64,000 bases of DNA from a bacterium (lineage in GTDB: Bacteria; Verrucomicrobiota; Kiritimatiellia; CAIKKV01; CAITUY01), in the NCBI GenBank assembly GCA_037143135.1, contig JBAWZH010000001.1, positions 9,553 through 73,552 of the forward strand, given 5' to 3'. Below the pieces are notes generated by a model, which was not told the origin of the DNA, did not search any database, and saw only the letters and a list, made by a program, of their open reading frames with translations. Below, in pieces: positions 1 through 64,000 of the stretch. A program made the position numbers and the translations under genes. Positions within the stretch are counted from its first letter, which is position 1, and every line of letters starts with the position of its first letter.

Positions 1-1
1 C

Positions 2-1984
2 GAAAAAGGGATTGCCGAAAAACTTGATGAACAGCTGAACCTTCTTGCAAGATTTGACCGCCCTATTCCAGATCGTCTCGAAGAACGTGCCCACGCACTG
101 ATTGATGCCCATCATCTTGCACAAGAGAGGCGTCGCAAAAGATGGATGGTTACAGCTGCTGTCGGCATCGTTCTAATTGCGAGCGCAGTAGCATTCGTGT
201 TTATTCGGCACAGTCATAAAGAGATAAAAGCCCAACTGTTGAATAATTTGGCGAATGCATACAAGGTTGAGGACGTAGAACGCTTCAACATGTTGTTATC
301 CCGTACAGAACGAGACCAGTCATGGCTCATGCGAGACCCGGATGTTAGACTATGGGCACAGAAGAGTGCGCACTTAGCAGGTCTTTTAGCCAAGAAACAA
401 AGTTCATTCCTGCAGTCACTCTCACGGTTGGAGTCAATTCGAGATGGCGGGTTCAAGCAGGGATTAGACGGCATTGAAGATCTCATCACAGTTGCTAAAA
501 ATAATGTGACTCAAGGTGCTGACCGTGGACGTTTAGCAGTAATTCTTCAAGAGTGGGAGTCGCATAAGCTTGCAAATCAGGCTGAAATAGATCGTCAGGC
601 AGCAGCGTCTATTGACGAGATTACGTACTCCCTTGAAAAAATAGCAAGTCTCTGTGTTACCAATTGGGCGTCTGCTAAATCTGAACTGGCTGAGTTGCGG
701 TTCAAAGCCAAAGCGGTTGAAAATAAGATTGAAAGTGCATCTCCTGAACCGAAAGCAAGGATGGCATCGCAGATCAGCAGAATTGACGCGATCTGCAAGG
801 AAATAGAATGCAAGGAGCGGCAGCTTCAAGTAATTCGTGAAGCTTCAACATTGCGCGACTATTTGAATGGTGTTCAGACTTATGTTCGAGCTTTTCCAAA
901 TGATAAGAGCAGCAACTTGATGAAAGATGTTTTACGGGAACAGAGTGACTATCTATCATTCATTGAACCATCATTTAACTGCAATTCAAGCAATCCCTTC
1001 TGGTATTCCCTTTCTAAAGATCGTGCAGCGATAACCCAACTTACAACAGAGAAATGGCCAGAGGTTAAAACCCTTTTGATGGGCTTGAATCAAGAAACGA
1101 GATTAATGGAGCTCTGGGAATGCGACACGACCAAAGGGAAAGTATTCTTCGAAGGGAAGCCGAAGGAAGTCTACCTTAAAGGTTTCAGGGAATATGAGGG
1201 CTCTGCTTATACACCAGGTGAGTCCGACATTCAGCCTGAATTTAAATCTACTACAGTTGACGGGAATACCATTAAGTCAGCGCGAATTATGTCGCATTGT
1301 GACTTTGTAAAAGGAGTCATTAGCATGGCTAGGTTCTCGACGGCGAGCACAGCGCCAGACGATTTGATGAATAAAATGCAAGAACTTTATGAAACTAATG
1401 GGATATCACCCCTTTTGAAGATTCGCTTGATGGGTATACTTTTCGATAGCTTAACAACGTTGATCGGTCAAGATCAGATCCCCGGAGGCAGGTCACTAAC
1501 ACGTGATTTGAAATCTATTGATTCGGATCTCCATTGGTTGTGTATTCGGAATAGAGACGTATTGATTGCCAACAAAAAGGCAGAGACCATCATGCGGCCA
1601 TACTTTGATGGCGGATCTCTGTTCCGGCGAAACCGTTTTAATAACGATGTTCGAAACCTATGCCTGCAAAGGAGCATTAGGTGGCTCGGATATGCTGATT
1701 TGGAAGATTCTTCCAAGGTAATTTGGAAAACACAGTCTAAACCTGTAGAAATCTGGATCGTGAGATCATCAGGCAGTAATGGATTGCAGGTTATACTAGC
1801 CGCAGAACGAAAGGGCGAAGTTATGACTCAATATGTGCCGTACATTTGTGGAGAACCACTTTTTGCGCCGGCTGATGACATTGCAACACGAGTTCATATG
1901 ACTAAACTAAAAACCAAATATAACCTCACAGAAACTAAGACTTTAAAATGGCCATTGGTGTGGCCGGCAAATTTCCGGCAATGA
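2..1984 (+). CDS. Hypothetical membrane protein, 5'-partial (the reading frame is open to the window edge; the listed Met at 146 is internal)
   Basis: Frame 2 is open from position 2 (EKGIAEKLDEQLNLL...) through the ORF. One hydrophobic TM segment (VTAAVGIVLIASAVAFVFI) sits just after the internal Met. No recognisable catalytic motif. Confidence 0.45.
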   Translation, partial: EKGIAEKLDEQLNLLARFDRPIPDRLEERAHALIDAHHLAQERRRKRWMVTAAVGIVLIASAVAFVFIRHSHKEIKAQLLNNLANAYKVEDVERFNMLLSRTERDQSWLMRDPDVRLWAQKSAHLAGLLAKKQSSFLQSLSRLESIRDGGFKQGLDGIEDLITVAKNNVTQGADRGRLAVILQEWESHKLANQAEIDRQAAASIDEITYSLEKIASLCVTNWASAKSELAELRFKAKAVENKIESASPEPKARMASQISRIDAICKEIECKERQLQVIREASTLRDYLNGVQTYVRAFPNDKSSNLMKDVLREQSDYLSFIEPSFNCNSSNPFWYSLSKDRAAITQLTTEKWPEVKTLLMGLNQETRLMELWECDTTKGKVFFEGKPKEVYLKGFREYEGSAYTPGESDIQPEFKSTTVDGNTIKSARIMSHCDFVKGVISMARFSTASTAPDDLMNKMQELYETNGISPLLKIRLMGILFDSLTTLIGQDQIPGGRSLTRDLKSIDSDLHWLCIRNRDVLIANKKAETIMRPYFDGGSLFRRNRFNNDVRNLCLQRSIRWLGYADLEDSSKVIWKTQSKPVEIWIVRSSGSNGLQVILAAERKGEVMTQYVPYICGEPLFAPADDIATRVHMTKLKTKYNLTETKTLKWPLVWPANFRQ

Positions 1985-3180
1985 ATGATCGAGATTCAAT
2001 TGATACGCGGAACCACGGACTGATACATGTGAGGTGGCGTGGAGTTGTAACCGGGCCTTATCTTGAGCAGACAATTCTTCAAATGCTGCGCGACAATAGC
2101 ATCACAAAGCACCACGAAATATCGAGAGACAGTGTTCGTTGGAGTTCGATCGCTCGAAGTGACTTATTGTCGAAGGCGTTTAATCAAAGCAGTAATGCAA
2201 ATTCTCAGGCCAAAGGTATTGTTGTGAATCACTCGGCAACAAAATCAATGCACAATGCGATATCCTTACAGGATCGGCGAAGCGAGCACGGGACGGGTAT
2301 TGCGCCAAACCGTGAATGCGGCAATCAGGATCCCCTCGATATCAGCGTCTCATCTCATCCCCTAGCCATGGTTTTGTTTGAAATTAAATCCGTTCCCTGG
2401 ATTCTTGCATTTGGCCTGTCCCCGCTGTTGATTCTGTTTCTGCAATCACTTCTAGGGTTATACTTTGCTCAAATCGCATGGCTTTTTAGTGCATACTTTT
2501 GCGCTTTATGGGCCTATATAGTCGGGAGACTCGCAGATCGGAATACTGAGACATGGAAAACAGGCATTTTATATGCCGTATTTACTGCCTTTATTGGAAT
2601 CGCAATGTTGCTTATTTGGCGATTCATACCGGTTATCGGGTCACTTTATGGCGCTATTGAAAGCGCGAATCCTATTAAGCGTCTGTTGGGTTTTGTTTTT
2701 GGTGTCGGCATTTGTGAGGAACTATGCAAGGCAGCCCCTTTGCTGATATTTGGGCTACGTTCCAAAATACTGCAATCTCCAGTTGATGGGCTTTTCTTAG
2801 GTATGATGTCAGGATTGGGTTTCGCCATGAACGAAGGCGTTGGATATACGATACAATACTGGTCAGCCGCGTCTGATCTGGGAGCCACATCTTTTGAACA
2901 ATACGGACAGATATTAGTTGTTCAATTGGTTCGATTCATGTCTCTTCCTCTATTGCATGCTGCTTGGGCAGGATTAGTCGGCTATGGTATAGCTTATGCG
3001 TTTCTCAATGCCCGTTGGGAGTTTGTCTTCCTTAGCATTGGTGCTGCGGCAATATTACATGGTTTCTACAACTTTGCGTCTCCGACAGTGTATTCACTTT
3101 TGATTGCAGGGTTATCGATGTCATTGACTCTGAGTTTACTTGTCAGAGAAACTCAATCCCACAGGAGGTGTTTTTCGTGA
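1981..3180 (+). CDS. DUF4339 (GYF-like) domain fused to a PrsW-like multi-pass intramembrane protease
   Basis: The N-terminus IHVRWRGVVTGPYLEQTILQMLRDNSITKHHEISRDSVRWSSIA matches the DUF4339/GYF_2 pattern. The C-terminal half is polytopic and carries the PrsW-family signatures EELCK and HAAWAGLVGYG...ILHGFYNF. The ATG at 1981 overlaps the upstream stop (ATGA); the tool start at 1948 is less likely. Confidence 0.55.
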   Translation: MNDRDSIDTRNHGLIHVRWRGVVTGPYLEQTILQMLRDNSITKHHEISRDSVRWSSIARSDLLSKAFNQSSNANSQAKGIVVNHSATKSMHNAISLQDRRSEHGTGIAPNRECGNQDPLDISVSSHPLAMVLFEIKSVPWILAFGLSPLLILFLQSLLGLYFAQIAWLFSAYFCALWAYIVGRLADRNTETWKTGILYAVFTAFIGIAMLLIWRFIPVIGSLYGAIESANPIKRLLGFVFGVGICEELCKAAPLLIFGLRSKILQSPVDGLFLGMMSGLGFAMNEGVGYTIQYWSAASDLGATSFEQYGQILVVQLVRFMSLPLLHAAWAGLVGYGIAYAFLNARWEFVFLSIGAAAILHGFYNFASPTVYSLLIAGLSMSLTLSLLVRETQSHRRCFS

Positions 3181-4139
3181 GTGACACATATTATCTTCGT
3201 TGGAAATCCCAAGTCACTGGTCCTTACCAAGATGAGGACATAAGGACAATGCTTGAAGAAGCAAGGATTACAAAACACCATCAAGTCTCGACAGATCAAA
3301 CAACATGGATCTCCCTAATAGAATCAGAGGCTTTTCGAAACAATTGCCGTGTTACGCTTGCTCCTAACGTAATCCAAGGTGCCGCTCAGGTAATTAGCGC
3401 GACACCAGTACGCAATCCTGATTGGGAATCGAACACGGGCCGTCTTCGTGTTAAAACGGCTGAAGACATTGCCGATGAATCGATGTGGTATTATGTTGAT
3501 GGCAGTTCTTCAGCGGGACCCGTAAGTGGTGCTGAGTTACAACGACTTGCTGATGAAGGTGTAATAGCAGGTCAAAGTCCAATTTGCCGAGAAGGCGAGG
3601 AGCGCTGGGTCAAGGCAATAACTGTATTCCCCAGTTACTGGTCTGATCAGCCGCGCTCTGTAGATCGAAGTGGTCAAGGGTCTTTGGCTGAGTCTTCTGA
3701 TTTTAGATATGCAGGCTTTTGGATTCGTTTTTGTGCATTATTCATAGACTCAATAATTGTCGGTATTTTTGCGGTTATTACAGAATTTGTCGTTTGTTTT
3801 GCGCTGGGGCTTTCGCTCGGTGCCGCTGGCGCCAATATTGCCTCGATCACATCAAAAGCTGCCCTTCTAGCCATGGCCGTAGGTGCTACAGTCAATTGGC
3901 TCTACTATGCTGCTGGTGAATCTTCTATGGCTCAGGCTACTCTAGGAAAACGCGCTATGGGGATAATTGTCACCGATATGAACGGAAAACGAATCACGTT
4001 CGGACATGCCACTGGGCGATACATAGGGAAGTTTATCTCTAGTATTTTATTGTGCGTTGGGTATCTGATGGTGGCCTTTACTGAAAAGAAACAAGGATTG
4101 CATGACATTATGGCAGGCACATTAGTGCTTCGGAAATAG
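3177..4139 (+). CDS. Two tandem DUF4339 (GYF-like) domains fused to an RDD-family membrane domain
   Basis: Two copies of the GYF_2 pattern: YYLRWKSQVTGPYQDEDIRTMLEE...TTWISL and WYYVDGSSSAGPVSGAELQRLADEGVIAGQSPICREGEERWVKA. The C-terminus RYAGFWIRFCALFIDSIIVGI... is RDD-like with 3 TM segments. A GTG at 3177 lies 8 nt after AGGAGG (3163-3168). Confidence 0.55.
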   Translation: MSDTYYLRWKSQVTGPYQDEDIRTMLEEARITKHHQVSTDQTTWISLIESEAFRNNCRVTLAPNVIQGAAQVISATPVRNPDWESNTGRLRVKTAEDIADESMWYYVDGSSSAGPVSGAELQRLADEGVIAGQSPICREGEERWVKAITVFPSYWSDQPRSVDRSGQGSLAESSDFRYAGFWIRFCALFIDSIIVGIFAVITEFVVCFALGLSLGAAGANIASITSKAALLAMAVGATVNWLYYAAGESSMAQATLGKRAMGIIVTDMNGKRITFGHATGRYIGKFISSILLCVGYLMVAFTEKKQGLHDIMAGTLVLRK

Positions 4140-4174
4140 GGTGCCTTTTTGAGCAATAAGAAAGGGAATGAACG

Positions 4175-5053
4175 ATGACGGAGACAAACCACGAGAAACT
4201 TATTCGCATTCTCGATTGGCGAAAAGAAGATATTGAGCAAAGGATGGGCTTCAAGGGGGGCAAATACACTGATGTTAATAATTTTCTGGCCTTTGGAATA
4301 GCCGCGCTTGTGACGATATTGTTTTATGGTGCGTTGATCGGAACCGGGGAGACTTTGCGTCGGGCGAGTTTCAGCCAAACCTTTTTAGACCGGGGGCCTA
4401 CCCCATACTTCATAATGTTCTTCACCTTTTGGTCACTGAGTACTTTAGCGCTCAAATGGCGAAAACTATTATTTCAGAAAAAAGCCCTTGATCTGGAAAT
4501 TGTACCTCACTCTCACGACTTCTCCCTAGCTCCTGCAACTGCGAGAGATGTTCTAGATCGTATGTACGGGCTTGTCGATGATCCCAAACATTTTGTCCTT
4601 TTCAATAGGATTGAACGCGCATTATTGAACTTGCACAACATAGGGATGATATCTGACGTATCTGAAATGCTTCGATCCCAGGCGCAAAATGATGAGGATC
4701 AGATGGAGTCGAGTTATGGTCTTATACGAGGCTTCATCTGGGGTGTCCCGATTCTCGGATTCATAGGCACAGTGCTCGGATTATCCATTGCCATTGGAAA
4801 GTTTGGAGCCGTACTGAGTGCTGGTGATGCCGTATTACAATTAAAGACATCCCTCACAGAAGTGACTTCCGGGCTTTCTGTTGCCTTCGACTGCACATTT
4901 CTGGCCCTTGTCTCGGCATTTGTGATGCAACTCATATTGACAGCCCTCAAGAAACAAGAGGAAGCCTTCTTTGATGATTGTAAGGACTATTGCCACCGGC
5001 ACATTATCAGCAAATTGCGGCTTAGTCACTTGCAGGGCGAGACTCAAGGGTAA
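4175..5053 (+). CDS. MotA/TolQ/ExbB-family proton-channel protein
   Basis: The C-terminal region GFIWGVPILGFIGTVLGLSIAIGKF...SLTEVTSGLSVAFDCTFLALVSAFVMQLI is typical of the MotA_ExbB channel domain. Three TM helices. 292 aa. Confidence 0.6.
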   Translation: MTETNHEKLIRILDWRKEDIEQRMGFKGGKYTDVNNFLAFGIAALVTILFYGALIGTGETLRRASFSQTFLDRGPTPYFIMFFTFWSLSTLALKWRKLLFQKKALDLEIVPHSHDFSLAPATARDVLDRMYGLVDDPKHFVLFNRIERALLNLHNIGMISDVSEMLRSQAQNDEDQMESSYGLIRGFIWGVPILGFIGTVLGLSIAIGKFGAVLSAGDAVLQLKTSLTEVTSGLSVAFDCTFLALVSAFVMQLILTALKKQEEAFFDDCKDYCHRHIISKLRLSHLQGETQG

Positions 5054-5071
5054 TATTAGTCAGGTCAATTC

Positions 5072-5866
5072 ATGAGTCGAAGAAACAGAGAAGATAAAAC
5101 TCCCCCAATTTCGCTATTTGCATTTCAAGACGTCATTTCCACTCTTTCTGGAATATTTATCTTTATTGTTTTGATAATGGCCGTTGATCTTTCGATGCTC
5201 AAGCCTGTTGGGGCGGATGGCGACTCGATCAACGATAAAGCGGTCATAGATCAACTCAGGACCTCCGTCCAGGCACTCAAGCAGCGTATTGTTGCTTTGA
5301 AAAGCGCTATGACCACTTTGAGTTCGCAGGACTCTGTAAATATTGCCGAGAAATGTACTCAGACCGAAAACGAAAATGAACTATTGCTTCGCCGGCATCA
5401 ACAACTCGTTGACGCGAATGTGTTGCTCGAAAAGCGACTGAGTGATGTTAAGCACAAACAGCGTGAGTCTGAGGTTAGGATAAATCCGTTGAACCATGAA
5501 ATTCAACGTTTACAGGCTGCGCTTGCAAAGGCGGCAAAAGAGAAGCAACTCTTTTTCATCCCAGAACCCGGTATAACAAAAACACCCCTTATCGTTGAAT
5601 GTTCAAAGGATAAAATTCGCGCAGGCTTTATTGCGCGTGACGCTGAGCCTGTCGTTTTTGAAATTTCTAACCATGGTTATGAAGCTTTCGAGAAATATAT
5701 TGGGCATCTGTCAATTACCAGTGAATATCTTGTATTTATGATAAAACCTTCAGGCAGTATTCATCGCTCGCGCCTATATTCTATCGCAAAATCTGCCGGC
5801 TTTGACTTGGGATTCGATGCCCTCGAGGAGTCGAAAGCGATTAACTTTGGGAAGGCCACACAGTGA
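5072..5866 (+). CDS. ExbD/TolR-like bitopic protein with an extended coiled-coil periplasmic region
   Basis: The N-terminal ISLFAFQDVISTLSGIFIFIVLIMAV resembles the ExbD/TolR TM signature. Heptad-rich region at residues ~60-160. At 264 aa it is longer than canonical ExbD. Confidence 0.4.
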   Translation: MSRRNREDKTPPISLFAFQDVISTLSGIFIFIVLIMAVDLSMLKPVGADGDSINDKAVIDQLRTSVQALKQRIVALKSAMTTLSSQDSVNIAEKCTQTENENELLLRRHQQLVDANVLLEKRLSDVKHKQRESEVRINPLNHEIQRLQAALAKAAKEKQLFFIPEPGITKTPLIVECSKDKIRAGFIARDAEPVVFEISNHGYEAFEKYIGHLSITSEYLVFMIKPSGSIHRSRLYSIAKSAGFDLGFDALEESKAINFGKATQ

Positions 5867-6768
5867 GGCAACGCGCTGAAAGTGATACAAGCAGTTTTTA
5901 CCTGCTGCTTGACATGATGTGCAACGCATTTGGTGGCATAGTATTCATAGGCTTGCTAATTGCTATCCTGTCTAGCTCCATGAGTCGTCAGGATGCAGAA
6001 AAAAAGAGTAACAGCAGTCGAAACCTCGACAAGGTTGAACAGAAATTAGAGGCTGAACGCCTTGCTAGAGAGCAACAAGAACTTACAGCAGCTCAGAGAC
6101 ATTTGGAAGAAACGTTAAGAAAGATTAAGGGGCCATCTGGGGCAAGTCCAGCAACTGATCTTGCTTCTTTGATCTGTAGCAATGGATTATTACAATCTGC
6201 CTGTGATGCTCTTGCCGCTTCTAACTCATTGATATCTGTTTCAATTTTCGACTCCGAAACATCGATTGAGTTAAATTCAACATCAGCAGCCGACGTTGAA
6301 AAGCAAATCACCCGACTTCGTGCGGATCTTTTACAAAAGCAGGAGGCGTCCAAGGAGACGTTGAGATTACCGCGAGAACATCCTGTTACAGGCAAAAACG
6401 CCGCGTTTATCGGAATTAAGGATGGAAAGTTATATGCGATAAGTAATGTGTCAGGATCTCGTCCGCGTAACTACGACCGTGAGGATGTTGATGTCGAAAG
6501 TGGCCCAGGACGGGACGTGGTCGAGTTACGTAAAAACAGAGGGCAGTTCATTAAGCGGGGTTGCGAAGATGAGGGTAAGTTCGCACAGGCGCTCGCAAGT
6601 TTGAATAGTCATTACGAATTTGTGTCATTTGCAGTGTCTACTAATTCATTTGCTGAGTTTAATTATGTGAAAGCTATTTTTGTCGGGCATGGATTCTTAT
6701 ACAACTGGGTCGTCACAGAGGGAGCCATTGAAATTGTGGTTCAGGATGAACCACTCCGTGTTCAGTGA
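5863..6768 (+). CDS. Second ExbD/TolR-like bitopic coiled-coil protein
   Basis: N-terminal FYLLLDMMCNAFGGIVFIGLLIAIL (ExbD-like TM) followed by a coiled coil. 4-bp overlap (ATGA) with the upstream gene. Confidence 0.4.
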   Translation: MRQRAESDTSSFYLLLDMMCNAFGGIVFIGLLIAILSSSMSRQDAEKKSNSSRNLDKVEQKLEAERLAREQQELTAAQRHLEETLRKIKGPSGASPATDLASLICSNGLLQSACDALAASNSLISVSIFDSETSIELNSTSAADVEKQITRLRADLLQKQEASKETLRLPREHPVTGKNAAFIGIKDGKLYAISNVSGSRPRNYDREDVDVESGPGRDVVELRKNRGQFIKRGCEDEGKFAQALASLNSHYEFVSFAVSTNSFAEFNYVKAIFVGHGFLYNWVVTEGAIEIVVQDEPLRVQ

Positions 6769-6769
6769 G

Positions 6770-7903
6770 TTATTGATGGAAAGAGCGGGCGATCAACATC
6801 ATTAGGCGTAATTCCTCTTCGGTATAAGCGGCAAGTCGAATAAAAGAATTCGCGTTTTCGGTAAACGATTTCACGCGATCCGCCATAATACCTCTAATGA
6901 CTTGCTCATTTGACATACTTCGATCCCAAGCGCGCGCGGATCCCTCGAGAATTGCACAAAGTGATGCGTGTATAGATTCATTCTTGCGGACAATGTGTAG
7001 ATTGCTCTCCATAGTGATGTTCAGTGTGTGTTCGAGTTGATCCCAAGGTTGGGAATGACCCGTGGATCGTGTGCCTTTGCGCCCTATTAGCATAAATGCA
7101 CGTCCAGTCACATAAGCAGCATCACATGCGCCCTCAACATTGGATGGGCGAATGGCGGATAACTTATCAGCAAGGGAGGGAGATGCTGACATTTCACTTT
7201 CTGTCTGGGACGCGACTACAACCGTTACGTCTGCAAGGAGTCGACTGTAACTGGCTATTGCAGATGAATAGTACGGTGCATCTTCTTGTGCGTATATAAG
7301 TTCCATTTGTTTCTGTATTTTATTAGCCAGATTTGTTGAGTCGGCCACATTGGCGCTCTTCAAAAGAATTACCTGTACCTTTATGGATTGTTTGATTGCG
7401 TTCATAATGCGCTGATAAACACTAGTATCGGGCATCTCTAGATATGCGTTATGATCGTGCTCAATTCGCGTCAACTCTTCGATTCGTTCGCTATTGTCCA
7501 GATCTGATGTGTTTGAGGTGACCTTTCTTACTGCTGAGGCATTATCCATAGGTGTACGAACAGTTGAATTTGTGATGGATTCTACTCCATTAGGGAATTG
7601 ACTCGTCTCTGGGGAAACATTCTCAGGGTGCACTTCGGTCGATGTTTTGCCACTGGATGTGTTTGTTAGATTGGGGCTTGTATCTTTACTTGGATCGCTT
7701 GGTTCTTGCTTCCCTCCTGTGTAGTATTTGACACCTGTAAAGACAGCAAATAGAAGCCCTATAACGGTGATGATGATGATGCTGATGAGAAATAGGTTTG
7801 GAGCCGAGCTATTGCGATCCGGCTTCTTTGTGCTAAGCAGTTCTCTGGGAATACGTGGTGGCCTGGGTGGTGTCAGAGATTGGGTATATTTCTTGTCACT
7901 CAT
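6770..7903 (-). CDS. Hypothetical membrane-anchored protein with a Pro/Arg-rich N-terminus and a Ser/Thr-rich linker
   Basis: Single TM segment (LFLISIIIITVIGLLFAVF), followed by a low-complexity S/T/N-rich stretch and a ~200-aa globular C-terminal domain of unknown family. Confidence 0.4.
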   Translation of the reverse strand: MSDKKYTQSLTPPRPPRIPRELLSTKKPDRNSSAPNLFLISIIIITVIGLLFAVFTGVKYYTGGKQEPSDPSKDTSPNLTNTSSGKTSTEVHPENVSPETSQFPNGVESITNSTVRTPMDNASAVRKVTSNTSDLDNSERIEELTRIEHDHNAYLEMPDTSVYQRIMNAIKQSIKVQVILLKSANVADSTNLANKIQKQMELIYAQEDAPYYSSAIASYSRLLADVTVVVASQTESEMSASPSLADKLSAIRPSNVEGACDAAYVTGRAFMLIGRKGTRSTGHSQPWDQLEHTLNITMESNLHIVRKNESIHASLCAILEGSARAWDRSMSNEQVIRGIMADRVKSFTENANSFIRLAAYTEEELRLMMLIARSFHQ

Positions 7904-7966
7904 TCGAAACCTTTTGCCATCAAATTGTTGACGATCAGAAAATCGCGACCGTAGTGGGGTGGTGTC

Positions 7967-8506
7967 TCACTTTCGGATTGTCGACTTCTTCCCTTGATTT
8001 GGTTGCATCCTTGAGTTTCCCGTAAGTTTGCTCTCGCCGATTATTGGATAGAGAAATGCGGACACTTGAGCGGTTGTAGCAGTAGATGCGATGCCCGATG
8101 CTCGAATCGAAACTGGGGGTTGACCAGGCCTATCAACTGTGTAGTTCCCGCCGCTGGATTGCCGGACATAGATAGGCAGTTTCCCTGGCGTGTTGATAGT
8201 GGCACCACCACCAGATGACGGTCTAATGGTGACTGGTAGCTGCCCAGGCATCGACACCGTCGAGCCCCCTCCCGATACTGGCCTCACGTAGGTCGGCAAT
8301 TGCCCTGGGGTGCTGATTATTGCGCCTCCACCTTGATTAGGCCTTACAGAGATGGGTAGCTCACCCGGCCTATTGATCGTTACTCCACCTCCCTGTGCAG
8401 TCCTCACATAGGTCGGAAGCTTGCCGGGTTCTTGAATAATGTAGGATTGAGCTTCTACTGATAATGCGCAGACGAGAAGTGCCAGAATGAAAACTATATT
8501 TTTCAC
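7967..8506 (-). CDS. Secreted tandem-repeat protein
   Basis: Signal peptide MKNIVFILALLVCALSVEA, then seven ~20-aa repeats of the form PGxLP(T/I)YVRxxxGGGxTI(N/S)x. Confidence 0.5.
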   Translation of the reverse strand: MKNIVFILALLVCALSVEAQSYIIQEPGKLPTYVRTAQGGGVTINRPGELPISVRPNQGGGAIISTPGQLPTYVRPVSGGGSTVSMPGQLPVTIRPSSGGGATINTPGKLPIYVRQSSGGNYTVDRPGQPPVSIRASGIASTATTAQVSAFLYPIIGESKLTGNSRMQPNQGKKSTIRK

Positions 8507-8555
8507 AGGGAGGGAGCATCCTTCCGATTTAGGATTATGGATGATATTGACCCAG

Positions 8556-9095
8556 TTAGCTATTCAAATTCAGGCACACGGGGCAAGCACGGGGCAGATC
8601 CAGATCCTTAAACTGTTTGAAAACAATTCGAATGGATGCCTTGCTTTGTGGTGTGCGTTCCCTGTCGATCAAGGGATCTTGTTGCATTCGCCAGATTGAC
8701 TCATAACGCAGACTACCAAACCGAATTTCAAATGTTATGTCGGTGACGAAATGTAAACCGTTTGCGACATTCTCTAGCAATTGCTCGAGTCTATGTTTTT
8801 CTTTTGAGTTGGCGGTGGTGACTTTTCGCAACAGTTCCATGGCCTCTTGTTTTGCGATGTCATCTGCTACCATGTGTGAATTGTGACACAGCGCGGACAA
8901 TGGCGTTTCAGGAAGATCAACCTGTCCGCCACGACAACACATGACAAGATATGGCATCAAATCAGGGTTACTGTCTGCAATCGGTTGGAATAACCGTGAA
9001 GCTGTACGAATGGCGAGAGCCAATTCGTCCCAACATAAAACGTCCTTTTTCTCTTCTGATACCGGGATGATTTGTCCTGTATTCTCGTCATTCAT
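8556..9095 (-). CDS. Hypothetical protein
   Basis: 179-aa ORF with no recognisable motifs; the C-terminal CPVC may bind metal. Confidence 0.3.
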   Translation of the reverse strand: MNDENTGQIIPVSEEKKDVLCWDELALAIRTASRLFQPIADSNPDLMPYLVMCCRGGQVDLPETPLSALCHNSHMVADDIAKQEAMELLRKVTTANSKEKHRLEQLLENVANGLHFVTDITFEIRFGSLRYESIWRMQQDPLIDRERTPQSKASIRIVFKQFKDLDLPRACPVCLNLNS

Positions 9096-9169
9096 ATGAA
9101 TAGTCTAGGGGCTGCTGGTTCGCACGACCATGGGAGCATCAGGGAACAAACGGGATAATCTGGGATCAT

Positions 9170-9652
9170 TCATCGCGGTCTGTACGTGCGGATAAAATTC
9201 ACCAGATCAGATCCTGTCTTGACGATGACGCGCTTTACCGAGCGTCCAAATGCAATTTGCGCATTCGGAAATACTAGAACCGATACGATCCAGGGTTTCC
9301 TCCTGAATAACTGCTCAGTTATGCTCCGTATCCACCGGATGCCCCGGTTGATCTGTGAAATGGGGTTGGAGGAAAAGCGATGGCGGTTGATTAAAAGATG
9401 TTTTCCGTCCCAGGTAACATTCCCCTCATGCGACTTGGTTTCAATGAGGAATATGATGCCATCGGGACGAACAACTACATGATCCAGATTGCCATAAGGA
9501 TATGGCACATTATTCAGTATGAGGCAACCATCTGAGAGAAGGGGTGTCAGCAACCTGCAGATTTCTTGTTCTGCCACCACCCATCGGGCGTTCTCTGTGC
9601 GACTTTCTCGATCATAAGTGGTTTTGCCACGGACGGTGTCTTTCTGAACCAT
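9170..9652 (-). CDS. NERD-domain (nuclease-related) protein
   Basis: LDHVVVRPDGIIFLIETKSHEGNV matches the NERD core (GEIDHLVIxxxGVFVIExK). Confidence 0.5.
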   Translation of the reverse strand: MVQKDTVRGKTTYDRESRTENARWVVAEQEICRLLTPLLSDGCLILNNVPYPYGNLDHVVVRPDGIIFLIETKSHEGNVTWDGKHLLINRHRFSSNPISQINRGIRWIRSITEQLFRRKPWIVSVLVFPNAQIAFGRSVKRVIVKTGSDLVNFIRTYRPR

Positions 9653-9743
9653 TTCTCATGAAGGAATCATCTACTTATAAAACTTTCGGATAAACAATCA
9701 GCATACCGAAACATTCAAATACTCCCCTTCGCATCCCTACGGG

Positions 9744-10133
9744 ATGAGTGATTATCATTATCAAACAGGCCGACGGCCTGAGTACAAATCTCGCATGGAA
9801 CGCCAAATCGGGGATTACTTGGCCAGCCGTCGCATTCCTTTCATCTATGAAAAACCGACGGCTGTTATAGATTCAGGCAAACTTAAAGTCTGGTATCCCG
9901 ACTTTAGTCTCAAATATGGCCTGATCATTGAATATTTTGGCATTACCGGAGACCCCCAATATCTCGCTAGTGCCCGGCACAAGCTTCGCGTCTATCATGA
10001 GAACCAGTTCGACGTGATCCCGCTATACCCCGCAGACATCGTGCCTGAATGGGAAAACAACCTTATGCATCGAATGGACACGGTGCTGGAGGGGCGGCTT
10101 CAGGATATTCGGTCGTGCTCCTTGATCGGCTGA
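9744..10133 (+). CDS. Hypothetical protein, possibly a PD-(D/E)xK-fold nuclease
   Basis: Spacing of acidic and lysine residues (D...IIEYFG...K) is weakly reminiscent of Vsr/DUF559-type nucleases. Weak. Confidence 0.3.
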   Translation: MSDYHYQTGRRPEYKSRMERQIGDYLASRRIPFIYEKPTAVIDSGKLKVWYPDFSLKYGLIIEYFGITGDPQYLASARHKLRVYHENQFDVIPLYPADIVPEWENNLMHRMDTVLEGRLQDIRSCSLIG

Positions 10134-10272
10134 ATAATGTCTCCCGATTTATCCCCGAGCATCCCATAAACCACCCATTAAATCCCTCATCCACCCATAT
10201 ATCGGAACTCATGTTTTGTGAGATCGTATTTCTGGGGAAGAGAAAGGTTGAATAGCAAAAAGGAGAGACAAT

Positions 10273-10986
10273 ATGAACACAATCAAAGACGACTTTAAGC
10301 TTGGGGTAATGGAGACTATAGCGGCCTCTTTTAACGGCGCATTTGCAATGAATGACATAACAACACTCGAGGACGACAGCAGGCTTATTGTTCCGATTTG
10401 CGGCTTAATCGAAGCATGCCTGCCAGTGCCCACGTTGCACATCGTCGAACGACCGTCTCTCATTCTTATTGAGGCGCATGCATTGGCGGTTCTTGGATCC
10501 CCTGGCAGCCTAATGAACTGCGTTCCCCAGGAACTTCTAGCGTTCTTTTTAAACGAAAAGGATCTGAAGGAGGGCGATGAACGCCTGAAGCTTAGCGCCA
10601 TGATCCTGCGGATGTGCGCTAACACATATCTTTCAAGTGTGCGCACTCAAGACGAACTGCTTGCCTCCGTCATCCAAGCCTCGAATATCAACGCCATGAT
10701 CACTAAGGCGGTCAAGGATCCGCTCGACGGGGAAATTTATGTCTCGGCGTATGTCTTTAGTGATTTTCTTTGTATCCCAAAGGAAGTTGACATGGTAGCG
10801 CAGGGTGTCTTGGATCACGCCAGTCGCATTCGTAAATTCATCCAGATCATGCGTCGCATGGTGCTTCCCGACACTACAAGGTGGGAAGATCTTGCGGCCG
10901 CCTTGTTGGTAGCAAATTCTGCACAGGCGTCTAGCGGGGAAGCCACTCCTTCGTCTTCCAACTCGTCGCCTCGTGCCACTCTGTAG
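10273..10986 (+). CDS. Hypothetical protein
   Basis: 237-aa ORF preceded by a GGAGAG RBS-like sequence. No motifs recognised. Confidence 0.35.
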   Translation: MNTIKDDFKLGVMETIAASFNGAFAMNDITTLEDDSRLIVPICGLIEACLPVPTLHIVERPSLILIEAHALAVLGSPGSLMNCVPQELLAFFLNEKDLKEGDERLKLSAMILRMCANTYLSSVRTQDELLASVIQASNINAMITKAVKDPLDGEIYVSAYVFSDFLCIPKEVDMVAQGVLDHASRIRKFIQIMRRMVLPDTTRWEDLAAALLVANSAQASSGEATPSSSNSSPRATL

Positions 10987-11017
10987 ATTGAAATGACAAA
11001 TATGAGGAGATGCAGCC

Positions 11018-11962
11018 GTGAAACCTCGAACTCCAGAAAGCGCAGGCATCGCTAAGTCAATTGCTCTCACCAGGAAACTGGCCTTATCCCAGTTCTCGGG
11101 CCAAAATGTTGCTATTGGTCCTGAGTTTCTGGCAGCAGGAATATTGAAATCTCTCCCTGATGGTGGCGAGTATTTGAAGAGTTGCGGCCTGGCGCATATC
11201 GCTACGTTTATGTCCAGTATGCCTGATGCTTTAGAGTCAGAAATGGACAAGGTTCCGCCATTACAAGTTACCGATGAACTGAATCTGCTGCTGAACAGCA
11301 AACTTAGCGGGTTTAAGGATGGAACGCTATCGGCTAAAGATGCTTTACGTATCCTTCTGGAAATTCCGGGCATCACTGATCGACTGGTAACGCTTTCTGA
11401 GGATATACAAAATAGGCAGAATCCGGTTATTGGTGAACGTGAAATAATGGCGAGGGTAACAAGGCTGTTTCAGTATGGTTACAGGCTAGCCCTGACGTAC
11501 TATTCTCCGGATTCGAAAATAGGCATCTCTGAATTCGCGACTGAACAACCGACTCAGTCTTTTCTTAAGGCCGCTGACGAGTATCGAAAGGAACGTGATG
11601 CCGTGCGCAGCATGATGTACAGCGGCCCCCGAAAACAAAAAATGTCCGCTTATGAACGATACATGCGTACCTATGGTCCCTTTACGGCTGATGTCGCCAC
11701 GGCGGTCGTTGTCAACGAGTTAACTCCTTATGTTTGTGATGGGTCGCTGATAACGGTGCGTGACATCGCTTACACGATTGCGCCTTATGATTACCACCGA
11801 ATGGCTGGCAAAGTAATTGAGGCGGTACAAACCTTGAAAAAGGATGCCCTTGTCCGCCTTTTCCCGGAGCCGGATTATTGTCAAATGTTCTCTGGCGTTC
11901 TGCCCACCGAGGCTCTGATCAGCGATTATACTCAATATCTTGGTAGATCGGCTGATTGGTAA
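11018..11962 (+). CDS. Hypothetical protein (N-terminus weakly Clp_N-like)
   Basis: The N-terminal AKSIALTRKLALSQFSGQNVAIGPEFLAAGILK is reminiscent of a Clp_N repeat. Weak. Confidence 0.35.
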   Translation: MKPRTPESAGIAKSIALTRKLALSQFSGQNVAIGPEFLAAGILKSLPDGGEYLKSCGLAHIATFMSSMPDALESEMDKVPPLQVTDELNLLLNSKLSGFKDGTLSAKDALRILLEIPGITDRLVTLSEDIQNRQNPVIGEREIMARVTRLFQYGYRLALTYYSPDSKIGISEFATEQPTQSFLKAADEYRKERDAVRSMMYSGPRKQKMSAYERYMRTYGPFTADVATAVVVNELTPYVCDGSLITVRDIAYTIAPYDYHRMAGKVIEAVQTLKKDALVRLFPEPDYCQMFSGVLPTEALISDYTQYLGRSADW

Positions 11963-12181
11963 CTCTGGTGGATGACGCGCGGAGGGTGGCCGGTGCTCGA
12001 CCATCCGGCACCCACGAACAAAAATGGCCAGCATGAAAAATCTTCGAGTGATTCATTTCAGGATTGGATGTTTATATGGTGTCGGACCTGACGAAAGCCA
12101 TGTTTGAGGGAAGCCGCCGACCCAGTCACCGATCTAGTCGAGCGACCCAGTCGTGAGGTGAAATAAGGTTAGAAATAGTGC

Positions 12182-12210
12182 TTGACTCAGAAAGCGTACG
12201 CATCGTAAGC
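12182..12210 (+). promoter_or_regulatory. Putative sigma70-type promoter upstream of the HTH regulator gene (TTGACT, 17 nt, TAAGCT)
   Basis: ttgactcagaaagcgtacgcatcgtaagct lies immediately upstream of the 12218 start. Contains the palindrome GCGTACGC, a possible operator. Confidence 0.3.
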
Positions 12211-12217
12211 TGACAGC

Positions 12218-12571
12218 ATGAACGATTCATTAGGCAAACGAATACGTGAGCTTCGAGAAGCCAAGGATCTGTCGCTGAGAGATCTGGCTAAGAAGATTAA
12301 CGTTTCAGCTGCATTCCTGTCAGATGTTGAGTTAGAACGGCGTTATCCCTCCGAGGATAAGCTCTTGCTGCTTGCTACGGAACTTGGTGTCCCGACCGAG
12401 GATCTTCGGCGTTTCGACACGCGGGTGCCAGTGAAAGCTTTGCAGGAGGCATCCCGCCGAGACCCGACGGTAGGAATGGCACTTCGTTCCATTCTAAAAT
12501 CTGGAATCTCGTTCGATGAATTGAATGAGATCGCTCAGAAGAAAAAGGCGGAGGAGGTTGACGAAAAGTGA
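12218..12571 (+). CDS. capH: XRE/Cro-C1-type HTH transcriptional regulator (CapH-like)
   Basis: LRELREAKDLSLRDLAKKINVSAAFLSDVE is a canonical HTH_XRE. Its stop overlaps the next gene, which has an HEXXH motif. Sits directly upstream of a CBASS-type operon. Confidence 0.65.
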   Translation: MNDSLGKRIRELREAKDLSLRDLAKKINVSAAFLSDVELERRYPSEDKLLLLATELGVPTEDLRRFDTRVPVKALQEASRRDPTVGMALRSILKSGISFDELNEIAQKKKAEEVDEK

Positions 12572-13284
12572 GAACACGCCGATCACAATCAGGTCCCTTC
12601 AAGGAAAAGGTCTATTATCGGGACAGTGATTTCGAGGGTATCTGTCTCGATGCCCTGAAAGCATCAGCCTGCCTCCCCGCTTCACCATCTCCGGTGAGGA
12701 TAGATCGGTTTGTCGAGAAGCATTTCGCTAGTCTCCAGTTTGCGGATCTCGGGCCGAACATCCTTGGTTGTACCGAATTCTCGGCTAAGGGCGTTAGTGC
12801 GATCCTCATATCCTCTTCCTTGGAAGAGGAGCCAGGAAAGCCTGCGGAACGTAGGCTCCGATCCACGATTGCCCACGAAGCTGGCCATGGATTGCTTCAT
12901 GCACATCTGTTTGCCGACTTGGCTGCGGCACAGGCGCAATCGCAATTCGCGGATTGGACGAACCCCTCGAAGCCGCGGATCTTGTGCCGCGAGATTGAGG
13001 GGCTGTCTCCGTCCGTGAGGGTATCTTCATATGCTGGCCGTTGGTGGGAGTATCAGGCAAATAGGTGTATTGGGTCGCTGCTACTTCCTCAGAAACTCTT
13101 CACAGAGGCGATCAGGCCATACGGCCAGATGAAAGGCATGTTGGGAACCCTCGTTGTGCCATCTGACAAACGGCAAGTCGCTGCTGAGGGCTTGGCCGAG
13201 GTGTTTGATGTAAACCCTGCTGCAGTTAGGATTCGGATGGATCAGCTTTTCCCAGAAACTCAGGAGAATCAGCTTTCACTGTGA
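12568..13284 (+). CDS. capP: ImmA/IrrE-family Zn metallopeptidase (CapP-like)
   Basis: The HEXXH motif IAHEAGHGLLHAH. 4-bp overlap with the HTH gene. This pairing is typical of CapH/CapP regulators of CBASS. Confidence 0.65.
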   Translation: MRTRRSQSGPFKEKVYYRDSDFEGICLDALKASACLPASPSPVRIDRFVEKHFASLQFADLGPNILGCTEFSAKGVSAILISSSLEEEPGKPAERRLRSTIAHEAGHGLLHAHLFADLAAAQAQSQFADWTNPSKPRILCREIEGLSPSVRVSSYAGRWWEYQANRCIGSLLLPQKLFTEAIRPYGQMKGMLGTLVVPSDKRQVAAEGLAEVFDVNPAAVRIRMDQLFPETQENQLSL

Positions 13285-13359
13285 TTTTTTTTGGATTTAG
13301 TGTCCGCTTTGTCGGCTGACACTGTTGTTGTGAGAATACGTAAACTAGGAGACTGAAGA

Positions 13360-13881
13360 ATGACAGACATGACAAATGAGCAGAAATTCCAGGTTCTGAT
13401 GGCCGAGTTGCAGGAACGATACGATTCGTCTCATAAGATCCGGGACCGAAGCACACAGTTCACCTTATGGATTTCAGGTATGGCGATTGGCCTATCGTGG
13501 TTGTTAGTCAGCGAAGCTGTGCTATCCACACTACAAAAAGTCGCGATCACATTGTTGACTCTCGCGCTCTATTTTGGGGCAGTCTTCTTGATTCGTGCCC
13601 TTCATAAGGGTGCCCACGCAAACCGTGAAGCCATGATCAGAACAGAACGGGCGCTAGGCATGTATGAAAAGGGACTGTATTTGCAAGACGTTACATTGCT
13701 TCCTACTCAATATGGGCACACCGTTCCAAAGTGGAGTCACGATTCATGTACGCTCCCAATCTGGTTGACGGTGGTAGCCGTTGCCTTACTGATCCTGACC
13801 TGGACAACCCCATGTTCTCGAAAACAACAGAGTGAATCAACACAACCGCAACAACAGACAGGAGTACACAACCATGGCTGA
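13360..13881 (+). CDS. Small multi-TM protein, candidate membrane effector of the adjacent CBASS-type operon
   Basis: Soluble ~40-aa N-terminus, then 3 predicted TM helices (FTLWISGMAIGLSWLLV; VAITLLTLALYFGAVFLI; LPIWLTVVAVALLILTW). Its 3' end overlaps the cyclase start. Confidence 0.4.
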   Translation: MTDMTNEQKFQVLMAELQERYDSSHKIRDRSTQFTLWISGMAIGLSWLLVSEAVLSTLQKVAITLLTLALYFGAVFLIRALHKGAHANREAMIRTERALGMYEKGLYLQDVTLLPTQYGHTVPKWSHDSCTLPIWLTVVAVALLILTWTTPCSRKQQSESTQPQQQTGVHNHG

Positions 13882-14863
13882 CCTACACAGTGAATTCGGA
13901 ACATTCCACGATAAAGTCGCTCTTTCCTCAAGCAAGAAGGCGTCTTTACGCACATCGCGAGACGCCATTCGTGACCGTATTCGCAAACACTTTATTGAGG
14001 TTCTGAAAGTCGATCCTCCAAAGTTCCATGCCCAGGGCTCATTTACCATGGTAACGACAATGAACCCGCTCGACGGCGAGTTCGACATCGACGATGGTGT
14101 TTACCTGCAACACTTGGATCCTCATGACAGCAGCAAATGGCCGACGCCTGAAACCGTCCATGGATGGATCATCGACGCTATTGATGATCATACGGATGAG
14201 AAGCCGATAGACAAGCGCACGTGTGTTCGTGTTCAGTACGCAGGGCAGTATCATGTGGACCTCCCATCCTATGCCAAACTGAATGGCGATTACATGCTGG
14301 CAGTCAAAGGAGATGCCGGTTGGCATCGCAGCGATCCAAAAGCTATCACCGACTGGTTCAAGAAGCGCGTGAAACAGAACGGTGAGCAATTTCGGCGCAT
14401 CGTGCGTTATCTGAAGGCATGGACTGACTACCAGTCTGGGAAGCGTGGTAAGATGCCGAATGGACTGATCATGACCGTTCTGGCATCAGACTGTTTCTGC
14501 GCGGATGCACGAGATGATGTGTCTCTGGCAAATACCGCCGCCGCCATCAAGCGTGCCGTCACACCAGTCTTCTGTGTTCGCAACCCAACTGACACCTCAG
14601 AGGAGATCACACGACGCTTGACAGATGAGCAAAAGAGTCGTTTCCAGGCGGCAATAACGGACTTAGCGGCAGATGGTGCGGCTGCCGTCGCGGAGAAAAG
14701 CAGGAAGAAGGCGTCGAAGCTATGGCAGGGGCAACTGGGTGATCGTTTTCCTCTAATTGATGAAGAGGATAGTAAAGATGAAGACCGAAAGAAAGAGGAT
14801 GCCAACCGACTGGCGGCGTTCTTCGTGTCCACGAAGCCCCCAAAGCCATGGGCATTCCAATGA
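13874..14863 (+). CDS. cGAS/DncV-like nucleotidyltransferase (CD-NTase/SMODS) of a CBASS-type system
   Basis: Polymerase-beta-fold signature QGSFTMVTTMNPLDGEFDIDDGVYL (GS...[DE]hD). The N-terminal helix resembles CD-NTases. ATG at 13874 with GGAG 9 nt upstream; the tool start at 13832 is less likely. Confidence 0.65.
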   Translation: MADLHSEFGTFHDKVALSSSKKASLRTSRDAIRDRIRKHFIEVLKVDPPKFHAQGSFTMVTTMNPLDGEFDIDDGVYLQHLDPHDSSKWPTPETVHGWIIDAIDDHTDEKPIDKRTCVRVQYAGQYHVDLPSYAKLNGDYMLAVKGDAGWHRSDPKAITDWFKKRVKQNGEQFRRIVRYLKAWTDYQSGKRGKMPNGLIMTVLASDCFCADARDDVSLANTAAAIKRAVTPVFCVRNPTDTSEEITRRLTDEQKSRFQAAITDLAADGAAAVAEKSRKKASKLWQGQLGDRFPLIDEEDSKDEDRKKEDANRLAAFFVSTKPPKPWAFQ

Positions 14864-15672
14864 CTGCCTGGTACCAGATCAACCAGCGGCTCTTTCGGAA
14901 GGAAAAGGCGGCACTAGAAACTGCTCAGCCAGGCATGAGCCTCGAAATACGAGAAACTGGTTTCAGGATCAATCGGGAGCTCAGTCTTAAACGGGAATGC
15001 GCTGTCGCCGCTGGCGTCTTCAGCCTCAAAGCTCCTGGGACGGGAGTCTATGACTATCGGATCGCCGTGCTCCCGCCGGATAACTACCCTGCATCTCCGT
15101 GCATAGTCTTCTGCGATGATCCACGATTACCGATCGGCAACATCGATCGTCACATTCTCTCCGATGGACAGGCATGCCTGGCGGTTCCTGGGGATCTTTG
15201 GCATCGCTGGAGGCCTGAAGACGGCATCGTCGGTTTTCTTGATGAATTCGTTGCGCCATTTCTGGCATGGCAGGTGTACTACGATGCACATGGGTGTCCG
15301 CCTCCTTGGGGACAGCGGGCTCATGGTCTCCTGGGCATAACCGAGTACTACACGGAAGTCTTGGGCATTCCAGCCGAATCCAACATTACCGCATTCATTC
15401 CGCTCATTGCCCGGAAGAATCCCCCACAAGGCCACGAAACATGCCCTTGTGGCTCAGGACTCCGTCTCCGGCATTGCCATATTAAAGAATTAAGAGAAGC
15501 TCGATCACGGATCCCCTGGCAGGCCGCAAAGCAGGATCTCTCCGCCGTATCTCGGATCGTGGGAAACAGGAACAATGGCAATAAACAACCTGGCTCACTC
15601 GCTTCAATAAAGGTGTCTAGTTTTGCAGAATCAAGATCAATGTCCACAACCGTCGCCGCAGGCGAAGGCTGA
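14860..15672 (+). CDS. E2-like (UBC-fold) protein with a C-terminal SEC-C zinc motif; Cap2-type E2-only partner
   Basis: RHILSDGQACLAVP resembles the E2 HPN...C catalytic motif. C-terminal CPCGSGLRLRHCH is a SEC-C-type Zn motif. The start overlaps the cyclase stop (ATGA). No E1 or JAB gene is adjacent. Confidence 0.45.
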   Translation: MTAWYQINQRLFRKEKAALETAQPGMSLEIRETGFRINRELSLKRECAVAAGVFSLKAPGTGVYDYRIAVLPPDNYPASPCIVFCDDPRLPIGNIDRHILSDGQACLAVPGDLWHRWRPEDGIVGFLDEFVAPFLAWQVYYDAHGCPPPWGQRAHGLLGITEYYTEVLGIPAESNITAFIPLIARKNPPQGHETCPCGSGLRLRHCHIKELREARSRIPWQAAKQDLSAVSRIVGNRNNGNKQPGSLASIKVSSFAESRSMSTTVAAGEG

Positions 15673-15689
15673 ATCAGGACCGAAAGGAG

Positions 15690-15911
15690 GTGAAAAATAT
15701 GGCGAAAGATGCAGAAGGTATGCGGGGCTATCGGTCTCGGAACGAAAACGGTCACTTACGTGACACCCGAGATGATAAGCATGTCGGCACTCTGGAGAAG
15801 CAGTACAATCGTGACTTCGGGGTTCGGAAAGACATGCATGTTGGCACTCTCTTGAAGGAAACTGGAAAGGCGTCAGTCAATGACCTTGTTCACAGTAATA
15901 TCGGCAAGTAG
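15690..15911 (+). CDS. Small hypothetical protein (73 aa) with a strong RBS
   Basis: AAAGGAGGTG sits 7 nt upstream of the ATG. Contains an internal duplicated DxHVGTL motif. Confidence 0.35.
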   Translation: MKNMAKDAEGMRGYRSRNENGHLRDTRDDKHVGTLEKQYNRDFGVRKDMHVGTLLKETGKASVNDLVHSNIGK

Positions 15912-16006
15912 TAGTGACCACCCGGGGAACACGCGCTAAGTCTAATGGGAGGCCCATAACCGGCGCGTGTTCTTTTTCCATAGCCCAATCATTCTTTCGT
16001 CCGTCC

Positions 16007-16480
16007 TTATTTGCGTATAAAGAATATGAGGCCCAGCAGAATGGCCATGCCAACAATGGCAACTCCGATAGATAAGAAGTTCCGTGGAGCGACACCTTCT
16101 CTCCTCATTAACAGCCGCCACCCTTGCTCGTATTCAACATATTTTCGCATCACTGGTCCCGGATCAGGGCCGAGTGATGAAACAAAGACAGTGCATGATT
16201 GAGCCATGATATCTCTTTGTCTTCTGTCTCCCGCCAGATGAGACCATGCTGAAATAAACGAGGATGCCAGCATGTATCGGTGCATTAAGGATAGCTCATC
16301 GAGAGAAAGGGACATCGAGCGCGACCAATCAGAATCAGTTGCCGTGCTTGCCCCCTCAATAAATGCTCTTAATCCATTCGTGTAGACCAAAGCTATCGCG
16401 GGCGGATGTCTATTAATTGCCTGTTCCTGTTGATCTGTGAGCTCTGCTATATGCTGAAGTGATTTTTGCTTCTCAGTCAT
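16007..16480 (-). CDS. Hypothetical tail-anchored membrane protein (C-terminal TM), co-operonic with the PLD nuclease
   Basis: C-terminal hydrophobic segment LSIGVAIVGMAILLGLIFFI. Its start overlaps the PLD gene stop. Confidence 0.4.
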   Translation of the reverse strand: MTEKQKSLQHIAELTDQQEQAINRHPPAIALVYTNGLRAFIEGASTATDSDWSRSMSLSLDELSLMHRYMLASSFISAWSHLAGDRRQRDIMAQSCTVFVSSLGPDPGPVMRKYVEYEQGWRLLMRREGVAPRNFLSIGVAIVGMAILLGLIFFIRK

Positions 16481-17010
16481 TTTCCCTCGTAAATATCAGA
16501 ATGAGCTGCATGAGTTTTCCAGTTCTTAAGATACTTCTCTGCTAGAGTCGGATCCCTAATTACAAGGATGTTTTCAGCGTTATTACTTTCCGCCGCCTTG
16601 GTAAAGTTAAAACTCCCGGTGATCACAATATTTTCATCAATGACTATGACCTTGTTATGGGCAATGGCGTGCTGGGCATCTATCATCGTTTCGATCCCTG
16701 AGTGAGCAAAGAAGTCTGCCGAAGAATATTTCCCGGTTCGTTGGCTCTTGTCCAAAATAACGCTTACCTTAACACCCTGCTTATGGGCATTCAGGAGCGC
16801 CTTCGCGATGGTATCGGATGTGAATGAGTATGCCTGCACATGGATGGTGGTTCGTGCCTTTGCTATCTCAGCGACGATGGCTGCAGTACACCCGCCCTGC
16901 GGTGAGAAATAGACCGCCCAGGCCGGGTTTGTGCCGTTTGCCCAGACCGGGCCTGATAGTAGAGCAGCTAAGCAGACTGCAAAAAGCGATGAAAATCTAG
17001 ACCCAGTCAT
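16477..17010 (-). CDS. Secreted phospholipase-D-family (Nuc-like) endonuclease
   Basis: Signal peptide (FSSLFAVCLAALLSGPVWA). A single HKD motif HNKVIVIDENIVITGSFNFT...N. The ~175-aa size matches Nuc-type PLD nucleases. Confidence 0.6.
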   Translation of the reverse strand: MTGSRFSSLFAVCLAALLSGPVWANGTNPAWAVYFSPQGGCTAAIVAEIAKARTTIHVQAYSFTSDTIAKALLNAHKQGVKVSVILDKSQRTGKYSSADFFAHSGIETMIDAQHAIAHNKVIVIDENIVITGSFNFTKAAESNNAENILVIRDPTLAEKYLKNWKTHAAHSDIYEGK

Positions 17011-17269
17011 GCAGGGACATTAGCACCGTTCCTTCGTAATGAAAACCGTGATGACGAGCTGATGGAAGCGCATATGCCGGAAAAGGGTAAAATCCACCGC
17101 CAGAAACGGGGTTTACCCTCTTGATTGACAGCAGCAATCGTGTCGCCGACAGGTGAAAACTAGACAGAATATACCATGGTCTTGACATCTGGAGGCACCT
17201 AAGTTACAAGATTCAACTAGAGCAACGGCGAATAACTGTGATTCGATTGCGTCATTGAGGTTCACTGCA

Positions 17270-17500
17270 ATGCCACATGAAAAACAGATCAAGCATGATG
17301 ATGTATTGAACGCTGACGAGGCTTCCACCTGGCTTAAAATCCCTAAGTCCACCCTCTACAAGTTATGTAGCGAAGGTGAACTGCCGGCCGCAAAGGTGGG
17401 GCGTCATTGGCGATTCCACCGGGAAACGCTTGAGCAATGGTTGTTAGAGAAGACTCAGCGCCCCCAGGCCGATGACCCAGAAGCCAATTCAGAGGAATAA
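17270..17500 (+). CDS. HTH_17 (excisionase/AlpA/MerR-like) DNA-binding protein
   Basis: LKIPKSTLYKLCSEGELPAAKVGRHWRFHRETLEQW. First gene of the kinase operon. Confidence 0.5.
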   Translation: MPHEKQIKHDDVLNADEASTWLKIPKSTLYKLCSEGELPAAKVGRHWRFHRETLEQWLLEKTQRPQADDPEANSEE

Positions 17501-18608
17501 TATGCCACTTCTCCAGGAAGGCTTAAATATACGAGGGACATACGAAGTGGAGAAATTCCTCGGCGAGGGCGCTTTTGCCGAGGTTTACCGCGTCCGGCAC
17601 CGGTTTCTTGGCCGACAGGCCATGAAGGTTTTCAAGCGCCTTAACATGACCGAAGAGGAAGTGCTCGATGCGCTGAATGAGGCGATTCTGCTGACGCACC
17701 TCAAACACCCCAATATTGTTAGTGTCCACGATGCAAACGTTTTTGAATTTCCCAAAGGTGTCTGCGGCTACTTCACAATGGAATTTGTGCCAGGGGGCAG
17801 TCTTGATAGGTTTTGGAGATCGCACGGCTCCACTCTTGTCCCGATTGAGACGACGGTCGACGTCATGCGTCAGGTATGCCGGGGTCTTTCCATTGCTCAT
17901 GCAGGAACCCCACCCATCATTCACCGTGACATAAAACCTCAAAATATTCTCGTGGGTTATGAGGCCGACGGGCTTCGCGCCCGAGTAAGCGATTTCGGAT
18001 TAGCCAAGAAGGTTAATCCGCTGACACTCCTTGCAACTGCTGCCGGGACGCTTCAATTCAAACCCCCGGAAACATTTCTGAAGTCGAAGGCAGATTCGTG
18101 TGCAGCTGACGTTTGGGCGCTTGGTGTGACGCTCTACCTCTTATTAACCGATCAATTTCCCTTCGAGCTTGATTCTGATTTGGGCTGGTCAAACAAGAAG
18201 GCATTTGAAAAGGAAATCACTCCTCCCAATTCATGGAACGTCGAAGTCGATCCTGCCCTTGAGAAAATTGTTTACAAATGTCTCAAGCCGAAACCAGAGG
18301 ATCGATATCCGACAGCCAAAGAATTGCTTGAAGCCTTGGAATCCTGGAAAAAGCCTTCACCCTCCAAAATCATCAAGCCGGCAAAAACAGTTTCTTCGGA
18401 AATGTCAAAAAGCATTCTTGGGGCACATTCACCTATCAATCAAGAAGAAGGTCATCGCCTAGTCAAGCAAGCCGTCAAGAAGGCTAAGGAAGAGGGGCGA
18501 TTGTTTGAGGCTGCTGATCTTATGGAAGAGGCTTTTAACAAGTCGCCATCACTTCGGCAGAAGTATGCGAACCAAGTCAAACTATGGCGTTGCGGCATCA
18601 GCATGTAA
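17472..18608 (+). CDS. Ser/Thr protein kinase (Hanks-type)
   Basis: AMKVF (VAIK lysine), HRDIKPQNIL, DFGLAK, and an APE-like motif. The catalytic residues are complete. Confidence 0.8.
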   Translation: MTQKPIQRNNMPLLQEGLNIRGTYEVEKFLGEGAFAEVYRVRHRFLGRQAMKVFKRLNMTEEEVLDALNEAILLTHLKHPNIVSVHDANVFEFPKGVCGYFTMEFVPGGSLDRFWRSHGSTLVPIETTVDVMRQVCRGLSIAHAGTPPIIHRDIKPQNILVGYEADGLRARVSDFGLAKKVNPLTLLATAAGTLQFKPPETFLKSKADSCAADVWALGVTLYLLLTDQFPFELDSDLGWSNKKAFEKEITPPNSWNVEVDPALEKIVYKCLKPKPEDRYPTAKELLEALESWKKPSPSKIIKPAKTVSSEMSKSILGAHSPINQEEGHRLVKQAVKKAKEEGRLFEAADLMEEAFNKSPSLRQKYANQVKLWRCGISM

Positions 18609-18612
18609 ACCA

Positions 18613-21420
18613 ATGAACACCAACGAAGATATATACGAATGTCGTTTGGCGGCAGAAGGTGGCGATGCCGAAGCCCAGTACCAGCTGGGCTTGAAGTTCG
18701 TTAACGGACAAGGTGTAGAAAAGGATGAGGCAGAAGCTGTAAGGTGGTATCGAAAAGCTGCCGAACAGGGGCATTCTACTTGTCAATATTTCCTTGGCTG
18801 GTATCTCGCCAACGGTCGGGGTGTTGAAAAGAATGAAGCGGAAGCCGTCACATGGTATCGAAAAGCTGCCACTCAGAATGTTTTAGGCGCACAATTTGAC
18901 CTTGGGGTTATGTATGCCAATGGTCGTGGCGTGACTAAGGATGCTGTTGAGGCGGCTAAATGGGCTCGCAAGGCAGCTGAACAGGGGCATGCAGAAGGTC
19001 AATATTATCTTGGGTGGTATCTCGCCCGTGGTCAGGGAGTGAATAAGGACGAAGTAGCGGCAGTCACATGGTATCGTAAGGCCGCTGAACAGGGTAATGC
19101 TGGCGCGCAGTGCGAAATGGGGATTATGTGTGCCGATGGGCGAGGTACGGGAAAAGATGCAGCAGAAGCCGCGATGTGGTTTCGCAAGGCCGCAGCTCAG
19201 GGAAACAAGAAAGCGCAGGAACTTCTATCCAATCTGCCTCAAGCAGCTCAAACAATACAAGCCCCAGCGGCTAAACCACGAGCCGCAAGTCGTGAAGCAA
19301 AAGCGGCTGCGCCAGAGTGCAAACCCCTATTGGATGCCAGTACACCCAGAGTTTACGTCCAAAACGCCTTCAGAATCACGGGACTTGCTGTTGATGCACA
19401 AACGCGAGACATCAAGCGTCGCATCGATGACCTAAAACACGCCGAAGAAAATGGGGAAGCAGAGGATGAGCATAATCATGCGTTTGCAATTGTTCCGCCC
19501 CCCTCAATTGAACATATCCGTGAAGCTGCACAGAGATTGCATGATCCGGAGCGTCGTCTAATCGAGGAGTTCTTTTGGTTTTGGCCTAGTGAATGGGGTA
19601 AAGGGAATTCAGATCCCTCATTACTTGCGATGAAGAATGGGGATAAAGACACCGCGTTTAAGAATTGGCTGGCATGTATCTCCGATGACGCCAAGAGTGG
19701 AGTCGTTTCGCGAAATGGAGGAATAGTAATCCGCGATCAGTCGGCTTTGGCAAGCCCTCGCGAAATTGCGGTTGCCAAGCATAATCTTGCAGTGATGTAT
19801 CAACTGGTTGCTCTCGACTCAGAGCATCACGTTCTGGAAAACGAATTTACTGCGGCACAACTTGAAACCATCGAGCAATATTGGCGTAAATGTTTCAAAT
19901 GGTGGGAAGAACTAACTGAGGACGAAACCTTTTGGAGCCTGATAACTGAGAGAATTCGCATGTATAACGAGCCGGAACGCCTCAAAACCGGATTTGCTCG
20001 ACAAATGCGTGCTTCTCTCCCGGAGGCGATGGACAAAATCAATGCCATGCTGGCAATTAGCTATTCTGAACGCGGGAAACTGGCGCTAGCGGAGAATCAC
20101 ATCCGTTATATGAAGGAGACGCATCAAGGTCAGGATGATATTGAGAAAACCTTAGCAATGGTGACGCAACCGCTTAAGGCTCGTGTCATAAGTTATGTGG
20201 AGAAAGCTACTGGCGTGGCGGATAGGCAACCACAGCAAGCCGCTAAATCGGCACGTGAATTGTTGCAGGCGGTTGCCGAACCAATGAAGATCATTCAGCA
20301 GATCCTGTCGCCAGAGGATCACGTGCGAATTGATCTATTCGACAGCGTCGCTGAAGCGTGCCTGACATGCCAACTTGCCTATGCGCGCGAAACGAAAGAT
20401 TGGTCAGCGAGCCTAGCAATTATCGAAGATGGCGCCAAGTACGCCGTCTCCAGTGAGACGAAAAAAAGACTTGCCGAGAATATTGCAAAAGTTACCAGAA
20501 ATAAACTTTTCGGGCAGTATATTGAACCTCTAGCAGAGTTAATTGAGAAGAGCCGAGCCAGAAGTTCAACAGCGGCGAAAGTGAGATCCGTTGAAGAGAA
20601 TCTGCTGCCCTACCTTAAGAAAATAGAGAGTGCCAAAGGCGTTAGCATTGATGTCTATAATGAGTGTGCGGATCTTGTTGCACTCTTTGTCCGGGGGGTA
20701 TCAATTTCTGCATATAATGAGGATAACGATTTGGCCGGCTCGATTAACATTTTAAATATTGCGCTAAACACAGCTCGAGGCCGAGAAGCACGTGAACAAT
20801 TGCAAAAAGATAAAGATCAGCTTAAAGGTTTTGAGGCTGAATCCACCAAACATAATCTTCGTATGCAGATTCGTGGTGACGACATTGAGATCACTCGCGA
20901 CTATGTTCGCTACAAACAGGATAAAATTCCAGTTTCTCAAATCCAAGGCGTTAAATTTGGTGTCTTTGTGCAGTACACAAACGGCGTGGAATCAAGTTCA
21001 TCGTATTTGATCGATATTACGGATGGCGGCAACATAAGAATCCACATTGAGTGCAAGCGAATATTTCGCGGTAAATCAGATGCCGAACAGGATTACAGAC
21101 GGATCCTCGACGCGATTTTTGAGCAGATCGCCACTCCGCTAGTTCAGAAGTTGGCTCAAAGCGTAGTCGCGGGGCGACCCTTGCAGATGGGGGGAGCTCG
21201 ATTAACGTCCGAAGGAGTCTATCTAACAACAGGATCTCTTTGGTGGCAAAAAGAAATAATGGTCCCGTGGTCAGACATCCGATACGGAAATCATCAAGGT
21301 TCGCTGAATCTGTCATCATCAAAGGATAAGAATATTTCTACTTCCATGGCATTACGTGACGCGTGGAATGCTGTTTTCTTTGAATATATTGCCAAAGCAG
21401 TAGTAAAGCTTAAAGGCTAA
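18613..21420 (+). CDS. Sel1/TPR-like repeat protein with a large uncharacterised C-terminal domain
   Basis: About 7 Sel1 repeats (AEAQYQLGLKFVNGQGVEKDEAEAVRWYRKAAEQGH, and so on), then ~650 aa of unknown family. ATG at 18613 follows the kinase stop; the tool start at 18505 would overlap by 104 bp. Confidence 0.6.
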   Translation: MNTNEDIYECRLAAEGGDAEAQYQLGLKFVNGQGVEKDEAEAVRWYRKAAEQGHSTCQYFLGWYLANGRGVEKNEAEAVTWYRKAATQNVLGAQFDLGVMYANGRGVTKDAVEAAKWARKAAEQGHAEGQYYLGWYLARGQGVNKDEVAAVTWYRKAAEQGNAGAQCEMGIMCADGRGTGKDAAEAAMWFRKAAAQGNKKAQELLSNLPQAAQTIQAPAAKPRAASREAKAAAPECKPLLDASTPRVYVQNAFRITGLAVDAQTRDIKRRIDDLKHAEENGEAEDEHNHAFAIVPPPSIEHIREAAQRLHDPERRLIEEFFWFWPSEWGKGNSDPSLLAMKNGDKDTAFKNWLACISDDAKSGVVSRNGGIVIRDQSALASPREIAVAKHNLAVMYQLVALDSEHHVLENEFTAAQLETIEQYWRKCFKWWEELTEDETFWSLITERIRMYNEPERLKTGFARQMRASLPEAMDKINAMLAISYSERGKLALAENHIRYMKETHQGQDDIEKTLAMVTQPLKARVISYVEKATGVADRQPQQAAKSARELLQAVAEPMKIIQQILSPEDHVRIDLFDSVAEACLTCQLAYARETKDWSASLAIIEDGAKYAVSSETKKRLAENIAKVTRNKLFGQYIEPLAELIEKSRARSSTAAKVRSVEENLLPYLKKIESAKGVSIDVYNECADLVALFVRGVSISAYNEDNDLAGSINILNIALNTARGREAREQLQKDKDQLKGFEAESTKHNLRMQIRGDDIEITRDYVRYKQDKIPVSQIQGVKFGVFVQYTNGVESSSSYLIDITDGGNIRIHIECKRIFRGKSDAEQDYRRILDAIFEQIATPLVQKLAQSVVAGRPLQMGGARLTSEGVYLTTGSLWWQKEIMVPWSDIRYGNHQGSLNLSSSKDKNISTSMALRDAWNAVFFEYIAKAVVKLKG

Positions 21421-21470
21421 CCTGACAAAAACTGTCTGATTTTATGTAACACAACGAATAGGAAGCACCT

Positions 21471-22034
21471 ATGAGCAAACAGAAGCGTATGCAGGCGAGT
21501 CCGCCGAGTCGTGGTATTGTCCACATGTTTAACATGCTTAATCTCAAGCTCCCAAAGGAGCTGCGACTTCCTCCCCTCAATGACGCACCTAATTTAAACG
21601 CCCTTAAGACTCGCTTCAATGAGCTTGAAGCATTGTTGGCGCGGTCGAAGACTTCAACCCGAATCTCATCTTCTACCCCGGCTGCACCGAATCTTGATGA
21701 AAAAGCGATTGCGAACCTGGCCACTAATGCTTGGCGTGCTAAAACCAAGATGCTTGACCAGGATTCGGGTGAAGTTAAGGAAGAAATGAAGCGTGTGTAT
21801 CGGCACATTGAAGCTATCTTTGAAACGCTGAAAGGGCTGGGTGCTGAGATTCTTGACCCATGCGGTCGAAATTATGATTCCGGCATGGCGTTAAAGGTTA
21901 TCAGTTTTGAGCCGACCCCGGGAGTTTCAAAGGAAGAAATTAAGGAAACAATCAAACCATCTGTGATGTGGCAAGGACGCCTTATACAAATGGGTGAGGT
22001 AATTGTGGGTACTCCCAGCAAAGTAGATAAATGA
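21471..22034 (+). CDS. Hypothetical protein (187 aa), translationally coupled to the Hsp70-like gene
   Basis: ATGA overlap with the downstream gene. No motifs recognised. Confidence 0.4.
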   Translation: MSKQKRMQASPPSRGIVHMFNMLNLKLPKELRLPPLNDAPNLNALKTRFNELEALLARSKTSTRISSSTPAAPNLDEKAIANLATNAWRAKTKMLDQDSGEVKEEMKRVYRHIEAIFETLKGLGAEILDPCGRNYDSGMALKVISFEPTPGVSKEEIKETIKPSVMWQGRLIQMGEVIVGTPSKVDK

Positions 22035-24529
22035 TTAATGAGGGAATGAATATGACAAGAACAACTATTGACTTCGGAATCGATCTTGGGACAACAAACA
22101 GCGCGATCGCTGTTCTAAATGGCACGCGGCCCGATGTCATTAAAAACAACGTGGATACTGATATTACTCCGTCGGCTGTGTTTATTGATAAGCGTGGATT
22201 GGTTCAAGTAGGTCAACGTGCAAAGAATCGCCAGGAGGATGAAAGCGCTGTAGACGACGTTTACATTGAGTTCAAACGCCGCATGGGTACTGACCACCGG
22301 TACGAGTTCAAAACAGCGGCGCGAACTATGCGGCCAGAAGAAGTTTCCGCCGAAGTCCTGAAAAGTTTACGTGGTGATGTTCAACAACGCCTGGGTGAGG
22401 ATGTCCAATCAGCCGTTATTACTGTGCCTGCTATATTTGAACAGAATCAATGTGCGGCAACTATTAAGGCTGGGCAACTTGCAGGGTTTGTTCAGTGTCC
22501 ACTGCTTCAAGAACCGGTTGCGGCAGCTCTTGCCTATGGTTTTCAATCTGATGTTACAAAAGAGTATTGGCTCATTTACGACTTCGGTGGCGGTACATTT
22601 GACGCTGCAATCATGAAGGCGGAAGACGGTGGTATTAGCGTGGTTAATCACGGTGGGGATAACTACCTTGGCGGCTCTGATATTGACTGGGCAATTATCG
22701 ATCAATTGATAATTCCAGACCTTAAGTCAAAGTTCAACCTGCCCGAGTTTTCGAGAAATAACAATAAATGGCGGACCGAATTTGCTCGCATTAAAAATGC
22801 AGTTGAAATTGCGAAAATTCAGCTTTCTCGCAGTGATACTGCCTTTTTGGAAGGGGGTGTGCTTAAAGATGCGGATGGGAAAAGGGTGGAACTGGATTTC
22901 AAGCTAACCAGAAATGCACTTGTTGGAGTTGCCGAGCCATTCATTATGCGCTCGGTCGAAATATGCAAAAGAGTTTTGAAGGAGAAGGGGCTATCGCCGA
23001 CTGCAATCGAGAAGGTTATTCTGGTTGGTGGGCCAACCCTTGCGCCATATTTCCGTGATATGCTGAAGTCCGGCTTAGGTATTCACCTTGATCATTCCGT
23101 AGATCCGCTGGTTGTTGTGGCGAAGGGTGCTGCTGTGTTTGCAGGAACTCAACGATTTGATACTGGTGCGGCGCCTCGACCCATTGCGGGCGAGTACAGC
23201 GTCGACCTGAAATACAAACCCGTTGGCGCTGATGAGGATCCGACTGTTCGAGGGGAAGTTACAGCAGATTCCGGCACAAGTATTGAGGGATTAACAATTG
23301 AGTTCGTCAATAATAAGAGCCTCTGGCGGAGCGGTAAAATTCCGCTAAAAACAGGAGGGAAATTTAAAGTCAACTTGTTGGCAGAGAAAGGCGGCCAAAA
23401 TGTATTCAGTATTGAGCTTGTAGACTCAAAAGGGCGCAAGCAGATTGTTAAACCGGATAATCTCTCCTACACAATCGGTATGGCGATATCTGAGCAGCCG
23501 TTTTGTAACGATGTTCGGTTAGCACTTGCAAATAACGATAGTGAGATATTCTTTAAAAAAGGTGATGCGTATCCCGCTACGCATTCATACCGGGGTTTCA
23601 AGACAACTCAAACGGTTCGCAAAGGCGAAAGTGGTGACATGCTCCGCATTCCAGTGGTTGAAGGTAATGAGGAGAAAGCAGACTGGAACCGCAAGTTGGG
23701 TGAACTAGTCATTTCCGGATCACAAATTAGACGCGACGTGCCTGCTGGCAGTGACCTTGAGGTTACTTTGCACGCAAAAGGTCCGGGAGCAATCCTCGCC
23801 AAAGCATATGTACCGTTGCTTGATGAGGAATTTGAGGCGATTATTGATTATGATAGGAAAGAACTGAATGTTAAGGATTTGCGCCGCCAATTTGAAGCCG
23901 AGTCAAAACGGCTTAAATCTTTAACTGCTAAAGCGAATGATGCAGAAGATGAGGGCGCTGGTAACTTGCTCGAAAGCGTGCCCGATATGGAAGTGATAGA
24001 CGGCCTCCTTGATACGGCAAAGGGGGATCCTGACTCGGCAAAAAAAGCGGAAAAGCGACTTATTGAATTGCGCATTCATTTGGATAAGGCCGAAGATTTA
24101 CTCAAATGGCCCGCGCTGGTGACGGAAGCCAAAACGGCGCTTGATGATTTAGATGAACTGATCGAGAAACACGGCGACGATACTCATCGCGATCAAAGTG
24201 CAAAATTCCGGGATCAGATTAAAGATCTAATTACCCAAAAACGCACTGAACCATTACGAAAGAAAGTCGCTCAAGTCTCAGATCTGCGTCTTGAAATACT
24301 TTTAGCACAACCAGGTTGGTGGGTGGGTTACCTTGAATATCTCATCGAACGACAGGGTAAGATGAATGATCAAGATAGCGCCGAGCGTCTTATCAATCAG
24401 GGAAGGCTTGCTATCAGCAAAAACAATCTTCAGGGGTTGCGTAGCGCCGTTGTCCAACTCTTAGACCTCTTGCCTAAGGAGGTTCAGGATGAAGTTCAGA
24501 GGGGATTTGGATCGGGAGTAATCAAGTAA
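22031..24529 (+). CDS. Hsp70/DnaK-family ATPase with a divergent long C-terminal region
   Basis: Hsp70 nucleotide-binding-domain motifs: IDLGTTNSAIAV (phosphate-1), IYDFGGGTFD (phosphate-2/connect-1), ILVGGPTLAPYFRDML (adenosine motif). The C-terminal ~450 aa is unlike the canonical substrate-binding domain. Confidence 0.7.
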   Translation: MINEGMNMTRTTIDFGIDLGTTNSAIAVLNGTRPDVIKNNVDTDITPSAVFIDKRGLVQVGQRAKNRQEDESAVDDVYIEFKRRMGTDHRYEFKTAARTMRPEEVSAEVLKSLRGDVQQRLGEDVQSAVITVPAIFEQNQCAATIKAGQLAGFVQCPLLQEPVAAALAYGFQSDVTKEYWLIYDFGGGTFDAAIMKAEDGGISVVNHGGDNYLGGSDIDWAIIDQLIIPDLKSKFNLPEFSRNNNKWRTEFARIKNAVEIAKIQLSRSDTAFLEGGVLKDADGKRVELDFKLTRNALVGVAEPFIMRSVEICKRVLKEKGLSPTAIEKVILVGGPTLAPYFRDMLKSGLGIHLDHSVDPLVVVAKGAAVFAGTQRFDTGAAPRPIAGEYSVDLKYKPVGADEDPTVRGEVTADSGTSIEGLTIEFVNNKSLWRSGKIPLKTGGKFKVNLLAEKGGQNVFSIELVDSKGRKQIVKPDNLSYTIGMAISEQPFCNDVRLALANNDSEIFFKKGDAYPATHSYRGFKTTQTVRKGESGDMLRIPVVEGNEEKADWNRKLGELVISGSQIRRDVPAGSDLEVTLHAKGPGAILAKAYVPLLDEEFEAIIDYDRKELNVKDLRRQFEAESKRLKSLTAKANDAEDEGAGNLLESVPDMEVIDGLLDTAKGDPDSAKKAEKRLIELRIHLDKAEDLLKWPALVTEAKTALDDLDELIEKHGDDTHRDQSAKFRDQIKDLITQKRTEPLRKKVAQVSDLRLEILLAQPGWWVGYLEYLIERQGKMNDQDSAERLINQGRLAISKNNLQGLRSAVVQLLDLLPKEVQDEVQRGFGSGVIK

Positions 24530-24640
24530 GGACGGTACGTCTTACGACCATAATTAGGAGTTCTTTTTGTCAGTACCAAGGCATAAGAAACAGTGATGGA
24601 TTCCAGGGTTAGCGGTCAATGCAAGTGAACGGCGATCTTC

Positions 24641-25897
24641 ATGGCGAATGGGGAAATCAACTTCGACGAAATGCGAGCACCCGAGGTGGTTCGACCGCTT
24701 TCATTAAAGCAGGAAAAACCACCACGGGTGTCTACGCCCCCCCCGCCACTTAAGCAGCCCCCTCCGCCGCCCATTCCGCGTGCAGCCGCTCGCCCTCCAT
24801 CACCCCCGGCCGCAACACAAACTTCTCAAAAACAAAAACCAACTTCGATCGCACCAAAACCGCCAGAGACTAATAACGCATGGGTCGGCATCCTCGTTGT
24901 TGCGGGAATCATATTGTTGATCTGTTTCATGGTCGGGATTAGTTCGAGTCAGAACGGCGAAACTCCCAGGAATAATACCAGTGCGCCATCCGATCAAGTA
25001 CGCGTTCCGGAACAATCGATTATTCAACACATTCCCGAAACCGTAACAACAGTATTCCCGGAAACTCCAAAGGCGCCGATCCCGACACAAGTTGTACCTG
25101 ATATTCCGAAAACGACAGGTTCATGTCGGATTTCTGCTTTTGCAGTCGCTGGGAACGGAGAAAGACATTCTGTAACTGGAAATGCCGTTATTGCGTTCAG
25201 GCATGTTGATACAAGCGCGGCAATTTCGACGAATGTGATGATTCCGCGGATATGGCACGATATGCCAGCCGGGGAATACCACTTTGCCATTTTTATTTCT
25301 GGATTCACCCAGTCTTTTACAAATAAGATCAACATAACTGCGGATGATTACAATAATGTCGCTTTTTCATTGCAACCTCTCCCCGCTCGAGTGACCTTTG
25401 TCTGCCCATCAAATTCATTACCCTTCGCGATCTTTGATGATCACGGGTACCTGGGAAGCTCTGACAAAAGTTTTGAACTTTCGCCCTACCTCACCCATTT
25501 CTTGACGTTCAAAGCAGAAGGATGGCGTGACAAACCCATGAAGGTCAAGTTGGAGAAGCCAGGCGGGGCGTACCGATGTGCTGTTGAAATGGAACGTATC
25601 GCGTCAGGGCTTCGCATCACAGTTAGTGCAAATAAAGGGGAACCGCCGGTGGCCGGTGCTCTGATTGTGAATGGCGGGGAACCGGTAAAAGTGGCGTTCC
25701 CGTCCGAACAATCAAATTTGGCTTTCGCTGGCCCGTTGTCACTCGTTCTGGCGGTTGACGGGTATCAGGTCATTAACAACACCCAGCAAGTCACTCTCAT
25801 TGATAGAGAAATGGTTAACATTGAATTTCAGGTTGTGAAGAAATCATGGCTGTCGCGGATGCTTAACGGATCAGCTCGTAAGCAAATACAAAAGTAA
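24641..25897 (+). CDS. Pro-rich single-pass membrane protein with an extracytoplasmic domain
   Basis: N-terminal P-rich cytoplasmic tail (PPPPLKQPPPPPIPRAAARPPSPP), TM segment VGILVVAGIILLICFMVG, then a ~300-aa beta-rich domain. Confidence 0.45.
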   Translation: MANGEINFDEMRAPEVVRPLSLKQEKPPRVSTPPPPLKQPPPPPIPRAAARPPSPPAATQTSQKQKPTSIAPKPPETNNAWVGILVVAGIILLICFMVGISSSQNGETPRNNTSAPSDQVRVPEQSIIQHIPETVTTVFPETPKAPIPTQVVPDIPKTTGSCRISAFAVAGNGERHSVTGNAVIAFRHVDTSAAISTNVMIPRIWHDMPAGEYHFAIFISGFTQSFTNKINITADDYNNVAFSLQPLPARVTFVCPSNSLPFAIFDDHGYLGSSDKSFELSPYLTHFLTFKAEGWRDKPMKVKLEKPGGAYRCAVEMERIASGLRITVSANKGEPPVAGALIVNGGEPVKVAFPSEQSNLAFAGPLSLVLAVDGYQVINNTQQVTLIDREMVNIEFQVVKKSWLSRMLNGSARKQIQK

Positions 25898-25945
25898 GTG
25901 CGACAATCCGCTTGTGACTGCGGTCATTGCGAGGAAGGTAAAGTA

Positions 25946-26959
25946 ATGAATAACGAAATCGAAACCGGCGAGGATAATTCAGGGTTATCCAATGATCTTG
26001 ATCTTCTTGAGGCTTCGCGCCTTATAACGGCTGGCGAAATCACTCAGGCGGAGGAAATCCTTCGGCGGATACATGCACGCATGCCCTCCTGTGAAGCATT
26101 AGACTTGATGGCGCGCATCTCAGTTTCAAAAGGGCAAATGTCCGAGGCGAGGCGCCTGTGGCAGGAGGTACTGGAAATTGATCGTTCCAATGTCTCGGCC
26201 AAATCTGCATTGGCGCGGCTCGACAGCCCATGGCTTGTTCCGGCAATTCTCGCGAGGTGTGGCTTTCTTGTCACAATTGCATTGCTGGCGAGTTTGGTGA
26301 TCGTTGGCGTTTTTGCTTTGTTCAACATTCAGCGTTTTATCGATTCAAATCATCCTGGTGGTTTTCAATCTTCAGAAACTGTAATTCATATTTCCAGTTC
26401 CGAATGCCCAACGAGAGATCAATCTCAGCCATCCACCACAGGAGATATCAAATCATCGAAAACAGTAGCGCAGGAAGACGCACCCATTCCGGTGCAACCT
26501 TTCAGCAACCCGCCTCCATTGTTTTCAATTCCTGCTTGTAGCGTCACCACGAATTTAACAGAAACCAGGATCATCTTTGAGGAGGGCATATTTGCGCGGC
26601 GATGCGAGTTAGTCAGCGATGCAAATGCGCGCCTCGATGCAGTCTCCCGAACCTTGTCTGAGCGCGGGACAGGTTGTTGGATCATAGTTGAGGGCTATAC
26701 GGATTCCGATCCGATTTCGGCTAATAGCATCTATCAGGATAATTTTGACTTGGGCATGCATCGCGGATTAGTAGTGGCTGAAGTACTGAAAATGTCGACG
26801 ACAATTCCTTCGCAAGATATTCTTGTCGGTTCAGCTGGGGATAATATCTCCCCATTGTTCCCGGGAGACGAGCCTGAGGTGAAAATGAAAAACAGAACGG
26901 TGGTCATTCATGTTATGCCGAAAGCATCAGCAACGACCACACTCGGAGAATCAAAATGA
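25946..26959 (+). CDS. TPR-like N-terminus, TM helix, and a C-terminal OmpA/MotB-like peptidoglycan-binding domain
   Basis: The C-terminal IIVEGYTDSDPISANSIYQDNFDLGMHRGLVVAEVL matches the OmpA_C signature (GHTDxxG...N..LSxxRA..V). TM segment LVTIALLASLVIVGVF. ATG at 25946 has an RBS GAGGAAGG upstream; the tool start at 25898 abuts the previous gene. Confidence 0.55.
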   Translation: MNNEIETGEDNSGLSNDLDLLEASRLITAGEITQAEEILRRIHARMPSCEALDLMARISVSKGQMSEARRLWQEVLEIDRSNVSAKSALARLDSPWLVPAILARCGFLVTIALLASLVIVGVFALFNIQRFIDSNHPGGFQSSETVIHISSSECPTRDQSQPSTTGDIKSSKTVAQEDAPIPVQPFSNPPPLFSIPACSVTTNLTETRIIFEEGIFARRCELVSDANARLDAVSRTLSERGTGCWIIVEGYTDSDPISANSIYQDNFDLGMHRGLVVAEVLKMSTTIPSQDILVGSAGDNISPLFPGDEPEVKMKNRTVVIHVMPKASATTTLGESK

Positions 26960-28329
26960 GTTTGAACGCAGACCTTTCTATTCAACTTGTCTGGGCCATA
27001 GCGAACACTGAAGCTAATCTTTCAGGCGAGAAACGCATTCGACCAATTCACTTCTATTTAGGCATTCTCAAGTTGGTTGATCCAAGATTCCTGAAACAGT
27101 TGCATGGTGTGGATATACCGGAAGAGGAACAGCGCAGCCTCGGACAACTGTCCAAAGATGTCCGGCACTATCTTGAGATGACGGTTGATGAAATCACGAA
27201 ATTGCGCCGAGCCCTTAGAAGCGGGTTGCGAGAGGGAACGCCTGAAAAAGTCGAAATACACATGCTGCACAGATCAGATGATTCGAGAAAAGTCTTTCTG
27301 GAGGCTGGGAATAAAGTGATTCAAGCCGGGGGTAAGTCTTTGTCCGTCCTCCAGCTCGCAGAAGCTCTTTTCGAGTCTGGCGCCATCAGTCTAGATGGCC
27401 TTAAACGTCCCCATGGGCGTCCAAGTTCGAAAGGCGCGAAATGGGAGGTCGTTAATGACGGGAAGCCAGACAATCAAAAAAAGTATTCAGAATGGTTCGG
27501 GCGTAATCTGCTGAAAATGGCAATTGAGGGGACACTGCCACCTTTTGAGGGAAGAGAGCGGGAAATTAAAACCATCCTACGCGTTCTTTCCCGAACAAGA
27601 AAACGCCATATTGCCATCATCGGTGATCCTGGAGTTGGTAAAACGGCGCTAGTCGAAGGTCTGGCAAAGACTATTGCAGAGAAAAAGGTGCCTGTTGATT
27701 TGCATAATTCGGAAGTCCTTGAACTTCATGGCAGCGATATTTCAGCTGATTGTAAGAGCGAAGCAGAAATTAACCGGCGCATCTCGCATGTATTTCATGT
27801 TCTCGAGAACCATAAGCGGGCTGTACTTCTGCTCGATGATTTTCATGGTCTGTTCCCCAGCCATTTGAAGCATGATGCGACAGTTGACCTTCTTACAACT
27901 CTTCTGGCTGAGGATAATACTCCTGTGATTATTACAACCTTACCCGGGAAATGGGCGGGATTAACTGCCAGTGCGCCATCTCTTTTGAGGCATTTCGAGG
28001 TCATCAATATAACGGATCCGTCAGAAATGGAATGTAAGCGTGTTGCAGAGGCGTGGGTAAAGCGTATCGCAGAATCGCAAAGGATTAACTTCGCCCCAAA
28101 AGTGCTTGAGGCCATAATATCAGCGGCGGCTGGGTTATCGGCAGATCGGGCTTTAATTGATCGAATTGTGGATTTGATCGAGAATGCGGCAACATATGTA
28201 AAAGTGTCGGCGTTTTCATCAAATGATGCACGGCGCGACGTAACCACCGAGGTTATAGCGTCTGTCCTTACGGAGCATCACAAAGTTCGCTCAGTTAGAG
28301 CACCAAGAAGCATTGGTGAAAATCCATGA
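26956..28329 (+). CDS. Clp_N domain plus a single AAA+ module (ClpA/ClpB D1-like), with no D2
   Basis: Clp_N repeat (QLVWAIANTEANLSGEKRIRPIHFYLGILKL). The Clp-family basic-arginine motif FEGREREIKTILRVLSRTRKRHIAIIGDPGVGKTALVEGLA (Walker A). Walker B AVLLLDDFHG has DD rather than DE. The protein ends after ~457 aa. Confidence 0.6.
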   Translation: MSLNADLSIQLVWAIANTEANLSGEKRIRPIHFYLGILKLVDPRFLKQLHGVDIPEEEQRSLGQLSKDVRHYLEMTVDEITKLRRALRSGLREGTPEKVEIHMLHRSDDSRKVFLEAGNKVIQAGGKSLSVLQLAEALFESGAISLDGLKRPHGRPSSKGAKWEVVNDGKPDNQKKYSEWFGRNLLKMAIEGTLPPFEGREREIKTILRVLSRTRKRHIAIIGDPGVGKTALVEGLAKTIAEKKVPVDLHNSEVLELHGSDISADCKSEAEINRRISHVFHVLENHKRAVLLLDDFHGLFPSHLKHDATVDLLTTLLAEDNTPVIITTLPGKWAGLTASAPSLLRHFEVINITDPSEMECKRVAEAWVKRIAESQRINFAPKVLEAIISAAAGLSADRALIDRIVDLIENAATYVKVSAFSSNDARRDVTTEVIASVLTEHHKVRSVRAPRSIGENP

Positions 28330-28497
28330 AAGATGGCTATCAATTGGCAATATCATTCTCAAAGATGATATAGGTCAGCCAATACGTACTGTCCAAAAGT
28401 GAGACGCAACAACTTTATGTCTTGATCATCCTGGTATACCAAACGATAAACTGAACCATTCTTATCCTAATTCATCCGTCTTCATACCACTAGAAGC

Positions 28498-28533
28498 TTG
28501 ACAAGTGGCTTGATTTGGAGTCTAATTACATAA
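28498..28533 (+). promoter_or_regulatory. Putative sigma70-type promoter (TTGACA, 17 nt, TCTAAT) for the HTH_17/SNF2 operon
   Basis: ttgacaagtggcttgatttggagtctaat lies ~45 nt upstream of the 28575 start. Confidence 0.3.
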
Positions 28534-28574
28534 GTTGTTGTCTCCGTGAATATTCCATAAAGGGGGGCATTGTT

Positions 28575-28754
28575 ATGGATGACCGATGGTTCTCTGTTGA
28601 AGACATAGCTGCATATCTGGGAGTCAAAAAAGACACCATCTATAAATGGGTGCGCCTTAAGGCAATGCCAGCTCACAAGGTAGGGCGGTTGGTGAAATTC
28701 AAGGTCACAGAAGTTGACCAGTGGATTAGGTCAGGCAAGGCTAGACAACAATAA
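28575..28754 (+). CDS. HTH_17 (excisionase/AlpA-like) DNA-binding protein
   Basis: FSVEDIAAYLGVKKDTIYKWVRLKAMPAHKVGRLVKF. ATG at 28575 has AAAGGGGGG upstream; the tool start at 28515 is probably too early. Confidence 0.5.
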   Translation: MDDRWFSVEDIAAYLGVKKDTIYKWVRLKAMPAHKVGRLVKFKVTEVDQWIRSGKARQQ

Positions 28755-28757
28755 TGT

Positions 28758-31622
28758 ATGAAGATTACCGACTACCATGCCAAATACTACGCTTGTGAGT
28801 TGACCAAACGGTGTCCATCCGACAGCGTTGAGAAACTTGCGGCTTCGCTGGTTGATGCCCAGGTCGATCTGAACCCCCATCAAGTTGAAGCGGCCCTCTT
28901 TGCGTTCAAATCCCCATTTTCAACCGGGGCAATTCTCGCCGATGAAGTGGGCTTGGGTAAAACCATTGAAGCGGGACTCGTTCTGTCCCAGATATGGGCT
29001 GAAAAGAAACGCAAGATACTCATCGTTGTCCCATCAAGCTTGCGTAAACAATGGAACCAGGAACTCGCTGAAAAGTTCTTTCTTCCCTCCGAAATCCTGG
29101 AATCCAAGCCATTCAATGATTACGTCAAGGCCGGGCATCCGAATCCATTCCAGCAAGACAAGATCGTTATCTGTTCCTATCATTTCGCCCGGAACAAGGC
29201 AGATTACGCCGGTAAGGTTAGTTGGGATCTTGTGATTTTCGATGAAGCGCATCGTTTGCGCAACGTATATAAGCCGGAAAACAAGATAGCAAGGACCCTC
29301 AAAGAATCGCTAGGTCATTGCCCGAAATTGCTTCTAACAGCCACCCCTCTCCAAAACTCTTTGCTGGAGCTCTATGGGCTTGTGAGTTTCATTGATGAAT
29401 ACAGTTTCGGTGATCTGAAAAGTTTCAAGAATCAGTATGCTCGGATCAATACGCAGGAGACGTTTATCGAACTCAAAGCCCGCCTTGCGCCGATCTGTAA
29501 GAGAACCTTGCGACGGCAAGTCCTTGAGTATGTCAAATATACGAACCGCATTCCCATAACCCAAGAGTTTGTGCCGACGAAGGACGAAGAAAGACTTTAC
29601 GATCTCGTCTCCGACTACTTGCAGAGGCCTAATCTTCAGGCGCTCCCAGCCAGTCAACGTTCTCTTATGACGCTGGTGCTCCGCAAACTGCTTGCTTCCT
29701 CTACATTTGCAATTGCAGGGGCTTTGAACACGCTCATACACCGCCTCGAAGCCCGCATGAAGAACTCCAAAGTCGTTGATGCCAGCGCAGAGTTGTCCAT
29801 TGACTTTGAGGGGCTGGACGAAATCAAAGATGAATGGAATGACGAAGATAGTGATGCTGATGGGCCTGAGCAGATTACCAAAGAGGATGCGGATGCCATT
29901 GCGCAGGAGATCAGGGAACTTAAGGATTTCAGGATGTTGGCTGAATCCATTGCTCAGAATGCCAAAGGGAAAGCCCTCATCAAGGCTTTGAAAGCGGGAT
30001 TTGATAAGGCCACGACCCTTGGCGCAAGCAAAAAGGCTGTGATATTCACCGAATCCTGCCGCACCCAGGAATACCTGATTCGCCTCCTTTCCAATACCGA
30101 GTATGCGAATGGTATTGTGTTATTCAATGGCCAGAATAATCATCCGCAAGCCAAGCAGATTTATGGCGAGTGGCTCAAGAAGCATGAAGGCACCGATTTA
30201 ATCACGGGTTCAAGGACCGCCGATCTTCGCGCGTCTCTCATTGATAATTTCCGCGACGATGCACAGATCCTCATTGCGACTGAAGCCGCGGCAGAAGGTA
30301 TAAACCTGCAATTCTGTTCCCTAGTCGTGAATTATGATCTGCCATGGAATCCCCAACGCATTGAACAGCGCATTGGCCGTTGTCACCGATACGGGCAGAA
30401 ACATGATGTAGTTGTCGTCAATTTCCTGAATAAGAAGAATGCCGCCGATCAGCGGGTTTACCAGCTACTTGCCGAGAAGTTTCAGTTGTTTAGCGGCGTA
30501 TTCGGTGCCAGCGACGAAGTTCTGGGCAGTATTGAGTCCGGCGTGGATTTTGAAAAGCGTATTGTGGCCATCTATCAGACCTGCCGAACACCGGAGGAAA
30601 TTGAGGCCTCATTCGACCTTCTTCAGAAAGAGCTTTCTGGTCAAATTGATGAGACCATGAAAGTCACCCGGCAGCAGCTTCTGGATAACTTTGACGAAGA
30701 AGTCCATGAGAAGCTTCGGGTGAACCTGCAAGCCAGCAAGGATTACTTGAATCGGTATGAATCGCTTCTCTGGCGCCTCACATCACATGCCCTTACTAAC
30801 TTTGCGAAAATAGATGATTCAGCGTTAACATTTGACCTAACGGCCAATCCTTTCCCAACAAATAGCATTCCCTTAGGCCATTATCGCTTTGGCAGAGAGG
30901 TGGCTGATGCGCATCATTATCGGTTTGCCCACCCTCTTGCTCAACAGATCCTGCACGATTCCAAGGGTCTGAAACTACCGGCCGCAGAGGTTTGTTTCGA
31001 CTACTCTGCAAATCAGGCGCAGATCACGGCGATCATGCCTTTATTGAAGAAATCCGGGTGGATACGGCTTTGTCAGCTCACAGTCTCGTCATTTGAGGCC
31101 GCCGATTACCTTCTGTGGGCCGGGATCACAGATGATGGGGCGGCGCTCTCCGATGAACAATGCAAAAGACTATTCAACCTCCCTGCCGTTTCTGGGAAAA
31201 CTTGCTATTCAGCGCCTTCCGAGGATTCTTCCCTGAATAGCATTCTTAAGGGGGGTGAGAAGTCTATTCTCCAGAGCAATGCAGAGCGTGACGCTGGATT
31301 GTTTGACGCAGAAATGGGTAAGCTCGAACATTGGTCTGAAGACATGAAGACCAGCTTGGAAATCAAATTGAAGCAATTGGATATGGACATCAAAATGCGC
31401 AAAGCCGAAGCGCGTAAGATCACCAACCTTGAAGATAAGGTCAAAGCCCACCGCGAAATTAAAGACCTTGAGAAATCCCGTAACGATATGCGTCTCAACC
31501 TCTACCAAGCTCAGGATGACGTAGAGAACCAGAAAGAACGTTTGATAGAAAAGATTGAGGCAAGACTGAAGCAAAACGTAAATAAAACCGACATCTTTAC
31601 CATTCGCTGGAGGGTAGTATGA
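28758..31622 (+). CDS. SNF2-family helicase
   Basis: ILADEVGLGKTIEAG (motif I), DEAHRLRN (motif II), LIATEAAAEGINLQ...NYDLPWNPQRIEQRIGRCHRYGQK (motifs V and VI). Confidence 0.8.
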   Translation: MKITDYHAKYYACELTKRCPSDSVEKLAASLVDAQVDLNPHQVEAALFAFKSPFSTGAILADEVGLGKTIEAGLVLSQIWAEKKRKILIVVPSSLRKQWNQELAEKFFLPSEILESKPFNDYVKAGHPNPFQQDKIVICSYHFARNKADYAGKVSWDLVIFDEAHRLRNVYKPENKIARTLKESLGHCPKLLLTATPLQNSLLELYGLVSFIDEYSFGDLKSFKNQYARINTQETFIELKARLAPICKRTLRRQVLEYVKYTNRIPITQEFVPTKDEERLYDLVSDYLQRPNLQALPASQRSLMTLVLRKLLASSTFAIAGALNTLIHRLEARMKNSKVVDASAELSIDFEGLDEIKDEWNDEDSDADGPEQITKEDADAIAQEIRELKDFRMLAESIAQNAKGKALIKALKAGFDKATTLGASKKAVIFTESCRTQEYLIRLLSNTEYANGIVLFNGQNNHPQAKQIYGEWLKKHEGTDLITGSRTADLRASLIDNFRDDAQILIATEAAAEGINLQFCSLVVNYDLPWNPQRIEQRIGRCHRYGQKHDVVVVNFLNKKNAADQRVYQLLAEKFQLFSGVFGASDEVLGSIESGVDFEKRIVAIYQTCRTPEEIEASFDLLQKELSGQIDETMKVTRQQLLDNFDEEVHEKLRVNLQASKDYLNRYESLLWRLTSHALTNFAKIDDSALTFDLTANPFPTNSIPLGHYRFGREVADAHHYRFAHPLAQQILHDSKGLKLPAAEVCFDYSANQAQITAIMPLLKKSGWIRLCQLTVSSFEAADYLLWAGITDDGAALSDEQCKRLFNLPAVSGKTCYSAPSEDSSLNSILKGGEKSILQSNAERDAGLFDAEMGKLEHWSEDMKTSLEIKLKQLDMDIKMRKAEARKITNLEDKVKAHREIKDLEKSRNDMRLNLYQAQDDVENQKERLIEKIEARLKQNVNKTDIFTIRWRVV

Positions 31623-31719
31623 GTGAGCCGAACATCATCTGTCCAAAGTGCAAGGCGGAAATCAGGCTGTCCGAATCAATATGCTATTGTTTGCATTTTC
31701 GTTATGGAGAACCACTGAA

Positions 31720-33009
31720 ATGACCGTCATGAAATCTACAACTCACGACCCGCGCGAACACATTCGCGGCATTCACCAGATATTAATCTCCGACAAGAAA
31801 CGCATAGGCTTTCTTTTTGGAGCAGGCACTTCATTTGCAACGGGACTTGCCACAGTCAACGTGCCCACCATCGCGAAGATGACAGAATTGATCGTCTCCG
31901 AGTTGAAGAAACTCCCTCCTCCGATACCTAACGCCATAGACGAAATAGAGAAAGAAATTGGCGCCGACCATTTCACTGTTGAGTCGCTCCTATCAACAAT
32001 CGAAGCGAAGCGAGCCGTGATCGCATCTGGAAAACTGAATGGTCTCACAGCCGAGAAATTCTCAGAACTCTCAAAGGCTATGAAGAGTCATGTGAAAACA
32101 TTGGTATCAATTCACAGTGCCATTAAACCCGACGAGACTCGAAACCTTTCACACTTCAAGCTTGCGAGTTGGGTGTCAAAGGCGAGGCGAAGCTTTCCCG
32201 CCGAGTTATTCACAACAAACTATGACTACCTTTTCGAAATTGCACTAGAAACTCTGGGCATTCCCTACTTTGATGGATTCTCTGGAAGTTATGAACCCTT
32301 CTTTTGTCCAGAAGCTGTAGAAGACATTAAATGTTACCCTCAGCTCGTGAAGTTATGGAAACTTCACGGATCACTGGGTTGGATATACCGTGACGCAGAT
32401 AAGTCTGTGCGCAGAATCAACTCAGCAACGGATGACGACATTCTTATCTATCCATCACACCTCAAATACAACACCTCAAAGAAGCAGCCTTACGTCGGTC
32501 TAATTGATCGTTTGTGCGACTTCCTCCAACAAGACGACTCCGTCTTAATCACTTGCGGATATTCTTTCGGCGACAATCACATAAACGAACGCATTGGGAC
32601 ATCATTGAGACGCGGTGCCAATTCGCAGGTTATTGCCATGTACTACGACGAAGTATGCTGCAAAAATAATGAGCGCGAGTATGCATTGGCGAAGCCTGAC
32701 AATCATGTGCGAAGCATGGCAACGCACGAGACAGGTGGGAAAATGTCAGCATATGGAATGCGTCACGCGGTGATTGGTGGTAAATTCGGGGAATGGCAAC
32801 TGCGCGATGAGCCAAGAGCAGATGAAGCGATTCGTGTCAGCCAATACTTTGATGAGGACGCATCGATTCCGTCAGATAATGCTGGCGAGCAAACAGGTAA
32901 TGAAAGATGGGAAGGAACAGGCCGTTTCATTCTGCCGGATTTCTGCAAGCTCGCCGAATTCCTAAATTCTCTTTCAACGAGCGAGCAGAGCTTCGCGCCG
33001 GTGCAGTAA
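31720..33009 (+). CDS. SIR2-family (DHS-like NAD-binding) protein of a SIR2-HerA pair
   Basis: FLFGAGTSFATGL (SIR2 GAGxS motif), WKLHGSLGW, ITCGYSFGDNHINE. ATG at 31720 with GGAGA 9 nt upstream. Confidence 0.65.
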   Translation: MTVMKSTTHDPREHIRGIHQILISDKKRIGFLFGAGTSFATGLATVNVPTIAKMTELIVSELKKLPPPIPNAIDEIEKEIGADHFTVESLLSTIEAKRAVIASGKLNGLTAEKFSELSKAMKSHVKTLVSIHSAIKPDETRNLSHFKLASWVSKARRSFPAELFTTNYDYLFEIALETLGIPYFDGFSGSYEPFFCPEAVEDIKCYPQLVKLWKLHGSLGWIYRDADKSVRRINSATDDDILIYPSHLKYNTSKKQPYVGLIDRLCDFLQQDDSVLITCGYSFGDNHINERIGTSLRRGANSQVIAMYYDEVCCKNNEREYALAKPDNHVRSMATHETGGKMSAYGMRHAVIGGKFGEWQLRDEPRADEAIRVSQYFDEDASIPSDNAGEQTGNERWEGTGRFILPDFCKLAEFLNSLSTSEQSFAPVQ

Positions 33010-33011
33010 CC

Positions 33012-34784
33012 ATGAAACACAATCCCACACTCATTGGTGAAGTCGAGAGCGTCAGCGGAAATGTGGTATCCGTAAGAATGTCGCAATCGTATCCGTCGAA
33101 TATGCCTATTGTCGATGGTACGGTTTATCGTATCGGTCAAATCGGTTCGTTTCTTAAAATTCCTTTGGGCTATGCCAATCTCTATGGAATCATAACGCAA
33201 GCGGGTGTCTTGGCCATGCCAGAGACCCTTGCGCAGGCATACAGGGATAACCCTTCACTCGCCGATGCACACCGATGGCTGAGAATGATCCTCATCGGTG
33301 AGCAAGTGGGATCGTCCTTTGAGAGAGGAGTGTTACAATCGCCAACGTCTGGCGATCAGGTTCATTTGGTCACAAATGAAGATCTTCGTATCGTTTACGG
33401 TGGATATCATTCTGAATCTTCCATTGTGGTTGGCAACCAGAGTGCTTCTGAGGGTCTGGCGGCTCAGTTTGACCTCGATAAGCTGCTCTCACGTCATTGC
33501 GCGATCCTTGGGGCAACCGGAAGTGGAAAATCAAACGCAGTCAGTGTCATAATAAGAGCAATTTCAGAAAAACCTTTCAAAAGTGCTCGCATATTGATGA
33601 TTGACCCACACGGCGAGTATGCAAATGCTCTTAGAGACAAGTGCCGAGTATTCAAAGTTGGAGCGGTGAATGCCAACGCTGAATTCGAGCTTTGCGTTCC
33701 GTATTGGGCTTTGCCCTTCAAAGAGCTTCTTTCAATATTTCCTGGCAAATTAAATGACCAGAATGAGGACTATGTTCGCGGTAAAGTCTTGGAAAAGAAA
33801 AGGGCTTCTGCAAAGAAGATTACTAATCTTCGGGAAGAAGCAATAACGGCCGACAGTCCAATTCCCTTTTCACTTAAACAGCTCTGGTATGAACTTGACG
33901 AGTTCGAAAGAATGACGCTGAAGGCTGACCGAGTGACACCAGAGAACAAGACGCCGGGTGATGCCGACAAGCTTGCGTCCTGCCAGTATCCTGTCGCAGG
34001 TCTTGGCTCGTCCGCGCCGTTCTTAAACAACAAGGCGAAAGGCATATTAGGGTTCTTGGATGGTATGCGTTCGCGCATGTTGGATCAACGATACGGCTTC
34101 CTGTTTGACCCTGCCGGATACAGCCCGAATCTTAAAGGCGAAATATCCAACGACCTTCCGGAACTCCTGGCAAGCTGGTTTTCCCACGGCGCGCCGATTT
34201 CTATTCTTGATCTGTCTGACGTGCCCGCTTCAATTACGCAAGAAATTTCAGGTTCAATTCTGAAGTTGATCTACGATGCACTGTTTTGGGGGCAGGAAAC
34301 GCCTGTTGGTGGCAAGAGACAACCCTTGCTCGTCGTGCTGGATGAGGCTCACGCCTATCTCAAGGCTGGAGAGGACTCTATCTCCTCTCGGACAGTACAG
34401 GCAATTGCCAAGGAAGGACGGAAACACGGAGTTGGACTCTTGTTAGTGACACAGCGGCCATCTGAACTAGATGAAACCGTGCTAAGCCAATGTGGCTCGG
34501 TTGTGGCTCTTCGCATGACGAACTCGAATGACAAGGGGCATGTGTCTGCTGCAATGCAAGATGAACTGCGCGAAATGGCGGACGTGCTTTCAAGTTTACG
34601 CACTGGAGAGGCGATAGTCAGTGGAGAAATGGTTCGAATTCCGTCTCGAATCAAGTTCTTTCAATCCACTAAATCAACGAAGAGTGCAGATCCAGTTGCA
34701 TCAAAACTATGGTCGAAGGACGCGCCAAATGGTACGGAATATGAAACCTCTATCCGAAAATGGAGAAATCAGTCATTCAATTAG
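33012..34784 (+). CDS. herA: HerA-family (FtsK-like) ATPase of a SIR2-HerA pair
   Basis: N-terminal HAS-barrel (LIGEVESVSGNVVSVRM...GTVYRIGQIGSFLKIP). Walker A ILGATGSGKSN, Walker B LLVVLDEAH, and VGLLLVTQRPSELD. The start is 3 nt after the SIR2 stop. Confidence 0.75.
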   Translation: MKHNPTLIGEVESVSGNVVSVRMSQSYPSNMPIVDGTVYRIGQIGSFLKIPLGYANLYGIITQAGVLAMPETLAQAYRDNPSLADAHRWLRMILIGEQVGSSFERGVLQSPTSGDQVHLVTNEDLRIVYGGYHSESSIVVGNQSASEGLAAQFDLDKLLSRHCAILGATGSGKSNAVSVIIRAISEKPFKSARILMIDPHGEYANALRDKCRVFKVGAVNANAEFELCVPYWALPFKELLSIFPGKLNDQNEDYVRGKVLEKKRASAKKITNLREEAITADSPIPFSLKQLWYELDEFERMTLKADRVTPENKTPGDADKLASCQYPVAGLGSSAPFLNNKAKGILGFLDGMRSRMLDQRYGFLFDPAGYSPNLKGEISNDLPELLASWFSHGAPISILDLSDVPASITQEISGSILKLIYDALFWGQETPVGGKRQPLLVVLDEAHAYLKAGEDSISSRTVQAIAKEGRKHGVGLLLVTQRPSELDETVLSQCGSVVALRMTNSNDKGHVSAAMQDELREMADVLSSLRTGEAIVSGEMVRIPSRIKFFQSTKSTKSADPVASKLWSKDAPNGTEYETSIRKWRNQSFN

Positions 34785-34795
34785 GGAGAATTCAA

Positions 34796-35017
34796 ATGTC
34801 TATGCCCGAAATGCAACCTGTATCGTCTTCAAATATTACAGCAATTGGATACGATGTTGAGAATCAAGTCGTCTACGTGCAATTCCTGAACGGTTCAACA
34901 TATGCCTATAAAGGAGTTCCAGAGCACGAGTTTGAGAACCTAAAAACAGCGTCATCTATCGGATCATATCTGAATCGAAACTTCAAAAATGTTTATCCGT
35001 ACGAACGAGCATCCTAA
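34796..35017 (+). CDS. KTSC-domain protein
   Basis: VVYVQFLNGSTYAYKGVPEHEFENLKTASSIGSYLNRNFKN matches the KTSC pattern (Y.Y.gVp...f..l..A.S.G.y.n). GGGAG RBS 7 nt upstream. Confidence 0.5.
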   Translation: MSMPEMQPVSSSNITAIGYDVENQVVYVQFLNGSTYAYKGVPEHEFENLKTASSIGSYLNRNFKNVYPYERAS

Positions 35018-35061
35018 TTTATCGGACAAGACTGCTGTCGCAAGGTGGCAAGGATTTAGCA

Positions 35062-36789
35062 ATGAGTAACAAACCCAAACTTGAACTGACGTGGATTGGC
35101 AAGGACAAGCAGCCACAACTTGAGCCGCGGATTCTGATTGAGGATGCGGGTAAATCATATGGCGACAGGAATGCCGGCAACATGCTTATCCACGCCGACA
35201 ATCTTCTCGCGGTCAAGGCGCTGGAACAGGATTTCGCGGGAAAGATTAAATGCGAATTCATTGATCCGCCATACAATACCGGCTCGGCATTTTCGCACTA
35301 TGATGACGGAGTGGAACATTCCATCTGGTTATCGCTAATGCGAGATCGGCTTGTGTTGCTAAGGAGGTTGCTTTCGAATGATGGATCTCTCTGGATCACC
35401 ATTGATGACACTGAGTGCCACTATCTGAAGGTGCTTTGCGATGAAGTGTTTGGCCGGCAGAATTTTGTAGCAAACTGTGTTTGGCAGAAGAAATCATCCC
35501 CACAACCGAATGCAGTTTGGCTGTCCGATAGTCACGATCACATTCTTGTCTATGCGAAGAATAAAAGCATCTGGCGCCCCGGCCGGTTAGAGCGCACGGA
35601 AGAGCACAATTCGATCTATAAACATTCAGATGAGTGGGACGGCGTAGCAAAAGATGGCAAAAGTTATGGTCGCGGCACCTGGTTTCCGGGTGACGCAACC
35701 GCTAGTCTACGAGGTGGTCAGCGTGGCGCTCAATTTGCACGCACGGGATATTCAGCGAATGCGTACGAGATTACTACGCCTTCCGGACGCAAGATATCAC
35801 CACCCTCCGGCACGTGTTGGAGATTCAGCAAGGAACGTATGGTGGAAATGATTGCTGATCACCGTATTACTTTCGGCAAAGCCGGGAATAATCGCCCCTG
35901 CGTGAAGCGGTTCCTTTCTGAACTCGAAGGGAAAGGGGTAGTGCCAATGACGGTTTGGCATTATGAAGATGTTGGTGAAAATCGTGTTGCTGCTCAAGAA
36001 GTTAAGGAATTCAACCCTATAAACCCTTTTGCAACACCCAAGCCAGAAAGATTAATTCATAGAGTCATTTCCCTCGCTTCCAATCCCGGTGATCTTGTTC
36101 TTGATTCGTTCGGTGGTTCAGGCACAACGGGCGCAGTGGCGCACAAGATGGGTCGTAGATGGATCATGGTTGAGCTAGGTGAACAATGTGAAACGCATTG
36201 TCTTCCTAGGCTTAAAATGGTTTGTGATGGCACGGATCAAGGTGGCATTTCCGAGGATGTTGAATGGAAAGGTGGCGGTGGATTCAAATATTATGAGCTA
36301 GCGCCAAGCCTTCTCTCAAAAGATAAGTACGGAAACTGGGTTATTAGCGAAGGTTACAATGCTAATATGCTTGCAGCGGCCATGGCTAAACATGAGGGAT
36401 TCAAGTATTCGCCACACCCAGAGATTTATTGGAAGCACGGCAATTCTTCGGAAAAAGATTTCATATTCACGACGACAGCTTTCGTGCAAGCCGCATTCAT
36501 TGACAGTATTCACGAGGAAATGGCAAAAGATGAACACTTGCTGATTTGCTGTAAAAAGTATTCGTCCGCATGCAAGGGGCGATATCCAAATATAGAGATC
36601 AAAAAGATTCCATCGATGCTTCTTGGCCGATGTGAATTTGGGCGGGACGATTACAGCCTCAATATTGTCAATATGCCGGAAGATCCAGATGAGTCTGATT
36701 TCGTGCCAGTCGGCCCAACAAAAGTGAAGGCAAAAACCAAAGACAATCCTGCACAGCCGGGTCTTTTTGACAATGAGGAGGTCGAATGA
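35062..36789 (+). CDS. mod: Type III R-M modification methyltransferase (Mod), beta-class N6A/N4C MTase
   Basis: Motif IV IDPPYNTG precedes motif I SFGGSGTTGAVA (beta-class order). 575 aa. Confidence 0.8.
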   Translation: MSNKPKLELTWIGKDKQPQLEPRILIEDAGKSYGDRNAGNMLIHADNLLAVKALEQDFAGKIKCEFIDPPYNTGSAFSHYDDGVEHSIWLSLMRDRLVLLRRLLSNDGSLWITIDDTECHYLKVLCDEVFGRQNFVANCVWQKKSSPQPNAVWLSDSHDHILVYAKNKSIWRPGRLERTEEHNSIYKHSDEWDGVAKDGKSYGRGTWFPGDATASLRGGQRGAQFARTGYSANAYEITTPSGRKISPPSGTCWRFSKERMVEMIADHRITFGKAGNNRPCVKRFLSELEGKGVVPMTVWHYEDVGENRVAAQEVKEFNPINPFATPKPERLIHRVISLASNPGDLVLDSFGGSGTTGAVAHKMGRRWIMVELGEQCETHCLPRLKMVCDGTDQGGISEDVEWKGGGGFKYYELAPSLLSKDKYGNWVISEGYNANMLAAAMAKHEGFKYSPHPEIYWKHGNSSEKDFIFTTTAFVQAAFIDSIHEEMAKDEHLLICCKKYSSACKGRYPNIEIKKIPSMLLGRCEFGRDDYSLNIVNMPEDPDESDFVPVGPTKVKAKTKDNPAQPGLFDNEEVE

Positions 36790-39467
36790 TGAATAGCACG
36801 GCACTATATGTCAGGAATCGGCTCAGTTTGCGCCCTCCTCAGGAGGAAAGCCTGCGGATTCTTTCCGAGTTAGCGACAGAATTGACGCTTAAGAAGGGAT
36901 GTGATCTAAGTTCAGAACTGACGAAGGTGAAGGCAAAATATCCGACCTGTTCGGACTTCGAGAGAAACTTCCCCTCCATGTGTTTCGCCTTGGCAACAGG
37001 TGTTGGCAAGACGCGTCTTATGGGTGCTTTCATCGCATATCTTTATCTTGAGAAGAAGATTCGCAATTTCTTTGTTTTGGCCCCGAACCTGACGGTCTAC
37101 ACGAAATTGATCGAGGACTTCTCGAATCCACTGAATCCGAAGTACGTTTTTCCGGGTATTGGCGTACTAGCCCAGAATGCACCCAATATCATCACTGGCG
37201 ACAACTATGATGACGCTCGGCATGGAAATTTATACACAGATTTGAATATCAATGTGTTCAATATCTCGAAAATCAATGCCGAAGCGAGAGGTGGCGCAGA
37301 ACCTCGAATTAAACGAATGGTTGAATACTTAGGCGAGCCGTATTTCAACTATCTCTCGAATCTCGATGACCTTGTTATTCTCATGGATGAATCCCATCAC
37401 TATCGGGCTGATCGCGGTATGGCTGTAATCAATGAGCTGAACCCGATTCTCGGACTGGAACTAACCGCGACGCCACAGGTCGAACGAGGAAGTAACACGC
37501 TCAAATTCAAGAATGTGGTCTACGAATACTCGCTAAAAAAAGCCATAGACGGCGGGTTTGTGAAGATTCCGGCGGTTGCCACTCGAAAGGACTTTAACCC
37601 GGCACAATATAGCGATGATGATCTTGATCGGATCAAACTTGAGGATGGTATTCGTATTCACGAAGACACGAAAGTTGCCCTTCAAATCTATTCCAGGGAT
37701 TCACGAAAGCGGCTGGTCAAGCCCTTCGTTCTTGTCGTGGCTAAAGATACACAGCACGCCGGGCAATTGAAGGAACTTATTGAATCACCGTCGTTCTTCA
37801 AGGGACAGTATGCTGGAAAAGTCATGGAGATCCATTCTGGCCAAAGCGGTTCAGAGAAAGACGAGAATATCGCCAAGTTGCTTTTGCTAGAGCATCCTGA
37901 AAACACAATAGAGATCGTCATTCACGTCAACATGCTTAAAGAAGGCTGGGACGTGACGAACCTTTACACAATCATCCCTCTCCGGACGGCCGCATCCACA
38001 ACTTTGCGCGAACAGACAATTGGTAGAGGTCTTCGCTTGCCTTATAACGGCGAAAAGACGGGCGACCCCAAGGTAGACAAGCTAACTATTGTATCACATG
38101 ACCGGTTCCAGGAGATCCTTGACGCCGCTAATTTGTCCGGCTCAATCTTCCGGCGGGAAAACATCATTGAGATTGACGAAGAACTCACGGCACAGAAAGA
38201 GACCCTCACGGCCACCTCACCAATGACGCGGGGATTGCAGGACGAGCAGAAACGAATTGAGACACTTGCCGATCCAGTGGAGAAACAAAAAGCGCAACTT
38301 ACCCTTGAGACGAAGAAACAGATCGTTTCAACCCTTAATGACCTCAATACCGAGATCAAATCCGTTCAAGAACTGAGTCGGCCTGAAATCAAACAGAGGG
38401 CCATGGATAAATTCAAGGAGCGCATTCAGTCAGCATCCCAGCAATCGCTCTTTGTGAACGAAATGGTCAAGGAGGCCGAGTCGCATTACGACGAAGTTGC
38501 CAGGGAATTCGTGCTCAATATTATTGAAATACCGCGAATTATTATTCAGCAGTCGGATAAGGTCCGCTCCGGTTTTCATGGCTTTACTCTCGACACAATC
38601 GGCTTGAGCTATCGCCCGGTCTCTGAGGCGATTCTTCGGCGGTCCTTGATGGACAACAAGGAGGAAATCATTCATGGCGTTGGCCGGATCACTCCGGAAA
38701 GTCTCGGCAATCTGATTGTGAGTGAATTAATAAACTACCCTGAAATTGACTACGATGAACAATCAGCGCTGCTTTTCAGTCTCGCGAATGATGCCTTGTC
38801 CAAACTAAAGGGTGATCTTACCGGGGATGAACTGATCAACGTTGTGCAGTATCACAAGCGCGAAATCGGAGCATTCATTTATGCCCAGATGATGTCATCC
38901 GAGCATTTCTATTGTGATACTCCGGTATATGACGAGCCCATTGTCAAACCATTCACGGTAATTGAGGAGCATAATTATTCCAAGTTTACCGCCGATAACG
39001 TACATGACTACTCAGAGACCATTACACCAACCCGTCTCATTCCGACCAAGATTTTCAGCGGGTTCAAGAAAGCGTGCCATACGCTCTATAAGTTCGACTC
39101 AAAAACAGAAAAGGATTTCGCGGCGATCCTTGAGAATCCCAATAACGAAGTTCTGAAATGGCTTCGCCCGGCGAAGAATCAGTTTCAAATATACTGGAAA
39201 CACAATTCCAGCCGGTATATTCCCGATTTTGTTGTTGAGACGCCCGACACCATTTACATGGTGGAAACTAAAAAAGAGGGGGATATTGACACCGGCGAGG
39301 TACAAGAAAAGGCGACAGCGGCCGATGAGTACTGCAAACATGCCACCGACTTCACCACAAAGCACAAAGGCAAACCTTGGAAATACGTCATCATTCCGCA
39401 CAACGCTGTGTTGGCGAATATGAGTTTCCGCACGCTTGCTGTAAAATACGAGTACAAGGGTGTGTGA
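36786..39467 (+). CDS. res: Type III restriction enzyme Res subunit (helicase-nuclease)
   Basis: Walker A ALATGVGKTRLMG, DEAH box ILMDESHH, helicase motif VI QTIGRGLR. ATGA overlap with mod. 893 aa. Confidence 0.8.
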   Translation: MMNSTALYVRNRLSLRPPQEESLRILSELATELTLKKGCDLSSELTKVKAKYPTCSDFERNFPSMCFALATGVGKTRLMGAFIAYLYLEKKIRNFFVLAPNLTVYTKLIEDFSNPLNPKYVFPGIGVLAQNAPNIITGDNYDDARHGNLYTDLNINVFNISKINAEARGGAEPRIKRMVEYLGEPYFNYLSNLDDLVILMDESHHYRADRGMAVINELNPILGLELTATPQVERGSNTLKFKNVVYEYSLKKAIDGGFVKIPAVATRKDFNPAQYSDDDLDRIKLEDGIRIHEDTKVALQIYSRDSRKRLVKPFVLVVAKDTQHAGQLKELIESPSFFKGQYAGKVMEIHSGQSGSEKDENIAKLLLLEHPENTIEIVIHVNMLKEGWDVTNLYTIIPLRTAASTTLREQTIGRGLRLPYNGEKTGDPKVDKLTIVSHDRFQEILDAANLSGSIFRRENIIEIDEELTAQKETLTATSPMTRGLQDEQKRIETLADPVEKQKAQLTLETKKQIVSTLNDLNTEIKSVQELSRPEIKQRAMDKFKERIQSASQQSLFVNEMVKEAESHYDEVAREFVLNIIEIPRIIIQQSDKVRSGFHGFTLDTIGLSYRPVSEAILRRSLMDNKEEIIHGVGRITPESLGNLIVSELINYPEIDYDEQSALLFSLANDALSKLKGDLTGDELINVVQYHKREIGAFIYAQMMSSEHFYCDTPVYDEPIVKPFTVIEEHNYSKFTADNVHDYSETITPTRLIPTKIFSGFKKACHTLYKFDSKTEKDFAAILENPNNEVLKWLRPAKNQFQIYWKHNSSRYIPDFVVETPDTIYMVETKKEGDIDTGEVQEKATAADEYCKHATDFTTKHKGKPWKYVIIPHNAVLANMSFRTLAVKYEYKGV

Positions 39468-39713
39468 CTTTCGACATTTATGTTTGAGGTACGACGAATT
39501 CCAATTCCTAGTAAAGTATGAACTTCTTGCCCTTCTCAACAGTATATGATCCTGCGGAAGACCCTCCGGTTACCCATGGCGGCTGGGGCATGGTTTTGTT
39601 CAGAATAGGTCGAATATCATCGATCTGGTAATCTGTGGAAGCGAAGAGTATCCGGTGTAGCCTAGAATTGGGAATATGGTGTCGTCCTTAGACCGAAACA
39701 AGGAGATTAAGAG

Positions 39714-41582
39714 ATGTGGCATGACGTAGAGACAACCAGAGACCTACTCAATTTCACCGTCGTTGCCGAAACTGCTGCGCAGCTTGTACGGGAGTCCGCT
39801 GGGCAGCCCCTCTCGATCGGTGTCTCTGGTAACTGGGGTACCGGGAAATCATCCCTGGTCAAGATGATCGGGTCCTCCTTGAAGACGGCAGACGCTCATG
39901 AGGGCAAGTATGTATTCCTTGAGTTCAATGCGTGGCTTTACCAAGGGTACGACGATGCTCGAATGGCTTTGCTCCAATCTGTTGCGGACAAGCTTCTCGC
40001 TGAAGCAGAGCGACGTAAGACCCATCTTGACAAGGCCACTGAGTTCGCCAAGCGGGTGAACTGGCTTCGCGTGGGAAAGCTCCTTGCACCAACCGTTTCC
40101 GGGGCGCTAATTGGTGGCACACTGGCAGGACCGGTTGGGGCCATTATCGGCGCCGTCGGGGGACTATGCAAAGCGGGGGTGCCCCCAAGCCCAGAGGATA
40201 TCGAAAAGGTTAAAGACGCTTACGCCACACTCCAGCCTGAGTTGGCGAGTTTGCTCAAGGAAAGAGAAGCAAAATCCCTTCCCAGGGAAATTGCTGAGTT
40301 ACGCGCTGCTTTTGAGGACATACTGACGTCCCTTGACGTTACGCTTATTGTGCTGGTCGATGACCTCGACCGTTGTTTGCCTGACACAGCCATCTCCACT
40401 CTTGAAGCAATGCGGCTACTGCTTTTTCTTCCCCGTACCGCTTTTATTATTGCCGCAGATGAGCAGATGATTCGGGGCGCCGTCCGCGTGCATTTCAGGG
40501 ATGTTGATTTGGACGACGACCTTGTGACGAGCTACTTCGACAAGCTTATTCAAGTGCCGTTGAGAGTTCCGAGGTTAGGCATCACAGAGGTTAAATGTTA
40601 CCTCATTCTACTTCTCGCCGAGTTATCTGAACGTAGAGGTGACATCACCAAAGAGGCACGCACCCGTGCCGAGACAACCATTCTGATTGCTGTGCGTCAG
40701 TCGTGGGCAGGCGGTCTCACGCGCAAGAAAATGGAAGAGGCGTTCGGCGCTGATGCCGCGAAAGTCAGCACGGCGATCGATATTGCCGATCAACTCGCGA
40801 GCATCATGGTCTCGGCTGACCGTATCGCAGGTAACCCGCGACTAATCAAACGGTTTCTCAATAATTTGATGATTCGTGACGCCGTTGCGAGAGCCCAGGG
40901 ATTGACAATTGCATTCGACCAACTCGTGAAACTGCAACTCTTTGAGCGCTGCGCACCAGCGGCAGCATTCGAGTATCTCGTGAAGCAGGTTGCAGATCGA
41001 GAAGACGGCAAGGCGGCGTTTCTAATTGAAATTGAGGCTTTCTTGGCAAAGGGCGAATCGTTTGGCATTCCTGATCCAAGCTGGGATGTGCCTTTCGTCG
41101 CTGATTGGCTCAAGCTCAACCCAAGACTCGGGGACGTAGACCTACGTCCGTTGCTCTATCTGAGCCGGGATCGTGCTCTCTCTCTGGCCAGTTTTGATGA
41201 ACTCTCGCCGGAAGGACGGGCATTGCTGGAGGGGCTTCTGGAGGCGAATAGCATTATGTCACCACTCGTGGATCAACTGAAGTCACTGGGCGAAGCTGAA
41301 AGTGAACGAATACTGAGTCGCATTCGGCGGCGGGCTAGGTCAAACCAATGGGATCGAGTCACGCTGACTCAAGCTCTGCACGTCCCGAAAGCCTTTCCGA
41401 ACTTGGGGCCATCATTCGTCAACCTTCTGAATGAGATCCCAGCATCCAAACGGCCTGCCCCGTTAATTCCACTGATTCGCAACGAAGCCTGGGCAAGAGA
41501 GATGTTGGAGCGATGGGGCGCTGACGAGAAGTCGCCCCAGCCTGTGAAGAATGCTGTTACTGGTTTAGGAAGGAAATCGTAG
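39714..41582 (+). CDS. qatA: KAP-family P-loop NTPase (QatA-like)
   Basis: SIGVSGNWGTGKSSLVKMI is the KAP signature GxWGxGKS. Walker B IVLVDDLDRC. Confidence 0.7.
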   Translation: MWHDVETTRDLLNFTVVAETAAQLVRESAGQPLSIGVSGNWGTGKSSLVKMIGSSLKTADAHEGKYVFLEFNAWLYQGYDDARMALLQSVADKLLAEAERRKTHLDKATEFAKRVNWLRVGKLLAPTVSGALIGGTLAGPVGAIIGAVGGLCKAGVPPSPEDIEKVKDAYATLQPELASLLKEREAKSLPREIAELRAAFEDILTSLDVTLIVLVDDLDRCLPDTAISTLEAMRLLLFLPRTAFIIAADEQMIRGAVRVHFRDVDLDDDLVTSYFDKLIQVPLRVPRLGITEVKCYLILLLAELSERRGDITKEARTRAETTILIAVRQSWAGGLTRKKMEEAFGADAAKVSTAIDIADQLASIMVSADRIAGNPRLIKRFLNNLMIRDAVARAQGLTIAFDQLVKLQLFERCAPAAAFEYLVKQVADREDGKAAFLIEIEAFLAKGESFGIPDPSWDVPFVADWLKLNPRLGDVDLRPLLYLSRDRALSLASFDELSPEGRALLEGLLEANSIMSPLVDQLKSLGEAESERILSRIRRRARSNQWDRVTLTQALHVPKAFPNLGPSFVNLLNEIPASKRPAPLIPLIRNEAWAREMLERWGADEKSPQPVKNAVTGLGRKS

Positions 41583-42446
41583 ATGGGAACTTCCGCATCA
41601 AGCAATGGTCCCGGCGGTGGCGTCCCCTTCGATCCCCCTTGGTTGGACGATATCCCATCACCATCGCCCGGAAACGACTCGCCTCCTGACGACCAGGAAG
41701 CAGATGATAGCGATTCAGGCGATGACCAGTCAGCGCCGCCACAGGAACCACCCCGAAAACCATTGGACACTGCGCCGCAGCGGCGTTTTGCCAATGCTCG
41801 CCGTGCACTTGGGGAGTTTGCGCGCACAGGTAAGGAAGACGCATTCAGGAGGGCAGTCGGACACTACTCCCGTACCGGCATGGGTGGTGCACGCGGCATG
41901 GCGCACCGTATGCGGGCATCCACAAAGACCGGGGCACAAGTATTTAGCATTCTTCAGTCGGCTCGTGAAGGGATCGACCCCGCAGTCAACGAGTGGGTTG
42001 CTTCGCTTACTGGAAGAAACGCAAGCGCACAGGAGATCGCCGACGAAATCATACAGCGAGCAACGCCTAGTGGCGGACGCCAAGACGAAGTGGCCTGCCA
42101 AGAATCGATCGCTCAGGCGATGGAAGACCTACTTGCGGACGACCCTGCAGTCGACCTTCTACATTTAGACGATGACCATATCTGGTCACTCATAGAATCG
42201 TTTCTTGGTTATGAAGCCTTTCATCGTATGTGTCTAGACATCGGCCAGGTATTTGAAAAGTCCACACTAAGCCCTCGTGACCGGGTTGCGCGAATGAACG
42301 AGATGCAGGATTACCTTAAGGCCGAAATCCGGGCACAAATCGAGGCGGTGAGGGCAAAGACCCCGAATGCCGGATCAGGCCAACTTCAGTTTGTTTTGCA
42401 AACCGCACTACAGAACACATTCGCCGTGTATGAGGGATCCATATGA
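41583..42446 (+). CDS. qatB: QatB-like protein with a disordered Pro/Asp-rich N-terminus
   Basis: Sits between the KAP NTPase and QueC-like genes with no gaps, in the position of QatB. No motifs recognised. Confidence 0.5.
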   Translation: MGTSASSNGPGGGVPFDPPWLDDIPSPSPGNDSPPDDQEADDSDSGDDQSAPPQEPPRKPLDTAPQRRFANARRALGEFARTGKEDAFRRAVGHYSRTGMGGARGMAHRMRASTKTGAQVFSILQSAREGIDPAVNEWVASLTGRNASAQEIADEIIQRATPSGGRQDEVACQESIAQAMEDLLADDPAVDLLHLDDDHIWSLIESFLGYEAFHRMCLDIGQVFEKSTLSPRDRVARMNEMQDYLKAEIRAQIEAVRAKTPNAGSGQLQFVLQTALQNTFAVYEGSI

Positions 42447-43711
42447 AAAAGGTCATGTGTTGCCCGGAGTCCCTTTTGCCAGATCCCATCGATCCCGATA
42501 TCTTGTATTTCACCACGTTTTATTCCACAGGACGTGAGGGCATAGGACACATCGCTGTTGATCTGCCGACTGCCATCCGTAGAGACGGGCTTGAGCCTTC
42601 GGTGCGCGCTTGGGACTTCGCCGCTATTGCCTCAGCCGTTGCTGCCTCCGACAAGGCCATTCTTCGTCAGGACAGCGCAGACGGCTGGACCCGCATGATC
42701 GAACTTAGCATTTGCCTGTGCGAACCTGCTCCTTGGGACGCCAAGCGTGCTGAATTGGAGTCGCTTCTCGGCTTCCTCACAGGTGACTTCTGGACGCTGC
42801 GCCTTCTGCCGGGTGGCAAGGAAGTTCCGAAGGCGAAGAAACCAATGAATCGGAGCGCCGACTGTGTTTGTCTTCTGTCTGGTGGAATTGACAGTCTTGT
42901 AGGAGCAATCGACCAGACAGCGGCGGGCAAGAAGCCACTTTTCGTTTCGCAAGTTGTCAGAGGAGACCGAGATGCCCAGGCGAGATTCTCGTCAACACTT
43001 GGCAGCTCTAACTGCCACTGTCAGTGGAGTTTTGCCGTCGGCCATCCTGGCTCTTCAGAGAAATCAACAAGAGCTAGATCGATTGTGTTTTTTGCGTTTG
43101 CGGCGCTCGCAGCGTCCGCAGTTTTCTCAAGCAAGAAACAACCTGTCGAGATTATCGTTCCCGAAAATGGTTTCATCAGTCTGAACGTGCCGCTCGGACC
43201 TGGGCGACTGGGAAGCCTGAGCACCAAGACAACGCATCCTGTGTATATGACTGGCATCCAAGCTCTGTGGGATGCGGTTGGCATCCATGCGAGTCTGTCC
43301 TTCCCATACCGAGAAAGAACTAAGGGCGAGTTGCTCTTACAATGCGCCGATCAGAAACAGCTAGCGGCCTTGATCGGGGACTCAACGAGCTGTGGTAAGT
43401 TCCAGCGGCACAACCTGAGACACTGCGGCGAGTGCGTTCCGTGTATGGTGCGCCGCGCAGCATTTTTACGGGCACAGTTACCTGATATCACTGCCAAAGG
43501 TTACTGCCGCCAGTGTCTCAAAACCTCCGAATCGAAGGATGTGGCCGCAGCTGCAGCTGCGTATCTTCGCTATCGGGACAAGGGTATACGTCGTTTTGTG
43601 GGCGGCGCGCTCGCCTTCGCTTCCCAAGGCGAACGCGGGCGGTATGAAGCCCTTGTATCGCGCGGAATGGACGAACTGGGGCAGCTTCTTATTGGTCACG
43701 GCGTCATATGA
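42443..43711 (+). CDS. qatC: QueC-like PP-loop ATP pyrophosphatase (QatC-like)
   Basis: PP-loop SGGxDS motif CLLSGGIDSLVGA. C-terminal Cys cluster CGKFQRHNLRHCGECVPC, as in QueC. Confidence 0.7.
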   Translation: MKKVMCCPESLLPDPIDPDILYFTTFYSTGREGIGHIAVDLPTAIRRDGLEPSVRAWDFAAIASAVAASDKAILRQDSADGWTRMIELSICLCEPAPWDAKRAELESLLGFLTGDFWTLRLLPGGKEVPKAKKPMNRSADCVCLLSGGIDSLVGAIDQTAAGKKPLFVSQVVRGDRDAQARFSSTLGSSNCHCQWSFAVGHPGSSEKSTRARSIVFFAFAALAASAVFSSKKQPVEIIVPENGFISLNVPLGPGRLGSLSTKTTHPVYMTGIQALWDAVGIHASLSFPYRERTKGELLLQCADQKQLAALIGDSTSCGKFQRHNLRHCGECVPCMVRRAAFLRAQLPDITAKGYCRQCLKTSESKDVAAAAAAYLRYRDKGIRRFVGGALAFASQGERGRYEALVSRGMDELGQLLIGHGVI

Positions 43712-44436
43712 TCGATTTCCACTGCCATCTTGACTTGTATCCAGATGCGCTGAAGCTCCTGCCAGAAGTCGTCGCCCGGAACAGATTCACCCTCGTGGTT
43801 ACGACAAGCCCCCGTGCATGGCTGGCAACTTCACGCATATTCTCCGGGTATGACAACATTAAGGTCGCTTTGGGCATGCACCCTGAGATCGTCGAAAAGA
43901 AGGCCAACGAACGCGCGCTGCTGATGTCTAGCATTTCTAGCGCCAAATTCTTGGGCGAAGTCGGTCTTGACGGGTCAGTTCAGCACACGGACACCATGCC
44001 TCTCCAGCAGTCTATTCTAAGTGAAGTGCTGACTGAATGCGAACGGGTTGGAGGAAGGATCCTCAGCATCCATTCGAAAAATGCTGCAACCCACGTTCTT
44101 AACCTCCTCGAGCGCCATTGTCACAGAAGTGTACCCGTTTTGCACTGGTTCTCGGGTACGATTCAAGAGACACGTCGTGCTGTTGCTATGGGGTGTTGGT
44201 TCAGTGTTGGGCCTGCCATGTTACGGGGCGCAACAGGCCGGGCAATACTTCAAGAGTTACCGATAGATAAAGTTCTGCCGGAGACGGACGGACCATTCGC
44301 TAAGAATCGCTCTGTTCCGCTCATGCCGTGGGACGCCATGACAATTGTGGATACAGTCGCGTCCACTTGGCAAATGCCGAAAGTTAGTGTGTGTCGACAG
44401 CTTGAACAAAACCTTCTTGCGTTATTGGCATGCTGA
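43708..44436 (+). CDS. qatD: TatD-family metal-dependent DNase (QatD-like)
   Basis: MIDFHCHLD is the TatD His motif. ALGMHPE, LPETDGPF. ATGA overlap with the QueC-like gene. Confidence 0.75.
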   Translation: MIDFHCHLDLYPDALKLLPEVVARNRFTLVVTTSPRAWLATSRIFSGYDNIKVALGMHPEIVEKKANERALLMSSISSAKFLGEVGLDGSVQHTDTMPLQQSILSEVLTECERVGGRILSIHSKNAATHVLNLLERHCHRSVPVLHWFSGTIQETRRAVAMGCWFSVGPAMLRGATGRAILQELPIDKVLPETDGPFAKNRSVPLMPWDAMTIVDTVASTWQMPKVSVCRQLEQNLLALLAC

Positions 44437-44585
44437 TAGCCTGCCTGGCCGACGACTTGGCCAAGGCAATCCAAAAATACCAGCGCGCCAAGGCCGTTGA
44501 GGGAGATCGACTGGTGACATCTCAGAAAATGATCCTGGGCCAAATATAGGGTCAAGAGTGTATTGATTGTGATTTATCGAGAGTC

Positions 44586-44870
44586 TTATACTCGTTTCAG
44601 TGTCTTTTTGGCTTTTCGTATGAATTCATCTTCATTTTTACAAATGTCGGCTCGAACCCCTGTTATTTCCTGCATATCTGCTGCTAAGTCTTGCATTATT
44701 TCATCATTATCAAAGCTGAAGAAGGCAACACCCTTGTGAATTGCAAAACTCCGCATTTTACAGTCATAGGCTTGAGCACAATTCTGCAGGAGATTCATGA
44801 ACTCCTTAACCTGTGGATCATCCAGTGAGTCAACTGTGGCTTCAAACAGATTCATTGTCATTACGCTCAT
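44586..44870 (-). CDS. Hypothetical protein
   Basis: 94-aa ORF, no motifs. Confidence 0.3.
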   Translation of the reverse strand: MSVMTMNLFEATVDSLDDPQVKEFMNLLQNCAQAYDCKMRSFAIHKGVAFFSFDNDEIMQDLAADMQEITGVRADICKNEDEFIRKAKKTLKRV

Positions 44871-45084
44871 TAGGTTTCCCCTCCCAGTCTGAACGTCCGA
44901 AGATCGCAGGGCCCTTCGACGAATCAGCCAAAACAGTCCTGAAAAGAATATTTAAGGTACCAGTAGCTTTTCATTATTATTATGTCAATACCCATCAGTG
45001 AAGCGCCATCAAAAAAAGCTACCGCTAGGCAGAGAAAGAAGCCCGGATCAGAAAAAGATCCGGGCAAGGAAAAAGAAGTAAGAA

Positions 45085-45420
45085 TCAGGCTATCTGGAGT
45101 TCAGCTTCGTCTTCTTGAATAATCACTGGCTCAAGATTCCTGGTATATTCTCTGGCTTCCACCTCGACATGGCATATGCCGCCATTCGCCCGCCATACGG
45201 CCTGCTCTATTCGCTTAATAATCCAACTTGCATCCTCAAACTCGTAGAGCGTGCCCATGGATGACGCGTGGAGCAATCTTCTGCGCCCGTATGCCGGCTT
45301 CATAAAGCCAAAGTCATACTTCTTAAAGCACCATTCCACCATACAGGCGGAGATGATGCTCTTTGTCCTGAGCGCGTTGTAGTTGCCAATCGTTACCCTC
45401 AATTCGCATAACCTCTCCAT
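45085..45420 (-). CDS. Hypothetical protein
   Basis: 111-aa ORF, no motifs. Confidence 0.3.
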   Translation of the reverse strand: MERLCELRVTIGNYNALRTKSIISACMVEWCFKKYDFGFMKPAYGRRRLLHASSMGTLYEFEDASWIIKRIEQAVWRANGGICHVEVEAREYTRNLEPVIIQEDEAELQIA

Positions 45421-45491
45421 TTCAGTCTCCTTCCGATAAAAAGGGCGGACCCTTTGTTGGTGAGCCCTCCCTCATGGTTTGCCGTCAATGT

Positions 45492-47036
45492 TTATGCCGC
45501 GGCTTCACTCGAAGCCTGGCTTGTCGTTTCCGGTGGAGTGGCCGCTATCACCTTCCGGCCTGTTCGCTCCTGTTCCTGCGTGGTCGCCGGTCTGGCCCTG
45601 CCTTTGGCCCATTTGCGCAGCGCCGATATCTGGTCGCCCATCAACTTGCTGAGGGGCACCAAATCGTTCAACACCATGCTGATGGTGAGATCTGACGGCT
45701 CCTTGCCCTGACTGAACGCCGTATAGAGTGCGTCAATAAACGCCTGCTCAATCTCTGCGCCGGTCAGTCCTTCCGTAGCTTTTGCCAATTGGGTGACATC
45801 AAACCGTTCCGGCTTGCGGCCATACTTGACGATTTGAATCCGCCAAATGGCTACCCGTTCCTCATAAGTAGGCAAATCCACAAAGATCGTCTCATCAAAA
45901 CGCCCCTTTCTGAGGAATTCCGGTGGCAGTTGCGTCACATCATTGGCTGTAGCCACGACGAATACCGGCGCTGACCGTTCCTGCATCCAGGAAAGAAATG
46001 TCCCGAATACCCGGCTGGCGGTCCCGCCATCAGATGCTCCTGAACTTTTGGATCCGCTGAAACCCTTCTCGATCTCGTCAATCCAAACTACGGCGGGCGC
46101 AATGGCCTCCGCCGTTTGAATGACTGACCGAAGATTGGATTCCGACTGGCCCACAAGCCCGCCGAACAACCGCCCGGCATCTAACTTGAGCAAAGGCCGC
46201 TGAAATACGCTCGCAGTAGCCTTTGCCGTTAGTGACTTGCCGGTTCCCGGAATGCCTATAATGAGCAACCCTTTTGGCGAGGGGAGCCCATACTCCCGTG
46301 CTTTCGGACCAAAGGCGTCCTTGCGTTGTACAAGCCACGCCTTGAGCAGATCCAGCCCGCCAATATCATCCAGTGAACGCGCAGTGGAGCAGACCTCCAA
46401 GAGCCCGTTCTTCTTCACCGCCTGCGACTTTTCCCGCGATACCACCGACGGGGAAAGCTCTCCGCTCTCAACCAGTGACAGTGCAAACGCATTCTCCGCC
46501 TCAATGGAGGTGAGCCCTGATGCTGAATCCAGCAACAGCTCCCGCCGGTCTTTCTTCGGCTTCGCTTTGCCTGCCGACTCAGCGATGTTGTCGAGTACGT
46601 CACCAAGTTCATCTTTTCCTGGTAGCGCAAACTCAACCATCACAAACTCCCGCTCCAGTTCTGGCGGCAAAATTGTCCGGCACCCGACAATAATCAGCGC
46701 CTTGCCCCTGGTCTTGGCAACCCTGAGCACGTCCTTCACCGTGCGAATCAACACCGGATTGCCGTTTTCCAGGAACTGGTGAAAGTCCCGGAGGAAAACA
46801 ACGGTATTTTCCGGCAGTTCCAGCACATGGAGCAGCATTTCCTGGGGATCCTGCCCCCCTTGACTGCTTCCATCTGATGTGTCCACCAATCCTTCCGTAA
46901 TGGACCAGGCATAAAGACCGTGGCCCAATTCCTTTGCCACCGTCTTGATCTCACCTTCAATCCGTGATTCCTCGCTCGATACTATATAAATTCCGGGGTA
47001 TCCCGCCCGGATGTAGTTCATAATTGCAGTTTTCAT
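45492..47036 (-). CDS. AAA+ ATPase (classic AAA clade, C-terminal module)
   Basis: Walker [18 protein letters not shown]. Walker [12 protein letters not shown]. Second region of homology [31 protein letters not shown]. Confidence 0.7.
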
Positions 47037-47064
47037 TCCTATTCTTTTCCTTTCATGATTTCAG

Positions 47065-47388
47065 TTATTCAGCCCCACTGGCGGCTTTTGCCAATGTTTC
47101 GCGGATCAGTTTGAAATCCGTGTCCGCGTAGCGGTGCGGGATGTCATTGAGCCGCCTCTGTGCATGCTCAAGGGCATGTATAAGTTCACGAATCAAATCC
47201 GAGGCGCGATTCTTGGGAAGGTGTCGAGCTATGCCGTCCGACAGGTCAACCCTGACCATCTTCCCCCGGTATTGAACGTCAAACACCGTCGCGATGGACG
47301 CCGGATCCCGCTGAATGGCCAGCGCCTTGCGCGCCGCCTCCATGGGGGTCCTAGCATCTACATCTATTTCCCAACATACACGGATCAT
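47065..47388 (-). CDS. Hypothetical protein
   Basis: 107-aa ORF in an operon-like array. Confidence 0.3.
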   Translation of the reverse strand: MIRVCWEIDVDARTPMEAARKALAIQRDPASIATVFDVQYRGKMVRVDLSDGIARHLPKNRASDLIRELIHALEHAQRRLNDIPHRYADTDFKLIRETLAKAASGAE

Positions 47389-47612
47389 CGGTACACCTCC
47401 GGGGTTAAATCGTCATGCCAGCCTTCCAATGTAATCAGCGGGTGATAATCAATGGACTCAAGATCGAGGTCGTCGATCTTGGCCACTTCCGCCTGTGCCG
47501 CCAAAACAGCAGCCGAAACGGAATCCGCCTCCACTTGAGCCAGGTATGTGTCGGTCCCAAAACCATCAGCCACATAGTCTGGCCGTAACAAAAGCACTGT
47601 ATATTTCTTCAT
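47385..47612 (-). CDS. Hypothetical protein
   Basis: 75-aa ORF, 4-bp overlap with its neighbour. Confidence 0.3.
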   Translation of the reverse strand: MKKYTVLLLRPDYVADGFGTDTYLAQVEADSVSAAVLAAQAEVAKIDDLDLESIDYHPLITLEGWHDDLTPEVYR

Positions 47613-47625
47613 GTCTTGCCTCTCA

Positions 47626-47910
47626 TCATGTTGTTTGTCCTTTTATTGGATCGAACCACGGCACAATCTGCCCAATGGCTTCCGGATCGCTGTTGCTAAT
47701 GGTGAAATCCCCATAGAGGACGCCGTCGTAGTACAGCAGATCGCCGACGAACTTCAGAAAATGCCAATCCTCGTCAGCCAGTTTCACCCGGTAGGTAGAC
47801 AGATAGGTGACGTGAAGTCCTCCGATTGCCAATAGCGGCCCATCGGATCCCCAGTCATTCATCTGCTCCTCCGGATTCTTACGCCCGTGATACAGCTTGA
47901 TTGTCAGCAT
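47626..47910 (-). CDS. Hypothetical protein
   Basis: 94-aa ORF. Confidence 0.3.
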   Translation of the reverse strand: MLTIKLYHGRKNPEEQMNDWGSDGPLLAIGGLHVTYLSTYRVKLADEDWHFLKFVGDLLYYDGVLYGDFTISNSDPEAIGQIVPWFDPIKGQTT

Positions 47911-48368
47911 GACAGCATTCCCTCCCCAGCGCTAAAGTCCCTTGTTTCCCAGTGGGTGCCACTATGCTTGCCGTACGCCCCCACATAAACTTCGGTATCG
48001 GTGATGGTGAGGTGCATACAGTCAACACGCGTCACACTGTCATCCTCGATGGCGAACAACCGTTCGGCCTCCTCATGCCCGATTCTGGTTGCTGTTCCGC
48101 CATCTAGCCCTTCCCGCAGTCCCTCGACGTCATCCACCCAATCCGGTAGATAATTGAGGAATTGTACGCGCGGACCGGGCCCGGTCTTTACCGAGTACCA
48201 CCGGCCGCCTGTGTCCATTATCTTTAATTGCCGCCGCACCATCTCAACTACGCACTCTTCAGCCTTCGTCCACTGAAAAACCAAATACCGTGTGTCCTCC
48301 ATGGAATTCCCTGTAGCTGGCGCCTCGGCGATGTAATAGCCTTCTTTCAATTTATTTTTCATGCTCAT
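47904..48368 (-). CDS. Hypothetical protein
   Basis: 154-aa ORF. Confidence 0.35.
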   Translation of the reverse strand: MSMKNKLKEGYYIAEAPATGNSMEDTRYLVFQWTKAEECVVEMVRRQLKIMDTGGRWYSVKTGPGPRVQFLNYLPDWVDDVEGLREGLDGGTATRIGHEEAERLFAIEDDSVTRVDCMHLTITDTEVYVGAYGKHSGTHWETRDFSAGEGMLSC

Positions 48369-48418
48369 GATTCCTTCCCGGAAACCCGGCCTTGTTTGAG
48401 GCCTGGCTCCATTACTTG

Positions 48419-48703
48419 TTATGCTGCTTTCTCCTTCATGAGCCCTGCTAGTGCATCTGCGACCCTTTGCAGGTCATCAGCCGCTGTCTGCATGGCTTTC
48501 ACCGCATTGGTGATTTGTTCCGTATCGGAAGCGTTGACGTCATAGATGTCGTGAATCTCCTGGGCAATGAACTGGGCCAGGGTGTCGCCACCCATCCTGT
48601 TCTCCCGGGGTTCCGACGCTTCCTTGTCCCAATACTCCAGGATGAAGGCTTCGGGATAAACCGATGCCGCGCTGGAGATCAGTTGATTCAATGTCATTCT
48701 CAC
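48419..48703 (-). CDS. Hypothetical protein
   Basis: 94-aa ORF. Confidence 0.3.
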   Translation of the reverse strand: MRMTLNQLISSAASVYPEAFILEYWDKEASEPRENRMGGDTLAQFIAQEIHDIYDVNASDTEQITNAVKAMQTAADDLQRVADALAGLMKEKAA

Positions 48704-48769
48704 TCCTTAATAGAAAGGCCCGCTCGACCAAAATAGGCAAAGCGGGCTGGTTGTTTTGATGTTTGTTAA

Positions 48770-49483
48770 CTATGCCGCGAAACCGGGTAGCTCCTGTTGC
48801 CCGTTACGGATCACCACATCAGGAACGGCGTCCGGGATCACATCGGGAATGGCCTCTTGGCTTGTCGCGGAAACTTGCCCCGCCAACAGCCCGGCCATCC
48901 TGCCGAAATAATCCAGTCCATTCATCCTGAGTTGAATCCGGCACATGTTCACGCACCGGATATCCATGTCGGTTCCGTAGAGCCTGAGCTTGCCGGTCCC
49001 CCAGCGTCCCAACGCCTGATGTACAACTTTGGCGAAGGATAGGAGCATGACTCCCGACCCGACCGCCGGATCACACACCGTGACAACGCCTTTCTCTTCA
49101 ACCAGTTGCTTGAATGTTTCCTGGTCAAATTGCATGCGCGCCATCATTTCGGCGATTGGCTCTGGAGTGAAGAACTGTCCGGAACGCACTGAGTTGACGT
49201 CCAGCCGCATGAAGAGTTCCCCCAGGATATCCCGGAATGGATCTTGTTCAACGGCGTCAACGTACAATCCCAGCAACCGGCTAAATTCTGCACCCTCGGC
49301 CCCGCTATACCGATCCAGGCACTGCTTGAACCCAGCAGGATCCTTCACGGCATCGAGAAATGCCCACATGGCTTCGAGCCAATTCCGGTAAAGGTCATAC
49401 GAATGCATATGACCAAACACAGGATTATTTTCAAAGCTACGGGCAAGCTCCTCGAACGCCGATCGCGTTACTGCGCTACCCAT
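48770..49483 (-). CDS. HsdM-like N6-adenine methyltransferase N-terminal fragment (lacks catalytic motif IV)
   Basis: Motif X GQFFTPEPIAEMMARM and motif I VCDPAVGSGVMLL are present, but there is no NPPY/F motif before the stop. Confidence 0.45.
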   Translation of the reverse strand: MGSAVTRSAFEELARSFENNPVFGHMHSYDLYRNWLEAMWAFLDAVKDPAGFKQCLDRYSGAEGAEFSRLLGLYVDAVEQDPFRDILGELFMRLDVNSVRSGQFFTPEPIAEMMARMQFDQETFKQLVEEKGVVTVCDPAVGSGVMLLSFAKVVHQALGRWGTGKLRLYGTDMDIRCVNMCRIQLRMNGLDYFGRMAGLLAGQVSATSQEAIPDVIPDAVPDVVIRNGQQELPGFAA

Positions 49484-49531
49484 TCTTTTCCCGCCTTTCC
49501 AGCTTTACGCGATTGCATCGATAATCTGATG

Positions 49532-49786
49532 TCATGCATGTTTCATGTCCTCCTTTCGCTCCAGGTACCGGCGTTCCCAGTCTAGGCATTCCTGACGGGA
49601 AGGCGCAGTGAAGAGGGGTTGCCCCTTCATGTCCTTGACCCGCCATGACTGCTTGACGTTATCGAACTCGATGCGGGTCGCCCGGCTGATCTTGAGTCGG
49701 CCCAGGCAGGCGAGATCAATGACCTCGCTATAGGTGCCCCGAATCATGCCTTTGGGTGTGAAGATGAGTGAAGCCACCGCATTCAT
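49532..49786 (-). CDS. Hypothetical protein
   Basis: 84-aa ORF. Confidence 0.3.
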   Translation of the reverse strand: MNAVASLIFTPKGMIRGTYSEVIDLACLGRLKISRATRIEFDNVKQSWRVKDMKGQPLFTAPSRQECLDWERRYLERKEDMKHA

Positions 49787-49980
49787 TGTCCCACCTTCTG
49801 TTCCTGGCGTTGTGTGTTGCGGATGAAGTAGTCCGCCTTCTTGGTTTTCCGGCCTGTCACCCCCAGCGCTTTCTCCAGAAAGGCTGTTGCCTTTTCACAG
49901 TCCGCGCCCTGAAACCCCATGGCCTCAATGCGAATGGTGCCGTCCGGCGCCACCACCACTTCAATGGTTTTCTGTGTCAT
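49783..49980 (-). CDS. DUF2997-like small protein (start re-called at an internal Met)
   Basis: MTQKTIEVVVAPDGTIRIEAMGFQGADCEKATAFLEKALG fits the DUF2997 pattern. The 122-aa tool ORF would overlap its neighbour by 175 bp. Confidence 0.4.
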   Translation of the reverse strand: MTQKTIEVVVAPDGTIRIEAMGFQGADCEKATAFLEKALGVTGRKTKKADYFIRNTQRQEQKVGQ

Positions 49981-50363
49981 TGGCGGGGCCCTCCTGAAAG
50001 AAGCACTTTGATGCTTCCATTCTTGAGACCTTGCCGCGTGACCATGTAGCCTTTGCGGGTGGCTTCCATGGCGGTTTTCCACACGCCATAAAGCTGGAGC
50101 AGTTTTCCGTAGTTTGCTCCGACTTCCTTTTCCACATGGCCGTCCCACCAATCGGTGGTAAGACCATAGGTGCCGTCGGGCTGCCGGTTGACGGCAATGT
50201 CATAGGGCCCTTTGAGCACAATAATGTGCTCACCAATATGGCGGTTGGCGCCATACCCCCTTGCTTCGATTCCCTGCCTGAGTGAAAGGCCTATCTCCTC
50301 ACAGGCCTTGCGTAGCGCCTCAATGTCCTTGATTTGTGTCGTTATCGTTGTGAAATGACTCAC
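49977..50363 (-). CDS. DUF1257-like protein (GTG start)
   Basis: VSHFTTITTQIKDIEALRKACEEIGL matches the DUF1257 N-terminus (MSHFSTIKT...). A GTG at 50363 is preceded by AAGGAG. Confidence 0.45.
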   Translation of the reverse strand: MSHFTTITTQIKDIEALRKACEEIGLSLRQGIEARGYGANRHIGEHIIVLKGPYDIAVNRQPDGTYGLTTDWWDGHVEKEVGANYGKLLQLYGVWKTAMEATRKGYMVTRQGLKNGSIKVLLSGGPRQ

Positions 50364-50443
50364 TTTGGTTCTCCTTTTATTAATGAAAAAGCCCACGCCC
50401 CGGTAAAGGGCAGTGGGCCTTATTGTTTGCTGTAGGTATTGGA

Positions 50444-51517
50444 TCAACCGGCTTTCATCATGGGCGCTTCATCCTGGCGTTCCACGAAACCGGGTTCTGC
50501 CAGAGGGGCGGTCGCGATATGGAGCTTTCTGTGGCCCAACTGGCCAAACTGCTCCACAAGTTGACGGTTATCCTGCCGGGTCATCTCCCGCGCTGTATCC
50601 GCCAGTGACTGCAACCCCGTCTGGAGTTTGCCCCGGTAGAACGCGCTGTCCCGGTATTGTTCAGCCGGCCGGGTCAGGAATTCCTGCCTCACCCGGTTCA
50701 ACTGTGCCTCAAGCTCAACGTCGCCGACAAAGTTCAAAGATTTGAACTCATCAATGAACTTCACCAGCCGGTTGAGCGTTTTCTGGTGTACCCCGGTCTT
50801 TCCGGACTTCATGCTATCCAGCATTTCCTCGCAGAGTTTTGCTGTCTGCTCCCGCAGGGATGCCACACAATCCGAGACAAAGCCCTCCACACCCTTGTGG
50901 ATTTGTTCGGCTGCCTCCCGGACCGCCTGGTCCCTGGCATTGATGATATCCTGCTGTTCCCCAAGGCTGATCTGATCCATCGTGAACCCATCCGGCACAC
51001 TGATCTGGAAGAGTTGGGTCGTGAACCCAAAGGACCGCTCCATCCTTTCCGGTGTGGGGAAGGCTTCCTCGATCTTTTCGACCAATCTTTCCGGGTTGCC
51101 GCCGAGTCGCCCTGCGGCTTCCCGCCATTCGGCAAGACCCAGTGCGCGCATTTCGGCGTACCGGCCCAGGAAAACATCCTTTTCAGCCATGAATTCCTGT
51201 TCCAGTTTCGCTAGCTTGCCCATGGTTTCCTCCAGCCGGGTATTGGGCAGAAAATGCCCGAGTCCGTTAAGGAATGGAAACGTACACGTATCCACCAGCG
51301 CATGGGTTCGGCTCTCAATCAGGGCAAAGGCCTGCAATGATCCCCGTGGAATCAGGTTCTTATGCCCCAGGCTGAAAAGCCGCTTTTCCACGCTCTCCGG
51401 ATCCAGACCCAGATCCTCAGCGGTCAGTTTCTTGGTAGCCCGCCAGTAGCGAACCGATACATTCAAAAGCACGCCTTTGCGGGTGAGTACGTCCAATATA
51501 TGATTATTATCCTGCAT
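50444..51517 (-). CDS. Hypothetical protein (357 aa), first gene of the DUF1257/DUF2997 sub-operon
   Basis: Long ORF with no motifs recognised; 4-bp overlap with the downstream gene. Confidence 0.4.
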   Translation of the reverse strand: MQDNNHILDVLTRKGVLLNVSVRYWRATKKLTAEDLGLDPESVEKRLFSLGHKNLIPRGSLQAFALIESRTHALVDTCTFPFLNGLGHFLPNTRLEETMGKLAKLEQEFMAEKDVFLGRYAEMRALGLAEWREAAGRLGGNPERLVEKIEEAFPTPERMERSFGFTTQLFQISVPDGFTMDQISLGEQQDIINARDQAVREAAEQIHKGVEGFVSDCVASLREQTAKLCEEMLDSMKSGKTGVHQKTLNRLVKFIDEFKSLNFVGDVELEAQLNRVRQEFLTRPAEQYRDSAFYRGKLQTGLQSLADTAREMTRQDNRQLVEQFGQLGHRKLHIATAPLAEPGFVERQDEAPMMKAG

Positions 51518-51568
51518 TGTTATTCTCCTGTTTTGTGTTGTTTTCTTATCCTGCCAGCTTGTCCGCCA

Positions 51569-52243
51569 TCAGGGCGTCAGTCGGCATTTTGTTTTCATAC
51601 TGTTCGATTTCATCTCTGCCGGGGTCGCCATCCTGAGCCTTACGGTTCGAGCCAAGGCAACACCCATAACACTCCGGGCACCTGCTTCACGCAGAACCCT
51701 CGCGCATTCCCGCATTGTGGCCCCAGAGGTCAGCACATCATCCACCAGGATGACATGACACCCTTCCACCGCTAACTTGTCGGATACTGCGTAAAGACCG
51801 GTCACATTGGCCTTTCGTTCCTTCATACCCGCACACTGATGCTGTTTCTTGCCCTTGGGGCGCAATTGCACGAGCAGTGTGTCCAAGTGAACGTTCACCC
51901 GGCGGCCCAGATGCCGATAGATGCTTTCTGCCAACATTTCCGGAGCGCCGTGTCCATAAGCGTTGAACAGGTATTGCACCGGTTCAGGCTCAGCGGGCAC
52001 ATGCGTAACCACATAGGACACATCATTCCCAAGCCAGCGCTCCAGCCGTTCTGCAATCATGACCCCAAATTGGTCTATGATCTCAGTGGCCCGCCGCTTG
52101 GCCAGGATGACAGCCCTGCTCCAATCAGAATGTTGGTGTTCAACAGCCTGATGGCGGGGGTAATACACACCAAAAGCATGTATCCAACCTGAATCCACTA
52201 TCTCTCTTGGAACTAAATGCAGAAAACCAAACCGGTTTTCCAT
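51569..52243 (-). CDS. ComF-like phosphoribosyltransferase-domain protein
   Basis: PRTase PRPP-binding motif VILVDDVLTSGATMRE. Confidence 0.55.
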   Translation of the reverse strand: MENRFGFLHLVPREIVDSGWIHAFGVYYPRHQAVEHQHSDWSRAVILAKRRATEIIDQFGVMIAERLERWLGNDVSYVVTHVPAEPEPVQYLFNAYGHGAPEMLAESIYRHLGRRVNVHLDTLLVQLRPKGKKQHQCAGMKERKANVTGLYAVSDKLAVEGCHVILVDDVLTSGATMRECARVLREAGARSVMGVALARTVRLRMATPAEMKSNSMKTKCRLTP

Positions 52244-52421
52244 ATAACCTTCCTTTCAATGAAAAAAGCGGCCCTGTCATGGGGACCGCCCGTTACTGTC
52301 TGATCCACCGACCCCTCTACAACAGAATCCTGCCACCAGGGCAGAGCTCCGCCATAAAAGGGTGTCGGTGGGTTATTATTCTTCAATCAACCGCATTGCA
52401 CGGTTGCGATTCATGCGCGGT

Positions 52422-52904
52422 TCAGTCGAACTCGCATAGGCCTGATTCACGCATGGACAGAAATTCCCGGCTGACGGTCGCCATGTTGTCGCCGTGCTTT
52501 CGCCCGACGATGACATGATCCAGCACCTTGATGCCGAGAATCTGACCACCCTGAATCATCTGTTTGGTCAACTTGACGTCTTCCGCGCTCGGGGAGGGAT
52601 CGCCGGAGGGATGGTTGTGCACGAGTATGACGGCCGACGCGCTTTCGCTGATCGCCCGCCGAAACACCTCTCGCGCATGAACGAGGCAGGAATCCACCAC
52701 GCCCATGCCAATCATCCGTTTGTCCAATAACCGGTTCCTTGTGTTCAAGGCCAGTACCACAAAGGTCTCCTGGCCCAGATCACGCATTTCCCGGCATTCT
52801 ACCCAGGTATCTTCCGGGGTGCGGATCATGGTGGTTCCGTCCCTCGCCAAAGGCAACTCGCACATGAACGAGATTGCCCGGTATTCAGGTTTTTTCATCA
52901 CCAC
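52422..52904 (-). CDS. radC: RadC-like JAB/MPN-domain protein
   Basis: JAMM motif HNHPSGDPSPSAED, with an upstream E and a downstream S. Confidence 0.7.
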   Translation of the reverse strand: MVMKKPEYRAISFMCELPLARDGTTMIRTPEDTWVECREMRDLGQETFVVLALNTRNRLLDKRMIGMGVVDSCLVHAREVFRRAISESASAVILVHNHPSGDPSPSAEDVKLTKQMIQGGQILGIKVLDHVIVGRKHGDNMATVSREFLSMRESGLCEFD

Positions 52905-53269
52905 TCCGATCCGTTTCCATCACCTGAAGCTTCAACAATTCCCTGTAACTCCAGCACTTCAAGGCTGCGTTCATCCACAATAACCTCTGTGCTGTACTTG
53001 GTCTGCCCATCCTTGGTCTCGAACTTGGACGTGTTAACCCGGCCTTCCAGCCCGATCAACACACCTTTCGGATCCCCGGTCAGCAGGCTGATGGCGAGTT
53101 CGGACGGACTGAACACCACGCAAGGCACAAAGGCCTTGTGAGGCTTTTTGTCCTTTCCCCCATGACCATTCTTTGTGGCCAGCGTAAACCTGAGAACCTT
53201 CTTCTCATTACCATTCAATGTGCCGCTGCGCGGCAGGGTTCCAACTCCTATGAACTTATTCATGATCAT
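52898..53269 (-). CDS. ssb: Single-stranded-DNA-binding (OB-fold) protein-like
   Basis: FIGVGTL...KKVLRFTLATKN...KAFVPCVVFSPSELA...LIGLEGRVNTSKFETKDGQTKYSTEVIVDE resembles an SSB OB-fold. Confidence 0.45.
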   Translation of the reverse strand: MIMNKFIGVGTLPRSGTLNGNEKKVLRFTLATKNGHGGKDKKPHKAFVPCVVFSPSELAISLLTGDPKGVLIGLEGRVNTSKFETKDGQTKYSTEVIVDERSLEVLELQGIVEASGDGNGSEW

Positions 53270-53979
53270 TTCCTTTCAGTTCGGTTGATTGTCATTATTT
53301 TCAATTACAGACATGCTTTCCTCATAAACACCTTCTTCCGCGTTAGCGGAACATCATGGAATAGCCTCCTTTCAATTGATTTCCTCGTAGAGGACACTGG
53401 AGCTACCGCTCCTGTGATTATTGCCGTTTCCAGAAATATGGACGCCCGAATCCGGCTTGATTCAGTCGCATCACGCAGACACTTGCCCGCGATTTCAATA
53501 ACGAACGAATTTCTCCGCTCATGAACTATTGGTTCAACAGGAGAAGGTGAATAGAGTTTATAAATCTTGCCCTGGCAGATGGCGGAAGTTGTGCAAAGGC
53601 GTTACTACTTCACAAAGGCAAAAGCTTTAAATAGATTCGTGCGTTTATAGTGGGGTATCAGTTTGCCCGGAAGGGCCCCTTCTTTACGTACCAATACGTG
53701 TACTTATATGTAGGTAAGACTGATTGCTCTGGAATATGCGGAATACCTCACCCGAAAAAATCATCATGGTTGGCTCATGTAGAGTCTCTATATTTCGGAA
53801 TCTCGTCTGGATAGATGGAAAAGAAATCGAGATCCCAAAACTGGTTCTGGAAGTACGGTACAAGGACAAGCAGGGCCGCTGGTGCGGGACGCCGGCCATC
53901 AGTTTAAGAGAATTGCCCAAAGCCATTCTGGCTTTACAACAGGCTTTTGAATATCTGACTTCTAATGAGAAATGAGTAC

Positions 53980-54234
53980 TTACCGTGCCGCCGCGATTCT
54001 TCGGTCGATTTCAGATCCGAGGGCATCGGATAATACCACTGCAATGAATGCCAGCAGGACAATCATGAAACCCATTTCCATAGCAATTAAGAGGGTCATC
54101 GTTCCCGCAAAGAACATGATGCCAAAACTGACTGCGATGAGGGCAAGAAAGGATAAAAGGCGTCCGCAGATATAGATGACGACGCTACGGATTGAGTTAT
54201 TTCTGTTTCTCATATTTGACCCTCCACATGTCAA
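53980..54234 (-). CDS. Small membrane protein
   Basis: 84 aa with two predicted TM helices, immediately downstream of the recombinase. Confidence 0.3.
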   Translation of the reverse strand: MTCGGSNMRNRNNSIRSVVIYICGRLLSFLALIAVSFGIMFFAGTMTLLIAMEMGFMIVLLAFIAVVLSDALGSEIDRRIAAAR

Positions 54235-54254
54235 TAATGGGGCGTATCAACTAT

Positions 54255-54995
54255 TTAAAGCTTTCGGGCGAAATCATCCGTGATCTCGTTATACGCCGCG
54301 CGTACAGCTTCCTCTGATGGATTGAGGTAAACGCTGGTGGCCCGGAGTGTTCTATGGCCAACCTGTTTCTGAACAATCGGCAGAGGTAGCTTGTAGCTGT
54401 GGATATGATGCATGATATGCGAGTGGCGCATGGAATGAACCGTGATCTGGCGCAGTTTTCGGCCTTTGGAGTCCTGGCCATACTCCCGGTTGAATCCGGC
54501 TTTAATGACATAGCGCTGGAATATCTGCCGTATTCGATTCTCACTGTAATGCCTGGCGGATCGAGTGGATCGCCGGAATAGATATTCATCCGGGCTGGTC
54601 ACACTTTCCGTTCGTTTCAACATCCGACCTTCCCTCCTGAGGAGGCTTTTGATCTCATTGATGACACCTTCCGGAAGGTGACTGGTCCGCTTGTGGCCCG
54701 TCTTGGTGTTGTCTGCTGGGATAAAGACGCTGTTCCGGCTGAAATCAAGGTGTTTGACCTGGATCCTGACAAACTCACCTACACGGCATCCAAGGTGGTA
54801 AATCACTCTGAACATGAGTTTGTGCCGGTAATCCTCTATACCATCAAGGAGTTTCTGCCATTCATCCAAGGTCAGGTACCGAATGGTCTCCCCAAAACGC
54901 TCATATTTCGGGGAATGTTTCACATTTGACGCTTTTGGGCCGATTCCGGCCTGTTTCACGCTTGGGAATGATTCGTTTTCTGTCATTTTCTTCAC
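54255..54995 (-). CDS. Tyrosine site-specific recombinase (catalytic domain only; short)
   Basis: R (HLGCRVGE), HSMRHSH, QKQVGHRTLRATSVYL (catalytic Y). Only 246 aa, with no N-terminal core-binding domain. Confidence 0.65.
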   Translation of the reverse strand: MKKMTENESFPSVKQAGIGPKASNVKHSPKYERFGETIRYLTLDEWQKLLDGIEDYRHKLMFRVIYHLGCRVGEFVRIQVKHLDFSRNSVFIPADNTKTGHKRTSHLPEGVINEIKSLLRREGRMLKRTESVTSPDEYLFRRSTRSARHYSENRIRQIFQRYVIKAGFNREYGQDSKGRKLRQITVHSMRHSHIMHHIHSYKLPLPIVQKQVGHRTLRATSVYLNPSEEAVRAAYNEITDDFARKL

Positions 54996-55905
54996 ACTGG
55001 GTCACAAATGTGAAGTTCGCCCCCTATTTATAGTTTGCGGAGAAAGCCTGAATAGTGAGAGACGTTACTTTTTGCCACCAACCGGCGGGGTTTTGAGTAT
55101 GCAAAGGTATATAAACCCTGATTGCGTTGTCATCCCAGAATGACAACACATAATAAATACACCGAGAACACAAAGCTGTACCGGATGCTTGAAAGCATGG
55201 ATCGGGACATCAAAGGGATCGGCGTCGCCGTGCGAGGCATGAATGACACGGTCAGCGAGTTGCTGGCTAGAACTGAATGCATCTACGATGCCGTCTCCCA
55301 GCAACCTGAAAGTCGCATCGCCGGCATGACCGACGATAGCTTTTTGGATGAACTGGAATAGTAGGGATTCAGCGCGCGAGCAAAGAATGAATCGCCGTTC
55401 ATAGCGTCAGACGCGTCCAATCAGGGAGAACGGCAAACACTGATCCCCTGCGATTCTAGCAAGATCTGTAACGATCCCCGCATGTCCTGGATGATGAACC
55501 CTGCCGTAACAAACGTATTACCCCCGGCGAAAATCGTGCCCTATGGTCGGTAAATGCTCCTTATGACACGTGGGGAGGTGCGGATCCAACGGCTGCGGCA
55601 ACTTCATGGTCGGCGTGGCGGCGCGAAGTCCGCCTCTGCTGTTCAGCCAATGCAACCTCTAATCTCTCGTTAAAGGGAAAATCCCTGCGAACGACGATCT
55701 TCCACAAATAATTGTGGAATGCCCCCGTATCGGGAAGTATAGTCTAGACAAAGGGTGGCGGAATGGTCATTGAGCCGTGTCTCACAATGATGAATGAGAA
55801 AGTCTATATACATTATCGGGATGTTTTCCGTGGATAACAGGCAGGACTTTCGACTTTATCAAGATAATCGGGATCGGAATTAATAATTGTTGGGCATGAA
55901 ATATT

Positions 55906-56622
55906 GTGAGCAGTGCAATCAAATACGTCCTCAGCAACAAAGAGTGGATATTCTCCGGCTGTGGCTTGTTAGTTGTTAGTGCGATCGTATGGCTACTGCG
56001 CAGCTTGTTTTTCAGAACAAAAGAGGGAAGGCGCAGCGATGTACGGAGCGCATCAAATGCCGAGACGGAAAGCGTGCGCACGAAGAAAAGCCAGAACGAA
56101 GTGCCGCAACATTGGCATGGGATAATGCCTCCCGACAGCAAGTACAGCTTCTCGACAACAGAAGAGAGTTCATTCCCGATTGGCGAACAAACAATTTCGC
56201 TGGAATATGGTCCACGTGGGCACGCTTATCCCTTGCAGATGAAGGGATCACTCGTCAGCGCGCATATCGCCTTTACATGCCGAATCGTCAATGTTTCTCA
56301 GGCAATAGCCGGAGCAGACGGTTACGCATTGAATATCCTCCCGCCCATGTTCCTGACAGCAGCGAGATCTGTGCTTGAGTCTGCAACACTGTCACAACTC
56401 CGAAACGGGAGGGAGCGATACGCTACAGATGTCGTGAACAAGCTCAAACCACTCTTCAGCAAGCATGGCTTTCATCTTGAATCCGTGACTATTGGCGCAC
56501 TTGAGAGACTTGAACGGCCGGCGGCTGACAAGCGCAAATCAACAACTCTGATTAACGTGAACGTGACCCATCAAGTGCCCAACAATCGACCGGAGGTTAT
56601 TCGCCCGAAGACAGGCGAATAA
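55906..56622 (+). CDS. Hypothetical membrane-anchored protein
   Basis: N-terminal TM segment IFSGCGLLVVSAIVWLL. Confidence 0.35.
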   Translation: MSSAIKYVLSNKEWIFSGCGLLVVSAIVWLLRSLFFRTKEGRRSDVRSASNAETESVRTKKSQNEVPQHWHGIMPPDSKYSFSTTEESSFPIGEQTISLEYGPRGHAYPLQMKGSLVSAHIAFTCRIVNVSQAIAGADGYALNILPPMFLTAARSVLESATLSQLRNGRERYATDVVNKLKPLFSKHGFHLESVTIGALERLERPAADKRKSTTLINVNVTHQVPNNRPEVIRPKTGE

Positions 56623-56677
56623 CCTCAGCCGTAACGTTAGGCCACCAAATTGAGATTGTGGAAACAAAGGAGCGGGA

Positions 56678-57427
56678 TTGAGACCTGAGACGCATTTTGC
56701 CGATTGGAGGGAGTTCGAGGACTACGTCTATGGCTTACTTCTTACCGCCAAGCCTGCGCTCGCACATCGCAATCTCGCTGTCCACAAACACAGACGGATG
56801 CGCGGGAACCGCACAACATGGACGATTGACGTGGAGTACGAACTTGATGTGCTTGGCATCAGGCATGTCGTCTTGGTTGAGTGCAAGTACTTCGCTCGCA
56901 AGGTCACACGACGGGAAGCCTCCTATCTCCTCGCGTGTGTGCAGGATGTCGGAGCGGCCAAAGGCATTCTCGTTAGCAATCAAGGGTTCACGGCTGGGGC
57001 TAGGGAAGTCGTTGCCGCCTCGCCCGTTCTTCTCCTTCAAGTCCCGGAGTTGTTCGGGATCTTGGAGGCTGATTTGCTTGTGTCCCTGAAGAAACGGCTC
57101 TTCCGCGACATAATCGACATGCGCGACGAGGCAATCTGGGTGCCAAAGGTTCGCGGCTTTGGCGGTGACCACGGGAGGTTCGTCGAGATTCAGAGTGAAC
57201 TGAGTCAGTACGTGGACTTCCCCCATCGCTTCCCTTTGCCCCTCGCCTTCAGCCGCCTCCAACTCGATGGACAGGATTCTGCGCCCATCAAGATCAGCAG
57301 CAAACTTGAATACGTCCTAACAGTGATTGACAACATCGCCGAGGTCAGGAAGCAGTACGGCGATAGGTACGGCTTCGCTGGATGTGAATACACGCAACAG
57401 CAGGAAGCACAAGAGCAGAGAGCCTAA
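56678..57427 (+). CDS. Mrr-like restriction-endonuclease-domain protein (PD-(D/E)xK)
   Basis: WTIDVEYELDVLGIRHVVLVECKYF...GILVSNQGFTAGA matches the Mrr_cat core (D...E.K). Confidence 0.5.
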   Translation: MRPETHFADWREFEDYVYGLLLTAKPALAHRNLAVHKHRRMRGNRTTWTIDVEYELDVLGIRHVVLVECKYFARKVTRREASYLLACVQDVGAAKGILVSNQGFTAGAREVVAASPVLLLQVPELFGILEADLLVSLKKRLFRDIIDMRDEAIWVPKVRGFGGDHGRFVEIQSELSQYVDFPHRFPLPLAFSRLQLDGQDSAPIKISSKLEYVLTVIDNIAEVRKQYGDRYGFAGCEYTQQQEAQEQRA

Positions 57428-57601
57428 CAAAAGTACGGAAGGTATGGCGCTCCCCTGCGCTCCACGCCAACCTTCACGCTATTTGTACCTCGCCCACTCA
57501 GGTTATAAGGAGCATTTGCCGATCGTGAGGACACTGATTCCTGAGTTAATGATGTTAGAGGTTTTGCCCAACTATATTATCCTGATCCTGGCGATTCCTT
57601 C

Positions 57602-57886
57602 TTGATGCTCCCACCCGGCGGTGACACTCATGTGGGTTCGGTTCATGGAAACCTTTATATACTGCTCCACCTTCTCTACCCCGAGGTGAAGCCAATGGGA
57701 AAAGGAAGACCGTCGAAATGTCCACACTGCAAGAAATCCGCAAGAAGTATATCCAAGGGGTTCAAATACCGTGCTCATGGAAAAGCTAAGGATCGGAAAT
57801 GTTGCAACTGCGGTAAAAGATATCTGGTTGAAGTGAAGCCGGGCATACATCGTGTGTGCCCGTCTCACGACTGTATGTCCGATTGA
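57602..57886 (+). CDS. Small zinc-ribbon protein (IS1595-type transposase N-terminal-like zinc ribbon)
   Basis: CPHCKKSARSISKGFKYRAHGKAKDRKCCNCGKRY. No DDE domain follows. Confidence 0.35.
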   Translation: MMLPPGGDTHVGSVHGNLYILLHLLYPEVKPMGKGRPSKCPHCKKSARSISKGFKYRAHGKAKDRKCCNCGKRYLVEVKPGIHRVCPSHDCMSD

Positions 57887-58194
57887 GAATACCTCTGGGT
57901 GGTGTCATGTCAGATGAAGAAAAACGATGAAGGGATCCAGAAGTTAATCGCAGAATTGCGTTTGTTATACGGAAAAGTTCGGGGGGAACGCGAGTTCCTC
58001 GCGCTTAAAAAGTCAGAGCTCCGGCCGGGTGATGAAATCTCGTTCTTTGGTTTCATACAAGCGCGGGAGCAGTTGGCGTGTGAGACATCATTACTGACCG
58101 GCCATGCGATCCTGGTCCAGGAGATCATTGCCAGGAAGAAGATCGTGGTTCCTGCGGCTGATCAGCGTTTTCTAAAGGAGATCAACGCCCTTTC

Positions 58195-58887
58195 TTGGAT
58201 GTATATATCCCGCATCTAACCCGGCGGGTTTCTGCCAATGCAAAGATATATAAAGGGGCTTTGTGTCTTATCACTGTACTACTCAGGAATGACAACAACA
58301 TGGCAAACTATTCATTTATGACCGATCAAGGTTGGCGGGTTACGGAATACCGTCCATTCAGCCCAAGCTATGCGGTTTTGCATACGCCGGGAATGAAGGA
58401 GGAACGCAAATCCGCCTATGCAACTGCATTGTATTCTCATAGTGAGACAACCAATCTGGCGCCGGATGAAAACTCATCAGGGGACTTGCTCAAAACTCTC
58501 ACAGGCCAACAATTGAAGTTCGATTATTTCTCGGAGGATGTGCTGAAACAATTGCTCAAAGAGCGGGTGACTATACGCGACAGGAACCGTGCCGCGATCC
58601 AAGGCCGGCTTTCGGATCTTTCGGGCGAAATATACGGAGCAGTAATACTCAAAACACCCGATGGGGATAAACGCAGGCAGGGCTTGGAAAAGACCAAGAT
58701 GGATCTTGAAAAACAACTTCGCGACGAAGATGTTACGCTCTGGAAGGATGCCGTCGAACTTAGACGGGAACTCATTATTGCTGCCAAGAAATATGAAGGC
58801 ACAAAACTCAGGACCGGACTATTTGCTATGCCGCTGACTCAGGATGACCAACATAAAATCGAAGGATACGGTAACTTTTCAGGATAG
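58195..58887 (+). CDS. Hypothetical protein upstream of the HerA-like ATPase
   Basis: 230-aa ORF with coiled-coil character. Confidence 0.35.
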   Translation: MDVYIPHLTRRVSANAKIYKGALCLITVLLRNDNNMANYSFMTDQGWRVTEYRPFSPSYAVLHTPGMKEERKSAYATALYSHSETTNLAPDENSSGDLLKTLTGQQLKFDYFSEDVLKQLLKERVTIRDRNRAAIQGRLSDLSGEIYGAVILKTPDGDKRRQGLEKTKMDLEKQLRDEDVTLWKDAVELRRELIIAAKKYEGTKLRTGLFAMPLTQDDQHKIEGYGNFSG

Positions 58888-60514
58888 ATGCATCGCGCTT
58901 CGCCCAATTCTGGGGAAACAGGTCGATCAGATATGGCAATGCTACCTTTTTCAGGATGAAGATGGAAAATTCGAACTAGAGCAACAGCTTGAGCTCATGG
59001 TCAATTCGGCACTGAATACCGATGTGCAGGATAAAGCCCCAGTCTTTCCGCCGCCAACCGCCGAGGTTGCCGCCGGGGAGATTGCCCTCGGTGATGTCGA
59101 ATATAATCATAAGCCATATTGTCCCTTCGGGCTCAGGAAAGACGAACTGATGAAGCACGTCGGGCTCTTTGGTCAAACCGGTACCGGTAAAACCAATGCC
59201 GCCCATCTTCTGGCCTCCCAAATTCACAAACTGGGCACTCCGATCTGGGTGCTTGAATTCAAAAGGGGTTGGAGGGAATTGCGAGCATTGCCGGAATTCC
59301 AGGATTTATTGGTATTTACCGTCGGGCGTAATGACATTGCCCCCATTTCTTTCAACCCGCTCATCCCGGTGGAGGGCGTGGACCCGCATACATGGATAAA
59401 GAAGATCTCCCACACAATTTCCAACGCGTTCTTTCTCGGGCAGGGAGTTCTCTATTTGCTGGAGGTTGTTTTGGCAAAGCTATACGAGGAATATGGGATC
59501 TTTGAGGGTAAACCGGAGCGATATCCCACATTTCGGGATGTCTTGCGAATGCTGCAGAATTACCCGATCCGAAGTGGTAGGGAAACCCTTTGGCTGTCCT
59601 CAGCGCTAAGGGCGATACATTCGCTGTGTTTTGGCCAGATGGACCGGATTGTTAATGCCCAGGGAAATGACAGTCTCAAATCCCTGATCAATCATTCTGT
59701 CGTTTTTGAAATGGACTCCCTTGGCCATGAGGACAAGGTTTTCTTCACCGAATGTGTCATGCTCTGGGCCTATGAATATTACCAGGCGAGGCCGGTTAGG
59801 GAACAACTCCAACTGGTGATGTTCCTTGAGGAGGCCCATAACATCGCCGGGCGACAGGGACGGGATGATTCCGGGTCTAAGATCATTGTGGATCAGATGT
59901 TCCGTCAGAGCCGTGAATATGGGATTGGATTGGTCATCATAGACCAGATGCCCTCCGCCATCTCGCGTACGGCCCTGGCCAATGTGCATTGCCTCATCGC
60001 TATGGGTGTAAAAGAGAAGGCGGATGCCGTGGCTTTGACAGGTTCCATGCTGTTGGATCGGGAGCAGGGCGACATGCTCGGGCGACTCAGTCTGGGATCC
60101 GCGATTGTTAAGTTGCAGCGAAAGGGGCTGATTGATCCCTTTATCTTGAAGACCCCCTTGATGCCAGTGAAGAAGGGAACTATGTCGGATGATATGATCC
60201 GGGATATGATGCAGGTATATGTCCGGCCCGTTGAACATTCTGGAGAGGCATCCCATTCGACTTCTCAGCCGAAACTCTCGGAATCAGAAATGGCACTATT
60301 GGTGGATGTGGCGATCATGCCCGACTCCGGCGTGGTGGCGCGATATACAAGATGCAAACTGTCCGGCCGACAGGGCGACAAGGCCAAACGATCCCTGATA
60401 GAAATGGGATTCATCGAGGAAGTTGAACAGCTTACCCCAAGGGGGCGTTCAAAAATGATTCGGCTTACCGAAAAAGGAACGAGTTTTCTGGAAGCCAGGC
60501 CATCTGAAATATAA
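58844..60514 (+). CDS. HerA/FtsK-superfamily (DUF87/AAA_10-like) ATPase with a C-terminal winged-helix domain
   Basis: Walker A GLFGQTGTGKTNAAHLL. Walker B-like LVIIDQMP. C-terminal wHTH (RYTRCKLSGRQGDKAKRSLIEMGFIEE). The start is uncertain: 58844 overlaps upstream by 44 bp; an alternative Met is at 58994. Confidence 0.55.
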   Translation: MTNIKSKDTVTFQDRCIALRPILGKQVDQIWQCYLFQDEDGKFELEQQLELMVNSALNTDVQDKAPVFPPPTAEVAAGEIALGDVEYNHKPYCPFGLRKDELMKHVGLFGQTGTGKTNAAHLLASQIHKLGTPIWVLEFKRGWRELRALPEFQDLLVFTVGRNDIAPISFNPLIPVEGVDPHTWIKKISHTISNAFFLGQGVLYLLEVVLAKLYEEYGIFEGKPERYPTFRDVLRMLQNYPIRSGRETLWLSSALRAIHSLCFGQMDRIVNAQGNDSLKSLINHSVVFEMDSLGHEDKVFFTECVMLWAYEYYQARPVREQLQLVMFLEEAHNIAGRQGRDDSGSKIIVDQMFRQSREYGIGLVIIDQMPSAISRTALANVHCLIAMGVKEKADAVALTGSMLLDREQGDMLGRLSLGSAIVKLQRKGLIDPFILKTPLMPVKKGTMSDDMIRDMMQVYVRPVEHSGEASHSTSQPKLSESEMALLVDVAIMPDSGVVARYTRCKLSGRQGDKAKRSLIEMGFIEEVEQLTPRGRSKMIRLTEKGTSFLEARPSEI

Positions 60515-60698
60515 CAGGCCGGCGAAGAGAGAGTGCGCCGTTTACGTCGAGGTGTTAATGCCTTCACATCAGGATTCATCATTGTTGTCACGCAACAACA
60601 ACAACAAAAACTTTTTAAAGAAAAGAAGAAGAAGAGAAGAGGTTCACTGCTCACATTACTGGATGATCTGACTCATCTGACGCGTTCAGCGCACTCTC

Positions 60699-61796
60699 TT
60701 ACTGGAACCGGGCGGAAAAGACGGCGCTCAGTTCCTCGGGTGAGACTAATGGCTCAATCCTGTTTGTAAAGGTCCGATCTACTTTGGCGCTGACCAGCAG
60801 GATCAGGCCAAGGGATGCCAAGTATCCCAGGGTTGAATAGAATTGTGTGTAACCGTAGGGTTCCTCCCCGCAAGCCCGACTCAGGGTGCTATAATGCTGA
60901 TACACCGACTTCACCAGTTTTGAAGACTCTTCCATGCTTGCCTTAAGAATGAGGAGCGCCTTGTCATTGGTACCCACCAGGACATCTTTCACCACATCTT
61001 CCCGTGCCTTGGCAAAACACTCATCCACGGTTGGAGCCTCCCCGGTGGAACAGTAAAGGAGGGCCTTGATGGCGACCCTGACATCGCCGTTTGTATTCTT
61101 GGCCGTCATGGCGGCGATTTCTTCCAACAACCCAGGAGCAACCCTCTTTAGGCCTGTCTCTGCCCGGTCTTTCAGGATGTCTAGGATCTCACTGGCTGAG
61201 TAGGTTCTGAATGATATGACTTCTGGCTGGAGTGAGGAGCGAGTGCTCTCATCCAGTTGCTTAAGGTAGCGGTGGTTATTGCTGAGGAGGACCAGGGAAT
61301 AGCGGTTGGGGCTTCGGCTCAGGAAGTACAGGATATCCCGCTTGAGGTCATTTTCGACCAGCATGTCGGCCTCGTCGAGGACGATGACCGCCGGGCCGGG
61401 GATTTCCTTCTCGAATCGTTCGCATAGCTCGGAATAGGCGTACCCCCGCGGCTTGGCTTTCAAGATGGCGGCCAATGCCTTAAAGCTGGAATTATGGATC
61501 CGGCAATTCACGCCAAAGAAGGGGAGTTTTAGCTTTTCAGAAAAGGCTTTTTCAAGGTACCGAAATGTCAGGGTTTTCCCGCAACCCCTGGCACCGAATA
61601 CCATCATGTTTCGGGCAATCCCGCTACCCTGATAGCGGACCAGGCAGTCCACAATCCGTTTAACTTCAGGCCGAATGACCGGCCGGTCCGGGATGTGGTC
61701 GAAGCTGAAAACCCGGAAGTCCTTTACACTGGATGCGACGCGTTCAGCCTCCTGACGCGACTGCTCAATGTATGCCAATAACTCTTCCTGACCCAT
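60699..61796 (-). CDS. Orc1/Cdc6-type AAA+ initiator-like ATPase
   Basis: VFGARGCGKTLTF (Walker A), VIVLDEADML (Walker B), GDVRVAIKALLY (the Orc1/Cdc6 DARRAIDLLR-like motif). An origin-like repeat region lies just upstream. Confidence 0.65.
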   Translation of the reverse strand: MGQEELLAYIEQSRQEAERVASSVKDFRVFSFDHIPDRPVIRPEVKRIVDCLVRYQGSGIARNMMVFGARGCGKTLTFRYLEKAFSEKLKLPFFGVNCRIHNSSFKALAAILKAKPRGYAYSELCERFEKEIPGPAVIVLDEADMLVENDLKRDILYFLSRSPNRYSLVLLSNNHRYLKQLDESTRSSLQPEVISFRTYSASEILDILKDRAETGLKRVAPGLLEEIAAMTAKNTNGDVRVAIKALLYCSTGEAPTVDECFAKAREDVVKDVLVGTNDKALLILKASMEESSKLVKSVYQHYSTLSRACGEEPYGYTQFYSTLGYLASLGLILLVSAKVDRTFTNRIEPLVSPEELSAVFSARFQ

Positions 61797-61972
61797 TCTC
61801 TTTTGACGTATTCACCTCACTCTTCAAGATGAATCGAAGTTAATAAACCTTTCGCTTTCTTGCTGAAATGGTGGCCAAAATAATTAATTTCCATACTTCT
61901 CATTATCCCCCCTCTCTCCTCAAAATTAATTAATCTCATTACAAATCAACAACTTACACAACAAAATCAATT

Positions 61973-62153
61973 CACATCATAAAATCAATACTCGTCGTCA
62001 CACGTCGTCGTCCCGTCGTCACGCGAACGCCAAAGCGACCGCGCACTCCCTTACTTCCACACCCTATCTTTCATCTCCCTGCCCCCAGAAATCATTACCA
62101 ATAACATCCCCAGATTCCCATCATTACACATCATAACTTCAATACTCGTCGTC
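61973..62153. repeat. 27-bp direct repeat CACATCATAA(AA/CT)TCAATACTCGTCGTC, two copies 154 bp apart, inside AT-rich DNA upstream of the Orc1/Cdc6-like gene
   Basis: Copies at 61973-62000 and 62127-62153 (25/27 identical). Confidence 0.7.
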
Positions 62154-62294
62154 GTCCGTCGTCGTCCGTCGTCGTCCGTCCGTTCGTCCGTCCGTTCGTC
62201 CGTCCGTTCGTCCGTCGTCCGTTCGTCCGTCCGTTCGTCCGTCCGTTCGTCCGTCGTTCGTCCGTCCGTCGTCCGTCGTCCGTCCGTCGTCCGT
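62146..62294. repeat. Degenerate dodecamer microsatellite (CGTCCGTCCGTT / CGTCGTCGTCCGT units, ~12 copies)
   Basis: Read directly from the sequence. The antisense ORF made of GRTN repeats is a translation artefact. Confidence 0.85.
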
Positions 62295-63289
62295 TACTAT
62301 AAATATGGCACCCGCAGGTGCCCTTTACTTTCGTCTCCGTTATATCATCCATCCGTAGGCGTATCCGAGGCCTCCATCAGCGCGCCGTAGCGCGCCTATC
62401 TCCATTTGCCCAAAGTTGGCCCCGCCAACCTGATATTTGGACAAGCTGTTATCCGCTAACAGCGATTCTTCCGCTTGCCTCCAATACCTCTCTTGCTCGA
62501 TTAACGAGCCAAAGATTATCTGTTTTCTTCACTGAAGCCGCTTCGGCTTCCTGAATCATATCTTTGACAAGCTTCAAGAGCTCTTTGAGTCGCTTTGTGT
62601 CTTCCATTCTCTGAGCACCTCCTTTTACTGATTTTTCCATGCCGGAGGCCGCGGGCTTCGATAGATAAATTTTTCGGTTACCGCAGTGACCGAAAGATTT
62701 ACTGAGCGAAGCCTGCTTCGTTCGGGAAAAATCAGGGAGGTGCGAAGCCAGAAATCACACAATGCGGCAAACGAGCGCCGCTTGTCTTTTCGGCTTCCTT
62801 GCCTTCCTGGTTCCCTTATAGATAGTTGCCCGCGCGCGTATTCATAACCGCCCGCAGGCGGCTAACGTTAGGGGTGGGCGAAGCCCCCTCGCATTAGCGT
62901 GCCGCAGCACGCCTAGATTTCGTCGTCAGTCGTCATATGCGCGCCGCAGCGCGTCTATCATTTCCCCTTCGGTCGAAGACCGAAATCCGGGTCCCGTTCC
63001 CTGACACGGGCTCACAATGCCATTCAAATGACCGTGTCATTTCATAAGCGCCCTCTGGAGCCAGATTCAGAGCGGTACCTCGAATCTGGTGACGAGCGGC
63101 AGCGGATCACCGAACGGACCGAAAGCCATTGGGTTGAGGTTGAGTGTCCGTTACCCTCCCACGAAACCTCCCCTTGGGTTTCGTGTCCGGAGGACAATTC
63201 GTCCCCCATCTTCCCTTCATCCATCTCTCGCTATATCCCTAAACAAGACAACGCCCCGACGGGGGCCCGTCAAGGCGTCGCTTGTTTCC

Positions 63290-63811
63290 TTACCAGCTTA
63301 TGCAAGGGTAGGGCTTCAGCCCCTCTTTCTGTTTCCTGATTCCCAATTCAAAGAAACTGTACACAGAATCCAACCACGATACCGCCCACCTGAACTCGTC
63401 AATTTCGCTGGTTTTTATCCAGCCACCTTCCGGGACTGTATTCCTGATAACCTGCAAAATGGCTTCTGCCGTTGTTTTCTGGTTCTGAAGCACCTCCTGC
63501 TGCTGACTTTCACTTTCAAAGGGTTCATTTCTGGCCACACTTACCAGATACCGGCATCCAATTTCGTTTAGCCGTTCAAAGTTTCCCTCAAAGTCATATT
63601 CATCCGTAGACCCCTCGGCCCAATACTTTTCGGGGAATAGCACTCTCAAGATATGCTCCTCAAGAACCATACTGATACTTGTTCTCAAATACCCATCTTC
63701 GCCAGCATCAATAGCCCATCCGGTAAACTGAGCTTTCTGCTCCTCCTCTGTCTTTGTATCCCATTCGAGATAAACATCCGTTCCCATTTTTTCATTCAAA
63801 CCTCCTTTCAA
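63290..63811 (-). CDS. Hypothetical protein
   Basis: 173-aa ORF of acidic, soluble character. Confidence 0.35.
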   Translation of the reverse strand: MKGGLNEKMGTDVYLEWDTKTEEEQKAQFTGWAIDAGEDGYLRTSISMVLEEHILRVLFPEKYWAEGSTDEYDFEGNFERLNEIGCRYLVSVARNEPFESESQQQEVLQNQKTTAEAILQVIRNTVPEGGWIKTSEIDEFRWAVSWLDSVYSFFELGIRKQKEGLKPYPCISW

Positions 63812-64000
63812 TATTTATGCCAGGCCATCAGCCGATTGCATCTCAAGCAGAGATACACTGCCAGCCCTTCTTTATCCTGAACCCGGATTTGGCCCTTGGG
63901 TTCACCACATACAGCGCAAGCTATCACCGGTTTATTCGGTTTACCGATAAACTGCCGTGAAGCCCCTTCTGTCCTATTTTCCTCCATTGTTCTTCATCAC

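What the first reader, a model, noticed from the sequence alone, without database searches (positions are those of the whole stretch)
1981..6768. Paired DUF4339/GYF-like membrane proteins (PrsW-protease fusion and RDD fusion) upstream of a MotA/ExbB channel with two ExbD-like coiled-coil partners
Two consecutive genes each begin with cytoplasmic DUF4339 (GYF_2-like) domains, one copy in the first and two in the second. One fuses them to a PrsW-type intramembrane protease; in B. subtilis that family performs site-1 cleavage of an anti-sigma factor. The other fuses them to an RDD domain. They are followed in the same orientation, with small gaps, by a MotA/ExbB-family proton channel and two ExbD/TolR-like proteins that are unusually long (264 and 301 aa) with coiled coils. 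This looks like an ion-motive-force-driven envelope machine coupled to a regulated-proteolysis sensor. It is not a standard Tol/Ton/Mot locus: there is no TonB/TolA C-domain and no OmpA-like MotB domain.
Basis: partly seen in the sequence, partly recalled or inferred. Interest (0 to 1): 0.55.

Follow-up and report, generated by a model that had tools for sequence, protein, structure and literature searches.

The report
ExbB-like motor module of GTPase–GAP1 system
The five genes are the back half of an eight-gene, membrane-bound operon of the predicted "DO-GTPase/GAP1" conflict-system type; here a GTPase switch is always linked to an ExbB-like ion channel and two long coiled-coil partners, so it is a candidate second kind of motor-based bacterial immune system after Zorya.

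Summary
All five ORFs are real and sit at the stated coordinates. Pfam confirms PrsW, RDD, MotA_ExbB and two GYF_2 copies in the RDD protein. The GYF call in the PrsW protein rests only on 42% identity to the RDD protein's first GYF copy. No profile supports the "ExbD-like" label for the 264-aa and 301-aa proteins. They are paralogs: a single TM helix with a near-invariant Asp, a ~100-residue coiled coil, and a small α/β domain whose match to TolR is marginal.

The window cuts the operon. On a matching contig it has eight genes: FHA–GYF–DO-GTPase2, GAP1-N2/M, a 958-aa bitopic protein, then the five genes. This is a GAP1-N2 "GTPase-centric conflict system" (Kaur et al. 2020).

In 80 genomes, mostly Planctomycetota, Verrucomicrobiota and Lentisphaerota with some Desulfobacterota, GTPase–GAP1–~1000-aa protein and ExbB-like–G7–G8 are near-constant. 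The slot holding PrsW and RDD varies, but its occupants usually start with GYF.

The ExbB-like model matches ExbB and TolQ structures best. The locus borders a dense defence island.

My reading: an ion-driven stator-like complex wired to a GTPase switch that deploys GYF-docked membrane effectors. I rate it a new variant of a known kind, with no experimental data. The 2020 paper's main text never mentions the channel module.

The parts
1..1984 (+). G3: C-terminal about two thirds (aa ~299-958) of a 958-aa bitopic membrane protein. It has a helical N-terminal domain, one TM helix (MVTAAVGIVLIASAVAFVFI, encoded from window 146) and a ~590-aa C-terminal part with no known domain. Its start lies 893 nt upstream of the window.
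   Evidence: L001 gene 4934-7810. tblastn finds homologs in 37 of 45 loci with enough upstream sequence. A ~1000-aa ORF with one TM at residue ~340-390 is present in every locus where both large upstream ORFs could be called. No Pfam, PADLOC or PDB-profile hit.
1981..3180 (+). G4: divergent GYF-like N-terminal domain plus PrsW-family intramembrane protease (399 aa). Occupies the variable effector slot.
   Evidence: Pfam PrsW-protease 8.7e-27. ATGA overlap with the G3 stop. Motifs EELCK, GFAMNE and HGFYN present.
2026..2169 (+). GYF-like domain of G4 (aa 16-63).
   Evidence: 42% identity, E 2e-13, to the first GYF copy of G5. No direct Pfam GYF_2 hit.
3177..4139 (+). G5: GYF_2 x2 plus RDD membrane domain (320 aa). 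Occupies the variable effector slot.
   Evidence: Pfam RDD 1.8e-24; GYF_2 3.1e-14 with two stretches. GTGA overlap with the G4 stop and an AGGAGG 8 nt upstream. The RDD part matches the C-terminus of the PADLOC PD-T4-6 model at 2.2e-14.
3189..3311 (+). G5 first GYF_2 copy (weak).
   Evidence: 21.0 bits, E 2.9e-4, below the 25.8-bit cut-off when scanned alone.
3486..3620 (+). G5 second GYF_2 copy.
   Evidence: 40.6 bits, E 2.2e-10.
3708..4118 (+). RDD domain of G5.
   Evidence: Pfam PF06271, full-length match 1-137 of 137.
4175..5053 (+). G6: ExbB/TolQ-like channel subunit (292 aa). It has four TM helices, one more at the N-terminus than ExbB, and conserved cytoplasmic N-peptide, loop and C-tail.
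   Evidence: Pfam MotA_ExbB 2.7e-10. AF2 model pLDDT 80.8, pTM 0.75. Foldseek top ~40 PDB hits are all ExbB or TolQ; the best is 5sv0_C with TM 0.74. At least 1275 homologs at 50-77% identity. 606 cluster representatives at E<=1e-30.
5072..5866 (+). G7: B-type partner 1 (264 aa). N-in single TM with an invariant Asp20 (motif SLFAFQDVI), a ~100-residue helix, and a C-terminal α/β domain (β-β-β-α-β-α-β).
   Evidence: Alignment A2. Asp present in 69 of 69 homologs. AF2 model: TM 15-41, helix 55-157, domain 171-250. Present in 68 of 69 loci with enough downstream sequence.
5129..5131 (+). Codon of G7 Asp20, the candidate ion-carrying residue.
   Evidence: Invariant column in A2; 69 of 69.
5863..6768 (+). 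G8: B-type partner 2 (301 aa), a paralog of G7. N-in TM with Asp17 (motif LLLDMMCNAFGG), a coiled coil, and a larger C-terminal domain with a conserved DSF motif.
   Evidence: hhalign G7 family against G8 family: probability 99.7%, E 1.4e-25. Asp in 65 of 68. GTGA overlap with the G7 stop. Present in 68 of 69 loci.
5911..5913 (+). Codon of G8 Asp17.
   Evidence: Conserved in >=90% of sequences in A3; 65 of 68.

Best explanation
The region is the distal five genes of an eight-gene, almost entirely membrane-anchored GAP1-N2-type 'GTPase-centric conflict system'.

Shown:
- The operon order is FHA-GYF-2xZn-ribbon-DO-GTPase2; GAP1-N2/M with a TM helix and an extracytoplasmic tail; a bitopic ~1000-aa protein (G3); one or two GYF-headed membrane proteins, here a PrsW protease and an RDD protein; an ExbB/TolQ-like subunit (G6); and two paralogous single-pass proteins (G7, G8).
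- G7 and G8 each carry a conserved Asp at the cytoplasmic end of the TM helix, then a ~15-nm periplasmic helix, then a small α/β domain.
- GTPase, GAP1, G3, G6, G7 and G8 are the constant core across phyla. The GYF-headed proteins vary.

Inferred:
1. G6 forms a pentameric ring around a G7/G8 heterodimer, like the 5:2 ExbB-ExbD, TolQ-TolR, MotA-MotB and ZorA-ZorB complexes. Protons or Na+ pass via the two Asp residues.
2. The long coiled coils place the C-terminal domains of G7 and G8 at the wall or outer membrane. The complex therefore reports on, or pulls at, the envelope, as ZorAB does on phage entry.
3. A change in the motor's state is read on the cytoplasmic face, through the conserved N-peptide, loop and Cys/His-rich tail of G6, by membrane-anchored GAP1 and G3. 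These set the nucleotide state of the DO-GTPase. The FHA domain adds a phosphothreonine input.
4. The GYF domain on the GTPase and those on the variable proteins share a docking site, possibly the recurrent Pro-rich linker just before the GAP1 TM helix. Through it the switch recruits or releases the membrane effectors (PrsW proteolysis; RDD, DUF4190 or TM2 membrane proteins; trypsin; vWA).
5. The result is membrane damage and growth arrest of the invaded cell.
For: Operon extension and domains:
- DO-GTPase2 36.3 bits, GAP1-N2 69.1, GAP1-M 51.9, FHA 48.1, GYF_2 34.2.
- the GTPase has GAPSSGKS, a Walker B with Glu (LYDNAGE), SKAD and two Zn ribbons. This is as Kaur et al. describe DO-GTPases of GAP1-N2 systems.

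Synteny:
- 42 and 43 of 45 loci with >=9 kb upstream have the GTPase and GAP1. 68 of 69 with >=2.6 kb downstream have G7 and G8.
- The same core occurs in a Desulfobacterota-like contig that lacks the slot genes.

Variable slot:
- Occupants are mostly GYF-headed, with differing C-terminal domains.

Channel and partners:
- G6 has an ExbB/TolQ fold.
- The TM Asp is conserved in both partners, and they are paralogs.
- N-terminal Arg clusters indicate an N-in topology.
- The G7 C-domain has the β-β-β-α-β-α-β order and aligns colinearly with the TolR periplasmic domain, but only marginally (P 0.023; Foldseek 5by4 TM 0.54).

Conflict context:
- The window carries CBASS, SIR2-HerA, type III R-M, a NACHT/STAND NTPase, a KAP NTPase and NERD right next to the operon.
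- A sister family of G6 has a ZorA-like tail, is followed by G7/G8-like genes, and sits beside CHAT-FGE-sulfatase genes.
- Precedent for a 5:2 motor acting as an infection sensor: Zorya (PMC11946911).

Docking site:
- Pro-rich linkers before the GAP1 TM helix occur in about a third of loci.
Against: - No experiment exists for any DO-GTPase/GAP1 system. The 'conflict' role is itself a comparative-genomics prediction.
- No ExbD/TolR/MotB profile recognises G7 or G8. The 5:2 assembly was not modelled.
- G6 is unusually well conserved for an immune gene: 50-77% identity across phyla. The six-gene core is also rigid. Both would fit a housekeeping envelope machine.
- No PADLOC model matches G1-G3, G7 or G8. 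G6 gives only weak ZorA hits.
- The G3 protein has no FNIII repeats, which Kaur et al. list as the typical third component of GAP1-N2 systems.
- The direction of signalling (motor to GTPase, or GTPase to motor) is not constrained by any result.
- The Pro-rich candidate GYF ligand is not universal.
Confidence: 0.55

Rival explanations
1. Same eight-gene conflict system, but the ExbB-like/G7/G8 complex is the executioner rather than the sensor. It would be a normally plugged ion channel that the GTPase-GAP1 switch opens to collapse the membrane potential (abortive infection). The periplasmic parts of GAP1 and G3 would do the sensing, and the GYF proteins would be accessory.
For: - Unplugged MotAB/ExbBD-type channels leak protons (established knowledge of the MotB plug).
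- GAP1 and G3 each carry large, poorly conserved extracytoplasmic parts suited to sensing.
- Kaur et al. assign sensing to the GAP1-associated variable module.
- Pore-forming SLATT effectors are the commonest effectors shared between the two GAP1 system types.
- The Desulfobacterota-like locus has the channel but no GYF slot gene, so some effector must lie within the core.
Against: - Effectors in such systems normally vary between relatives. G6/G7/G8 is the most constant part, and G6 the best-conserved protein.
- A simple pore would not need a ~100-residue periplasmic coiled coil and a folded distal domain on both partners.
- The one characterised defence motor, ZorAB, is a sensor and transducer.
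Confidence: 0.2
2. Not an immune system. Instead it is a PVC-type trans-envelope machine, functionally analogous to Tol-Pal or Ton. It would use ion-motive force, gated by a GTPase, for outer-membrane tethering, wall remodelling, division or uptake. The GYF-headed proteins would be lineage-specific clients.
For: - The six-gene core is conserved in order and content in at least 582 species-level genomes.
- G6 is conserved at 50-77% identity.
- Every component is membrane-anchored, with periplasm-spanning helices.
- No nuclease or NAD-type effector is present.
- No hit in PADLOC.
Against: - The phyletic spread is wide and patchy: Planctomycetota, Verrucomicrobiota, Lentisphaerota, Kiritimatiellia and Desulfobacterota, plus single MAGs labelled Cyanobium, Chitinophaga, Heliomicrobium and Syntrophus. 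That suggests horizontal transfer, although MAG contamination is possible.
- Slot genes differ within one genus, Prosthecobacter: ~550-aa proteins versus 215-aa DUF4190 proteins.
- Mobile-element genes are inserted in or lie near some copies.
- The window copy sits in a dense defence island.
- The sister module is linked to CHAT-FGS genes.
Confidence: 0.17
3. A PrsW-type site-1 protease and an RDD protein form a regulated-proteolysis sensor (as in σW/RsiW) that is mechanically coupled to the ion-driven machine. PrsW would be the central signalling step.
For: - The PrsW domain and its catalytic motifs are intact.
- The genes are translationally coupled to the channel genes.
- The sister module does sit beside ECF sigma/anti-sigma genes.
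Against: - PrsW occurs in only 4 of 47 slot proteins and RDD in 1 of 47.
- Many loci have neither, and one has no slot gene at all.
- No sigma or anti-sigma gene lies in or next to this operon.
- The invariant partners are the GTPase and GAP1, which this model ignores.
Confidence: 0.05

Closest known systems
GAP1-N2-type DO-GTPase 'GTPase-centric' conflict systems (Kaur, Burroughs, Iyer & Aravind, eLife 2020; PMC7159879). Computational prediction only.
   Same: - A DO-GTPase2 with two Zn ribbons and a Walker-B Glu, immediately followed by GAP1 with N2 and M domains and a C-terminal TM helix.
- Membrane-proximal architecture.
- Variable downstream components.
- Occurrence in planctomycetes and verrucomicrobia.
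- The planctomycete variant with GYF pairs fused to a trypsin or a TM-rich region is explicitly mentioned.
   Different: - The paper's main text never mentions MotA, ExbB, TolQ, proton, ion channel, PrsW or RDD. The one supplement held as text has none of these terms either. I could not see the figures or the source-data file.
- In these loci the ExbB-like protein and its two coiled-coil partners are as constant as GAP1 itself.
- G3 is a bitopic ~1000-aa protein without detectable FNIII repeats.
- The GTPase here also carries FHA and GYF domains.
Zorya anti-phage system (ZorA5B2 motor plus ZorC/D; PMC11946911).
   Same: - An inner-membrane MotA/ExbB-superfamily subunit with a partner carrying a TM Asp, inside a defence-island context.
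- A long coiled coil as the presumed signal-transmitting element.
- ZorA models are the best PADLOC match to G6 (3.6e-5). They match its tailed sister family better (6.7e-14).
   Different: - No ZorB-type peptidoglycan-binding domain, no ZorC/D/E, and no cytoplasmic ZorA tail on G6.
- The coiled coil is on the B-type subunits and is periplasmic.
- There are two different B-type paralogs rather than a homodimer.
- The downstream partner is a GTPase-GAP1 pair and membrane proteins, not nucleases.
ExbB-ExbD (Ton) and TolQ-TolR (Tol-Pal) 5:2 complexes.
   Same: - The G6 model superposes best on ExbB and TolQ (TM 0.69-0.74).
- Gene order is A then B.
- The B-type proteins are N-in single-pass with an Asp near the cytoplasmic end of the helix, and have a C-terminal α/β domain of the same strand/helix order.
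- Systems with two ExbD-type paralogs are known, for example ExbD1/ExbD2 and AglQ/AglS (from my own knowledge).
   Different: - Sequence similarity is marginal for G6 (TolQ E 0.057) and undetectable for G7 and G8.
- G6 has an extra N-terminal TM helix.
- A ~100-150-residue coiled coil is inserted between the TM helix and the distal domain.
- There is no TonB, TolA, TolB or Pal.
- The module is linked to a GTPase switch.
PrsW (B. subtilis site-1 protease of RsiW) and the PD-T4-6 defence protein (RDD-containing).
   Same: - G4 has the PrsW domain with EExxK, GFAxxE and HxxxN motifs.
- The RDD domain of G5 matches the C-terminus of the PADLOC PD-T4-6 model (2.2e-14).
   Different: - No anti-sigma/sigma pair is present, and no kinase domain as in PD-T4-6.
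- Both domains here are interchangeable cargo behind GYF heads.

Membership tests
GAP1-N2-type DO-GTPase conflict system (Kaur et al. 2020) | DO-GTPase (PF19993) with a Walker-B glutamate and usually two N-terminal Zn ribbons. | tested here: met
   L001 779-2557: DO-GTPase2 36.3 bits (cut-off 27). GAPSSGKS, LYDNAGE and SKAD motifs. CPYCW and CPDMACPVCH ribbons. This gene lies outside the window.
GAP1-N2-type DO-GTPase conflict system (Kaur et al. 2020) | GAP1 with GAP1-N2 and GAP1-M domains encoded directly downstream of the GTPase. | tested here: met
   L001 2559-4937: GAP1-N2 69.1 bits and GAP1-M 51.9 bits. Present in 43 of 45 related loci.
GAP1-N2-type DO-GTPase conflict system (Kaur et al. 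2020) | A protein with rapidly evolving FNIII repeats as the third component. | tested here: not met
   G3 (958 aa) has no FN3 or any other Pfam domain. Its C-terminal 330-aa profile finds nothing in PDB sequences. No structure was predicted, so a cryptic Ig-like fold is not excluded.
GAP1-N2-type DO-GTPase conflict system (Kaur et al. 2020) | Variable effector-like components next to a constant core. | tested here: met
   Slot proteins carry PrsW, RDD, DUF4190, TM2, vWA, trypsin or unknown domains behind GYF heads.
MotA/TolQ/ExbB channel family (PF01618) | Profile match above the Pfam gathering score, and the ExbB-type helical fold. | tested here: met
   40.5 bits against a 22.9-bit cut-off. 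Foldseek top hits are all ExbB or TolQ; best TM 0.74, rmsd 3.9 Å over 237 columns.
MotA/TolQ/ExbB channel family (PF01618) | Pentamer enclosing a dimer of B subunits (5:2). | not testable with these tools
   No multimer prediction tool was available.
ExbD/TolR family (PF02472) | Profile-level sequence similarity. | tested here: not met
   No ExbD hit in 52 G7 C-domains. No ExbD/TolR/MotB among PDB-sequence hits for the N- or C-terminal profiles. hhalign probability <=2%, best P 0.023.
ExbD/TolR family (PF02472) | N-in single TM helix with a conserved Asp near its cytoplasmic end, encoded just downstream of the A subunit. | tested here: met
   G7 Asp20 in 69 of 69 and G8 Asp17 in 65 of 68. Arg-rich N-termini. 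Gene order as stated.
ExbD/TolR family (PF02472) | Periplasmic α/β domain with the TolR/ExbD fold. | tested here: inconclusive
Zorya | ZorA with a long cytoplasmic tail, ZorB with a peptidoglycan-binding domain, and ZorC/D or ZorE/F/G. | tested here: not met
   Only weak partial ZorA hits to G6 (3.6e-5). No ZorB-G hits. G6 ends 34 residues after its last TM helix.
Ton / Tol-Pal / flagellar stator loci | TonB or TolA partner; TolB/Pal; OmpA-like MotB domain. | tested here: not met
   None among the operon proteins or neighbours.
PrsW intramembrane protease (PF13367) | Profile match and the catalytic EExxK / HxxxN motifs. | tested here: met
   94.4 bits. EELCK, GFAMNE and HGFYN present, as in the three other PrsW-type slot proteins. 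The motif definitions come from my own knowledge of the family.
PrsW intramembrane protease (PF13367) | Works on an anti-sigma factor (σW/RsiW-type context). | tested here: not met
   No sigma or anti-sigma gene in the operon or flanks.
GYF_2 / DUF4339 (PF14237) | Profile match above the gathering score. | tested here: met
   G5: 52.9 bits overall; copy 2 scores 40.6 and copy 1 scores 21.0. G1: 34.2 bits. G4: no direct hit, only 42% identity to G5 copy 1, so G4 on its own is inconclusive.
RDD (PF06271) | Profile match. | tested here: met
   87 bits, full-length 1-137 of 137.

The most novel reading that the evidence does not exclude
This would be a second class of prokaryotic immune machine built on a 5:2-type ion-driven motor, independent of Zorya and widespread in PVC bacteria. 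An ExbB-like ring would turn around a heterodimer of two coiled-coil paralogs that reach ~15 nm across the periplasm. Its mechanical state would be converted by a membrane-anchored GAP1/DO-GTPase switch, with FHA phospho-input, into the GYF-mediated deployment of interchangeable membrane effectors. A tailed, ZorA-like sister module would serve CHAT-FGS systems in the same way. If so, the 'stator plus two B-paralogs' unit is a portable envelope-sensing cassette for several conflict systems.
Probability: 0.3. Interest if true: 0.8.

Novelty: new variant of a known kind. Interest (0 to 1): 0.62.

Why it matters
Zorya is so far the only defence system shown to use a MotAB-type ion-driven motor as an infection sensor. 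Here a very divergent ExbB-like channel is hard-wired to a GTPase-GAP1 switch. That switch class was predicted five years ago, and I found no experimental study of it in the searchable literature.

The channel's two partners are unlike any described B subunit: a TM Asp, a long periplasmic coiled coil and a distal α/β domain. The module is abundant, with at least 582 species-level genomes and 606 clusters at 50% identity, and it belongs to phyla with almost no characterised immunity.

If the model holds, it gives three things:
- a testable function for DO-GTPase/GAP1 systems;
- a new way of coupling ion-motive force to a nucleotide switch;
- a bacterial role for GYF domains as effector-docking adaptors.

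If the housekeeping rival holds, it would be a new Tol-like envelope machine of PVC bacteria. That would also be worth knowing.

Tried and rejected
- A Tol-Pal, Ton, gliding or flagellar locus continuing outside the window. Rejected: the upstream genes are the GTPase, GAP1 and G3.
- Canonical Zorya. Rejected.
- Any PADLOC system for G1-G3, G7 or G8. None found.
- NCBIfam names. None useful.
- Full-length G7 profile against PDB sequences. Only coiled-coil noise, so I split it into N- and C-terminal profiles. Still no ExbD/TolR.
- Building a broader ExbD/TolR profile. The loci contain no canonical ExbD. The last homolog search, seeded with TolR+ExbD, returned only enterobacterial sequences of 85-100% identity. 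That was a poor use of the search. The resulting 15-sequence profile gave only P=0.023.
- Structure prediction with locus-derived alignments.
- The neighbouring convergent genes (377-aa Pro-rich/TM protein, repeat protein, 179-aa protein, NERD) as parts of the system. Rejected: no homolog beside the system in 80 loci.
- G3 C-terminal profile against PDB sequences. Nothing.
- Literature searches on DO-GTPase, GAP1-N2, GTPase-centric, and GYF/PrsW/RDD/ExbB combinations. Only the 2020 paper came up.
- The mBio 2025 MotAB phylogeny paper. It does not describe this module.
- P0065 context look-up. Not on record.

Full report
OBSERVATION

The window has five co-directional ORFs at 1981-3180 (G4), 3177-4139 (G5), 4175-5053 (G6), 5072-5866 (G7) and 5863-6768 (G8). 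The junctions indicate translational coupling: an ATGA overlap at 1981, a GTGA overlap at 3177 preceded by AGGAGG, gaps of 35 and 18 nt, and a GTGA overlap at 5863.

Pfam gives these matches:
- PrsW-protease, 94.4 bits, in G4.
- RDD, 87 bits, and GYF_2, 52.9 bits with two stretches, in G5.
- MotA_ExbB, 40.5 bits, in G6.
- Nothing but coiled-coil noise in G7, and nothing in G8.

Scanned alone, the second GYF copy of G5 is solid at 40.6 bits. The first is sub-threshold at 21 bits. The G4 N-terminus has no GYF_2 hit, but it is 42% identical (E 2e-13) to G5's first copy.

THE WINDOW CUTS THE OPERON

The ORF listed as 146-1984 is the C-terminal part of a longer gene. A look-up of the exact G6 protein found a 34-kb metagenomic contig (L001) with the same genes in the same order. 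Window position equals L001 position minus 5826. A 470-nt intergenic region follows a divergent gene, and then the operon reads as follows.

- G1 (592 aa): FHA (48.1 bits), GYF_2 (34.2 bits) and DO-GTPase2 (36.3 bits; cut-off 27).
- G2 (792 aa): GAP1-N2 (69.1 bits) and GAP1-M (51.9 bits).
- G3 (958 aa).
- Then G4 to G8.

G1 has two Zn ribbons (CPYCW..., CPDMACPVCH), Walker A GAPSSGKS, a Walker B with glutamate (LYDNAGE) and SKAD. G2 has a TM helix at about residue 333-350, preceded by RPRPPKKDAPKRK and followed by a Ser/Thr-rich linker and a ~340-aa domain. G3 has a ~345-aa helical N-domain, one TM helix and a ~590-aa C-terminal part.

This matches the 'GTPase-centric systems' of Kaur, Burroughs, Iyer and Aravind (eLife 2020, PMC7159879). 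They describe DO-GTPases with a Walker-B Glu and two Zn ribbons. GAP1 lies immediately downstream and is often TM-anchored. The systems act close to the membrane and occur in planctomycetes and verrucomicrobia. [quoted passage not shown]

SYNTENY

G6 has at least 1275 homologs at 50-77% identity. A profile search of 1.84 billion cluster representatives finds 606 at E<=1e-30. A scan of GTDB species genomes found at least 582 encoding loci, and I kept 80. They are mostly Planctomycetota, Verrucomicrobiota, Lentisphaerota and Kiritimatiellia, with some Desulfobacterota and scattered others.

I ran tblastn with the eight proteins against these loci.
- Of 45 loci with >=9 kb upstream, 42 have the GTPase and 43 have GAP1.
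- 37 of the 45 have a detectable G3. The rest where genes could be called still have a ~1000-aa ORF with one TM helix at residue ~340-390.
- Of 69 loci with >=2.6 kb downstream, 68 have both G7 and G8.

G4 and G5 are not constant. Of 47 proteins from the slot between G3 and G6, and from a second slot between G6 and G7, 31 match GYF_2. Their C-terminal parts are DUF4190 (8), vWA (6), PrsW (4), TM2 (2), RDD (1, the window's own), trypsin (1) or unknown. Slot content differs within the genus Prosthecobacter. A Desulfobacterota-like contig has GYF-GTPase, GAP1-N2, a 998-aa protein and G6, then a mobile-element-like insertion, then two small genes. It has no slot gene.

The constant core is therefore G1-G2-G3 plus G6-G7-G8. 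PrsW and RDD are cargo.

G6 IS EXBB/TOLQ-LIKE BUT VERY DIVERGENT

Its family profile barely detects TolQ among PDB sequences (E 0.057). The AlphaFold2 model (24-sequence alignment, pLDDT 80.8, pTM 0.75) gives about 40 consecutive top Foldseek hits that are all ExbB or TolQ chains. The best are 5sv0_C (TM 0.74, rmsd 3.9 Å over 237 columns) and A. baumannii TolQ (0.69). MotA and PomA score 0.27-0.46.

Relative to ExbB, G6 has one extra N-terminal TM helix, so its conserved N-peptide (L.W...D.E...G..GKYTDVN) is cytoplasmic. The cytoplasmic loop and the C-tail (KKKEE.FLD.C.DYCH) are nearly invariant. So are P192, G195/G198/T199 in TM3 and T240/T241 in TM4.

G7 AND G8

They are paralogs (hhalign probability 99.7%, E 1.4e-25). 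Each has these features:
- An Arg-rich N-terminus.
- One TM helix with a signature at its cytoplasmic end. G7 has SLF[AS]FQDIIT, with Asp in 69 of 69. G8 has SLELLLDTxCNTFGG, with Asp in 65 of 68.
- A poorly conserved helical region.
- A conserved C-terminal domain.

The G7 model (pLDDT 75.7) has a TM helix at 15-41, a single helix at 55-157 (about 15 nm) and a β-β-β-α-β-α-β domain at 171-250 with pLDDT 80-94.

I tested ExbD/TolR homology in several ways.
- No PF02472 hit in 52 C-domains.
- No ExbD/TolR/MotB among PDB-sequence hits for either terminal profile.
- hhalign against E. coli TolR+ExbD gave probability <1%. The TolR sequence was verified as 100% identical to 9ddm_Y.
- With a 15-sequence enterobacterial profile there is a colinear 70-column match of the whole domain (TolR 60-132), but only at P=0.023.
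- Foldseek against the PDB gives weak hits only. Ribosomal S11 and RNase-H-like folds come first. TolR 5by4 is 48th (E 0.022) but has the highest target-normalised TM in the list, 0.54.

I conclude that G7 and G8 work like B-type stator subunits in position, topology and the TM Asp. Membership of the ExbD family is not shown.

CONTEXT

The operon abuts a dense defence island:
- NERD.
- HTH with a weak M78-like match.
- A CBASS CD-NTase.
- A Ser/Thr kinase and a Sel1-repeat protein.
- An HSP70-like protein and a NACHT/STAND NTPase.
- An SNF2 helicase.
- SIR2 and HerA.
- A type III R-M pair.
- A KAP NTPase.

The convergent genes right after G8 are not conserved with the system. No PADLOC model matches G1-G3, G7 or G8. 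G6 gives only weak ZorA hits.

The exhaustive profile search also revealed a sister family: a Zn ribbon, the G6-like module and a 150-550-aa coiled-coil tail. It matches ZorA models at up to 6.7e-14. It is followed by two G7/G8-like genes, and in one case the G7-like protein lacks the Asp. It lies beside CHAT-FGE-sulfatase (with or without a kinase) and ECF sigma/anti-sigma genes. FGS and caspase-like components belong to the same effector-sharing network described by Kaur et al.. The three-gene module therefore looks like a portable cassette used by more than one predicted conflict system.

MECHANISM

Shown: gene content, order, domain identities, conserved residues, folds and variability.

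Inferred: G6 forms a ring around a G7/G8 heterodimer, and ions pass via the two Asp residues. The periplasmic coiled coils place the distal domains at the wall or outer membrane. The motor's state is coupled at the cytoplasmic face to GAP1, G3 and the GTPase. GYF domains, present on the GTPase and on nearly all slot proteins, act as docking adaptors for the variable membrane effectors. A Pro-rich stretch just before the GAP1 TM helix recurs in about a third of loci and is a candidate ligand. Zorya is the precedent for a 5:2 motor acting as an infection sensor and transducer.

I put about 0.55 on this overall picture. I put about 0.95 on 'part of a DO-GTPase2/GAP1-N2 operon', about 0.65 on 'stator-like ion-conducting complex', and about 0.6 on 'conflict/defence function'.

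The main rivals are these:
- The channel is the executioner, opened by the switch (0.2).
- A housekeeping Tol-like envelope machine of PVC bacteria (0.17). The rigid core and the high conservation of G6 favour it. The patchy cross-phylum spread, within-genus slot variation, mobile-element insertions and defence-island context count against it.

NOVELTY

The system type is known, though only computationally, and the GYF variant is mentioned in print. The 2020 paper's main text has no occurrence of MotA, ExbB, TolQ, proton, ion channel, PrsW or RDD. The one supplement held as text has none of the gene-family terms either. No other paper in the searchable library mentions DO-GTPase/GAP1-N2 systems in this sense. 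I could not see that paper's figures or its source-data file, so an unlabelled depiction cannot be excluded.

The constant ExbB-like module with two coiled-coil B-paralogs, and its tailed sister, therefore appear to be undescribed. I rate this a new variant of a known kind, with interest 0.62.

Noticed in passing
window 9170-41582: A dense defence island next to the operon. It holds NERD (9170-9652, -), HTH_3 with a weak M78-like match (12218-13284), a CBASS CD-NTase (13832-14863) with a 274-aa SEC-C-motif protein (14848-15672), and a Ser/Thr kinase (17472-18608) with a Sel1-repeat protein (18505-21420). It also holds an SNF2 helicase (28758-31622), SIR2 (31648-33009) with HerA (32907-34784), an N6/N4 methylase (35062-36789) with ResIII (36786-39467), and a KAP NTPase (39714-41582).
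   Followed up: partly
window 22031-28329: An HSP70-like protein (832 aa), an unknown 418-aa protein, a TPR/OmpA-like protein and a NACHT/STAND NTPase lie in a row. This may be another Kaur-type NTPase conflict system; HSP70 is one of their GAP1-N2 themes. I did not analyse it.
   Followed up: no
window 7967-8506 (-): A 179-aa protein with a signal peptide and about seven degenerate repeats of the form PG.LP.YVR....GGG..I. There is no Pfam hit and no DNA-level tandem repeat. It is not conserved next to the system elsewhere.
   Followed up: partly
window 6770-7903 (-): A convergent 377-aa protein whose stop lies 1 nt from the G8 stop. It has a Pro-rich cytoplasmic N-tail (TPPRPPRIPR) followed by a TM helix. 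The tail could in principle be a GYF ligand, but the protein has no homolog beside the system in 80 loci.
   Followed up: partly
L084 78-3914; L086 103-9760; L087 3506-13792: A sister family of the ExbB-like protein has a Zn ribbon, the MotA module and a long coiled-coil tail. It is ZorA-like (PADLOC up to 6.7e-14). It is followed by two G7/G8-like genes; in L084 the G7-like one has no TM Asp. In L086 and L087 it lies next to CHAT+FGE-sulfatase (with a kinase in L086) and ECF sigma/anti-sigma genes.
   Followed up: partly
L016 5803-7164; L017 10828-11973; L018 5309-6568; L023 10840-12051; L044 6250-7584; L057 10825-12156; L081 3211-4518: Nine planctomycete loci have a ~1.2-1.4-kb insertion between the ExbB-like gene and G7. 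In seven of them it encodes a GYF-headed protein of 380-450 aa; six of those seven have a vWA-type MIDAS motif (DxSxS). One of the other two (L026) has a non-GYF 352-aa ORF and the other (L006) has no + strand ORF of at least 150 aa there.
   Followed up: partly
L083 10937-12508: An AAA-ATPase_like/PDDEXK_9 gene, typical of mobile elements, is inserted between the ExbB-like gene and the G7/G8 homologs in a Desulfobacterota-like 1.15-Mb contig. That copy has no GYF slot gene.
   Followed up: no
L064-L080 (Limisphaerales and other Verrucomicrobiia loci, e.g. L068 10876-12291, L076 2099-3910): G7 homologs are expanded to 350-603 aa, with AD instead of QD before the TM helix in six cases. The periplasmic stalk length therefore varies several-fold between lineages.
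   Followed up: no
L009 10917-12613: In a Gimesia MAG the G7 and G8 homologs lie on the opposite strand, downstream of the ExbB-like gene. This is a local inversion of the B-subunit pair.
   Followed up: no

Follow-up and report, generated by a model that had tools for sequence, protein, structure and literature searches.

A probable E2-only CBASS operon with CapH/CapP-like regulators, a zinc-knuckle E2 and a tagged cyclase

Type II-short (E2-only) CBASS is a known kind of anti-phage system, and the only example studied biochemically is that of Serratia marcescens, which consists of CdnG, an E2 and a 2TM-SAVED protein. The Serratia E2 removes the residue after G406 of the cGAS and, without an E1, G406 is linked to C101 or K159 (bioRxiv 10.1101/2022.05.25.493364; PMC12948482). 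In the described CapH/CapP regulator pairs, an XRE HTH repressor and an HExxH M78 peptidase adjoin a defence operon (bioRxiv 10.1101/2022.04.27.489752; also bioRxiv 10.64898/2026.05.16.725639); the two genes are mostly divergent, and ssDNA is bound between the peptidase and GAF domains. This study focused on a locus at 12218-15672 of a 64-kb stretch of bacterial DNA (the window), which is probably a complete and functional type II-short CBASS operon preceded by a pair of that kind. The variant found here is uncharacterised and its E2 family differs from that of Serratia.

Organization of the operon

Five co-directional genes, overlapping or closely spaced, were recognized from the reading of ORFs and from profile matches (Table 1). 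The XRE repressor and ImmA/IrrE-type peptidase genes come first, followed by the genes for the three-TM protein, the CD-NTase and the E2. This is the set listed in the initial annotation, and every gene is real, being supported by Pfam, PADLOC or NCBIfam profiles, by hydropathy or by AF2/Foldseek. The CD-NTase gene, which begins at ATG 13874, shares stop/start overlaps with the genes on either side, that with the E2 gene being an ATGA. The true start of the E2 is ATG 14860, giving 270 aa, the length also obtained by gene calling on the source contig; starting from the alternative ATG 14848 would yield 274 aa, and E2 residue numbers used here refer to that longer ORF.

Table 1. Features of the CBASS locus, with positions in the window
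Feature	Position	Strand	Basis or remark
Candidate capH promoter and operator	12182..12217	+	Sequence reading; function inferred
capH-like XRE-family HTH repressor, 117 aa	12218-12571	+	Pfam HTH_3 E=5.9e-13; PADLOC capH E=1.2e-11
capP-like ImmA/IrrE (M78) zinc metallopeptidase, 238 aa	12568-13284	+	PADLOC capP E=8.1e-9
Imperfect inverted repeat AGTGTCCGC/GCTGACACT	13299..13323		In the 75-bp capP-effector gap
Three-TM membrane protein, 173 aa, putative effector	13360..13881	+	Three hydrophobic segments
CD-NTase (cGAS/DncV-like cyclase), 329 aa, closest to clade B	13874..14863	+	PADLOC, Pfam, NCBIfam
C-terminal tag KPWA-FQ of the CD-NTase, proposed E2 recognition and processing site	14843..14860	+	Homologue alignment
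E2-only protein: UBC fold, helical extension, SEC-C zinc knuckle	14860..15672	+	PADLOC E2 models E=5e-36
E2 active-site stretch H102-ILSDGQA-C110	15151..15177	+	Aligns with eukaryotic E2 His and catalytic Cys
SEC-C zinc knuckle HETCPCGSGLRLRHCH	15433..15480	+	Pfam SEC-C 21.9 bits (cut-off 20.4)
73-aa ORF	15690-15911		Within the range of the initial annotation

The same gene order is found again in many independent loci of several phyla, so the arrangement is not due to chance. Among 43 related loci, the effector-cyclase-E2 triad, with the three-TM gene directly upstream of the CD-NTase gene, is kept in about 15, and elsewhere the cyclase-E2 pair occurs with other effectors: patatin (L031-L037), SAVED in Vibrio, and 2TM or 4TM proteins on plasmids. 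No homologue of the 73-aa ORF turned up in the 43 loci, and it is probably not part of the system. Neighbouring genes include NERD, PLD nuclease, STAND, SNF2, SIR2-HerA, type III R-M and KAP genes, and the operon thus lies within a large defence island.

CapH/CapP-like regulators

The nearest solved relatives of the CapH-like protein include DdrO, CapH (7t5u) and ImmR (7t8i), and orthologues occur in eight related loci. The GTG start of the capP-like gene overlaps the capH stop by 4 nt (aaGTGAgaa), in line with the translational overlap described earlier. Its product carries HEAGH at residues 103-107 and, further on, E161-YQAN (E161xxAN). In an alignment of eight orthologues H103, E104, H107, C140, E161 and N165 are invariant, Cys140 lying in the loop between HExxH and E161. 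The PADLOC capP match is confined to model positions 19-123 of 242, the Pfam M78 match is weak, and there is no GAF domain. E. coli CapP, in contrast, has 288 aa with peptidase, HTH and GAF domains, and 160 residues follow its E128, whereas 77 follow the equivalent E161 here. An XRE repressor with an M78 peptidase is common to CapH/CapP, DdrO/IrrE and ImmR/ImmA, and by domain content the window's peptidase is closer to ImmA than to CapP.

The CapH/CapP-like pair proposed in the initial annotation is supported, with qualifications. Both members of the pair are present and match PADLOC models, and the pair recurs before this operon type in eight loci (L001, L007, L031, L032 and L034-L037) that span different phyla and effectors. 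It differs from most described pairs in that the peptidase is GAF-less and that the two genes are co-directional with the CBASS genes, and for these reasons de-repression after DNA damage can be put forward here by analogy only.

A candidate capH promoter (TTGACT, 18 nt, TAAGCT, 6 nt, ATG) would give a near-leaderless mRNA. It contains two GTAAGCTTAC-like sites (12190-12199 and 12205-12214), and the best match to GTAAGCTTAC in the whole window, with one mismatch, falls within it. A consensus promoter scan did not flag this promoter. The same -10/dyad element is found in related loci, both upstream of capH and in the capP-effector gap, where it forms a sigma-70-like promoter with a GTAAGC..GCTTAC dyad; the window's own 75-bp gap has no clear copy of this promoter or dyad.

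These observations bear on whether the pair could instead be a generic switch of the ImmR/ImmA type, responding to a signal other than DNA damage or ssDNA, or merely regulating itself, with the CBASS genes largely independent of it. In favour of such a switch, the peptidase has no GAF domain, the part that in CapP and IrrE joins the peptidase domain in making the ssDNA groove. The genes are co-directional, the pair occurs in only about one third of related loci, and the window's capP-effector gap showed no operator-like site. However, the best defence-library matches are PADLOC capH and capP, and the pair immediately precedes operons of this type in distant phyla with different effectors. The relatives have the same dyad at both promoters, and the invariant Cys followed by acidic residues in the loop from HExxH to the third zinc ligand, a feature also of CapH/CapP, resembles the CapP cysteine switch. 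A generic switch is a possible but rather unlikely explanation. In the preferred CapH/CapP-type scheme, the repressor would bind the GTAAGCTTAC-like sites in its own promoter and keep the operon low until a stress signal led the peptidase to cleave it, raising expression, and the loop bearing Cys140 may act in a manner similar to a cysteine switch.

The E2, the cyclase and the proposed mechanism

The UBC fold had been suggested initially from a motif, with structure prediction named as the check, and an AF2 model (pLDDT 85.8) agrees with it. In Foldseek the model matched domains of the UEV and UBC types, at target-normalised TM-scores of 0.55-0.64, and the long-E2 profile matched eukaryotic E2s (E=6.6e-7) in such a way that His and Cys coincide. 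Within the HxxxxGQAC motif, 26 close and 10 distant homologues all keep H102 and C110. No acceptor Lys is conserved across the E2 superfamily.

The zinc knuckle (CPCGSGLRLRHCH, residues 199-211) has C199, C201, C210 and H211 as predicted ligands, the three cysteines being invariant across the superfamily. It aligns to the SecA zinc-binding peptide 1ozb and shares with the SEC-C of SecA (PF02810) the pattern C-x-C-x8-C-H and the local sequence CPCGSGxKxxxCH but, unlike in SecA, it sits in a UBC-fold protein of an immune operon and is unlinked to protein export. The earlier impression that such a knuckle is not standard for these E2s proved mistaken, as it is a family hallmark, kept in 137 of 138 full-length representatives (the H..C motif in 136), and absent only from the short Serratia-type E2 studied biochemically. 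The family comprises about 1,300 clusters at E<=1e-10, and the PADLOC E2 models already span it. Judged from sequence, the zinc-knuckle E2 and the conserved KPW tail of the cyclase are marks of a large, already catalogued subclass of E2-only CBASS.

That tail, which the initial annotation had singled out for its possible competence in conjugation, fits a strictly conserved P-x-K-P-W-[G/A]-x-x. All 120 of the closest CD-NTase homologues carry the tag P-x-[KR]-P-[WY]-[G58/A42/V7/S6/I5...], with Gly or Ala after the W/Y in 100 and a two-residue tail after the tag in 102. The gene directly upstream of each examined long E2 ends in [KR]P[WY]-x plus a tail, usually of 2-3 residues, including those that encode a Pycsar cyclase and an MBL-fold hydrolase. 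Only 27 of 638 ORFs of at least 150 aa in the 43 loci end in the tag, and 26 of these lie just upstream of an E2. The tag persists on remote partners whose E2s share only 21-26% identity. After the Trp, the window has Ala and distant partners have R, F, L, C, K or Q. Such variety means that no Gly-type C-terminus is needed and that the sequence does not fix the position of the scissile bond. The conserved tag speaks for processing and conjugation of the CD-NTase, although Ala rather than Gly is found here.

It could be speculated that the E2-like protein is instead a non-catalytic, UEV-like adaptor or sensor that sits on the KPW tail and regulates the cyclase allosterically, without a covalent bond, its zinc knuckle perhaps binding a phage product. 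The top Foldseek matches are indeed catalytically dead UEV domains (TSG101/Vps23), SEC-C motifs elsewhere are protein-binding zinc modules (e.g., the matched SecA peptides), and so variable a residue after Trp in distant partners is unusual for a conjugated C-terminus. This idea is nevertheless improbable: neither Cys110 nor His102 varies over an identity range of 91% to 21%, and in alignments their counterparts in true E2s are the catalytic Cys and the HPN His. The H..C motif is retained almost throughout the family, and a tail that is short, variable and seemingly dispensable, placed after a small conserved residue, is the mark of C-terminal processing.

Less probable still, with a very small chance of being correct, is a catalytic E2 acting in a classical cascade of the Cap2/Cap3 kind, whose E1, and perhaps a deconjugating peptidase too, would lie in another part of the genome. 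Type II CBASS normally uses an E1-E2 fusion and a JAB peptidase, and only 64 kb of the genome are visible. But no match to ThiF/E1 or JAB was found in the scanned flanking ORFs of the window, as the initial annotation had stated, or among called or annotated genes flanking the cyclase-E2 pair in the inspected related loci and plasmids. Moreover, the pair travels as a self-contained unit alongside varied effectors, adenylation needs a free C-terminus that the extra tail would block unless a protease acted first, and the Serratia E2 does both jobs alone.

The identity of the CD-NTase is well supported. It has the motifs QGSF and DIDD, and full-length matches to CD-NTase models, among them PADLOC Cyclase PDLC00774 (E=5e-108, 359 bits), NCBIfam NF041078 'CBASS cGAMP synthase' (235 bits, cut-off 150) and Pfam DncV-like_NTFase, SMODS and DncV_C. 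Among solved structures, 7LJO (BfCdnB/CdnB04) comes nearest, with E=1.3e-48 over residues 1-302. The alternative of a non-CBASS pol-beta enzyme (MNT-type toxin-antitoxin or similar), in a locus without cyclic-nucleotide signalling, has nothing in its favour beyond the generic GS...DxD signature common to the superfamily, and is ruled out, with hardly any probability left, by the full-length models and the BfCdnB match.

For the small membrane protein, hydropathy gave the three segments noted previously (~34-50, 60-82 and 128-153). It has no Pfam, PADLOC or NCBIfam matches, its more than 271 homologues are all unannotated, and it appears to represent an undescribed family that fits no known effector family. 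E19, R20, Y21, H25, R28, R30 and E96 are invariant polar residues, and the AF2 model is all-helical and of low confidence (pLDDT 64).

Based on homology, sequence and the Serratia precedent, the following mechanism may be proposed. The E2 would recognize the flexible CD-NTase tail through the linear tag, and Cys110, with His102, would attack the peptide bond without an E1, releasing the two-residue tail. The cyclase would then be thioester-linked to the E2, and possibly isopeptide-linked to the E2 or other proteins, a linkage that may tune its activity by analogy with the Serratia E2. The helical extension and SEC-C knuckle would probably be arranged above the active site as a structured lid or a docking module. 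Upon infection, the cyclase would make a cyclic nucleotide, to be bound by the three-TM protein on its conserved cytoplasmic face; the protein would then disrupt the membrane and abort the infection.

Comparison with described CBASS systems

In the window, as in Serratia, the CD-NTase gene precedes one for a separate UBC-fold protein in which a His comes before the catalytic Cys. E1 and JAB are lacking from both systems, and the effector, putative in the window, is a membrane protein, although of a different family. Both cyclases end in a conserved small residue and a short removable tail (G406-E407 in Serratia; A-FQ in the window, where removal is predicted). The Serratia E2, however, has 162 aa and an unstructured C-terminal tail, in contrast to the 270 aa, helical extension and knuckle seen here. 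The Serratia cyclase, of clade G and 407 aa, docks its E2 through a ubiquitin-like helix and three-stranded sheet, whereas the window's cyclase has an acidic linker and the linear KPW tag. The precedent is a distant one, since this CD-NTase has no ubiquitin-like E2-recruiting element and a search of solved chains with the long-E2 profile did not pick up the Serratia E2.

In the type II systems of V. cholerae DncV and E. cloacae CdnD, which have Cap2 (E1-E2 fusion) and Cap3 (JAB), signalling is controlled by a ubiquitin-like transfer enzyme whose target is the disordered C-terminal tail of the CD-NTase, as is predicted for the window. The latter differs in having no E1 domain or JAB, in the zinc knuckle on its E2, and in a cyclase tail with extra residues that need removal.

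The V. cholerae CdnG-Cap5 CBASS (PDB 9WOO; PMC12804361) has a clade G cyclase that makes 3',2'-cGAMP and an HNH-SAVED nuclease effector, both different from those of the window, and a term search of that paper found no discussion of an E2. On a plasmid of Vibrio gigantis, a 99%-identical cyclase ends in PKPWFKQ, and next to it comes a long E2 of 233 aa bearing a CxC...C knuckle; the window has this same E2-and-tag module.

The operon, its cyclase and its putative effector

The window carries a CBASS system of a known kind, type II-short or E2-only, with CapH/CapP-like regulators (see table). The initial annotation was essentially right in its interpretation: the five-gene system is real, and the motifs QGSF...DIDD, H102-ILSDGQA-C110 and CPCGSGLRLRHCH on which it drew are all found in the sequence. 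AGGAG lies nine bases 5' of the CD-NTase start, which overlaps the preceding gene by 8 nt, and the start of the E2 gene shares ATGA with the CD-NTase stop. The gene call of the source contig gives an identical 270-aa E2 product (E2 residues are numbered here on a 274-aa ORF beginning at 14848). The supposed lack of E1 and JAB genes was confirmed: of the window ORFs scanned, none matched ThiF/E1 or JAB, and neither gene occurs among the called or annotated genes flanking the cyclase–E2 pair in the related loci inspected. A 73-aa ORF just 3' of the E2 gene, with an internal repeat (HVGTL, twice) and no family match, was dropped as a member of the system since it has no counterpart in any related locus; it may not be a gene.

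Features of the CBASS operon and its surroundings (positions in the window)
Feature	Position	Strand	Size (aa)	Remarks
NERD-domain protein	9170–9652	-
Two ORFs directly 5' of capH	10273–11962	+	237, 314	no Pfam or PADLOC match
GTAAGCTTAC-like site	12190–12199
GTAAGCTTAC-like site	12205–12214
Candidate capH promoter				TTGACT, 18 nt, TAAGCT, 6 nt, ATG; read from window sequence
Gene 1, capH-like XRE HTH	12218–12571	+	117
Gene 2, capP-like peptidase	12568–13284	+	238	GTG start over gene 1 stop (aaGTGAgaa)
Gene 3, three-TM protein	13360–13881	+	173	75-bp gap after gene 2
Gene 4, CD-NTase	13874–14863	+	329	true start ATG 13874
Gene 5, E2	14860–15672	+	270	from ATG 14860
ORF 3' of E2	15690–15911		73	GTG start
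157-aa ORF and PLD-family nuclease, as a pair	16007–17010			both on - strand; 157-aa ORF: no family match
PLD-family (Nuc-like) nuclease	16477–17010	-	177	PADLOC DrmC-like, E = 8.5e-14
HTH_17 (excisionase-like)	from 17255		81	overlaps Ser/Thr kinase
Eukaryotic-type Ser/Thr kinase, then Sel1-repeat protein	17472–21420		378, 971
Hsp70-like protein	22031–24529		832
ORF	24641–25897			no family match
ORF	25898–26959			no family match
STAND/NACHT-like NTPase	26956–28329
SNF2 helicase	28758–31622
SIR2-like protein overlapping HerA-type helicase	31648–34784		453, 625
Type III R-M-like: N6/N4 DNA methylase, ResIII helicase-nuclease	35062–39467		575, 893
KAP-family NTPase	39714–41582

The CD-NTase contains QGSF, DIDD and HVDLP, corresponding to the GS motif and the [DE]h[DE]...D triad. 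The PADLOC Cyclase model PDLC00774 matches it over its full length (E = 5e-108), NCBIfam NF041078 ('CBASS cGAMP synthase') gives 235 bits (cut-off 150), its Pfam matches are to DncV-like_NTFase, SMODS and DncV_C (PF21654 and PF18144 among them), and among solved structures 7LJO (E = 1.3e-48), the Bacteroides fragilis CdnB of subclade CdnB04, comes closest. The possibility raised initially, that the gene specifies an MNT-type or other non-CBASS pol-beta nucleotidyltransferase, is refuted, as every significant match is to a CD-NTase family; a HEPN partner is also absent. The operon is predicted from its sequence to synthesize a cyclic oligonucleotide and to act in phage defence.

The protein specified by gene 3 has three hydrophobic segments, and in about 15 loci the three-TM gene is found directly 5' of the cyclase gene, the start of which it overlaps in the window. 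More than 271 homologues of 166–190 aa exist, all unannotated. Their invariant polar residues lie in the N-terminal helix (E19, R20, Y21, H25, R28 and R30) and in the TM2–TM3 loop (E96, with N88 and R89 nearly invariant), and the concentration of Lys and Arg in these two regions (5 and 7 residues, the remaining loops having 1 and 2) means that, by the positive-inside rule, both would be cytoplasmic. Searches with 13 family members against Pfam, PADLOC and NCBIfam at E ≤ 10 returned only chance TM matches, profile comparison with a PycTM effector was negative (probability 0.2%), and the AF2 model is poor (pLDDT 64). We infer an effector role from the position of the gene, the modularity of these operons and the prevalence of TM effectors. 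Elsewhere, the same cyclase–E2 pair occurs with patatin, SAVED-HNH (Vibrio), 2TM or 4TM effectors. In the patatin loci (L031–L037, from Gemmatimonadota and Bryobacterales) a patatin-like phospholipase (LALDGGGMRG) at about 3800–5000 of each replaces the three-TM protein, in a frame that is otherwise capH-capP-...-cyclase-E2.

The operon is located in a defence island. On its 3' side, the DrmC-like nuclease, which has a hydrophobic N-terminus, overlaps an ORF with a hydrophobic C-terminal stretch, and this pair converges on the operon. Further along, the stretch from the Hsp70-like protein to the STAND/NACHT-like NTPase (22031–28329) could be another defence system, and the SIR2-like and HerA-type genes look like a SIR2-HerA defence pair. 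The G+C content is 0.53–0.57 at 40001–53000 (with a dip to 0.47 at 44–45 kb), compared to 0.45–0.50 elsewhere, and GC skew is negative from about 45 kb, which suggests either a different origin or a switch of coding strand.

CapH/CapP-like regulators

The first two genes had been read as an XRE regulator overlapping an ImmA/IrrE peptidase, and this holds, with PADLOC capH and capP matches to the two products. Gene 1 matches Pfam HTH_3 (E = 5.9e-13) and PADLOC capH (E = 1.2e-11), and among solved structures the cleavable repressors DdrO, CapH (7t5u) and ImmR come nearest to it. CapH has an oligomerisation domain C-terminal to its HTH; here the capH-model alignment stops at position 69 of 103, and a 50-residue C-terminal region is conserved among orthologues. 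Gene 2 carries the M78 signature of ImmA/IrrE, HEAGH (103–107) with E161-YQAN...LLLP, of which HEAGH and ExxAN..LLLP are invariant among orthologues. Its match to PADLOC capP (E = 8.1e-9) ends at model position 123 of 242, and a search of solved structures with this protein gave no relatives.

Orthologues of the peptidase are 231–241 aa long and share an invariant R-I-[LM]-C140-R-x-E-D within the 53-residue loop between HExxH and the Glu ligand. Judged by sequence, Cys140 and the acidic residues resemble the cysteine-switch loop of E. coli CapP (C114, D117/D118), a feature of about 33% of CapPs. The E. coli protein has 288 aa, and its GAF domain (182–288) forms half of the ssDNA groove, the other half being formed by the peptidase domain. 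After the third (Glu) ligand gene 2 specifies just 77 residues, compared to 160 in E. coli CapP, so that by length and alignment the GAF domain is missing. The orientation of the pair is also different: the great majority of described capH/capP pairs are divergent from their operon and share a promoter region with it (Lau et al., bioRxiv 10.1101/2022.04.27.489752), whereas those of the window are co-directional with the CBASS genes. An HTH/peptidase pair is likewise found 5' of the operon, always on the same strand, at the L001/L002 place and in the related loci L007, L031, L032 and L034–L037, which belong to different phyla and have two different effectors.

Two GTAAGCTTAC-like sites lie 5' of capH. 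In relatives, the same dyad occurs 5' of capH and again between capP and the effector gene, where it covers the -10 of a promoter; in the window, this interval shows just a weak inverted repeat. Across the window GTAAGCTTAC is not enriched (10 matches, 15 expected), and only its position within the capH promoter is suggestive of an operator. A scan of 11900–16600 gave fewer promoter-like sites than shuffled controls, whereas the number of terminator-like sites fell in the range of these controls; no site lay 5' of an operon gene. An Rfam scan of 11000–17500 gave no matches. Altogether, a CapH/CapP-like switch is likely, and by analogy with described systems its trigger may be DNA damage.

The long E2 and the tag of its partner enzyme

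The UBC fold expected of the E2 was borne out by structure prediction. Four PADLOC E2 models match the protein over nearly the whole length of the models (216–241 positions; E of about 1e-33 to 5e-36), and an AF2 model built with 26 homologues (mean pLDDT 85.8) has the UBC layout of an N-terminal helix, four strands, the Cys loop and a long crossover helix. Residues 150–243, mostly with pLDDT above 85, add three more helices and the knuckle, and residues 245–269 are disordered (pLDDT below 50). Foldseek against the PDB retrieved UEV and UBC domains (TSG101, UbcH7, Ubc9, UFC1) with E down to 3e-5 and target-normalised TM-scores of 0.55–0.64. A profile of ten diverse long E2s matched eukaryotic E2s (E = 6.6e-7), with the His and Cys aligned, and separately matched SecA zinc peptides (7.5e-5). 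H102 and C110 are invariant among the 26 close homologues. When the alignment was widened to plasmid E2s of Chryseobacterium, Cytobacillus, Ligilactobacillus and Vibrio (21–24% identity to the window E2) and MAG E2s of three related loci (L029, L031 and L036; 29–35%), the invariant residues were G56, P81, H102, C110, H159, G163 and three knuckle cysteines.

Pfam SEC-C (PF02810) matches residues 197–211 with 21.9 bits (gathering cut-off 20.4), and the knuckle, of pattern C-x-C-x8-C-[HC], aligns to the SecA peptide 1ozb and is predicted to bind zinc. GHE-x-CPCGSG-x-x-LR-x-CH is invariant or nearly so in the 26 close homologues. When 1.84 billion representatives were searched exhaustively by HMM, 2,117 clusters of long E2s came up with E ≤ 1e-3, and 1,323 with E ≤ 1e-10. 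The initial annotation did not count the knuckle as standard for Cap2-type E2s, but in this family it is the rule: among the 138 full-length proteins in the best 150 matches, CxC...C..[HC] is kept in 137, the strict SEC-C spacing in 132 and the H..C motif in 136. Since PADLOC models 859, 861, 865, 870, 871 and 872 match long E2s end to end, the family is already catalogued as CBASS E2. A literature search found no paper that describes a CBASS E2 with a zinc or SEC-C module, nor one on KPW in connection with CBASS; its coverage was incomplete, and this is not proof of novelty.

The CD-NTase ends in KPW-A-FQ, and all 120 of its closest homologues end Y-x-A-K-N-P-x-K-P-W-x, where x after Trp is G (58), A (42), V (7), S (6), I (5) or, more rarely, another residue, followed in 102 cases by exactly two further, variable residues. 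Such a strictly conserved motif with a short variable tail would be expected wherever an enzyme recognises and trims a C-terminus. On the question of whether this end is competent for conjugation, the tag conserved in 120 of 120 homologues speaks in favour, even with Ala in place of Gly in the window. Most cyclases of the patatin-linked clade (27–33% identity to that of the window) end in KP[WY]-[AGS] and a tail of up to 13 residues, two having Q or E for Lys. Six-frame translation of 43 related loci gives 638 ORFs that reach 150 aa. In 27 of them [KR]P[WY] stands close to the C-terminus, and 26 of these are the gene immediately 5' of the E2.

The E2 and tag beyond this operon

More distant partners of long E2s also carry the tag: a Vibrio CdnG (PKPWFKQ) and proteins of Cytobacillus (PKPWGDTY), Ligilactobacillus (TKPWRN), Haliscomenobacter (VKPWCRS) and Aliarcobacter (AKPWKNI), a Chryseobacterium Pycsar-type cyclase (NRPWLKRS; PADLOC PycC, E = 2e-116) and a Runella MBL-fold hydrolase (AKPWQRG). 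The residue after Trp varies in these partners, which leaves any placing of the scissile bond tentative. The Chryseobacterium sp. plasmid pA2BH1 (L044; NZ_MN657149.1) has a Pycsar-type operon at 2524–4645, made up of a PycTM-like effector, a class III cyclase and a SEC-C long E2. Upstream of it lie a sigma-70 gene in divergent orientation, a hypothetical gene and one for an ImmA/IrrE peptidase. That a Pycsar cyclase might be under ubiquitin-like regulation seems not to have been considered so far. On the Runella slithyformis plasmid pRUNSL03 (L049; NC_015694.1), at 2204–3941, an MBL-fold metallo-hydrolase (...NAKPWQRG) precedes a SEC-C long E2, after which come a TM protein and more MBL-fold genes; a tagged hydrolase in this place suggests that the module may serve non-cyclase enzymes too. 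Four related loci (L013, L016, L020 and L021) have long-E2 genes with no intact cyclase 5' of them, L020 and L021 retaining cyclase fragments only and L021 a split E2; they have the appearance of modules that are decaying or orphaned.

It could be that the long zinc-knuckle E2 and the [KR]-P-[WY]-x tag, with its tail of usually two or three residues, are a general, self-contained, E1-free 'tag-and-tether' module used by several classes of immune enzyme, a reading that we consider possible, if somewhat short of probable. On this reading, bacteria would have coupled it to several immune enzymes unrelated to one another: CD-NTases near clades B and G, Pycsar pyrimidine cyclases and MBL-fold hydrolases. 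What the E2 recognises would be a short linear motif, not a folded ubiquitin-like domain; it would carry out transpeptidation at a site that need not be Gly, and the zinc knuckle may gate the reaction as a lid or an infection sensor. If the tag is the processing and attachment site, one UBC domain on its own could read a linear motif and transpeptidate without an E1, substrates (non-cyclase ones included) would follow a simple sequence rule, and ubiquitin-like regulation would reach Pycsar systems. In practice, the window alone is another defence-island CBASS.

No ubiquitin-like conjugation machine smaller than E2-only CBASS is known, and a single example has been dissected, the short E2 of Serratia with a CdnG that bears a ubiquitin-like tail. 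The subclass to which the window belongs is far larger and spans a broad range of phyla (about 1,300 clusters at E ≤ 1e-10). This subclass, defined by long E2s with KPW-tagged cyclases, is catalogued and, as far as we found, has no mechanistic study. The V. cholerae CdnG-Cap5 system touches on it: on a Vibrio gigantis plasmid (L047, 1567–4606) a cyclase 99% identical to V. cholerae CdnG (PDB 9WOO) and ending PKPWFKQ is followed by a 233-aa knuckle-bearing E2, and a term search of the JBC study of CdnG-Cap5 (PMC12804361) found no mention of an E2.

The E2 of Serratia marcescens has 162 aa, the residues C101, H87, H152, K151 and K159, and an unstructured C-terminal tail (bioRxiv 10.1101/2022.05.25.493364; PMC12948482); unlike the window E2, it has no SEC-C motif. 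Searches of solved chains with a single long E2 and with the long-E2 profile matched only eukaryotic E2s and SecA peptides and missed the Serratia E2. Needing no E1, the Serratia enzyme takes E407 off its cyclase and joins G406 to C101 or K159 (bioRxiv 10.1101/2022.05.25.493364). The window tag may be comparable in having a small residue and a removable tail, with Ala where Serratia has Gly, and by analogy a similar trimming and linking chemistry can be inferred, at or next to the residue after Trp. In Serratia, the E2 docks on a ubiquitin-like C-terminal helix and three-stranded sheet of CdnG (residues 352–398; PMC12948482), whereas in the window cyclase about 33 residues, an acidic low-complexity linker and then the tag, come after the last core motif (GDRFPLI), which, judged from sequence, leaves no room for such a docking element. 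The window system therefore departs from the characterised example in four respects: the long E2 with its zinc knuckle, the short clade-B-like cyclase with a linear KPW tag, the undescribed three-TM effector, and the GAF-less, co-directional CapP. The proposed module, if true, would be distinct from the Serratia pair of E2 and ubiquitin-like tail.

Follow-up and report, generated by a model that had tools for sequence, protein, structure and literature searches.

Orc1/Cdc6 initiators are archaeal and eukaryotic proteins, and bacterial replicons use DnaA or Rep. A 64-kb stretch of DNA from a bacterium of the Kiritimatiellia lineage, hereafter the window, carries a gene for an Orc1/Cdc6-like protein directly beside 1.5 kb of non-coding DNA (61797-63300), and the question raised by this locus is whether that DNA is a replication origin of a bacterial element served by an initiator of this type. 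Our answer, tentative and held with a little less than even confidence, is that the region serves an integrative mobile element in PVC-group bacteria as its origin and control region, with an unclassified structured RNA alongside. The hosts of the element are Kiritimatiellae, Verrucomicrobiota and Lentisphaerae, and a full-text literature search found no description of this system.

The Orc1/Cdc6-like gene and its partners

The initiator-like gene (60699-61796, minus strand) encodes an AAA+ protein of 365 aa, which aligns to TIGR02928 over nearly its full length (E 3.6e-37). In the PDB it is closest to Sulfolobus Cdc6-1 (2qby_A, E 1.7e-18), and among plasmid proteins to the Cdc6 that a small plasmid of the archaeon Picrophilus encodes (35% identity); the Walker A, Walker B and sensor residues are invariant. 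A protein search yields 226 matches at E<=0.001 and a metagenome scan 268 confirmed relatives; no relative is found on IMG/VR viral contigs. Since the homologues come from bacterial MAGs (Kiritimatiellae, Verrucomicrobiota and Victivallales), an archaeal or Borg-like source of the window was considered and dropped. Across Planctomycetota, Verrucomicrobiota and Kiritimatiellae such homologues are widespread, in most cases with a HerA-like ATPase linked to them and often with an integrase.

Two partner genes lie on the plus strand. The first encodes a coiled-coil protein of 195 aa (p195; 58300-58887), and the second an ATPase of the HerA/FtsK superfamily with a C-terminal winged helix (58844-60514; Pfam DUF87/HerA_C, NCBIfam CedD at E 2.6e-25). 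Among 142 Orc1 loci, HerA-like matches are present in 67 and p195 matches in 51. The predicted structure of p195 consists of a β-hairpin and a long helical hairpin (pLDDT 74); a Foldseek search of this model against the PDB returns generic coiled coils only (best E 0.06), and the sequence itself gives only low-complexity matches to the PDB. The element also encodes an integrase, SSB and RadC, while no MCM gene is seen among the neighbours examined and no membrane, pilus or capsid genes are seen near the cluster. The locus sits among defence genes. PADLOC reports no specific system, leaving Orc1 and p195 without a specific match and the ATPase with generic HerA matches (best E 1.9e-13).

Blocks of the module beside orc1

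The non-coding region is a module whose blocks follow one another in the same order in 12 distinct loci: the multi-helix element of about 156 nt, GC hairpins, a GTTCGCG pair with a GACGACG box, an AT-rich stretch, a G-string box and a promoter-like box. The Orc1 proteins of these loci are 58-94% identical, and the module is always beside the Orc1/HerA/p195 cluster. Every feature named in the original prediction was found where it had been placed, and its broad proposal of a structured RNA, or of an origin that combines repeats with an unwinding element, fits both the ordered module and the covarying element described below; its particular choice of iterons and its use of the microsatellite do not stand.

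The region has no match among PLSDB plasmids or INPHARED phages by blastn, a scan for tRNA and tmRNA finds none, a sigma-70 promoter scan of the region gives 0 sites, and DnaA boxes (TTATCCACA, <=1 mismatch) are missing from 61797-63300. The cumulative GC skew turns from positive to negative at the module, and the flanking genes converge on the module instead of diverging from it. This gene orientation explains the sign of the skew, which is opposite to that at a usual bacterial origin, and GC skew was rejected as origin evidence.

The orc1 gene begins 1 bp from the region, a direct adjacency like that of archaeal-type origins. Its conserved 5′ leader, GTGAGGTGAATACGTCAAAAGAGA-ATG (61797-61821, minus strand), and the promoter-like box GGTTTATTAAC (61839-61849, minus strand), both recognized by sequence conservation, are kept upstream of orc1 even in relatives lacking the rest of the module, and a similar ATTTATAAA box stands ahead of other genes in related elements. 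The AT-rich DNA that had been noticed upstream of orc1 proves to be the GC minimum of the window: GC is 0.335 at 61800-61999, and the lowest value for any 150 nt, 0.30, falls at 61840-61989. Within it, a stretch with three TTGATTT motifs (61875-61993) is free of G on the plus strand and of C on the minus strand, and its 119 nt form the longest G-free run of the 64 kb, against 44 nt for the next. An equivalent segment is present in 12 of 12 loci with a C fraction of 5-15% on the module strand, and the stretch is a candidate for an AT-rich unwinding element of the kind found in archaeal-type origins. DnaA-trio-like single-strand sites were considered for this DNA and rejected, as trinucleotide periodicity gives no signal in 10 of the 12 loci.

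Overlapping the AT-rich stretch is the G-string box (GAGGAGAGAGGGGGGATAATGAGAAGTATGG on the minus strand), which is enclosed by a 12-bp inverted repeat, ATTAATTAATTT / AAATTAATTATT (61879-61934, without assigned strand), and is conserved in a 10-locus alignment. The arms match at 11 of 12 positions, as well as which none of 200 shuffles does, and the repeat is significant in 9 of 12 loci with an arm sequence that varies by locus (GATTTGATTT in relatives). Repeat and box lie 30-90 bp upstream of the promoter-like box. This is the only inverted repeat found: no inverted ORB pair flanks the AT-rich element. Nor were inverted half-iterons that could serve as an operator found, the arms ATTAATTAATTT and GATTTGATTT being unrelated to GTTCGCG.

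The GACGACG box and the GTTCGCG-type pair occupy 61991-62046 on the minus strand. One copy in the window is perfect (62022-62028) and the other, GTGCGCG (62040-62046), has one mismatch; they are 18 bp apart. Alignment of 10 loci shows the block GTTCGCGgtc..GCGTTCGCGTGTtGACGACG to be conserved; each unit has 2-4 copies with a core of 7-9 bp and a spacing of 17-21 bp, all direct and all on one side of the AT-rich DNA. Neither GTTCGCG (7 seen vs 7.9 expected) nor the hairpin motif CCTGCGGG (3 vs 1.8) exceeds chance in the 64-kb window, and their significance comes from conserved position across loci.

Two copies of another repeat, given as 27 bp long and 154 bp apart, had been put forward as iterons. 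They are indeed present as a direct repeat of 48 nt (61966-62013 and 62120-62167, 85% identical), which is a duplicated junction of the GACGACG box and the AT-rich DNA with G-rich, C-poor DNA between the copies; the duplication is specific to the lineage, and the direct repeats that are conserved are the GTTCGCG ones instead. A unit of repeat and AT-rich DNA is tandemly duplicated also in L002, L071, L007 and L008. Similarly, the predicted dodecamer microsatellite exists (62149-62295; period 12, TCGTCCGTCCGT, 11.8 copies by TRF) but is no conserved part of the module, being missing in relatives; L071 has only GACGGACGGACGG at the same place. It reads (ACGG ACGG ACGA)n on the minus strand, is built on a period-4 CGTC, forms the longest A-free run of the window (151 nt), and differs in length by 27 bp between two assemblies, being longer in an otherwise identical contig. 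It is a lineage-specific expansion of the GACGACG box. The microsatellite, the 48-nt repeat and the 52-aa cassette described below, all limited to this lineage when compared with relatives, are recent changes by slippage, duplication and insertion, and are not core parts of the module.

The structured core, the hairpins and the inserted cassette

The core of about 156 nt (63046-63202, plus strand) is described by a covariance model with two domains and four supported helices; a minus-strand model has six helices and 40 pairs. It is the best-supported structured element of the region, and is absent from the feature list of the original prediction. The covariance model matches the core in 12 distinct loci at 83-164 bits, and L157 has a further, incomplete copy scoring 55 bits. 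Pairing on the plus strand extends to 92.5% of cells, compared with 38-55% in slid controls, and 17 pairs change on both sides, compared with 9.0 ± 1.6 in shuffles. The consensus energies of the plus and minus strands, computed from the same alignments, are -18.7 vs -9.6 and -20.3 vs -10.4 kcal/mol, and the single-sequence z is -4.25 vs -2.39; better folding on the plus strand of the window is favoured.

A known Rfam family had been named as something that might explain the hairpins, and no family matches: at gathering thresholds Rfam has 0 matches in the window, and at E<=10 on 61500-64000 it has four sub-threshold matches (E 1.4-5.8), two on the terminator hairpin described below, one in the upstream 165-aa gene, one at 62985-63037 and none on the core. 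A 16-mer of the core has 12 exact matches in IMG/VR, none of which scores as the element (best 17 bits), and the distant homologues of the 165-aa gene (L162-L165) have no core element. Whether or not the module is an origin, covariation supports the element as a candidate for a new structured RNA motif.

The predicted GC hairpins are all present. Two CCCGCAGG hairpins of the CCTGCGGG type lie at 62307-62322 (GGCACC-CGCA-GGTGCC) and, as a second copy, at 62848-62861, and the three copies of the element combining a GC hairpin with CTATC at 62375-62400, 62892-62917 and 62934-62959, with 2 matches to the strict pattern as against 0.00 by chance; strands are not assigned to either kind. The GC hairpins of the module carry a fixed CCTGCGGG or CTATC signature, and of the 49 tetraloop hairpins in the modules of 10 loci, 18 are of the C(TGCG)G form, on stems that differ. 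Their number and order vary among loci. Wobble pairs were tried as an indicator of their strand and are uninformative (3 G.T vs 2 A.C), because the stems are almost perfectly Watson-Crick. Next to them, a nested hairpin, TTTGCCCAAA..GGCC..GGCC..TTTGGACAA (62405-62444, unstranded), shows compensatory stem changes and is kept after the core in seven loci (L062, L064, L065, L071, L009, L157 and L061). That the region is mostly non-functional debris, REP- or MITE-like copies and slippage products gathered in a long intergenic gap, is very improbable: the lineage-specific, variable microsatellite, 48-nt repeat and cassette and the differing hairpin number and order speak for it, as does the likeness of the hairpin and CTATC form to enterobacterial REP units, but that form is confined to the module in the window and its relatives (none elsewhere in the 64 kb or in 158 other loci, 165 having been fetched), the block order is conserved across 58-94% Orc1 identity, and the compensatory changes of the core are well above controls.

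No protein ORF had been thought to span the region, and none does, but a real 52-aa gene lies inside it (62449-62607, minus strand) as part of an inserted cassette (62449-62735) with a Shine-Dalgarno GGAGG (62619-62623) and a leader hairpin (62628-62735). The gene is called in the ENA record, and against its homologue in L061, the only other locus with the cassette, it shows 9/4/15 differences at the three codon positions and an indel of exactly one codon. The leader stem has a compensatory change from GCTTCG/CGAAGC to GCCCCG/CGGGGC. At the right end of the interval (63248-63300) stand the stop of the upstream 165-aa gene (63290-63787) and a hairpin resembling an intrinsic terminator (63248-63281, minus strand) which closes that gene; in L009, L008, L155 and L159 a hairpin of the same kind lies ahead of the core.

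Readings of the module and known systems

From the conservation, order, composition and covariation seen in the module, we infer the following course of protein binding, melting, transcription and replication. A DNA-binding protein, perhaps the candidate initiator or the ATPase through its winged helix, would occupy the GTTCGCG pair together with the GACGACG box next to it, on one flank of the AT-rich stretch, and the G-string box within its inverted repeat would form a second site on the other flank. The strand-asymmetric 120-190 bp of AT-rich DNA between the two sites would then melt, the adjoining initiator gene being transcribed from its own promoter-like box. The 156-nt element, which lies distal to the repeats with GC hairpins beside it, is read as a putative non-coding RNA or a single-strand DNA structure of the same module. 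The reading as an origin is supported by the conserved block order in 12 loci, by the GC minimum and the conserved C depletion of the AT-rich DNA, by direct repeats on one flank and a significant inverted repeat on the other, by the full-length Orc1/Cdc6 homologue next door, by the integrase, SSB and RadC of the element, by the architecture of the protein that replaces Orc1 in L157 (see below), and by the way archaeal origins beside orc1 are defined.

Against it stand the GC skew, the lack of DnaA boxes and sigma-70 sites, the small number of one-sided direct repeats, and the distribution of the module. About half of the close Orc1 loci have no module within 6-8 kb (L003, L004, L005, L063, L066, L069 and L139-L142), and AT-rich neighbours in such loci show no consistent pattern. 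In four relatives (L071, L007, L009 and L008), the three-gene cluster has the opposite orientation with respect to the module, which lies upstream of p195 instead of orc1, on the far side of the cluster and 2.5-3 kb from orc1; what changes direction is the cluster, the module keeping its place next to the upstream small-gene operon. These facts, that many Orc1 loci manage without the module and that it stays put, are among those that would suit a regulatory region, in which the repeats and the inverted repeat are operators, the AT-rich DNA is promoter or silencing DNA, and promoters for Orc1, HerA and p195, together with structured RNAs and leaders, set expression or an immunity state. Such a region would also account for the conservation of a covarying element and many hairpins, for a 52-aa gene with a structured leader bearing compensatory changes, for the position of the inverted repeat and G-string box relative to the promoter-like box, and for a GC skew and gene orientation unlike those expected at an origin. 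On the other side, no recognizable promoter or terminator consistently frames the core on either strand, nearly C-free AT-rich DNA of 120-190 bp with tandem units of repeat and AT-rich DNA is unusual for operators, and the inserted cassette divides the hairpin array in the window and L061, so that the array is not one RNA. We regard the regulatory explanation as somewhat unlikely.

A further explanation draws on L157, in which the module is kept and a double winged-helix protein of 203 aa replaces Orc1 downstream. The ATPase, including its C-terminal winged helix, and p195 are retained there and the GTTCGCG repeats are unchanged, which argues that the repeats are probably not Orc1-specific sites. 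They might instead be a loading or transfer site of the HerA/FtsK-like translocase, similar to the clt locus in conjugative elements of Streptomyces, where TraB binds 8-bp repeats through its winged helix, or a site for packaging, and not mark a start of replication. The module directly precedes the p195-ATPase operon in four loci, models of the CedD DNA-translocating ATPase and of the TraG P-loop match the ATPase, and the integrase, SSB and RadC of the element would be in keeping with transfer. However, neither membrane, pilus nor capsid genes were seen near the cluster, no IMG/VR viral contig encodes an Orc1 relative, the gene trio occurs without the repeats in half of the close loci, and the strand-asymmetric AT-rich stretch and the structured core are left unexplained. 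We regard this explanation as rather improbable.

Returning to the reading as an origin and control region, a fuller version can be proposed which we consider unlikely as a whole: that integrative elements forming one family in PVC bacteria replicate by an archaeal-type Orc1/Cdc6 without MCM but with a HerA/FtsK-like ATPase and a coiled-coil adaptor, that the region is the origin of the family, and that the 156-nt structured RNA serves origin function or copy control. If the module is an origin, it would offer a defined cis element for finding out how an ORC-type initiator works with bacterial machinery and which helicase is loaded, and possibly a replicon for PVC bacteria, for which genetic tools are few.

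Among known systems, dispersed palindromes of the REP/BIME type differ in that the copies here lie inside the module only, in the window and the 165 fetched loci. The RNA II of ColE1 and plasmid ctRNAs resemble the locus in having a structured RNA-like element by a putative origin and, nearby, a gene for a small helical protein (52 aa). They are unlike it in that the favoured strand of the structure here runs away from the AT-rich region, that there is no overlap with the leader of the initiator gene, and that ctRNA and sar matches in Rfam are found only below threshold and on the neighbouring terminator hairpin; consensus folding and wobble pairs favour the strand opposite to that of a ColE1-type primer RNA directed at the origin. 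The TraB/clt system of Streptomyces would be comparable in its integrative element, in its ATPase of FtsK/HerA type ending in a winged helix and in its short direct repeats nearby, whereas the ATPase here is nearer HerA/DUF87 than FtsK.

Iteron plasmid origins (such as pPS10, F and R6K) resemble the locus in having direct repeats about two helical turns apart, an AT-rich stretch and an adjoining initiator gene; the repeat unit here is also tandemly duplicated in some loci, and the protein in the initiator position of L157 has the double winged helix that is the architecture of iteron-plasmid initiators (10.1101/2024.09.03.610885). Where such origins have arrays of 17-22 bp iterons, each unit here has only 2-4 short copies with a 7-9 bp core at 17-21 bp spacing, the window having one perfect and one single-mismatch copy. 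DnaA boxes are missing, and the initiator is an AAA+ Orc1 and not a Rep protein.

Archaeal origins adjacent to orc1 consist of an AT-rich element and repeats, some with a G-string, which in haloarchaea forms the end of the ORB (PMC3528665). They differ from the present module in that the host here is bacterial and no MCM gene is seen among the neighbours examined. Their ORBs are inverted around the AT-rich element, whereas the GTTCGCG repeats are few (2-4), direct and one-sided, persist where Orc1 is replaced (L157), and are accompanied by an inverted repeat which encloses the G-string box and not the unwinding element. What the module has in common with them is an adjoining gene for a full-length Orc1/Cdc6 homologue, AT-rich DNA with conserved repeats of short length, and a G-string next to a dyad element.

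The noncoding region upstream of orc1

The Orc1/Cdc6-like gene, for a protein of 365 aa, lies on the minus strand at 60699-61796, and the noncoding region upstream of it, 61797-63300, is best explained, tentatively, as an origin-type control region adjoining an initiator gene. Every feature listed in the original prediction is present in this region. GC content falls to 0.335 in the AT-rich DNA at 61800-61999, which holds the lowest-GC 150 nt of the whole window (61840-61989, 0.30) and a G-free plus-strand run of 119 nt (61875-61993), the runner-up in the window being 44 nt. A 48-nt direct repeat (61966-62013 and 62120-62167) has 85% identity, and the dodecamer microsatellite is a period-12 array at 62149-62295, seen as an A-free run of 151 nt in the whole-window comparison. 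The GC hairpin followed by CTATC occurs in three copies, at 62375, 62892 and 62934 (strict pattern, 2 matches against 0.00 expected), and two CCCGCAGG hairpins are found. Two points needed correction. The original prediction saw no convincing ORF that spans the region; a 52-aa gene does sit inside it (62449-62607, minus strand), preceded by the ribosome-binding site GGAGG and differing from its homologue in the related locus L061 by substitutions in a codon-like pattern. At the right end, the upstream 165-aa gene contributes the final 50 nt of the interval with its terminator and stop codon. Short runs of (CAA)n and (AAG)n are also seen at 60593-60641, in the gap that separates the HerA-like and Orc1-like genes, which converge by their 3′ ends.

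An ordered module in related loci

Comparison with 165 fetched loci revealed the same ordered module in 12 distinct loci: the window, L002 (=L159-161), L061, L062, L064, L065, L071/72, L007, L008/73/74, L009, L155/156 and L157. As read on the minus strand of the window, it consists of (a) the 165-aa gene's terminator; (b) a conserved element of ~156 nt; (c) GC hairpins, variable in number, with linkers rich in purines; (d) one to three repeat units, in each of which GTTCGCG forms one or two directly repeated pairs at 17-21 bp spacing, with GACGACG or GACGG after them; (e) an AT-rich stretch of 120-190 bp that has TTGATTT motifs and a C content of only 5-15%; (f) a box GAG.GGGGGGAATGAGAAATCA inside an inverted repeat of 8-15 bp; and (g) a promoter-like TTTATWAA box and the gene leader. 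The arms of the inverted repeat vary between loci, and it is significant in 9/12 of them; in the window 11/12 positions match, and 0/200 shuffles are as good. GTTCGCG itself has a single perfect copy in the window (62022-62028) and a single-mismatch copy (62040-62046), and its frequency across the window is at chance level. The module lies ahead of orc1 in the window, L002, L061, L062, L064, L065, L155 and L159. In L071, L007, L009 and L008, where the cluster of three genes has the opposite orientation, the module stands ahead of the gene for p195, a 195-aa coiled-coil protein, while the upstream genes keep their place. In half of the close Orc1 loci, no such module was found within 6-8 kb. 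Several genes have a box (A/G)ATTTATAAA(C/G)C at 35-55 nt upstream (L139 11840-11890; L141 7960-7985 and 11540-11580; window 61839-61849), which may be a promoter element of these elements; no sigma-70 consensus was found.

Other parts are lineage-specific. The microsatellite was found in no relative, and L071 and L062 have GACGGACGGACGG and GACGACGACGGACG, respectively, at the same spot, so that the array seems to have grown from the GACG box by slippage. Its length differs between two assemblies, since the ENA contig L001 is the same as the window over 11 kb save for 27 extra bases within the microsatellite; this is either true length variation or assembly ambiguity. The 48-nt repeat is a duplicated border between the GACG box and the AT-rich DNA, and the whole repeat/AT-rich unit is tandemly duplicated in L002, L071, L007 and L008. 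The 52-aa gene and its long leader hairpin form an insertion common only to the window and L061, by which the hairpin array is split. This small helical protein gene with its covarying leader spans 62449-62735 on the minus strand of the window and 4633-5283 in L061. Because L061 has a second, partial leader copy ahead of a different small ORF, such units have the appearance of cassettes, each with a small gene, that were inserted into the hairpin array.

Structured elements of the module

RNAalifold predicted a structure with compensatory changes from a MAFFT alignment of ten copies of block b, the core (63046-63202 in the window), and a covariance model of 156 positions and 40 pairs was built from it. 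Scored with this model, the 12 loci reach 83-164 bits and a second, partial copy in L157 reaches 55 bits; related loci totalling ~1.3 Mb, and 12 viral contigs sharing a 16-mer, give no other match. The partial copy (L157 6666-6786, upstream of a 170-aa gene) holds only the first domain, which therefore can stand alone. An Rfam scan, proposed in the original prediction, gave no matching family. On the minus strand 85.8% of cells are paired and 18 pairs are changed on both sides (shuffles 10.2 ± 1.7, 0/500 as high; covariation score 0.230; slid controls 27-49% paired), and on the plus strand 92.5% and 17 (shuffles 9.0 ± 1.6, 0/500 as high; covariation score 0.352; slid controls 38-55%), in alignments of only 11-13 sequences from two clades, where kinship alone can push sequences above shuffles without real structure. 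The core structure is probably that of the plus strand, pointing away from orc1, because consensus energy for the same alignments is about twice as good on plus as on minus (-18.7 vs -9.6 and -20.3 vs -10.4 kcal/mol), G.U cells exceed A.C cells on plus by ~14 to 3 (hand count), and the single-sequence z-score is -4.25 on plus and -2.39 on minus. A separate plus-strand alignment of 11 copies gave -30.8 kcal/mol.

The strand on which the GC hairpins function is not readable from their stems, which are nearly all Watson-Crick (3 G.T, 2 A.C). Among the tetraloop hairpins in the modules of 10 loci, whose stem sequences differ, 18/49 read C(TGCG)G when taken on the minus strand; these loops, of the UNCG/YNMG type, point to the strand opposite to that of the core. 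The hairpin+CTATC unit is alike in form to enterobacterial REP units, from which it differs in that neither the window nor any fetched locus has it outside the module. A recurrent hairpin, GAGATATTCGGTGAACCGA, stands immediately ahead of the core (L008 10130-12250, reverse strand; also L007, L009 and L064), and in L008 it is repeated several times through a noncoding stretch of ~2 kb between two repeat units, rich in other short hairpins. With such structured elements, the region could be purely regulatory, with noncoding RNAs; no consistent promoter or terminator frames the core, and we regard this explanation as unlikely.

The initiator gene and the origin reading

The Orc1-like protein aligns over nearly its full length with the orc1/cdc6 family model TIGR02928 (E 3.6e-37) and with Sulfolobus Cdc6-1 (2qby_A, E 1.7e-18), and its Walker A, Walker B and sensor positions do not vary among 31 sequences. 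Its near homologues are bacterial, from MAGs labelled Kiritimatiellae, Verrucomicrobiota and Victivallales/Lentisphaerae; Planctomycetota MAGs have homologues at 42-50% identity, and the closest plasmid relative is Cdc6 of a 7.6-kb Picrophilus plasmid (35% identity). Its partners are p195 and a 556-aa HerA/FtsK-superfamily ATPase with a C-terminal winged helix, matched in 51/142 and 67/142 Orc1 loci, respectively, many of the remainder being short contigs. This trio is conserved across PVC bacteria (window 58300-61796; L012, L022, L031, L101 and others), convergent in the Kiritimatiellae-type clade and co-directional (orc1>p195>herA) in Planctomycetota, and an integrase often adjoins it. The window is a mosaic of mobile-element and defence-type genes, including an integrase (54255-54995), SSB, RadC, Mrr endonuclease, methylases, SNF2 helicase and KAP NTPase. 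Defence-type genes are dense at 1-47000: a Sel1-repeat protein with an Hsp70-like ATPase, the SNF2 helicase, a second HerA/FtsK ATPase, an N6/N4 methylase, a ResIII helicase with a TnsA-like nuclease domain, the KAP NTPase and a TatD DNase.

Short direct repeats, a strand-asymmetric AT-rich GC minimum, a dyad near the promoter, an initiator gene and an integrase-bearing element occur together here, in the arrangement classical for an origin accompanied by its initiator gene. Archaeal orc1-adjacent origins have ingredients in common with the region (PMC3528665). Several details count against the origin reading: half of the close Orc1 loci go without the module, the AT-rich DNA is not flanked by GTTCGCG repeats in inverted orientation, the region studied contains no DnaA boxes (TTATCCACA, ≤1 mismatch), and GC skew and flanking-gene orientation are unlike those of a typical origin. 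In the whole window, 27 DnaA-box-like 9-mers were counted with the same motif and tolerance (12.9 ± 3.9 expected; 0/100 shuffles as high), mostly on the minus strand at 19-31 kb.

In L157 the module is intact and the ATPase (47% identical) and a p195 homologue are retained, but the place of Orc1 is taken by a 203-aa protein (8471-9082) composed of two winged-helix-like halves, and a MazE antitoxin gene comes next. Orc1 specificity of the GTTCGCG repeats is therefore improbable, yet the swap can also be read as favouring an origin, because an initiator-type protein occupies the same slot. That the region serves the winged-helix ATPase, which is kept in L157, as a site of loading or transfer is a rather improbable explanation. 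Repeat debris is a very improbable one.

As an origin-type control region, the module might be likened in its working to iteron or ORB-type origins, yet it departs from each family in what defines it. Archaeal ORB-type origins have inverted ORBs, of which the module has none; iteron origins have DnaA boxes and an iteron-related operator, and the module has neither; and where ColE1-type origins have a primer RNA reading towards them, its structured element probably reads away from orc1. No description of Orc1/Cdc6-bearing elements in PVC bacteria was found in full-text literature searches, and what emerges is an archaeal-type initiator in bacteria joined to an origin-like control region that carries an unclassified structured element.
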